The notes: generated by a model not told the origin, from the letters alone. 32,000 nucleotides of DNA from Microcystis aeruginosa NIES-2549 (GCF_000981785.2 NZ_CP011304.1:2760001-2792000); one strand, 5' to 3'. Positions 1 to 32,000 are shown, counted from the stretch's first letter. Made by a program: numbers and translations.

Positions 1-2
1 CT

Positions 3-203
3 CTAAGAGGTTTGGTAATTCCAGCATATATTCTGATTAATCGAGCTAATGCCGCCGCGGATCGCTATTCTTCTAGTTTAATCTATGCCGTAGAGGTCAA
101 TGATGATAATTTAGTCACGATTACTGTCACCAAAGTTCCGGGGAGTACCCCCGGTTATACCACCTTTAACATCAATCAACAGGGTGCTATTTATATTTAC
201 TAG
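3..203 (+). CDS. hypothetical protein, 3' fragment (gene starts upstream of the window)
   Basis: The frame is open from the window edge to the TAG at 201-203. I can name no motif. Confidence 0.3.
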   Translation, partial: LRGLVIPAYILINRANAAADRYSSSLIYAVEVNDDNLVTITVTKVPGSTPGYTTFNINQQGAIYIY

Positions 204-395
204 CTCTAGCTTAGGGCGATCAGACTACAATTATATGATCGCGATCGAGATTTATTTGAGATCGATCGACAATTGTAACGTTTTAGTCAATTAACGGTAA
301 TTTCCGCCCCACGGAGGTTAAGTTAATAGGGGTCTAACTCCCAAATTAGCCTACAAAAGATTAAAAAATCTCCTACAAACCTGGCGAGGACAAGC

Positions 396-668
396 ATGAA
401 TACAATCACTAATTTTTTAGCTAGTGCTATTGTCGGTGGTTGGATTATGACTATGGCAGTTTTTGCCATCCAAAATATCCAACCAGTTTCTTTAAAGTTT
501 CTACAATTTGAGTCAATTAAACTACCCATCGGCATTTTATTGGCTTTTTCTTTGGCAATGGGATTTTTTATCGCCGCAGTTATTCCCGCTTTTTTGCGAA
601 AGTCGAAAAAATCTCCTCGCAGTCGCTTTTCTCCCCCAGAATCGGGGTTAGACGAGTTTGATTTTTAA
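396..668 (+). CDS. small inner-membrane protein, LapA/DUF1049-like
   Basis: ATG start, 90 aa. Two hydrophobic helices (AIVGGWIMTMAVFAI; LPIGILLAFSLAMGFFIAAVIPAF) are followed by a basic tail (LRKSKKSPRSR), the layout of LapA-domain proteins. Confidence 0.5.
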   Translation: MNTITNFLASAIVGGWIMTMAVFAIQNIQPVSLKFLQFESIKLPIGILLAFSLAMGFFIAAVIPAFLRKSKKSPRSRFSPPESGLDEFDF

Positions 669-765
669 ATAGGACTGTCTGAATAATAGCAAATCCGTTT
701 TTAATAGTCTGGTTAACTCCCAAGCGAACTTTAAAAACCCACTTCCCACTTCCCACAGCCTAGGA

Positions 766-2709
766 TTATAAAGGGAAGATTTGAGCGAAATTTTGAGAAA
801 TAGTTTTAGCTTTCAATTCACTGACGAAATTTTTACGAGGAGCTGCCGTCGCTCCGAATACAGTAACTATTTGGTAATCTCCTAAATCAGCAATCCACAC
901 AGGAGAAGGTTTAGCTCCACCACTGACTTTACCACAGAGATTACCATCATATTCTCTTTGACCATTTTTACTGGTAATTTTCAAAGTATCACTGTGAAGA
1001 ATCGCTAAAGCATGGGGTTTACCTCTTTGTTCATTTCCTGCACAGACAAAAATTTGACAGTTACTATCGGCTGCATCAATCCATTGATTTTGTGAAACTT
1101 GATCTACTGTTCTGAGATTATTAGTATTGATATTGGTTTCACTAATGTTATCCAAAATACCATAAAAATCTCGCAATCTTTGCTGAAATTGTTGTTTAAA
1201 ACCCTGCAGATCATTGGGAATTGCCCAAAAATCTTCTTCACTGTCAATATACAATGTCGAACCACGAAACCAGGGGGCGTGTTCACGACTTTTGCGAGAA
1301 TAACTAGGTCGTCTTGCACCTTGACCAATACCACCCATATCAGCTAAAAACCAAGTCAAATGTTTAGCTAATTTTTTGACAGCTTCTTCTTTATCTTTTG
1401 GGGTTTCAGAAGATAAAGATAAAACTAAAGTTCCCTGTTGTTCACCACAGGGATCATTTTTACCCTGAGCATTGGTTCGAGGTTCTTTTTGGCTAACTTT
1501 ACCATCAAGAATATTCACTTGTAGATAACCGTATTTTTTAGGATTAATACCGCCAAATAATTCAGTTTCAATGTTTTGAACTTCGTTAATAGGTAAAACT
1601 CCAGATGCCAAAACACGAAACCAGTATCGCAGCATCGATTTAAAGGCTGTCGGACGAACTTCTGCGACGGGTGCGCTCCGCATTTGCCATTCATTGCGTC
1701 GCTCATTCCATTGCCATTGGGTGAATCGTTGATAACCATGAATTAATTGACCTTCTAGCTCGAAATCCAAGCGATAAAACCCCGAATCATGGCTATTTTT
1801 ATTATTATCAGGATGACTCGTATCATCAATTTGCTTTAATTGACCGTAACCACTATTTACTTGTGAACCTATGCCAAGCTGTAAACCTTTTTTAAGCCAT
1901 TGTTTTACCTGTTCCAGTATCTTTTCATCACCACAGTTACTAGCTAGACGTAAACCAATTAAAAAAGTTGGTTCTTTGAGAGACAAAAAAGGATTAGGGT
2001 TAGGAGAATATTGCGTAGAGTCATCTTTCCATGACCAAATATTATTAGCCATGTCCACTTCTAATCCACCATTTTTAGTCGGTAAAGGATAGGCATCAAA
2101 AAAGATAACTTTACCCGTTTTATTTTTTTTCTCTTTGGCGTTTATATCACCAAAATAGAGAGTGGTTTTTTCCACAGCTTCTTTCCATTCCAGATTATTT
2201 TCCGCCATGATTTCTCGGATGGCTTGGTTTCTGGCAACACCGCGCAAGGTACTAGATGGAATATAGGGCATTCCGAGGGCATCAAAAGCAGGTAAAAGAA
2301 TACTTTCCGGTCCACGATGACCACTGACACGAATACGCCAAGTGGATTTGACTTGAAAAGTGATTCCGTCTTTCGCTAACAGTTGGGTACGTTGATTGAG
2401 TTGGTCAAGACGCTGAGTATAGTTAGCATTTTCTTGGGCTGTTTGCAGAATTTGGACTTTGGTAGCGTCTTTGTAATCATGGTCAGCAGCACGCATCCAA
2501 CGGAGATATTCGACAAAACTGGCTGATTGGTCAGGTTGAGGTTCCTTTTCGGCGTTTAACCAGGGTGAGGGTTGAGGAGGATTATTATTGCCGCCGCCAC
2601 CACTGGGAGGCTTTTTGGGGGGTTGGTGGTTATTTTGCTGCTGTATAGCCGGATTTTTTAGGATGGGTTTTTGGGGGCGATTAGGGCGTGGTAAGGGGCT
2701 ATGGGACAT
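766..2709 (-). CDS. cmr6: type III-B RAMP fusion: Cmr6-like domain followed by Cmr1-like domain, with a low-complexity N-terminal tail
   Basis: Residues ~110-305 carry Cmr6 hallmarks (WRIRVSGHRG, LLPAFDALGMPYIPSSTLRGVAR, G-rich loop LGIGSQVNSGYGQL). Residues ~320-647 look Cmr1-like (VRPTAFKSMLRYWFRVLASG...ELFGG; MGGIGQGARRPSY). It is the last gene of the cas10-cmr3-cmr4-cmr5 string. Confidence 0.7.
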   Translation of the reverse strand: MSHSPLPRPNRPQKPILKNPAIQQQNNHQPPKKPPSGGGGNNNPPQPSPWLNAEKEPQPDQSASFVEYLRWMRAADHDYKDATKVQILQTAQENANYTQRLDQLNQRTQLLAKDGITFQVKSTWRIRVSGHRGPESILLPAFDALGMPYIPSSTLRGVARNQAIREIMAENNLEWKEAVEKTTLYFGDINAKEKKNKTGKVIFFDAYPLPTKNGGLEVDMANNIWSWKDDSTQYSPNPNPFLSLKEPTFLIGLRLASNCGDEKILEQVKQWLKKGLQLGIGSQVNSGYGQLKQIDDTSHPDNNKNSHDSGFYRLDFELEGQLIHGYQRFTQWQWNERRNEWQMRSAPVAEVRPTAFKSMLRYWFRVLASGVLPINEVQNIETELFGGINPKKYGYLQVNILDGKVSQKEPRTNAQGKNDPCGEQQGTLVLSLSSETPKDKEEAVKKLAKHLTWFLADMGGIGQGARRPSYSRKSREHAPWFRGSTLYIDSEEDFWAIPNDLQGFKQQFQQRLRDFYGILDNISETNINTNNLRTVDQVSQNQWIDAADSNCQIFVCAGNEQRGKPHALAILHSDTLKITSKNGQREYDGNLCGKVSGGAKPSPVWIADLGDYQIVTVFGATAAPRKNFVSELKAKTISQNFAQIFPL

Positions 2710-2772
2710 AATGATTATAATTTCCTTTCTGGTTCAATGAATGATAAAAACTGTGGTGACAATTTACCTGAG

Positions 2773-3162
2773 CTAGTCGCCACTTTCCACATCGGAATAG
2801 ATGGCGTTAGCCCAGAAGCTAAATTCTTGGGCGATTTCCAAGCCTAAACCCGTTAGACCCAGATAATCATCGGTAGATAAATCTTTAAGAGTAGTTAATC
2901 CTTGAGAATTAGAAAGATGATTTCTTTGAGATAACTCTTCTAGGCATTGAAAATACTTGGCAACTACCTCTTTTTTTCCTTCTTGATTTAGGGCAGTTTC
3001 CTCGGCTTTTAGGCGCATCATTCCCCAAGTAGAAAGATAGGTATAAAGTTCAAGAGCTTGTTTTTTTTGTTCTTTGCGGCGACTATCATCACCAGTATTT
3101 AAGTACAATTCTTGTAAGGCATTGAACACGGGCTTGCTAATCGTTCTGGGGTCGAATGTCAT
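2773..3162 (-). CDS. cmr5: Cmr5-like small subunit (Cas11 family)
   Basis: The call rests mainly on position between cmr4 and cmr6. The product is small and predicted all-helical. I prefer the ATG at 3162 (MTFDPRT..., 129 aa) over the TTG at 3204 used by the ORF track. I recognise no strong sequence motif. Confidence 0.5.
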   Translation of the reverse strand: MTFDPRTISKPVFNALQELYLNTGDDSRRKEQKKQALELYTYLSTWGMMRLKAEETALNQEGKKEVVAKYFQCLEELSQRNHLSNSQGLTTLKDLSTDDYLGLTGLGLEIAQEFSFWANAIYSDVESGD

Positions 3163-3182
3163 GGTTATTTTGGCTCCAAACG

Positions 3183-3485
3183 TTAAAAAATATTCCCTGA
3201 CCAAAGGGCATCAAGAGAGATGGCAATATCGGTAAATGTCGGGTTCAGGTTCCGAGTTTTATAGGGTAATTAGACAGCTTCTCTTATCTGTGCTTTCCCC
3301 TCGAAACGCTGACGGATAAAGTTGGACAACTCCTTGCCACTATCTCTGTGTAAAGGGAATTATGGACTCATTTCGAGAATATTAACCTTCGGTAATTCTA
3401 CACGCCGATCGATTAAAATTACCCCGGCAATCATGCGGTGATAATCGACCACTGACTATTGAGCGATGGTGAGATTATCGGTCAT
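3183..3485 (-). pseudogene. Uma2 (DUF820) family endonuclease pseudogene, N-terminal ~100 codons with three in-frame stops
   Basis: One frame reads MTDNLTIAQ*SVVDYHRMIAGVILIDRRVELPKVNILEMSP*FPLHRDSGKELSNFIRQRFEGKAQIREAV*LPYKTRNLNPTFTDIAISLD. This follows the Uma2 N-terminal pattern (..YHRM..AGIL..DDRVELI.G.I.EMSP.G..H...V..L.......G.A.V..Q.PI......EPEPDIA). A GAGG lies 6 nt upstream of the ATG at 3485. The rest of the ~190 aa family length is missing. Confidence 0.55.
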
Positions 3486-3494
3486 AAATTACCT

Positions 3495-4274
3495 CTACAA
3501 TTGTTGAACAAAACCGCGTCCTAAACTTTCCTGTCCACCTATTTGAATAATTTCATTATCTGCTAATAACCGTTTAAAATCAGCTTGTGATTGTTGTCCA
3601 GTTCCATTAGCTTGAGAGGTAATACCCCAAGGAAAATACATTAAGGTATCGGGGGGAATAGCTTCTTCATAACGAAATCCACCATCGACGGATTTATGCT
3701 CATCTAATTTAATTTTAACTTGTCTCCATAAACTCATTTGAATGAGAGTCGTGCAATGCTGATCGGGTAATACTAAGACTTTATTAATGCCACTGCTAAC
3801 AGAGTTTTGGGGAATAAAACTTGTCCAAGTTGACCAGTCTTTTAGATCATTATCCTTGAGAATGGCATCCTTGAGATAGATGTTCGTGTTGGGCTTTGTA
3901 AAACTACAGCTATATTCGGGGGGAATTGTCAGACGAGTATTAGTTAATCTTGTCCAACGACGGAGAAGTAAAGGAGAAGTGATCCAGACGACACCGTGAC
4001 TTAGAGAAGAGACGGGCAACCAGAGAATCGAGCCATCTCCTATCCAGATGTCTCCCTGTACCAAGTTTTCTGCACCTTGATCGATTTCATTACCGAATAA
4101 CTTAAATTTTAGGGTTTCTTCGGTAGCTAAAGAACGGATTTTCCCGCGAATTGTACTGGAGGGAATATAGGGTAAAGTGGTATGGGATTCACGAGCAATA
4201 CCGACTAGATTCCCCTCTTGAGTGGTTCCTCCGGTGTGTAGGGGAGAAAGTAGGTAAAAGTGAATTAAGTTCAT
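3495..4274 (-). CDS. cmr4: type III-B backbone RAMP Cmr4
   Basis: Collinear with my recollection of P. furiosus Cmr4: SPLHTGG..., RESHTTLPYIPSSTIRGKIRS, GDGSILWLPVSSLSHGVVWITSPLLLRRW, FRYEEAIPPDTLMY, IQIGGQESLGRGFV. Confidence 0.85.
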   Translation of the reverse strand: MNLIHFYLLSPLHTGGTTQEGNLVGIARESHTTLPYIPSSTIRGKIRSLATEETLKFKLFGNEIDQGAENLVQGDIWIGDGSILWLPVSSLSHGVVWITSPLLLRRWTRLTNTRLTIPPEYSCSFTKPNTNIYLKDAILKDNDLKDWSTWTSFIPQNSVSSGINKVLVLPDQHCTTLIQMSLWRQVKIKLDEHKSVDGGFRYEEAIPPDTLMYFPWGITSQANGTGQQSQADFKRLLADNEIIQIGGQESLGRGFVQQL

Positions 4275-4428
4275 GATTAATTAACCTGAGTTCAGCATAA
4301 GGAAAAGGACAGGTAGTAAGCTGAAAGTAACCTAAAATTCCGATAACCTGTCCTATATTTAGTCTAGATGCTTTATTTTATCTTGTAGATGATTTCTGTC
4401 ACCAGTTTGAAGGGCATTGGCCGCAGAA

Positions 4429-4580
4429 GTTAAGTAAGTAGTTATAATTAAATTGAAGATAGATTTTGCCTCTGATCCCCCCTGCCCCCATTATTAAGGG
4501 GGGTGCCGATAGGCGGGGGGATCCCCCCTGCCCCCCTTATTAAGGGGGGTGTCTGACAACTTTTAACACCTACCTACTTA
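4429..4580. mobile_element. MITE-like element (family A, short copy) containing two G/C hairpin units
   Basis: The ends are GTTAAGTAAGTAG (4429-4441) and CACCTACCTACTTA (4567-4580). The same ends occur in reverse order at 18407-18420 and 18838-18849. The internal GTTATAATTAAATTGAAGAT matches the reverse complement at ~18694-18714. Two copies of GATCCCCCCTGCCCCC(A/C)TTATTAAGGGGGGTG lie inside. Confidence 0.5.
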
Positions 4581-4637
4581 TTGCATCATGGAGTAATCAA
4601 ACGAGTAAGGGCAAAAAGTCTCTGTTTAAGTGAGATC

Positions 4638-8823
<4,186 letters not shown>

Positions 8824-9288
8824 AAACGCCTCAACTTTTTGCTGACTGATCTTCTTTATACAATCAATATGCCCAGGAAGCCGCCAGAGATAACAAGATG
8901 TTAAAAAGATTTTTGGTAAAATGCTTCAAAAGCTTATTCTGTCTGAGTTTCTGTTGCCATAGATTTTTTTCTATGATTATTGTCTTTGGATAGTTTTCAG
9001 TGTATGAGCTAAGACGCATCTTAACTTCCTATCCTTAGATTAGCTGAATCTCCCCTAATCCCTTTACTTTTGCTTCTTGCCCCTTGGCCCTTGCCTCATC
9101 TCAATAAGCAATTTAAATGCGCGGGCAGCTGACAAACTCGTTATCCGGTAGAATCCCTCGATGTACCACAGGCTGGAGATTTTGGCGGTTTATATGGCTG
9201 ATTTACGACCATATATAGCTATAATTAGCTTATCGGCCGCAACTGGCTTCTGAACTTCAATCCTGTTCGGACGTTTGCTGACCGACTC
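8824..9288 (+). promoter_or_regulatory. divergent cas10 / CRISPR-array intergenic region (putative leader and promoters)
   Basis: An AT-rich non-coding stretch lies between the cas10 start and the first repeat. Array orientation is inferred from the repeat 3' end ...TGGAAAC. No promoter boxes were assigned with confidence. Confidence 0.35.
9007..9118 (+). repeat. dispersed repeat / MITE (family B), copy 1, inside the CRISPR leader region
   Basis: AGCTAAGAC...GCTGAATCTCCCCTAATCCCTTTACTTTTGCTTCTTGCC...CAATAAGCAATTTAAAT is collinear with the reverse complement of 29448-29580. Confidence 0.5.
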
Positions 9289-9686
9289 TCTCTACTCAGT
9301 AGAGAAATTAATTGAATGGAAACCAGTGTTGTTCGATCGGCTTAAATTCGTTGATAATTTTCTCTACTCAGTAGGCAAATTAATTGAATGGAAACTTGAC
9401 AAGATATTTATAGGGATGTTAAATTAACATCATCTCTATACTCACTGAAGAAATTAATTGACTGGAAACAAAAGGGTTCTCCCTCTTTCAAGTTTTCAAC
9501 TGCCTGACTCTCTACTCAGTGGAGAAATTAATTGACTGGAAACAAAAGGGTTCTCCCTCTTTCAAGTTTTCAACTGCCTGACTCTCTACTCGCGCTTAGA
9601 AATTAATTGACTGGAAACATTTGTAGGGTTAATTCATGAATTAACCCTACTCTCCACTCGCGCTTAGAAATTAATTGACTGGAAAC
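9289..9686 (+). CRISPR. CRISPR array, 6 degenerate 35-36 nt repeats and 5 spacers
   Basis: Repeats lie at 9289-9323, 9361-9395, 9435-9469, 9509-9543, 9583-9618 and 9651-9686. The shared core is TCTCTACTC-N7/8-GAAATTAATTGA(A/C)TGGAAAC. Spacers are 37, 39, 39, 39 and 32 nt. The array is adjacent to, and divergent from, the Cmr operon. Confidence 0.8.
9623..9650. repeat. 28-nt perfect palindrome GTAGGGTTAATTCATGAATTAACCCTAC occupying the last spacer slot
   Basis: It is its own reverse complement. A second copy with two complementary substitutions lies at 18453-18480. Confidence 0.85.
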
Positions 9687-9721
9687 CCCCGCGTAGGCGG
9701 GAATACCTGTGCTACAATAGC

Positions 9722-10339
9722 TTACCCCTGGAGTTTACGCGATAATGCACCCAATGAACCCACCGCTAACAGTCCTAAAATGGTACTAGGTTCGGGAGTG
9801 GTAGTCGGATTACTAGCTGGAGTCACTTTGAGTTCAGACCATTGAATAAGATCATTAATATCACCCGTGCCAAAAATTACGGAAAAGGAAACAGTTTGTC
9901 CCGCAGCAACGGTAAATTGATTATTAAAATTTCTTGATCCGGTTGAAAAAGGCGAGGTTTCTACCGAACTTGAACTTCCATTGCTTAGGGTAAAGCTTTC
10001 ATCACCTTCTAGACCTTCAATAAAACCAATATTATAAGAGGTGAGTTGAACTGCACTAGAAAAGGTCAGGTTAAAGCTGGTAGTTACCTGTCCGGGAGAA
10101 CTAGGACCACCTAATACAGCAACACCATCACCATCCGCAAAAAAAGAACCTCGTGGCTGGTTATTGGATATGGTCAAGGTAATGCCATCAACTGTTTTAG
10201 TGATAGAGGATAAAGCGTTATCACCTCCATTAAAGGTAAAAACGGCAGCCTGAGCAGAGTTATTGATGGTCAAGGCGAGAGGGACAAGAGTTACACCGAG
10301 TCCAAAGGTGGCCAATTTGGCAATATTCAAGATATTCAT
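9722..10339 (-). CDS. PEP-CTERM sorting-domain secreted protein
   Basis: An N-terminal signal peptide (MNILNIAKLATFGLGVTLVPLALT) and a C-terminal PEPSTILGLLAVGSLGALSRK (PEP motif, TM helix, basic tail). Confidence 0.8.
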   Translation of the reverse strand: MNILNIAKLATFGLGVTLVPLALTINNSAQAAVFTFNGGDNALSSITKTVDGITLTISNNQPRGSFFADGDGVAVLGGPSSPGQVTTSFNLTFSSAVQLTSYNIGFIEGLEGDESFTLSNGSSSSVETSPFSTGSRNFNNQFTVAAGQTVSFSVIFGTGDINDLIQWSELKVTPASNPTTTPEPSTILGLLAVGSLGALSRKLQG

Positions 10340-10755
10340 GGTTTTATGGACAATTAAATAGATAAATGTGGGAATATTCTACCCACCACCGCATTTTGTC
10401 AAGATATCTTTTTTTTTGACTTAAATACCCGACTTTTATCGTAATTATCCACTTAAGTAGGTAGGCACAATTATTTGTAGGATGGGTTAGCGGTAGCGTA
10501 ACCCATGCGGGAGTTGGGTTTCATGCTTCAGCCCAACCTACGTTCATTTTATATTTAATTCCACCCACCTACTTATTTCATAGCTTGCCTTTTATATAGA
10601 ATATCCTGAGTCGTTCAACCATCCGTAGGGGCAATCCCCTTGTGGTTGCCCCGAAAAGATTATGATATAAGTAAGGCAATTTCTCAGCATGGATGAGGAC
10701 AATAGCAGATGGCAAGTTTTACCAAATCAGATACTATTGTTTTAAGGTTAAGAAC

Positions 10756-10920
10756 CAGAAGTGTTGAATGTTAAGATTTTGAAGATCATGACCAAGTTAT
10801 GTATTCGCTCTGATGATACCAAAAAGGACTGCTTATTGACTCTATTCTCAATATTGAATCTAATTTAGCACTGTAAAATACTGGTTTTGTGAAGTTTTAT
10901 TGCAGGATTCAACACTTCTG
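10756..10920. mobile_element. MITE-like element with perfect 14-bp terminal inverted repeats
   Basis: CAGAAGTGTTGAAT (10756-10769) pairs with ATTCAACACTTCTG (10907-10920). The interior is AT-rich and non-coding. Confidence 0.45.
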
Positions 10921-11005
10921 ACCGATAATCTATCTCAAGGTCGCGAGAGGACTCCCGTTAAACTCCGTAGCGGTTAACGGGAGATGAATCACGACCAGAA
11001 TAAAA

Positions 11006-11374
11006 CTAACGCGGTAGCGTTTCCACTTTCGGGGAGTTTTGGTTCTCGACGTATTTTTTTAGTTGTTCGATGGTAATGTCGCCACAACTGGCCACGAAAT
11101 AAGCTCCCGTCCAAAAATAAGGTTTATTGTAGAAATACTTTGCAGCCAAATCCGGAAATTCTTTTCTAATTAAGCGACTACTAACTGTTTTAAGGTTAGC
11201 GATTAATTTGGATAAAGCGATGTCAGGTTTGTAATCGATAATCCGGTGAACGTGATCCGATTCACCGTTGAAATCAAGTAAAGTGCTTTCCCATTTTGTC
11301 AGCGTTGACACAAAGATTTCTTTCAGTCGGACTAAGATTTCATTATTAATAGCTTTTCGTCGGTATTTGATCAC
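11006..11374 (-). CDS. tnpA: IS200/IS605 Y1 (HUH) transposase TnpA
   Basis: HUH motif SDHVHRII and the catalytic-Tyr region PYFWTGAYFVASCG are present. The homologous frame stays open upstream to 11452 (..YNHRFCSVYKLTAPVVFV) but contains no ATG, GTG or TTG. The GTG at 11374 is the first canonical start. Confidence 0.85.
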   Translation of the reverse strand: MIKYRRKAINNEILVRLKEIFVSTLTKWESTLLDFNGESDHVHRIIDYKPDIALSKLIANLKTVSSRLIRKEFPDLAAKYFYNKPYFWTGAYFVASCGDITIEQLKKYVENQNSPKVETLPR

Positions 11375-11487
11375 GAATACGACAGGAGCGGTAAGTTTAT
11401 AAACAGAACAAAATCTATGATTGTAATCAGTTGAAATATTGGGCGGTAAGTGTTATGATTTAACTATACATCACGAAACTAACAACA

Positions 11488-12747
11488 ATGATAACGCTTA
11501 CCTACCAGTACAAACTAAAGGTAAACAGACAACAGGAACGGGAGATAATCCACATTCTTGATGTTTGCAAAAGCGTTTATAATTACGCTCTTTCAGAACG
11601 GAAAGATTGGTTAAACTCTCGAAAGTGTCTTGCGGATCACTGTTCGCTAGTTTCCGAGTACATAATTCCTGCGGATCAACCCTATCCTAATTACTTCGTT
11701 CAAGCTAAAAATCTAACGGAAGCTAAAAAAATCTATCCGATATTAAAGACGGTTAACGCTCAAGTTTTACAGCAAGTATTAAAAACTTTAGATAAGGCGT
11801 TTAACCAGATGAAGTCGAAAAGTTTTGGCTTTCCTAGATTTAAGAAAAAGATGCGGAGTTTTGTTTTTCCTGCGCTGTCAAAAAACTTCTTAGGTGACGA
11901 ATACTTAAATTTTCCACAATTGGGAAAAATTCGGATTAGGAAATCTAGGGAGTACCCGTCTGGGTTTGAGCCTAAACAAGCTCGAATTATCCAAAAAGCG
12001 TCGGGATTTTACGTTTCGGTTTCTTTCCAATCTACGGAATTAGTTCCCGATATGACAGTAGGGAAGACCTGTTTAGGAATTGACGCGGGAATTGAAAGTT
12101 TTGTTGCTACTTCACGGGGAGATTTAATCAAAGACCCTCGATTTTTGTTGAAAGTACAGAGTAAGCTTAAATTGCTACAAGGACGCTTGAAACGGAAAAC
12201 TAAAGGCTCTAGCAATTGGTTAAAACTTCAGGAGAAGATAGCAAGATTACATGAAAAAGTGTCTAATACTCGTAGAGATTGGCACTTTAAACTAAGTCAT
12301 TACCTTTGCGATCTCGCTGATAATATCTTCGTTGAAGATATTAACTTCGTTTCTTGGTCTAGAGGGATCGTTAGAAAACAATCTCTAGATTCGGCTATCG
12401 GTAGTTTTATTAACGAGATACTACCGTTTGTTATTTGGAAACGGGGAAAATATTATCTTAAAGTCGATAAAAACGGAACTTCCCAGGATTGTCCGAATTG
12501 TGGCGCGTTCACTGGTAAAAAGTCGTTATCGGAAAGAGTTCACCGGTGTGATTCTTGCGGTAACATCGAACCAAGAGATACGGCATCAGCAAAGGTAATC
12601 GAGAACCGAGGAAAAAACGCGGTCGGACTGACCGTGTTAGAAAACGCTCGCGGAGGCGATTTGACGGGGATCGACCGGTTAAACCAAGTCGATCTAGTTA
12701 AAAGCCTAAGAACCGAGAATCCCCCGCTACACCGCGCGAGCGGTTAG
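11488..12747 (+). CDS. tnpB: TnpB (IS605 OrfB family) RNA-guided endonuclease
   Basis: 419 aa with a RuvC-like triad (CLGIDAGIES; IFVEDINF; EPRDTASAKVI) and a zinc ribbon (CPNCGAF...HRCDSCGN). It is paired with tnpA inside hairpin-bounded ends. Confidence 0.9.
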   Translation: MITLTYQYKLKVNRQQEREIIHILDVCKSVYNYALSERKDWLNSRKCLADHCSLVSEYIIPADQPYPNYFVQAKNLTEAKKIYPILKTVNAQVLQQVLKTLDKAFNQMKSKSFGFPRFKKKMRSFVFPALSKNFLGDEYLNFPQLGKIRIRKSREYPSGFEPKQARIIQKASGFYVSVSFQSTELVPDMTVGKTCLGIDAGIESFVATSRGDLIKDPRFLLKVQSKLKLLQGRLKRKTKGSSNWLKLQEKIARLHEKVSNTRRDWHFKLSHYLCDLADNIFVEDINFVSWSRGIVRKQSLDSAIGSFINEILPFVIWKRGKYYLKVDKNGTSQDCPNCGAFTGKKSLSERVHRCDSCGNIEPRDTASAKVIENRGKNAVGLTVLENARGGDLTGIDRLNQVDLVKSLRTENPPLHRASG

Positions 12748-12775
12748 CGGGGGAGAGTCAACAGGATACTTTAGA
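12600..12775 (+). ncRNA. predicted omega-RNA (reRNA) scaffold of TnpB; extent approximate
   Basis: This is inferred only from characterised TnpB systems, where the guide RNA derives from the tnpB 3' end plus the right end. The strong right-end hairpin 12721-12753 lies in this region. There is no direct evidence. Confidence 0.3.
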
Positions 12776-12895
12776 TTATGTTCAAGAAAAAACTGGGTTT
12801 TCTGGCGATTTTCCATCAGAATGAGGCATGGGCAAGGGGCTTAAACCCTTTGTTGGCAAAACTTGTCGATACCTCAGTAACGTGAAAAGCGCTAC

Positions 12896-13008
12896 ATACC
12901 ATTTTTCTAAAGTAATGGCAAAGATGGTTAATTGCCCTCACCCCCAACCCCTCTCCCAGAAGGGGAGAGGGCAGTAGGATGCCTGCCACTAATAAAGAAA
13001 AATGGTAT
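12896..13008. mobile_element. MITE-like element with 13-bp perfect terminal inverted repeats
   Basis: ATACCATTTTTCT (12896-12908) pairs with AGAAAAATGGTAT (12996-13008). The interior carries a CCCTCTCCC...GGGAGAGGG hairpin. Confidence 0.45.
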
Positions 13009-13083
13009 TACTTGACAAACAGTTGTTTGTTAAGGGACACTTGTGAAGTATTCTTTTTGACATTTAGAGGGTTGTAACTAACT

Positions 13084-13437
13084 ATGCAACTAAGAGCGTT
13101 TTTCATGGGTCTGACTGTAGCTGGTTTGGTTATACCCAGTGTATTAGGAAGTACATCAAAAGTTTTAGCTGAAGACATTACCTTTACCTTGGAAAATAAA
13201 ACCAGGGTAAATATGACAGAATTTTACGCTTCTCCTAGTGGGGTTAAAAGTTGGGAAAACGATATTTTAGGTGATGATGTTTTAGGCTCTGGAGAGCAGG
13301 TGGAAATTAATATCAATGATGAGCGTACAACTTGTAACTATGACTTTCAAGCCAAATTTGCTGATGGCGATGTAGTGGAAAAATATAATATCAATATTTG
13401 TGAATTGGCAGGTGGTAGTTACGAATTTTATGATTAG
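13084..13437 (+). CDS. small secreted protein of unknown function
   Basis: A signal peptide (MQLRAFFMGLTVAGLVIPSVLGSTSKVLA) is followed by a ~90 aa acidic domain with two Cys. Confidence 0.55.
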   Translation: MQLRAFFMGLTVAGLVIPSVLGSTSKVLAEDITFTLENKTRVNMTEFYASPSGVKSWENDILGDDVLGSGEQVEININDERTTCNYDFQAKFADGDVVEKYNINICELAGGSYEFYD

Positions 13438-13450
13438 GTCGAATAATTAC

Positions 13451-13486
13451 TCTCTACTTGTGCTTAAGAAATTAATTGAGATGAAC
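13451..13486 (+). repeat. orphan, degenerate copy of the CRISPR repeat
   Basis: TCTCTACTTGTGCTTAAGAAATTAATTGAGATGAAC compares with repeat 5/6 TCTCTACTCGCGCTTAGAAATTAATTGACTGGAAAC. It has the same orientation and lies 3.8 kb beyond the array. Confidence 0.65.
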
Positions 13487-13597
13487 GTAGTGGATTGTTT
13501 CAGCTAATTTGGTGTATTAGAAAAATGCTAGAAATTCTATAATCTAAGACTTTAAGCCGAAATCTATTGTCCTATTTTAGCTGAAACAATCCACTAC
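13487..13597. mobile_element. MITE with perfect 21-bp terminal inverted repeats
   Basis: GTAGTGGATTGTTTCAGCTAA (13487-13507) pairs with TTAGCTGAAACAATCCACTAC (13577-13597). The core is AT-rich and 69 nt long. Confidence 0.6.
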
Positions 13598-13609
13598 AAA
13601 TAATTTTAC

Positions 13610-14035
13610 TTAGCGATCACTATCTTCTAAATATCTCTGCAAATCTTTGGTACGCTGCTCGGTGACATCTGCCAAACAAAAACCGTAAACCATCGGAGCC
13701 ATAGATCCTCCTTCAAAGGCACTTCTTTCAAATTCGCAACTGCTGTCTCTAAACTTAATCCAAGCTTGTTGGGCGCTAATTAATTTTTGTTTGTGAGCAG
13801 CTGACAGTTTTGGCAGCAGTTGTTGATAAACTTGGTTTAACTTGCGATCGGCATTTTGATAAGCTATGCTGGCACAAATGTTCATTTCGCTTTGAGTCTG
13901 CGGATTGTTACAGTTAGGGCGTTGAGCTAGTTGCCGGTCCCTCGCTCCAGATGTTGGACCAGCAATGCTACGGGTAGCCATCCCGACGGTGAACAAACTT
14001 GCGATGCTTAACACTGTTAGTAAAAACTTACCCAT
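13610..14035 (-). CDS. LprI-family (DUF1311) periplasmic protein
   Basis: A signal peptide plus the DUF1311 pattern C..P.TQSEMNIC....Y..ADRKLNQVYQQL....QQAWIKFRDSSC. Confidence 0.6.
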   Translation of the reverse strand: MGKFLLTVLSIASLFTVGMATRSIAGPTSGARDRQLAQRPNCNNPQTQSEMNICASIAYQNADRKLNQVYQQLLPKLSAAHKQKLISAQQAWIKFRDSSCEFERSAFEGGSMAPMVYGFCLADVTEQRTKDLQRYLEDSDR

Positions 14036-14205
14036 ATCTATTTATTTTAACGATAGTAAAAATAAGATAGCAGAAATGCAATAGAGCCGAAGATACGAGT
14101 CTTGGACGATATGAAGGTTCAGGTTCCCCGCGTCGGGGGTATTCCCACATTTTATCTAAAAACACTATATGGTAATGTTTAATTTTATTCGCGTAAAAGT
14201 TGCTT

Positions 14206-15225
14206 ATGTCCTTACCTGAACTCCCTCTTCATCTTCAATTAACCCAAATGGTTTCGGGTTACTGGCTATCTCAGGCCATCTATGCTGCGGCTAAATTAAG
14301 TCTAGCCGAGCATTTGAGCAAAGGAGCGAAATCTTGTCAAGAGTTGGCCTCCCTAACGGAGACTAATCCTGCTGCTTTATATCGACTGATGAGAGCGTTA
14401 GCTAGTGTGGGAATTTTTCAAGAAACTGAATCTCAACAGTTTATACTAACTCCCTTAGCTGAACATTTATCTAGTGACCATCCCCGGTCAGTGAAAGCGA
14501 CAGCGATTATGTTAGGAGAAGCCCCCCATTATCAAGCCTGGGGAAATGTGTTACATAGTATTAAAACGGGACAACCATCCTTTGATGATGTCTTTGGGAT
14601 GGGGGTCTTTGAATATTTTCAAACTCATCCGCTAGATGCAGAGATTTTTGAACAGTCGATGAATAGTTTTTCTTTGTCGGAGGAGAAAGCTATTTTAGCT
14701 GTGTATGATTTCTCGGAATTTCAAACCCTAGTAGATGTGGGTGGTGGGTACGGTGAGATGTTGGGGACAATCTTAGAGCAATATCCCCAACTAAAAGGGA
14801 TTCTTTTTGATGAAGAATATGTAATTTCCCATTGTCAACCCACTTTAGAAAAACACGGTATTGTTGATCGTTGTCAAACCGTTGGAGGTAGTTTTTTTGA
14901 ATCCGTACCGTCGGGAGGAGATGGCTATTTATTAAAACATATTATTCATGATTGGGATGATCGACGGGCGATTGCTATTTTGAAAAACTGTTGTCAAGTT
15001 TTAGATAGTAACGGTAAAGTTTTGGTCTTGGAAATGGTTGTTCCTGCGGGTAATAATCCTTCGGCCGCTAAAATGTTAGACTTGAATATGTTAGTTATGT
15101 GTCCAGGAGGTAAAGAAAGAACCGCAGAAGAATTTGAGGAATTGTTGAGCCAAGCAGGTTTAAAATTAAATCGAATTATTCCAACTCAAGAAGATATTTG
15201 TATTATTGAATGCGTTAAAAAATAA
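14206..15225 (+). CDS. class I SAM-dependent O-methyltransferase (COMT-like, with N-terminal dimerisation domain)
   Basis: SAM motif I LVDVGGGYG, LLKHIIHDW, and an N-terminal winged-helix/dimerisation-like segment. I prefer the ATG at 14206 over the TTG at 14200. Confidence 0.75.
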   Translation: MSLPELPLHLQLTQMVSGYWLSQAIYAAAKLSLAEHLSKGAKSCQELASLTETNPAALYRLMRALASVGIFQETESQQFILTPLAEHLSSDHPRSVKATAIMLGEAPHYQAWGNVLHSIKTGQPSFDDVFGMGVFEYFQTHPLDAEIFEQSMNSFSLSEEKAILAVYDFSEFQTLVDVGGGYGEMLGTILEQYPQLKGILFDEEYVISHCQPTLEKHGIVDRCQTVGGSFFESVPSGGDGYLLKHIIHDWDDRRAIAILKNCCQVLDSNGKVLVLEMVVPAGNNPSAAKMLDLNMLVMCPGGKERTAEEFEELLSQAGLKLNRIIPTQEDICIIECVKK

Positions 15226-15229
15226 CATA

Positions 15230-15261
15230 GAAAACGGTTTTCTTTCAAGAAAACCGTTTTC
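15230..15261. terminator. bidirectional hairpin terminator between convergent genes
   Basis: A perfect 13-bp stem GAAAACGGTTTTC / GAAAACCGTTTTC with a 6-nt loop. U-rich flanks are available on both strands. Confidence 0.7.
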
Positions 15262-15267
15262 TATTGT

Positions 15268-16701
15268 TTAGATATAGGTAGCCCAAGATTTTGCCCAGGC
15301 GAGAATTTCATGAACTCGATCGAGGGTTGAAGATTCACAGTAGAGACGCAAAACCGGTTCTGTGCCACTAAAGCGAATTAACAACCAACTGCCATCTTCT
15401 AAACGGAATTTATAACCGTCTATAGGATTACAATCAGTCACTTGTTTACCGGCAATTTCCCTTAAGGGTTCCTGATCCAAAGCAGTAATTAACTGATGGC
15501 GAGCTTCCATATTAGCTAGGGGTAAATCAATACGATCATACTGAGAATAAAAACCAGTTTTATCCTGTAATTGCGCGTAAAGATCGCTTAGATCTTGGCC
15601 CGATTCTACCACTGCTTCCAAAACGTATAAAGCTGATAATAAGGCATCCCGTTCGGGAATGTGACTACCATAACCGACACCTCCCGACTCTTCCCCACCA
15701 ATTAACACAGGAGTGGTCAACATTCGATCGGCGATATACTTATAACCGATCGGGGTTTCAAAGACCGATAAACCGTATAAACTGGCTAATTTGGGGATTA
15801 AATCGGAACCGCTCACCGTTTTCACAATTTCCCCTCTCATTCCCTTTTTGCCGGCTAAATGCTCGATTAAAATCGGGATGAGATTTTGGGTGCTTAAAAA
15901 ATTCCCCCGACCATCGATCGCCGCCACTCGATCGCTATCCCCATCGAAGACCAAACCTACTCGCAAAGGGGCTAAATTTGCGCTGTGAGCCAGCTTATCG
16001 ATAATTTCCGTCAAATTTCTCGGTAAAGGTTCCGGAGAGCCGCCACCGAACAAAGGATCGCGATTGCCGCGTAATTCCGTGATCCCCACCCCCAAAAGAC
16101 GCTCTAAACCGGTAGCCGCCGCACCGTGCATAACATCGGAATAAACTTTTAGTTGTCCCGATTCGATCGCCTCGGCAATAGCGGCAATATTAACTTTTTG
16201 GCGTAAACCCTGACAATAACCTGACCATGGCTCAAAAGTGCTTAATTTACCCGCAGCTGCGTTAAACTGCGGCGGATTAGACAATAAAGCTTCAATTTGT
16301 TGGGTAATTTCTGGCGAGACAGAACCACCAAAATAACCTTTAACTTTCAAACCGAGATATTTAGCCGGGTTATGACTGGCGGTTAACACGATCGCACCGA
16401 GAGCATTTTCTGATCGAGCTGCCCAACTAAAAGCGGGAGTGGGAGCGTAGGATTGGGAGAGAAGCACATCAAAACCAGCTTTTTGCAGCGATTCCGCCGC
16501 AGTTTGAGCAAAATCCTCCGCCATAAACCGCCGATCATAGCCGACGATAATCGTCCGCGAACCCGTGATCTGACCATAATTATCCGCTAAAACCCGAGCC
16601 GCCAAGGGAGCGAGGAGAGCGACTCGATCGAAAGTAAAATCGGCGGCGATAATCCCGCGCCAGCCATCGGTTCCAAATTTAATCGGGTTCACGGTGGTCA
16701 T
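15268..16701 (-). CDS. alpha-D-phosphohexomutase (phosphoglucomutase/phosphomannomutase family)
   Basis: FGTDGWRG N-terminus, active-site Ser loop TASHNPAKYLGLK, metal loop FDGDSDR and sugar loop GGEESGG. Confidence 0.85.
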   Translation of the reverse strand: MTTVNPIKFGTDGWRGIIAADFTFDRVALLAPLAARVLADNYGQITGSRTIIVGYDRRFMAEDFAQTAAESLQKAGFDVLLSQSYAPTPAFSWAARSENALGAIVLTASHNPAKYLGLKVKGYFGGSVSPEITQQIEALLSNPPQFNAAAGKLSTFEPWSGYCQGLRQKVNIAAIAEAIESGQLKVYSDVMHGAAATGLERLLGVGITELRGNRDPLFGGGSPEPLPRNLTEIIDKLAHSANLAPLRVGLVFDGDSDRVAAIDGRGNFLSTQNLIPILIEHLAGKKGMRGEIVKTVSGSDLIPKLASLYGLSVFETPIGYKYIADRMLTTPVLIGGEESGGVGYGSHIPERDALLSALYVLEAVVESGQDLSDLYAQLQDKTGFYSQYDRIDLPLANMEARHQLITALDQEPLREIAGKQVTDCNPIDGYKFRLEDGSWLLIRFSGTEPVLRLYCESSTLDRVHEILAWAKSWATYI

Positions 16702-16769
16702 GATTTATGAACTACCCCTAAAATATCCATTTTCCCAATACTGTAACCCGCTCCGTAACCTCTGGAAAC

Positions 16770-17114
16770 TCATTTTTCTCGATCATCGGTTTTTGCCGCC
16801 GGATCGAGCGCACCGACTTCACTGGCTAATAATTTTTCCATTAACATTTGTAACTTCATCCGTTCTATATAGGGCCATCCCCCGGTTTCCTCGATATCCC
16901 GGAGTAATCCGTATAAGTCCTTACGAGTATTGGGTAAAGATGGCTCGAACATCTGCTCGCGAATTTGCCGATGTAAATTTTCTAAAGTTCGCAGCAACAT
17001 TAACAAACCGTTACAATCTTGCTGATGCTCTTCGGCGATCGCTGTCACCGTCGTTACAAGGGAATGTAGTTGGCCATCTAATTGGCTGTTATCTCCCGGC
17101 AGTGCGCTATTCAT
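16770..17114 (-). CDS. hypothetical protein (looks like a conserved cyanobacterial helical protein)
   Basis: Its amino-acid composition is more plausible than that of the overlapping plus-strand ORF 16694-17182, which is rich in rare residues. It has an ATG start. No motif was recognised. Confidence 0.45.
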   Translation of the reverse strand: MNSALPGDNSQLDGQLHSLVTTVTAIAEEHQQDCNGLLMLLRTLENLHRQIREQMFEPSLPNTRKDLYGLLRDIEETGGWPYIERMKLQMLMEKLLASEVGALDPAAKTDDREK

Positions 17115-17190
17115 GTTCCTATCTGAAAACAGTCACACCAATCATATCAGTCATCAGCTATCAGTTACTTAGAGCCTCCTGACTTGAAAG

Positions 17191-17257
17191 AGGGTGTGGG
17201 GTGTGGGGTGTAGGGTGTAGGGTGTGGGGTGTAGGGTGTAGGGTGTAGGGTGTGGGG
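17191..17257 (+). repeat. heptamer tandem repeat (RGGGTGT)x9 + GGGG
   Basis: Counted directly: 9 units and 10 consecutive G3-4 tracts on the plus strand. Confidence 0.95.
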
Positions 17258-17270
17258 AGAACAAAGCTGC

Positions 17271-17340
17271 CTATTGCCTATTGCCTATTGCCTATTGCCT
17301 CTTGCCTATTGCCTCTTGCCTCTTGCCTCTTGCCTCCTGT
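17271..17340 (+). repeat. heptamer tandem repeat (CTMTTGC)x9 plus a degenerate tenth unit
   Basis: Counted directly. CTATTGC and CTCTTGC variants are interleaved. Confidence 0.95.
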
Positions 17341-17487
17341 TTCCCGTCCCCTGTCCCCCATCTTCTCAATGGTCACGGATCTTTGATAAACTGAGTTTCG
17401 GTGAATTGGCCCGACCGATTCGATAATTCATCAGGCTATGGATCAAGGGTAGTAATTGTAAAGATTGACAAAGAGAGGTTGACATAG

Positions 17488-18321
17488 ATGAGATTTCGTG
17501 CCTTGTTAGTTGCCTTTTTAGCCTTGTGCTTAGGGGTGTTGACAGCTTGTAGTGACGCGCCTAGTGCCGTCCTGAATAGAAACGAGCTAACCTATGATGA
17601 AATTTTAAACACGGGATTAGCTAACAAATGTCCCCAGATTTCCGAGTTCACCCGGGGTACTCTCCCCTTAGAACCCGGCGAAAGTTATGTGGTGACAGAT
17701 TTATGCTTGGAACCCCAAGAATATTTTGTCAAGGGTGAACCCGTTAATAAGCGGGAAGCAGCCACCTTTATACCGGGTAAACTCCTAACCAGAGATACCA
17801 CCAGTTTAGAACAGATGACAGCGAGTTTAACCGTAGGTGAAGACGGTGTTTTAACCCTCAAGGAAGAAGACGGTATCGATTTCCAACCCATTACCGTACA
17901 ATTACCCGGAGGTGAAAGAGTTCCCTTGTTCTTTACCATTAAAGGTTTCACCGGCAAAACCGAAGCCGGATTTAGCTCGATTAACAGTTCCACCGATTTT
18001 GTAGGCGACTTTAAAGTTCCCTCCTATCGTGGCGCTGGTTTCTTGGATCCCAAAGGTCGGGGTGTGGTGACGGGTTATGATAATGCTGTCGCTTTACCCG
18101 CTAGTGCTGATAGTCAAGATTTCCAGCGTGCTAACGTCAAAGCGACGGAACTGGGTAAAGGTACTATGTCTTTACAGGTAACTAAAGTTGACGCTTCTAC
18201 TGGCGAATTTGCTGGTGTTTTTGAAAGTGAACAGCCTTCTGATACAGATTTAGGCGCAAAAGATGCTGAAGAAGTGAAAATTCGCGGCATTTTCTACGGT
18301 CGTCTCGAAGCTCGTGCCTAA
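17488..18321 (+). CDS. psbO: photosystem II manganese-stabilising protein PsbO
   Basis: Lipoprotein-type signal (LTAC) and the conserved blocks LTYDEI..TGLANKCP, FQPITVQLPGGERVPLFFT(I)KG, GYDNAVALPA and GVFESEQPSDTDLGAK. A GAGAGG lies upstream of the ATG. Confidence 0.95.
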   Translation: MRFRALLVAFLALCLGVLTACSDAPSAVLNRNELTYDEILNTGLANKCPQISEFTRGTLPLEPGESYVVTDLCLEPQEYFVKGEPVNKREAATFIPGKLLTRDTTSLEQMTASLTVGEDGVLTLKEEDGIDFQPITVQLPGGERVPLFFTIKGFTGKTEAGFSSINSSTDFVGDFKVPSYRGAGFLDPKGRGVVTGYDNAVALPASADSQDFQRANVKATELGKGTMSLQVTKVDASTGEFAGVFESEQPSDTDLGAKDAEEVKIRGIFYGRLEARA

Positions 18322-18351
18322 TTAATAAATTCAGAGTTTCTGGAAATTAAG

Positions 18352-18384
18352 GCGAATTTCTCCCTAGAGAAGTTCGCTTTTTTT
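18352..18384 (+). terminator. rho-independent terminator of psbO
   Basis: Stem GCGAATTTCTC / GAGAAGTTCGC (one mismatch), loop CCTA, followed by T7. Confidence 0.7.
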
Positions 18385-18406
18385 CTAAGCTTTGACACAA
18401 TTAAGT

Positions 18407-18849
18407 TAAGTAGGTAGGTGTTAAAAACGATCAGTTCCCCCCTTATGAAATTGTAGGGCTAATTCATGAATTAGCCCTACACCTATTACCTAGCTATATT
18501 CCACTGCTAAATCGAGCGACCCCTTCGGCCTGGCTCAGGGCAAGTCTTGTTCCCCACTTAAGCCCGCCATAAAAGGCACTATTCGTTCATTAAACACTAT
18601 AGGAAAGATGCCATGCAATCTTTCCTATCAAAGTAATTTCAGTTCCGGGCTGGTTCGGAGCATCTTTCAATTTGACAACGCCAGGGGGGATATATCTTCA
18701 ATTTAATTATAACCAGCGACTTAGCTGAAAAGGGTGACAAAAAACTAAGTTATCTCCTCAAATCTGTTGAAGTTTTAATGAACTTCTACTTATCAGCTTT
18801 TTCCTCTCTCCTGTTTCCTGTCTCCTTTGCCTGACCACTTACTTAACCG
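18407..18849. mobile_element. cluster of dispersed repeats (long family-A MITE copy with nested palindrome)
   Basis: The ends TAAGTAGGTAGGTG (18407-18420) and CACTTACTTAAC (18838-18849) mirror the ends of 4429-4580. It contains the palindrome at 18453-18480 and no credible ORF. Confidence 0.45.
18453..18480. repeat. 28-nt perfect palindrome GTAGGGCTAATTCATGAATTAGCCCTAC
   Basis: It is self-complementary and differs from 9623-9650 at two mutually complementary positions. Confidence 0.85.
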
Positions 18850-18988
18850 TAACTTCCTATCCCTAGATAAAATTTTACAACTATAATCAGCGATTACTAA
18901 AAATTATATCATTAAAAACCCCGATCTGACATTAAAGAGATAGGGACTAATTATTTTAGATACTTTATGTTTTTTCTGACCTGCTTCT

Positions 18989-20089
18989 CTAAGTATCTTT
19001 AGTCAGATAGCGGATACGAGATTTCAGAAATTCAGCGACTCCATAAATTTCATCAAGACTGTTTATATTCGTGGTTGCTTCTTTACCAGTTTCGACGTTA
19101 TCGGGAATACTGATTGATTTCTTGCCAGTTCTTTCATTGAAGCGCAGACGACAGACTGTTTTGGTTACTTTTCCATCTAAGTTGATACCAAAATAACTTC
19201 TAGTGTCTTTGAATTGAATGCGTGCGGTATTGATTTCTTCGCGTAGAATTGATTTAATAATGTAAAATCCTTCCAATTCTTCGAGGGTCGTATTAATTCC
19301 ATCTCCCCCTGTTTCTTCTGGTGGAGTATCTGCTGCTGCATCAGCAGGATTTGGTTCGGGTTCTTTTCTAAAAACTTCCTCAAATTTTTCTTTGATGATA
19401 TCATTGATATACTCTTTGAGAGAACGCTTAATAATTTCTGTGAATTTTTCGACAACCGATGCAGTTCTCACTCCAGAATACACATGACTAACAAAAAACT
19501 TAACAAAGTCGGGGGAAGGATCATTTAATTGCTGGGCAATCACTTTTTTAACTTCTTTGGTGTACAATAAATTGCGAGCAGCCTCTTTTATTTTGCCAGA
19601 ATTGAAGTCAGATGTGCTAGTGCTAGATTTAGAAAATCGTTTTAATTCGTTAACAGAAGATTCGTCAAAGTCGAGGATGTTAAACTCAAAAAATGGCTTA
19701 TCGTCCATGATATTATCCTTGACAGTATCCGTATAAAAACGATAGATAATCCCATTAGTTAAAACTCCAAAGTTAGCTCCAGTTGCATTAAAATATCGAT
19801 GCAGTTGGGAACTATGTTTAGGATGCTCAAGATTTTGATGACAGCTTTTACATTCCATCAAAATAATCGGTTGATTGTCCAAACAAATAGCATAATCTAC
19901 TTTTTCCCCTTTTAATCCAGTTAAATCGGCACTATATTCGGGGTGAACTTCCATCGGATTGAATACATCGTAACCCCATGCTTGCAAAAAAGGCATAATA
20001 AAAGCTGTTTTGGTTGCCTGTTCGTTTTGGATTTGAGAACGAGAGGTTTCAACTTTTTGAGCAATTTCTTTGAGTTTATCGATTTCCAT
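18989..20089 (-). CDS. stand-alone PD-(D/E)xK protein with a type I restriction enzyme HsdR N-terminal-like domain and an uncharacterised C-terminal domain
   Basis: The N-terminal ~130 aa match the HSDR_N pattern (TKTAFIMPFLQAWGYDV...KVDYAI...PIILMECKS...QLHRY......FGVLTNG..YRFY). A Pro/Glu/Ala-rich linker and a ~110 aa C-terminal domain follow. The gene is visibly AT-rich. Confidence 0.6.
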   Translation of the reverse strand: MEIDKLKEIAQKVETSRSQIQNEQATKTAFIMPFLQAWGYDVFNPMEVHPEYSADLTGLKGEKVDYAICLDNQPIILMECKSCHQNLEHPKHSSQLHRYFNATGANFGVLTNGIIYRFYTDTVKDNIMDDKPFFEFNILDFDESSVNELKRFSKSSTSTSDFNSGKIKEAARNLLYTKEVKKVIAQQLNDPSPDFVKFFVSHVYSGVRTASVVEKFTEIIKRSLKEYINDIIKEKFEEVFRKEPEPNPADAAADTPPEETGGDGINTTLEELEGFYIIKSILREEINTARIQFKDTRSYFGINLDGKVTKTVCRLRFNERTGKKSISIPDNVETGKEATTNINSLDEIYGVAEFLKSRIRYLTKDT

Positions 20090-20294
20090 GATAGCCTCAT
20101 TATCTAGGATGTGTGATTTATCTTCTCAGCCTAACCATAATTTAACCTTTTTTTTACCTCATGGTCAAGCATTTTTGACAGTCATCATCATTAATTCAAG
20201 AATATTTACACTAATCCAGCGCCATTCGGATATTTTATGCTATCATTAGTAGGAACGGGTTATGTTTAATAATGTCCCCATTTGATCAAAGACA

Positions 20295-20744
20295 ATGCTT
20301 GCTTTAGAACAGCTTTATGAACGGGAGTATGATCGCTGGTTAAGTGAGACGATCGAGTTATTAAAAAATCGTCAGTTCGATCGGGTAGATTACGAACATT
20401 TAATCGAGGAGTTGGCAGCTTGGGGACGAAGGGAAAAAACTACTGTTAAAAGTTTAAGTTTATCGATAATAATCCAGCTGTTACTCTATCAATTTTGGAC
20501 AACAGAAAGAGAAAGAAATAGTAATCATTGGGCGGCAGAGATTATCACTTTTCGAGTACAATTAGAAGATAAGCTCACAAGCGATTTAAGCAAATTTATA
20601 GAACTAGAGTTAGACAATATCTATGAAAACGCCCGCTTAATTGCCGAAAAAAAGACAGGATTAAAAAATTTACCGATAATTTGCCCCTATTCTCTGACAC
20701 AAATTCTTGAGAAACAGTGGTTTCCCGATACAGACAATCAATAA
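20295..20744 (+). CDS. DUF29 family protein
   Basis: LYEREYDRWLSETIELLKNRQFDRVDYEHLIEEL...GRREK......L..IIQLLLYQFW is the characteristic cyanobacterial DUF29 N-terminus. Confidence 0.65.
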   Translation: MLALEQLYEREYDRWLSETIELLKNRQFDRVDYEHLIEELAAWGRREKTTVKSLSLSIIIQLLLYQFWTTERERNSNHWAAEIITFRVQLEDKLTSDLSKFIELELDNIYENARLIAEKKTGLKNLPIICPYSLTQILEKQWFPDTDNQ

Positions 20745-20756
20745 ACTCTCAAAAAT

Positions 20757-21506
20757 ATGGAATCTCACAACAGTGAACCGATTATAATTGCCGAAGCTGT
20801 GGAAAAATGGTACGATAACCGCTTTCATGCTTTGCGGGGAGTCAATCTCACCGTTAATAAACAGGAAGTTGTGGTGATTATGGGGCCGTCTGGTTCAGGA
20901 AAATCCACCTTTATCCGCACTTTTAACGGGTTGGAATCCTATCAAAAAGGCCGCATTATTATTGACGGAATAACTGTCTCCCACAACCTGAAAAATATCG
21001 AGGCAATCCGTCAGGAAGTCGGCATGGTTTTTCAACAATTTAACCTCTTTCCCCATCTGACGGTATTAGATAATGTCACCCTCGGTCCGATGTGGGTGCG
21101 CGGTTGGAAAAAAGCGCAAGCGGAGGAAATAGCGAGAAAACTCCTCGAAAAAGTTGGTATTCTCGAACAAGCGCTTAAATATCCCCCTCAGTTATCGGGA
21201 GGACAACAGCAGCGGGTGGCAATCGTTCGCGCTTTGGCCATGCAGCCGAAGGTGATGTTATTCGATGAACCCACCTCAGCTTTAGACCCAGAAATGGTGC
21301 GAGAAGTCTTGGAAACGATGCAAAGTTTAGCCAAATCGGGGATGACCATGGTTTGTGTCACCCACGAGGTAGGATTCGCGCGAGAAGTGGCCGATCGAGT
21401 GGTATTTATGGATCAGGGTTTAATTTTGGAAATTGCCCCCCCAGCAGAATTTTTTAATAATCCTCAATCCGATCGAACTCAGCAATTTTTAGCAAAAATT
21501 CTTTGA
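20757..21506 (+). CDS. polar amino-acid ABC transporter ATP-binding protein (GlnQ/BgtA-like)
   Basis: Walker [11 protein letters not shown]-loop, signature [11 protein letters not shown], Walker [12 protein letters not shown] and H-loop VTHE. No permease or binding-protein gene is adjacent. Confidence 0.85.
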
Positions 21507-21598
21507 TTTTCAGTGGGAGAGTATCGACAAAGTAAACCTTCAAATAGGTGTAGGAGCTTTTAAAATTTACTGACACACCAAAAAAAGTTTTTAATAAG

Positions 21599-21703
21599 TA
21601 ACCTGAGTTCGGGATAAGCTAAAACCCTGATGCTACCGTAGCCTGAAACTCCTATTCTTTCGTGGAAGCTATGGCAAAATTCCCTTATCCCGAACTGACG
21701 TTA
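21599..21703. mobile_element. mini-MITE with 20-bp terminal inverted repeats (2 mismatches)
   Basis: TAACCTGAGTTCGGGATAAG (21599-21618) pairs with CTTATCCCGAACTGACGTTA (21684-21703). A related end, TAACCTGAGTTCAGCATAAGG, occurs at 4282-4302. Confidence 0.5.
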
Positions 21704-22256
21704 GAATACATCAGGGCCAGCGATTACGACCTGTTACTATTAGATGTCATGTTGCCGCAATTAGATGGCATTAGTTTTTGTCAACAATTGCGATCGCGTG
21801 GTGATCAGATGCCGATCCTAATGGTGACGGCCCGGTATACAGTTAGCGATAAAATTTCTGGTTTAGATGCAGGAGCCGACGACTATATCGTTAAACCGGT
21901 GGATTTAGGGGAATTATTCGCCAGGGTGCGGGCTTTACTCCGTCGCAATGTGGCCTCGCTGCCGCCGATTTTAGAATGGGGTCATTTACGCCTAGATCCC
22001 GGGTTATGCCGGCGTTGCCATCCATCTCACCCCCAAAGAATACTGTATTTTAGAACTGCTGCTGCGCCACGGTTATCGCTTAATCAGTCGCCGCACCATT
22101 ATCCAGCACGTTTGGCCGATGGGGGAATCCGTGGAGGAAGATACGGTCAAGGTTCACCTGCGCGCACTACGACAAAAGCTAAAAGCGGCAGGAGCGTCCG
22201 AAAATTTTATCGAAACCGTCCACGGTGTCGGCTATCGTCTCTGTAAAATCGACTAA
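21662..22256 (+). pseudogene. OmpR-family response regulator pseudogene (5'-truncated and frameshifted)
   Basis: The receiver domain starts mid-way (..LEYIRASDYDLLLLDVMLPQLDG...DDYIVKP), so the first ~35-40 residues are missing and the MITE end overlaps the 5' part. Near 21995-22005 the homologous reading moves to another frame (YAGVAIHLTPKEYCILELLLRHGYRLISRRTIIQHVWP....VKVHLRALRQKL...IETVHGVGYRL, stop at 22254-22256). Confidence 0.75.
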
Positions 22257-22780
22257 CCCCGATCCTCACAAACAAAGTCCACTACTCGATCGATTTCCCG
22301 GGATGAGCGGATGCGACGACTACCGCTGCCGAGTTCGCCGCCACGACAATTGGCCCACCAACGCTCGCGACTGCCATTGACAATCGCGTCAAATTCTCTA
22401 ATTCTGCCACTATCATAATAACTGCGGCGATCGACGACAAAACGACCGATATTGGGGAGGCGAAATTCTTCATAAACATTACCTTCCCAACCGCCACCAA
22501 CATTACCGTGATGGTCGTCCATGCGTACCTCAAACTCGCCCCGACAACCATTTATGACCACAATATTGCCGTTTTGGAAATCCCAATTACCCTCACAGGG
22601 AGCAGCGGAGCGAGTGCGGGTTAATCTCACCTGGGCCCATCGAGCATTGACGGGACAGCGAGTAGTGCGACCGCTTTGACTTTCACAATTAATTCTCATG
22701 GTTCTGGCCGCTGCTGGCTCGCTCCCTAGGGGATAAATTAGCAACAAACCGAGACTAGATAATAAAATTTGGCGAAACAT
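22253..22780 (-). CDS. secreted Cys-rich protein, DUF3011-like
   Basis: A signal peptide MFRQILLSSLGLLLIYPLG, then C.S..GR...C......V.L.R..S...C..G..W.......I.V..GC...F repeats. I prefer the ATG at 22780 over the TTG at 22795. Confidence 0.5.
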   Translation of the reverse strand: MFRQILLSSLGLLLIYPLGSEPAAARTMRINCESQSGRTTRCPVNARWAQVRLTRTRSAAPCEGNWDFQNGNIVVINGCRGEFEVRMDDHHGNVGGGWEGNVYEEFRLPNIGRFVVDRRSYYDSGRIREFDAIVNGSRERWWANCRGGELGSGSRRIRSSREIDRVVDFVCEDRG

Positions 22781-22862
22781 TGTCTTAATCTCCAAGAAAT
22801 TCTCTAGTTTATCTTACAGGGGTATCCAGAAAATGAGTAGTAGTGCTTGAAGTGCGTTAATC

Positions 22863-22896
22863 AACAAAAAAGAAGGGTGATTTAACTTCACCCTTC
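22863..22896 (-). terminator. rho-independent terminator of psbD
   Basis: On the minus strand, stem GAAGGGTGA / TCACCCTTC (22872-22880 / 22888-22896) with a 7-nt loop, followed by TTTTTT. Confidence 0.7.
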
Positions 22897-22925
22897 CCCC
22901 TATTCGGTAAATTTTCTTGCCATCC

Positions 22926-23984
22926 TTAGAGAGCGTTACCGCGAGGTAATACTTCTTCAGGGAAGATAAAGTTTTCGTGGGGTTGGTCTTGGGGAGCCAT
23001 CCAAGCTCTCAGACCTTCGTTAAGCAGAATATTTTTAGTGTAGAAGGTTTCAAATTCCGGGTCTTCCGCCGCTCTCAATTCCTGAGAAACGAAGTCATAG
23101 GCCCGTAGATTAAGCGCTAATCCCACTACACCCACAGCACTCATCCATAAACCAGTCACGGGGACAAAGAGCATGAAGAAGTGTAACCAACGTTTGTTGG
23201 AGAAAGCGATGCCGAAGATTTGCGACCAGAAACGGTTCGCAGTGACCATGGAGTAGGTTTCTTCCGCTTGGGTGGGTTCAAAAGCCCGGAAAGTGTTGGA
23301 ACCTTCACCGTCTTCAAACAGGGTATTTTCTACCGTCGCTCCGTGAATAGCACAGAGAAGCGCACCACCGAGGATACCGGCTACACCCATCATGTGGAAG
23401 GGGTTCAGGGTCCAGTTGTGGAAGCCTTGGAAGAAGAGAATAAAACGGAAGATACCAGCCACGCCGAAGCTAGGGGCAAAGAACCAGCTAGACTGACCGA
23501 GGGGGTACATCAGGAAGACACTGACGAACACCGCAATCGGGCCAGAGAAGGCGAGGGCGTTGTAGGGACGAATGCCGACTAAACGGGCGATTTCAAACTG
23601 ACGTAGCATGAAGCCAATCAAGCCGAAAGCACCGTGCAGGGCGACAAAGGGCCATAAACCGCCGATTTGACACCAACGGGTGAAGTTACCTTGGGCTTCC
23701 GGTCCCCAGAGAAAGAGGATGGAGTGACCGAAGGCATCGGCGGGGGTGGAGACGGCTACAGTCAGGAAGTTGCCGCCTTCCAGGTAGGAACTGGCTAACC
23801 CGTGGGTGTACCAGGAGGTGACGAAGGTGGTGCCGGTTAACCATCCACCTAGGGCCATGAAGGCGCAGGGGAAGAGTAGTAAACCAGACCAACCGATGAA
23901 GACGAAACGGTCTCTTTTGAGCCAGTCATCGAGAGCATCAAACAGCCCTCTTTCTGGGGCGCGTCCGACAGCAATGGTCATGGG
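22926..23984 (-). CDS. psbD: photosystem II D2 protein
   Basis: 352 aa starting [40 protein letters not shown] and ending ...[12 protein letters not shown], which is near-invariant D2 sequence. The ORF-track start at 24038 adds 18 non-homologous residues, so I use the ATG at 23984. Confidence 0.97.
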
Positions 23985-24166
23985 GGTTTTCTCCGAAAAA
24001 TGTATATTATTGCTAAGATTCCGCGCTCTCTTCTCCATCTATCCGAGCAGGCCAGCAGATGTGTAGAAGAATTGTGAGAAATCTTTACTTTTCTTAACTT
24101 ACACTATATTGGAAAAAATGGCTAATGTTTTTTAGGTCGATCTTAAGAAAATCTAAAATTTTTCGG

Positions 24167-24219
24167 GGAGACCACTTGCTGGGCGTTGCGGGAGGAGACC
24201 ACTTCGTGCGCGTTGCGGG
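24167..24219 (+). repeat. tandem ~26-nt direct repeat GGAGACCACTT(GC/CG)TG(G/C)GCGTTGCGGG x2
   Basis: The units lie at 24167-24192 and 24194-24219, in the psbD / methyltransferase intergenic region. Confidence 0.7.
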
Positions 24220-24540
24220 GGGATTTGGGGAGATGGGGAGATATGCCGCCTCAATTGCTTGGTATTGTCGTCTTCACGTCTTGAGTGGAATGCTGGACAC
24301 CTCTGTGGGGTAATTATCCCCAAATTGAGGTGATTAAACCGCACGGTGCGCTATTAAGTCCTATTAAGGGGTGTTAGACCGATGGCAGTGGGATACTATA
24401 ATAGAGGGGGTTGCTCGATCGCAGGGGGCGGTATAATTAATAGTTAGCGCAGCCATGTCTTCCCACAATCCCTTCTTAAGTGGTAGAATACACGTTCTAA
24501 TTATGGTTGTGTTTTAGGTGAAAATGAAAAGGGATTGAGA

Positions 24541-25854
24541 ATGGATGTAAAGCAGTTAAAGGTGATCGACCTTTTTGCGGGTGCGGGTGGGTTTGGTCTA
24601 GGGTTTAAGTTGGCTGGGTATGATTTATTATGCTCGCTGGAATTTGATCAATGGGCTTGTGATACCTTAAGAGAGAATGATAAACAGCAGGTTGTTGTAG
24701 AGAAAGATATTCGTGATTTCCAAGCACCTGATGAAATCAAGTCTGTTTGTTCTATTACGCCTGACTTAATCATTGGAGGGCCACCTTGTCAAGGCTTTAG
24801 TATTGCTGGTCCAGCGCAAAAAGATCCAAAGGATCCTCGAAACAGCTTGTTTGTTGATTTTGCTCGATGGGTTGAATATTTACAACCTACAGCCTTTGTA
24901 ATGGAGAATGTAAAAGGGTTATTGTCACGAAACAATGCGGCACATGAGCGCGTGATAGACATTATCCAAAACACATTTGAAAATATTGGTTACAGTGTAG
25001 AACTTTGGGTATTGAATGCCGCCAATTTCGGTGTGCCTCAAACTAGGGAAAGAATATTCATTGTTGGAAACAATTTAGGTATAGATAAAATCGGGGAACC
25101 CCAAATAAACCATAATCTAGATATCACAGGTTATCCAGAACAAAATGAACAATTATCATCATTCCCAAAGGGAGAATTTTCTCTTGTCCCCGCGATAACT
25201 TTGTGGGACGCAATATCTGACTTGCCAAATCTACAAGCTAGTGAAGGGTGCGAGGTGCAGGCATATTTGCATAGACCGACAAATTCTTATCAGGAATGGG
25301 CAAGAGAAAATTCTAATGTGCTGTTCAATCATGTAGCAATGAATCATTCACCTCGTCTGGTCGAAAGATTCAAACATATAGGATGGGGGGAATCAAGCGC
25401 AGATGTCCCTCCAGAACACATGCCACGCACACGTAACGGCAATGGCAATCTGTCTCATCAGGCTTATGACCAGAACAATCGCAGGTTGCATCCTTATAAA
25501 CCGTCTCATACCATTGCCGCTTCTTTCTATGCCAACTTTATACATCCTTTTCAACACAGAAATATTACGGCACGAGAAGGAGCACGCCTTCAATCATTCC
25601 CTGATTGGTACAGATTTATGGGCAAGAAAACAACTCCTTCCCATAAATTACTAAAACGCGAAGGGCGGTTGGAAGATGCCCATTTATGCCAATATAACCA
25701 AATAGGCAATGCCGTTCCACCTTTGTTAGCTAGAGCGATAGCAATTCATTTACGCAAGGAGTTGTTTGATGTTAGTACACGGTTCCAATCTGCTTCAAAA
25801 AGAAGCACATCAGACGAAATACTTGGACGCAGAGAGCCGTCAATACCTCGCTGA
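24541..25854 (+). CDS. DNA (cytosine-5)-methyltransferase
   Basis: Motif I DLFAGAGGFGLGF, motif IV GGPPCQGFS, motif VI ENV, motif VIII QTRERIFIVG and motif X QIGNAVPP. The ATG is at 24541. Confidence 0.9.
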   Translation: MDVKQLKVIDLFAGAGGFGLGFKLAGYDLLCSLEFDQWACDTLRENDKQQVVVEKDIRDFQAPDEIKSVCSITPDLIIGGPPCQGFSIAGPAQKDPKDPRNSLFVDFARWVEYLQPTAFVMENVKGLLSRNNAAHERVIDIIQNTFENIGYSVELWVLNAANFGVPQTRERIFIVGNNLGIDKIGEPQINHNLDITGYPEQNEQLSSFPKGEFSLVPAITLWDAISDLPNLQASEGCEVQAYLHRPTNSYQEWARENSNVLFNHVAMNHSPRLVERFKHIGWGESSADVPPEHMPRTRNGNGNLSHQAYDQNNRRLHPYKPSHTIAASFYANFIHPFQHRNITAREGARLQSFPDWYRFMGKKTTPSHKLLKREGRLEDAHLCQYNQIGNAVPPLLARAIAIHLRKELFDVSTRFQSASKRSTSDEILGRREPSIPR

Positions 25855-26707
25855 GATTAGAGAAAAATACAATGCTTGGCATCTAGCCAATGCCCAGTTA
25901 ATTGGGCCATCTGCGAAGTGCCTAGATCAGGATCAAGAAATAGTTCAACAACGTGTTGTTCTGCTTGAAGAGTATAAAGATTTTCTTGATCAACAACATT
26001 ATGCAGAAAAGTTTGACTCTCGCTCTAATCTTCATTCCTCTGTTCTGGAAGAATTTTTGTACTACTTGTTCCGGGATTTAGTAGCAGACTTTGGGAAAAA
26101 CGCACTTATCGGCAAATCCCATGCCTTCAAGGACATATTTTTTACCCCACCTAATTATCAAGGTATGATGGAACGTGCTCATGCTCGCATTGAGCGCAAA
26201 GATCATGACTTTGTAATTGGGGTAACCATATCGGCAAACCTTGATTTGAAGACAAATCGCGACCATGAAAAGGATGGGCAATTGAGAATTGCAGAGGAAC
26301 CGGGCGAATATACTGCGCGTTGGCAAGAAAACTCTGAAATACACTACTTTGATATAGCTGCTGTAGCTATTGAATGCAAAACGTATCTGGATAAGACAAT
26401 GCTTGAAGGGTCATCGCGTGCTGCTGAACAATTGAAAGCTCGTAACCCTAATTCTTTGTACATAGTTGTCATGGAATGGCTTAAGCTTACCAGTGCCGTC
26501 AATCTCCACAAGTATGAGGTTGATCAAATATACGTTTTTCGGAAACAGAAAAACACAGACAGGGAATTTCGATTTGCTGGCAGTTACCACAAGAAACCTA
26601 TTGATCCCAATGTCGTATGGCATCTGTATAAAACTGTCCGCAATCACCTTACAAAAGATTGGGAAGGTGGGGTAGAACAAGGATTAGAGCGGGGGTGGTT
26701 ACTCTAG
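25769..26707 (+). CDS. putative type II restriction endonuclease (PD-(D/E)xK) cognate to the upstream C5 methyltransferase
   Basis: It overlaps the methyltransferase 3' end by 86 nt. A candidate catalytic motif is FDIAAVAIECKTYLD (D...E-x-K). I cannot name the family without a search. Confidence 0.5.
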   Translation: MLVHGSNLLQKEAHQTKYLDAESRQYLAEIREKYNAWHLANAQLIGPSAKCLDQDQEIVQQRVVLLEEYKDFLDQQHYAEKFDSRSNLHSSVLEEFLYYLFRDLVADFGKNALIGKSHAFKDIFFTPPNYQGMMERAHARIERKDHDFVIGVTISANLDLKTNRDHEKDGQLRIAEEPGEYTARWQENSEIHYFDIAAVAIECKTYLDKTMLEGSSRAAEQLKARNPNSLYIVVMEWLKLTSAVNLHKYEVDQIYVFRKQKNTDREFRFAGSYHKKPIDPNVVWHLYKTVRNHLTKDWEGGVEQGLERGWLL

Positions 26708-26726
26708 AGCGATCGCAGATATTGTC

Positions 26727-26827
26727 GGGTGCATTAACCAAATCTAACGCAGCCTTTGATCGCTATCGCTGTAGTCAAGAGTGCAATCTCCGATCTTTTT
26801 GGGTGCGTTAATAAAATGTAACGCGCC
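26727..26827. repeat. two GGGTGC(A/G)TTA...TAACGC hairpin repeats (REP-like)
   Basis: GGGTGCATTAACCAAATCTAACGCAGCC (26727-26754) and GGGTGCGTTAATAAAATGTAACGCGCC (26801-26827). Confidence 0.6.
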
Positions 26828-26927
26828 TTATTTTGTTTTAACGCAAGCGATTGTCTCGCAGTAGATTCAGATCGGGTATAATGCCAGATAAGGCAGCAAT
26901 TTAAGAAAATTTACAATCAAGGATATT

Positions 26928-27182
26928 TTGGCACTGGTTTCAAACGATAACAATGATGGAAATAATTTTTCAATAGAAAGAGATGTAAAAAATCAAGGTA
27001 AAACTACGATCAAGATCAATGGGCAAATTGGAAAAGAAGTCATTGGAAAAATTGATATGCCTGAACACAAATCAGCTAGGAAAGAATTAGACCGAGTACG
27101 TCTGCTTTTTTATGTGACTTTTGCAGGCGGCAAGGGATACCTTGATAATAAAATATTTCTAAGGGATGTTATTAATGCGTGA
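26928..27182 (+). CDS. small ORF of unknown function overlapping the N6-methyltransferase start (may not be a real gene)
   Basis: TTG start, with the first in-frame ATG only at codon 44. It overlaps the downstream ATG by 17 nt. No motif was recognised. Confidence 0.2.
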   Translation: MALVSNDNNDGNNFSIERDVKNQGKTTIKINGQIGKEVIGKIDMPEHKSARKELDRVRLLFYVTFAGGKGYLDNKIFLRDVINA

Positions 27183-28752
27183 GTTAAAATATATAGCTGA
27201 AACTCCACTTAATCATAGGAAGGATTACGGTCAGTTTTTTACACCTATGTGCGTTGCTCGCCTCATGGTACAGTGGGTTTTAAAAGATAATCCAGAAACA
27301 GTATTAGACCCAGCGTTTGGCTTAGGCGTTTTTTATGATGAAGCAATAAAAATACCTTCAGGTAATCAAGTACATTTCATTGGATATGAGATTGATAGAA
27401 ATATATTTGAGTTTCTCAATCGTAATGGTGACAGTCCTTATTTGAGAGTTATCAATAGTGATTACCTCGAAGCTGAAACTGAAAAATTTGACGGTATCAT
27501 TTGTAATCCACCATATATGCGATTTCAGAAATTTCTTAAGCGTCATGATATATTACCAAAAATTGAAGAAAAAATAGGGAAGAAACTTATCGGTTACTCT
27601 AATATCTCTTCCGTATTCCTTGTCAAGTCTTTAAGAGAACTTAAAATCAATGGTAACTTGGCATATATTATGCCTTTTGAGTTTTTTAATACTGGCTACG
27701 GACAAGAAATCAAAAAAAGTCTCCTTGAAAATCATTTATTGAAGCAAATAATAATCTTTGACAATGAAAAAGAAATTTTCCCAGAGGCAACGACAACTGT
27801 TTGTGTGCTTCTTTGTAAAAATGACGGAAAAAAAGAAACCATTAAAATTTTACAGATCAAAAAAAGTGATGAAATAGATAAAATATCTGATATTAGTAAA
27901 TTCTATCAGTGGGAAATCGAACCATCGAATTTACCATACAACCAAAAGTGGACACCTATTATTTCATCATTGTTCACTGAACAAGTATCTCCAAATGGCT
28001 TCTGTAAGTTGTCCCTATACGGTACGTTTACGAGAGGTATTGCTACTGGCGCAAATGAATTTTTTGCGTTAAAAAAATCAAAAATTGAGCAACGGAAGTT
28101 GAGTGATAATAATATTTGTAAGTGTATTACAAAAAGCTCTCAAATCCGCAAAGCAATATTTACTGAGCATGATTTTAATATACTATACAATGAGGATAAG
28201 CCAGTCCATTGTTTAGATGTAAAAGACCACGACAACTCCGAAATACGAAATTACATAAAAGAAGGCGAAAAATTGGGATACCATGGGAGGTATCTTACAA
28301 AAACAAGGAAGACTTGGTACAAAATTGAAAAGAGAAAACCGGCTCCAATTTTATTCGGAGTCTTTAGCAGGGGCAGGTTAAAAGTAATACGCAATTTCAC
28401 AACAGCAATAAATTTTACCTGCTTTCATTCCTTTTATCCAAATAAATTCGGAGAACAATTTATTAATAAATTATTTGTGTATTTGCTCAGTGATATTGGA
28501 CAGGAAATAATAAAAATCAATAAACGAAGTTATGGTGATGAATTAGACAAGTTTGAACCAAGGGATTTGAATGATAGCTTATGTCCAAGCCAGAAACAAT
28601 TTGAAATGATCAGTGATGAAGATGCTGAAGAAGTAATTAGTATTGCACAAAATGATCACAAAAAAGCAATTCTCATGAGTAATGCTCTGATCAAAAGACT
28701 TATGGACTCCCAACAATGCGCTGCACCAGACGGCAATTCCGCCGCACCCTAA
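27166..28752 (+). CDS. gamma-class N6-adenine DNA methyltransferase (Eco57I/TaqI-like) with a C-terminal target-recognition domain
   Basis: The order is motif X-like DYGQFFTP, motif I VLDPAFGLGVF, then motif IV ICNPPYMRF. A ~300 aa C-terminal region resembles a TaqI-type specificity domain. It is markedly AT-rich compared with its neighbours. Confidence 0.8.
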   Translation: MLLMRELKYIAETPLNHRKDYGQFFTPMCVARLMVQWVLKDNPETVLDPAFGLGVFYDEAIKIPSGNQVHFIGYEIDRNIFEFLNRNGDSPYLRVINSDYLEAETEKFDGIICNPPYMRFQKFLKRHDILPKIEEKIGKKLIGYSNISSVFLVKSLRELKINGNLAYIMPFEFFNTGYGQEIKKSLLENHLLKQIIIFDNEKEIFPEATTTVCVLLCKNDGKKETIKILQIKKSDEIDKISDISKFYQWEIEPSNLPYNQKWTPIISSLFTEQVSPNGFCKLSLYGTFTRGIATGANEFFALKKSKIEQRKLSDNNICKCITKSSQIRKAIFTEHDFNILYNEDKPVHCLDVKDHDNSEIRNYIKEGEKLGYHGRYLTKTRKTWYKIEKRKPAPILFGVFSRGRLKVIRNFTTAINFTCFHSFYPNKFGEQFINKLFVYLLSDIGQEIIKINKRSYGDELDKFEPRDLNDSLCPSQKQFEMISDEDAEEVISIAQNDHKKAILMSNALIKRLMDSQQCAAPDGNSAAP

Positions 28753-28780
28753 GTGCGATCGCCGTTGTGCTGTAGCTGTA

Positions 28781-28839
28781 GGGTGCGTTCCCTGATGCAA
28801 CTCCTACTGCTGCACCGATAGATTTTTGGGGAACGCACC
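28781..28839. repeat. GGGTGCGTT-type hairpin repeat
   Basis: GGTGCGTTCCC (28782-28792) pairs with GGGAACGCACC (28829-28839). Confidence 0.6.
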
Positions 28840-28970
28840 ATGCTCATTCATTCAAGCAAGTGATTGCCAGCTAACAACGCCTCTGCACACCGACTGCCGA
28901 GAGTCAATCGGTTATGATGCTAGGGTTATCCCCACAGTGAACAGCAATCAGTGAACTGAAAACTCACATC

Positions 28971-29001
28971 TGATCACTGATCACTGATCACTGACTTCCC
29001 A
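28971..29001 (+). repeat. heptamer tandem repeat (TGATCAC)x4
   Basis: Counted directly. Confidence 0.9.
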
Positions 29002-29054
29002 AGCCCTGCTATACAATGGTTTTTGATTTGTTTTTTGGAAGGGAACGCTAAACT

Positions 29055-29324
29055 ATGTATTCGATCGATATTACCCTGAAACTCTCCCCCATCCCCATTT
29101 CCGTGCAGCGCAAGGAAGAAGCAGCAGCAGACGCTTTGTATCAAACAATTATTAACGCTATGCGATCGCCGAATCCGGAATTATTAGAATTAACCTGCGA
29201 AAAACAAACCGATAAAAAGGTGGCGGTTTTGAGCGATCAGATCAGTGCGGTGATTGTGTCACAAAAATCCGGGGCTGCCTCCACTGGTAGAGCGCCGGGG
29301 TTTGTCGCTTTAGCCACAGAATAG
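29055..29324 (+). CDS. small conserved hypothetical protein
   Basis: ATG start, 89 aa with a protein-like composition. No motif was recognised. Confidence 0.45.
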
Positions 29325-29332
29325 TTCTTTAA

Positions 29333-29367
29333 TCAGTTATCAGTGAGCAGTAATCAGTAATCAGTGA
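29333..29367 (+). repeat. degenerate heptamer repeat (TCAGTNA)x5, inverse orientation of the 29581 array
   Basis: TCAGTTA TCAGTGA GCAGTAA TCAGTAA TCAGTGA. TCAGTTA is the reverse complement of TAACTGA. Confidence 0.85.
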
Positions 29368-29447
29368 CAAGAAAACGGCAACCGCCTACATAACACTTTC
29401 CACTGAAAACTCAAAACTCAAATCTGATAACTGATAAGCTGTTCATA

Positions 29448-29580
29448 ATTTAAATTGCTTGTTGAGACGAGGCAATAGGCTTCGGCCGTGAGCTCAGCCG
29501 AACGGCAAGAGGCAACAGTAAAGGGATTGGAGGAGATTCGGCTGATCATTAAGAATAAGCGGTTTAAATAAGTCTTAGCT
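29448..29580 (-). repeat. dispersed repeat / MITE (family B), copy 2
   Basis: Its reverse complement is collinear with 9007-9118 (AGCTAAGAC...GAATCTCC.C.AATCCCTTTACT.TTGC.TCTTGCC...CAA.AAGCAATTTAAAT). Confidence 0.5.
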
Positions 29581-29667
29581 TAACTGATAACTGATAACTG
29601 ATAACTGATAACTGATAACTGATAACTGATAACTGATAACTGATAACTGATAACTGATAACTGATAA
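29581..29667 (+). repeat. heptamer tandem repeat (TAACTGA)x12.4
   Basis: Counted directly: 87 nt of perfect repeat ending 3 nt before the ATG at 29671. Confidence 0.97.
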
Positions 29668-29670
29668 TTC

Positions 29671-30339
29671 ATGACTATAAAAGTAAAAGATCTCTGGTTT
29701 AGCTGGCCGAATGGGAAATCAGTATTAAATGGCTGCTCTTTGCAAGTTCCCAGAGGGGAATTTTGGATGTTGTTGGGGACAAATGGCAGCGGTAAATCAA
29801 CCCTGCTGCGGCTCTTAGCGGGATTATTAAAACCTAGTCGCGGGGAAATAGAGATACCTAACCCCCTCGGTTTTGTTTTTCAAAATCCCGACCATCAGTT
29901 AGTTATGCCAACAGTGGGGGCAGATGTGGCTTTTGGGTTGGTATCCGAGGGTTTATCCACGCCAGCAATTCGGGCCCGGGTGAGGGAATCCCTAGGGGCG
30001 GTGAATTTATTAGAAATGGAAAAACGACCGATCTATGCTCTCAGTGGCGGACAAAAGCAAAGAATCGCCATTGCGGGGGCTTTAGCTCGTCATTGCGAGG
30101 TTTTGCTCTTTGATGAACCCACCGCCCTTTTGGATGGGGATACTCAGTTAGAATTAGTCTCTCAAGTGCAGAAATTGGTCAAAAACCGGGGGATTACGGC
30201 CCTTTGGGTGACGCACCGCCTTGATGAATTGGATTACAGCGATGGAGCATTTTTGTTAGAGGGGGGCAAGGTAACGGATCGGGGAAATCCCCTAGAATTA
30301 AAAGCGAGATTATTGGCCAGTGCGGCGGGAGAATCCTAA
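29671..30339 (+). CDS. ABC transporter ATP-binding protein (CbiO/EcfA-like)
   Basis: Walker A GTNGSGKST, signature LSGGQKQRIAIAGAL, Walker B LLFDEPTALLD and H-loop VTHR. Confidence 0.8.
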   Translation: MTIKVKDLWFSWPNGKSVLNGCSLQVPRGEFWMLLGTNGSGKSTLLRLLAGLLKPSRGEIEIPNPLGFVFQNPDHQLVMPTVGADVAFGLVSEGLSTPAIRARVRESLGAVNLLEMEKRPIYALSGGQKQRIAIAGALARHCEVLLFDEPTALLDGDTQLELVSQVQKLVKNRGITALWVTHRLDELDYSDGAFLLEGGKVTDRGNPLELKARLLASAAGES

Positions 30340-30412
30340 ATTTTTTGTTAATATCATTAGGATGCTGTTTTTTAGAACTGCCCTTAATGCCACACAAATT
30401 ACTCTCAAAGCC

Positions 30413-30958
30413 ATGCTTAATTCTTCCGATCGTTCTCTCCTGCTGGTTGACGGCTACAACGTCATCGGCGCTTGGTCGTCCCTGAAAAAAATCAGCGATC
30501 GCCATGGTCTCGAACCGGCGCGAGACAAGTTAATTGAAACCCTAATCGGTTACACCCACCATCAGGGTTATCAAACCCAAATCGTCTTCGATTCCTACTT
30601 TCAAGACACCCCCGGCAGCCAGGAACGCTACACTAACCATTTATCGGTTTATTTTACCGCTCACGCTCAAACCGCCGACACCTATATCGAGAAAACCTGC
30701 GCCGATTTTTGGTACAATCGCGCCCCGGCTATCGGACGCATTATCGTCGCTACCTCTGATAATGCCCAAAAAATGACCGTTATGGGTTATGGGGCCCAGT
30801 GGATTTCCGCTCAACGTCTGGAAATCGAGGTGGATTTAACCGGTCGTCGTCTGAGAAAATCCCAGAGTTCTTCTCAAAGTCCCAAAGGGCGTTTTTTATT
30901 CCATTCTCTCGATGCTCAGGTGCAACAGAAATTAGAGAAAATGCGCCACGGAATTTAG
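30413..30958 (+). CDS. NYN-domain (YacP/Rae1-like) predicted ribonuclease
   Basis: LLLVDGYNVIGAW...., YFT....TADTYIE and IVATSD..Q are the YacP-like NYN signatures. I prefer the ATG at 30413 (MLNSSDRSLLLVDGYN) over the upstream start at 30320, which overlaps the preceding gene. Confidence 0.7.
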   Translation: MLNSSDRSLLLVDGYNVIGAWSSLKKISDRHGLEPARDKLIETLIGYTHHQGYQTQIVFDSYFQDTPGSQERYTNHLSVYFTAHAQTADTYIEKTCADFWYNRAPAIGRIIVATSDNAQKMTVMGYGAQWISAQRLEIEVDLTGRRLRKSQSSSQSPKGRFLFHSLDAQVQQKLEKMRHGI

Positions 30959-31102
30959 TTATCAAAAACCTTGACAAATTACCTCAAATATGTATCGACA
31001 AAATCACCAGTAGAGGCACAGGTAACTGTGTCTCTAAGCTTTTCAAGGTCAGTTGCGGTTCAGGGGATTTTGTCAAAAGCTGGTCCCTCTAAACCACTGG
31101 TT

Positions 31103-31822
31103 TCACAGTTGCAATTGTGCTAAACCTAAATAATTAATTCCCGTGGGTGTCACTTGGAAGCGACAGGGTAAAACCTTGACTCCTTTAGCCACTGCTTGAC
31201 GCAATAACTGCCCGTATTTAGCATCTTTACTATCCCCCGGAGCAAATCGGTCACAATCACCCCGATTGATAAAGTAGAGCATAATCGCTTCCGCTGCCGG
31301 CAATAAAGCCATTAATTCCTGTAAATGCTTCTGTCCCCGCGTGGTGACAGTATCGGGAAAAAGTGCCGTTTCTCCCTGATTCCAAGTGGTATTTTTGACC
31401 TCGATATAGGTGAGAGAATTATCCCCATGGCTCAAAAGAAAATCAATTCTACTGCCATTATTTTGACCGTAGGCCACTTCCGATCGCACCTCGGTGTCAT
31501 TTTTGACCAAATCGGGAAAAACCCCTTGCAACAGGGCATTTTTCACCACCTGATTAGGAAGATTGGTATTAACTCCCACCCAAGTCTCCCCCAGTTGAAT
31601 CATCTCCCAGGTGTAAGCTAATTTTCGCTTCGGGTTATCACTGCGAGAAAGATAAACCAGTTGACCTTCTACGCATACATCCGTCATCGGTCCGGTATTA
31701 GCGCAATGGGCCGTAATTAATTCTCCGTTGTCCAATTGTATCTCGGCAAAAAAGCGTTTGTAACGTTTAATTAAAATACCCTTGACAAGAGAAGGGTATG
31801 TGTGAACCAACAAGGAAGTCAT
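31103..31822 (-). CDS. sfsA: sugar fermentation stimulation protein A homologue (SfsA nuclease-fold DNA-binding protein)
   Basis: G.LIKRYKRFFAEI.L.NGE..TAHCANTGPM, the YIEVKN core and TTRG.KHL are characteristic of SfsA. The ATG at 31822 lies one codon inside the TTG used by the ORF track. Confidence 0.85.
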   Translation of the reverse strand: MTSLLVHTYPSLVKGILIKRYKRFFAEIQLDNGELITAHCANTGPMTDVCVEGQLVYLSRSDNPKRKLAYTWEMIQLGETWVGVNTNLPNQVVKNALLQGVFPDLVKNDTEVRSEVAYGQNNGSRIDFLLSHGDNSLTYIEVKNTTWNQGETALFPDTVTTRGQKHLQELMALLPAAEAIMLYFINRGDCDRFAPGDSKDAKYGQLLRQAVAKGVKVLPCRFQVTPTGINYLGLAQLQL

Positions 31823-32000
31823 CAAATTTTCGCCTGGCTATATAAGGTAAAGAATAGCCTTTTTTTGGGATCTTAACCTTAGTTTTGCGAGAAAATAGCT
31901 GATAGTCCCCAGTCAATCCTCAAAACCTCAAGGAGTGACAGAACAGTTAAAGAGCTTGAAATCGCTATGTCTTTCGGGAGAACGATTAGATTCTTGGCTC

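Follow-up and report, generated by a model that had tools for sequence, protein, structure and literature searches.

Cmr4 of the cyanobacterial CRISPR subtype III-Bv lacks the canonical catalytic aspartate

The closest described systems

The laboratory model among the relatives of the locus described here is the CRISPR3 system on plasmid pSYSA of Synechocystis PCC 6803, which encodes Sll7090 (Cmr2), Sll7089 (Cmr3), Sll7087 (Cmr4), and Sll7085, a Cmr6-Cmr1 protein. A fusion of Cmr6 and Cmr1 has been reported for this III-Bv system (PMC6546367). CRISPR3 is active in plasmid interference in vivo, and work in Synechocystis has established that III-Bv crRNAs are matured by the host RNases E/J and not by Cas6. 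A further relative has been described as type III-B Cluster 4 of Microcystis aeruginosa FACHB-524 (PMC11855584). When reconstituted in Escherichia coli, Cluster 4 protected its host against phage T4; a Cas6 was co-expressed in that study, whose authors took an aspartate to be the residue with which Cmr4 cleaves (PMC11855584).

In all characterised type III effectors, an aspartate of the Cas7-type subunits holds Mg2+ at the scissile phosphate. Slicing by this aspartate is regarded as universal in type III, and as the built-in timer that ends the DNase activity of Cas10 and cOA signalling. The canonical slicers comprise Cmr4 of P. furiosus (D26), T. thermophilus, A. fulgidus, and S. islandicus (Cmr-alpha and Cmr-beta) as well as Csm3 (D32/D33). 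In P. furiosus Cmr4, the mutation D26A abolished target cleavage, whereas H15A, E32A, E227A, and E228A had no apparent effect, and the loop carrying the aspartate was flexible and became ordered only upon RNA binding (PMC4333402). The D26A mutants assemble and bind the target, but fail to cleave it. Effectors of the III-Dv and III-E subtypes, too, need one Asp at the equivalent position for each cleavage event, and the authors concluded that Mg2+-coordinating catalytic aspartates are conserved across all type III systems. Other residues of Cmr4 serve the assembly of the complex: in S. islandicus, K46/K50, W197, E199/Y201, and the glycine-rich loop are needed for it (PMC9368842). In the same organism, an engineered RNase-dead Cmr4 led to autoimmunity.

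A III-Bv locus in Microcystis aeruginosa

We analysed a stretch of 32,000 nucleotides from M. aeruginosa NIES-2549, which is called the window in the following. Its minus strand encodes Cas10/Cmr2 (1004 aa, 5809..8823; TIGR02577 with 171 bits, PF12469, and PF22335), Cmr3 (375 aa, 4709..5836; PF09700 with 221 bits), and Cmr4 (259 aa, 3495..4274), the Cas7-type backbone subunit. These genes are followed by a Cmr5-like small subunit (129 aa counted from MTFDP, 2773..3162), which had no family match in Pfam or NCBIfam; its assignment is based on where it lies in the module and on the fact that all related loci conserve it. The last gene of the module encodes a Cmr6-Cmr1 fusion (647 aa, 766..2709, minus strand), the hallmark of subtype III-Bv, in which residues 144-291 of a single ORF match TIGR01898 (Cmr6) and residues 340-414 match TIGR01894 (Cmr1). 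A short and degenerate CRISPR array of six 36-nt repeats lies on the plus strand (9288..9686) and is transcribed divergently from cas10; it contains one duplicated spacer, and the 5' stem is missing from the last two repeats. When folded, the repeat forms a stem-loop at positions 2-18, followed by an unpaired AU-rich tail, as expected for an RNase E substrate of this subtype. When the window ORFs of 100 aa or more were searched, no match to a Cas6 family was found. Judged by the gene fusion, the gene order, the close homology to the Synechocystis proteins, a module without cas6, and a repeat that belongs to the CRISPR3 family, the locus belongs to subtype III-Bv, and the effector would consist of Cas10/Cmr2, Cmr3, Cmr4, the Cmr5-like protein, and the Cmr6-Cmr1 fusion.

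The similarity to both described systems is extensive. The gene order cmr2-cmr3-cmr4-cmr5-cmr6/1 matches that on Synechocystis pSYSA, which shares the Cmr6-Cmr1 fusion and a Cmr4 that is 63% identical (Sll7087). The Synechocystis repeat is of the same family as well; it has a 5' stem-loop and ends in the tail GAAATTAATTGAtTGGAAAC. In contrast to the window, Synechocystis has the motif LLHDP in Cas10, the genes csx18-cas1-cas2, an array of more than 30 repeats, and several accessory genes. Cluster 4 of M. aeruginosa FACHB-524 has the repeat CTCTCTACTCGCTAGAGAAATTAATTGAATGGAAAC, which is essentially that of the window, and the same set of subunits including Cmr1-6; it is the system of the window in another strain, and differs by its 21 spacers and an accessory Csx1/CARF gene (PMC11855584).

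Two further features lie between genes of the module. About 430 nt with GC-rich palindromes are inserted between the stop codon of cmr3 and the start codon of cmr4 (4275..4708); this insertion is absent from sister strains, in which the gap amounts to 58 nt. A 43-aa ORF within the insertion had a transposase-like look, but it had no Pfam match. Between cmr4 and cmr5 lies the degraded remnant of a Uma2-family gene (3205..3494, minus strand), of which sister strains contain an intact 187-aa version. The remainder consists of ordinary chromosomal DNA of Microcystis; it contains psbO, psbA, restriction-modification genes, and an IS200/IS605 pair. The M. aeruginosa chromosome CP012375.1 and three other assemblies encode a Cmr4 identical to that of the window.

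The 259-aa protein had been taken for a true Cmr4, and not for a misannotated RAMP protein, in the preliminary description of this DNA. Several results confirmed this view. The protein scored 121.6 bits with the Cmr4 model TIGR02580 (cutoff 87, residues 5-256) and 77.3 bits with the RAMPs family PF03787 (cutoff 22.1), and it is 97% identical to an annotated M. aeruginosa Cmr4. The closest solved structures found with HMMER were the P. furiosus Cmr4 chains (E = 1e-19). An AlphaFold2 model calculated from a III-Bv alignment of 40 sequences had a mean pLDDT of 60, with values below 50 for residues 9-51 including the loop; a Foldseek search of the PDB with this low-confidence model nevertheless returned Cmr4 chains for all of the top 25 matches, at a TM score of about 0.5, which is in line with the fold. 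The protein resembles canonical Cmr4 and Csm3 in family and probably in fold, and in the conserved His, the xRE, SS[IL][KR]G, and YEE motifs, and the glycine-rich motif. In the window Cmr4 these correspond to H13, R28-E29, S39-S40-T-I-R43-G44, Y202-E203-E204, and G246-G-Q-E-S-L-G-R-G254, all of which are invariant in the clade.

The counterparts of the S. islandicus assembly residues are all kept. The retained H13, R43, R47, Y202-E203-E204, and GGQESLGRG loop correspond to residues that serve assembly and not catalysis (PMC9368842). Because alanine mutants of H15 and E227 of P. furiosus were fully active (PMC4333402), the conservation of these two residues in the window Cmr4 is uninformative with regard to catalysis.

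The loop at the position of the catalytic aspartate

In canonical Cmr4 proteins, the catalytic Asp lies in the beta1-alpha1 loop, whose counterpart here extends from Q19 to R28 (4191..4220, minus strand). It is encoded by CAA GAG GGG AAT CTA GTC GGT ATT GCT CGT, which translates to Q19 E20 G21 N22 L23 V24 G25 I26 A27 R28. The Asp would be expected between L23 (4206-4208) and V24 (4203-4205), and the codons of E20 and N22 are found at 4215-4217 and 4209-4211, respectively. In the preliminary description, a segment of 36 residues (HTGGTTQEGNLVGIARESHTTLPYIPSSTIRGKIRS, encoded at 4131-4238) had been compared with a P. furiosus sequence, which matches PDB chain 4wnz_A, and it had been concluded that the segment is one residue shorter and that the catalytic Asp is absent.

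Both conclusions held with three methods of alignment. With HMMER, V24 was placed opposite D26 of P. furiosus Cmr4, with a gap of one residue beside it, whereas relative to the A. fulgidus chain the Asp became an insert state. We then used MAFFT to align 135 Cmr4 sequences. In addition to the window, Synechocystis, and P. furiosus proteins, these were 132 representatives that had been found when 1.8 billion cluster representatives were scanned exhaustively with HMMER. In this alignment, the window protein and its close relatives have a gap in the Asp column; 119 sequences have an acidic residue in it, with D in 117 cases and E in the remaining 2, and the feature is not due to chance. Also, hhalign was used to compare a profile of 40 sequences of the window's clade with a profile of 42 canonical Cmr4s. 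At a probability of 100%, GNL-[LV]GIARE was aligned with GxVDLPIxRE, i.e. the Asp is deleted. In the window Cmr4, the Pro that comes after the Asp in canonical proteins is changed to Gly. The window protein differs from canonical Cmr4 by the replacement of the GxxDLP loop by GNL-[LV]G, and also by the replacement of K46 by R.

A short, glycine-rich loop with one residue less than the canonical one makes pairwise alignments ambiguous by one position, and the two HMMER placements, V24 paired with D26 in one and Asp as an insert in the other, illustrate this. It could therefore be argued that the absence of the Asp is an artefact and that E20 or E29 would fill the catalytic position if the sequences were properly aligned. 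We regard this as very improbable. In both HMMER placements the partner of the Asp is V/L or a gap, and the MAFFT alignment of 135 sequences and the comparison of two profiles with hhalign agree on a deletion. E29 corresponds to the canonical E32, the ordinary Glu of the xRE motif, mutation of which had no effect in P. furiosus, and E20 lies five alignment columns upstream of the Asp site, in a column that is variable among canonical Cmr4s. An acidic residue at the catalytic position of a profile alignment, which according to the preliminary description would refute the loss of the Asp, was not found. One detail of the preliminary description needs to be modified. The Glu of QEG had been located five to six positions upstream; E20 is four residues away from V24.

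Next, the distribution of the loop was analysed. The best 120 protein clusters, which are 64-97% identical and stem from Microcystis, Nostoc, Anabaena, Scytonema, Spirulina, Oscillatoria, Crocosphaera, Halothece, Chlorogloeopsis, and others, all contain the same loop: Q19, E20, G21, N22, and L23 do not vary, and only V or L occurs at position 24. This loop reads HTGGTTQEGNL[LV]GIARE. In a scan of one genome per species, 166 relatives were found, and QEGNL[LV]GI was present in all 80 cyanobacterial loci that were retained; these include Nostocales, Oscillatoriales, Chroococcales, Pseudanabaena, Gloeomargaritales, Thermosynechococcaceae, and hot-spring Synechococcus. The Asp-less loop is also found in the sister-strain Microcystis loci that were examined, and Sll7087, the Cmr4 of the model III-Bv system, has the identical Asp-less loop (PLHTGGTTQEGNLLGIARESHT); many codons of the loop differ synonymously between Microcystis and Synechocystis, and V/L is the only change in the protein. 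This loop is under very strong purifying selection.

The Asp-less proteins, 16 of the 135 Cmr4s, form one exclusive clade in a neighbour-joining tree, which carries no bootstrap support, and a single origin of the Asp loss is likely from this tree. The clade contains three more divergent Asp-less groups with the loops EGNLMGIAREVHT, GDLGNILEIAREVHT, and GNLNLIFRD; one of these groups represents a second module, with Cas10 and Cmr3, on plasmid p1 of M. aeruginosa NIES-2481. The common ancestor of all III-Bv Cmr4 proteins would thus already have had the deletion as a fixed trait. The occurrence of the loop in 120 of 120 clusters, in 80 of 80 loci, and in Sll7087, together with the single clade, therefore indicates that the Asp-less loop is an ancient III-Bv trait that is maintained by selection. 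The earlier suggestion that it represents a local active-site change was not supported by these data.

The window's own copy is, however, clearly reduced. We compared its lineage (L008-L011, four assemblies) with sister Microcystis loci (L002-L007). In Cas10 of the window, the HD dyad is replaced by Q15-A16 (8776-8781), resulting in LLQAP instead of the LLHDP of the sister strains and Synechocystis, and the corresponding codons CAC GAT of the sister strains read CAA GCT in the window lineage. The GDGDG of Palm1 (residues 667-671, 6811-6825) and the cyclase motif GGDD (residues 760-763, 6535-6546) are intact, with the cyclase motif as the only catalytic motif that this copy retains. A GGDH in place of GGDD was seen in one metagenomic variant of the window lineage. 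The sister strains have arrays of 15-29 repeats, compared to 5-6 in the window lineage. They also contain a 417-aa WCX-like gene upstream of cas10 and a 482-aa Csm6-like gene after cmr6/1, neither of which is present in the window lineage, and csx18-cas1-cas2, found in one sister contig, are gone from it as well. With a QA in place of the HD dyad and no effector gene adjoining the module, the window copy could at most signal via effectors that are encoded elsewhere. A Cas10 without an HD nuclease also occurs in VmeCmr, which is described as working purely by cyclase signalling to an effector; unlike in the window, its effector NucC is encoded alongside and D26 of its Cmr4 is discussed as the slicer residue.

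The window copy of the module may be on its way out. We considered whether it has become a pseudogene as a whole, but between the window and sister lineages dN/dS amounts to 0.25 in cmr4 and to 0.22-0.39 in the remaining four cmr genes, frameshifts are absent, and the intact reading frames in four assemblies together with these ratios argue against simple neutrality.

The state of this copy suggests a further explanation for the missing Asp, namely a degenerative mutation that is confined to the strain and accompanies the ongoing loss of its CRISPR module. The QA in place of HD, six repeats instead of 15-29, the missing Csm6-like, WCX-like, and csx18-cas1-cas2 genes, the degraded Uma2 gene, the insertion between cmr3 and cmr4, and the metagenomic GGDH variant would all be in line with it. 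Yet the same loop is present in strains and species with complete modules and intact HD and GGDD motifs, and in the experimentally active system of Synechocystis; the FACHB-524 system is active as well, with the loop seen in sister-strain loci. In addition, the dN/dS values given above and the absence of frameshifts speak against it. For the III-Bv loci in general, the HD dyad of Cas10 is kept in 67 of 70 species-level loci and the two Asp of GGDD in 74 of 75; since nearly all loci keep both motifs, a maintained design and not decay is indicated. Degeneration as the cause of the Asp loss has, in our opinion, hardly any probability at all. In summary, decay does occur locally, but it is not the reason why the Asp is missing.

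A proposed loss of target RNA slicing in III-Bv Cmr4

Taken by its sequence, the III-Bv backbone is competent for assembly but lacks the only residue that has been shown to be essential for slicing. By analogy, the window Cmr4 is expected to behave like the D26A mutants. We therefore lean towards the view that III-Bv Cmr4 binds target RNA without slicing it by the canonical Asp-Mg2+ route, and that the complex is an RNA-guided sensor for Cas10. The Cmr4 filament would still bind crRNA as well as target RNA and would kink the target every 6 nt, but the target would no longer be sliced via Asp and Mg2+. As an RNA-guided sensor, the complex would have Cas10 as its output, which in the clade at large would comprise the HD DNase and the GGDD cyclase.

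Such a system raises the question of how it is switched off. III-Bv has lost the Asp naturally and long ago, and the change is conserved, whereas the engineered D-to-A version was toxic in S. islandicus. Because an engineered dead Cmr4 causes autoimmunity in that organism, a non-slicing system that keeps both HD and cyclase needs another off-switch. The signal could be ended by release of the target or by other nucleases, plausibly the host RNases E/J that mature the III-Bv crRNAs; that target cleavage as such has been outsourced to RNase E/J is speculation. Whether III-Bv effectors are natural non-slicing complexes in which Cas10 keeps HD and cyclase, while the timer is supplied elsewhere, possibly by host RNase E/J, is in our judgement evenly balanced. 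The closest precedent for the way in which a non-slicing III-Bv backbone could work is type VII, which has a type III-derived Cas5/Cas7 backbone with an inactive Cas7 that only binds the target, while the beta-CASP RNase Cas14 does the cutting (PMC13069675). In contrast to III-Bv, which keeps the HD domain and cyclase of Cas10 and has no dedicated RNase, type VII lacks Cas10 and encodes its own nuclease.

The conservation of the loop counts against the absence of slicing. Few parts of the protein are as conserved as this loop, and its residues Q19, E20, and N22 are potential Mg2+ ligands. Both aspects would also fit a relocated active site, in which the turn Q19-E20-G21-N22 takes over metal coordination or the activation of the nucleophile, such that periodic slicing is kept with a non-canonical residue. 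The invariance of Q19 to L23 in all 120 clusters and all 80 loci compares with a mean column identity of about 60% for the protein, and the codons of the loop have diverged synonymously between Microcystis and Synechocystis with V/L as the only change in the protein. Several changes are coupled to the loss of the Asp: Asn two columns before the gap is present in 15 of 16 Asp-less proteins versus about 1 of the 119 canonical ones, K46→R in 16 of 16 versus 3 of 119, and P28→G in 12 of 16. Furthermore, an acidic residue at most three residues upstream of the conserved Gly was found in all 16 Asp-less proteins, but in only 27 of 119 canonical ones. A rewired site would also agree with the flexibility of the loop, which is ordered only on RNA binding, and the autoimmunity cost of a dead Cmr4 argues that slicing is worth keeping.

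Several results speak against a rewired site. Every characterised type III cleavage site relies on an Asp in precisely this column. Among the Asp-less sister clades, the upstream acid is found at varying positions (QEGN, GDLGN, EETGN, and GEGSGN), and two short relatives (P0141 and P0213) have S or A instead of E20. E21 of P. furiosus Cmr4 is only one column away from E20 of the window, but this neighbouring residue gives no rescue of D26A; the D26A protein is dead despite E21, which means that an acid in the upstream part of the loop is insufficient in the canonical context. Finally, RNA binding, or the relay of target binding to Cas10, would explain the conservation of the loop equally well. 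Taken together, we consider a rewired active site possible but rather unlikely, and continue to favour a Cmr4 that binds without slicing by the canonical route.

The Asp-less Cmr4 of subtype III-Bv appears to be unreported. In full-text searches of the literature on III-Bv and cyanobacterial Cmr4, we found no mention of the missing Asp, although a remark in Behler et al. 2018 is possible, and no published target RNA cleavage assay of a III-Bv complex was found. The locus in the window is a new, degraded member of subtype III-Bv, and taken by itself it is a reduced copy of a known system. Its clade, in contrast, is large, old, and clearly functional, and contradicts the stated generalisation on the catalytic aspartates of type III systems. 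This matters for the reading of published work in which an aspartate mechanism was assumed (PMC11855584), and it is relevant to the use of III-Bv complexes as RNA sensors that spare their target. There are two possibilities: type III immunity can run without self-slicing and with another off-switch, or a second way of catalysis has arisen in Cas7. As a rule, all type III effectors cut the target by means of a Cas7 aspartate; if the non-slicing view is true, III-Bv would be the first exception to be found in nature.

HD and cyclase motifs of Cas10

The HD nuclease dyad site of Cas10, residues 15-16 on the minus strand (window 8776-8781), is occupied by Q-A instead of HD. The codons CAC GAT have been changed to CAA GCT, and this replacement was found in all four assemblies of the window lineage, which share the reduced subtype III-Bv Cmr module. 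The LLHDP motif has been kept in the Cas10 proteins of the sister Microcystis strains and of Synechocystis, as well as at 67 of the 70 species-level III-Bv loci. Further, independent HD lesions were observed in Gloeothece (YP) and Symploca (NE), and in Microcystis sp. M015S2, HD has become RD and the cyclase motif GGDD has become SGDN.

One member of the window lineage, represented by a metagenome contig (L011:1466-4480), carries GGDH at the cyclase motif, where GGDD was expected. Either the lineage is decaying further, or this is an assembly error.

A related Cmr module is present on plasmid p1 of M. aeruginosa NIES-2481 (NZ_CP025929.1, record 11211-16369). Its Cmr4, which is 38% identical, likewise lacks the catalytic Asp for target-RNA cleavage (GGSADEGNLMGIAREVHT). 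In its Cas10, LLED stands at the expected HD position, and GGDD is intact. The neighbors of this module are TIGR03985-family, ThiF-like, and NYN-domain genes.

CRISPR array and flanking elements

The CRISPR array (window 9288-9686, plus strand) contains only six 36-nt repeats, whereas the arrays of the sister strains contain 15-29. One of its spacers occurs twice, as it lies in a 74-nt unit repeated in tandem (9434-9581). The 5' stem is missing from the final two repeats (9581-9618 and 9649-9686), and these stemless repeats fold at -1.2 kcal/mol, compared with -7.6 kcal/mol.

Between the array and the neighboring genes lies an IS200/IS605 pair of tnpA, encoding a Y1 transposase, and tnpB (11006-12747). 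A second assembly of this lineage (L009) lacks the pair at the equivalent position, so the insertion is recent. Several intergenic heptanucleotide tandem repeats were also observed (17191-17335, 28970-28994, 29330-29365, and 29581-29667), with perfect or near-perfect units of AGGGTGT, TGCCTAT, CTGATCA, TAATCAG, and TAACTGA in up to 12 copies. Restriction-modification genes are found within 24535-28752: the gene for a C5 cytosine methylase overlaps that for a Bpu10I-like endonuclease (24535-26707), and an Eco57I-like N6 methylase is encoded at 27166-28752. With the addition of an HSDR_N protein (18989-20089), these genes make up a small defense-rich neighborhood around psbA and psbO.

Gene content and the cmr3-cmr4 interval

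In the sister strains, an intact Uma2-family gene (PF05685) of 187 aa sits between cmr4 and cmr5, and a degraded remnant of it, with an internal deletion of about 270 nt, occupies window 3205-3494. A Csm6-like protein of 482 aa with a weak TIGR02672 match in its C-terminal part directly follows the cmr6-cmr1 fusion in the sister strains, and a WCX-domain protein of 417 aa precedes cas10. The window lineage cleanly lacks both genes (for the former, window 669-765 versus L002:13829-15277 in a sister strain), and csx18-cas1-cas2 was not found near the module in this lineage.

The gap from the cmr3 stop to the cmr4 start comprises 58 nt in the sister strains, in contrast to an insertion of about 430 nt in the window (4275-4708). 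This insertion contains GC-rich palindromes (CCCCCCTTAATAAGGGGGG, with arms at 4485-4503 and 4531-4549) and a 43-aa ORF (4581-4712) without a Pfam match. Expression of the genes from cmr4 to the cmr6-cmr1 fusion may be subject to a polar effect of this insertion.
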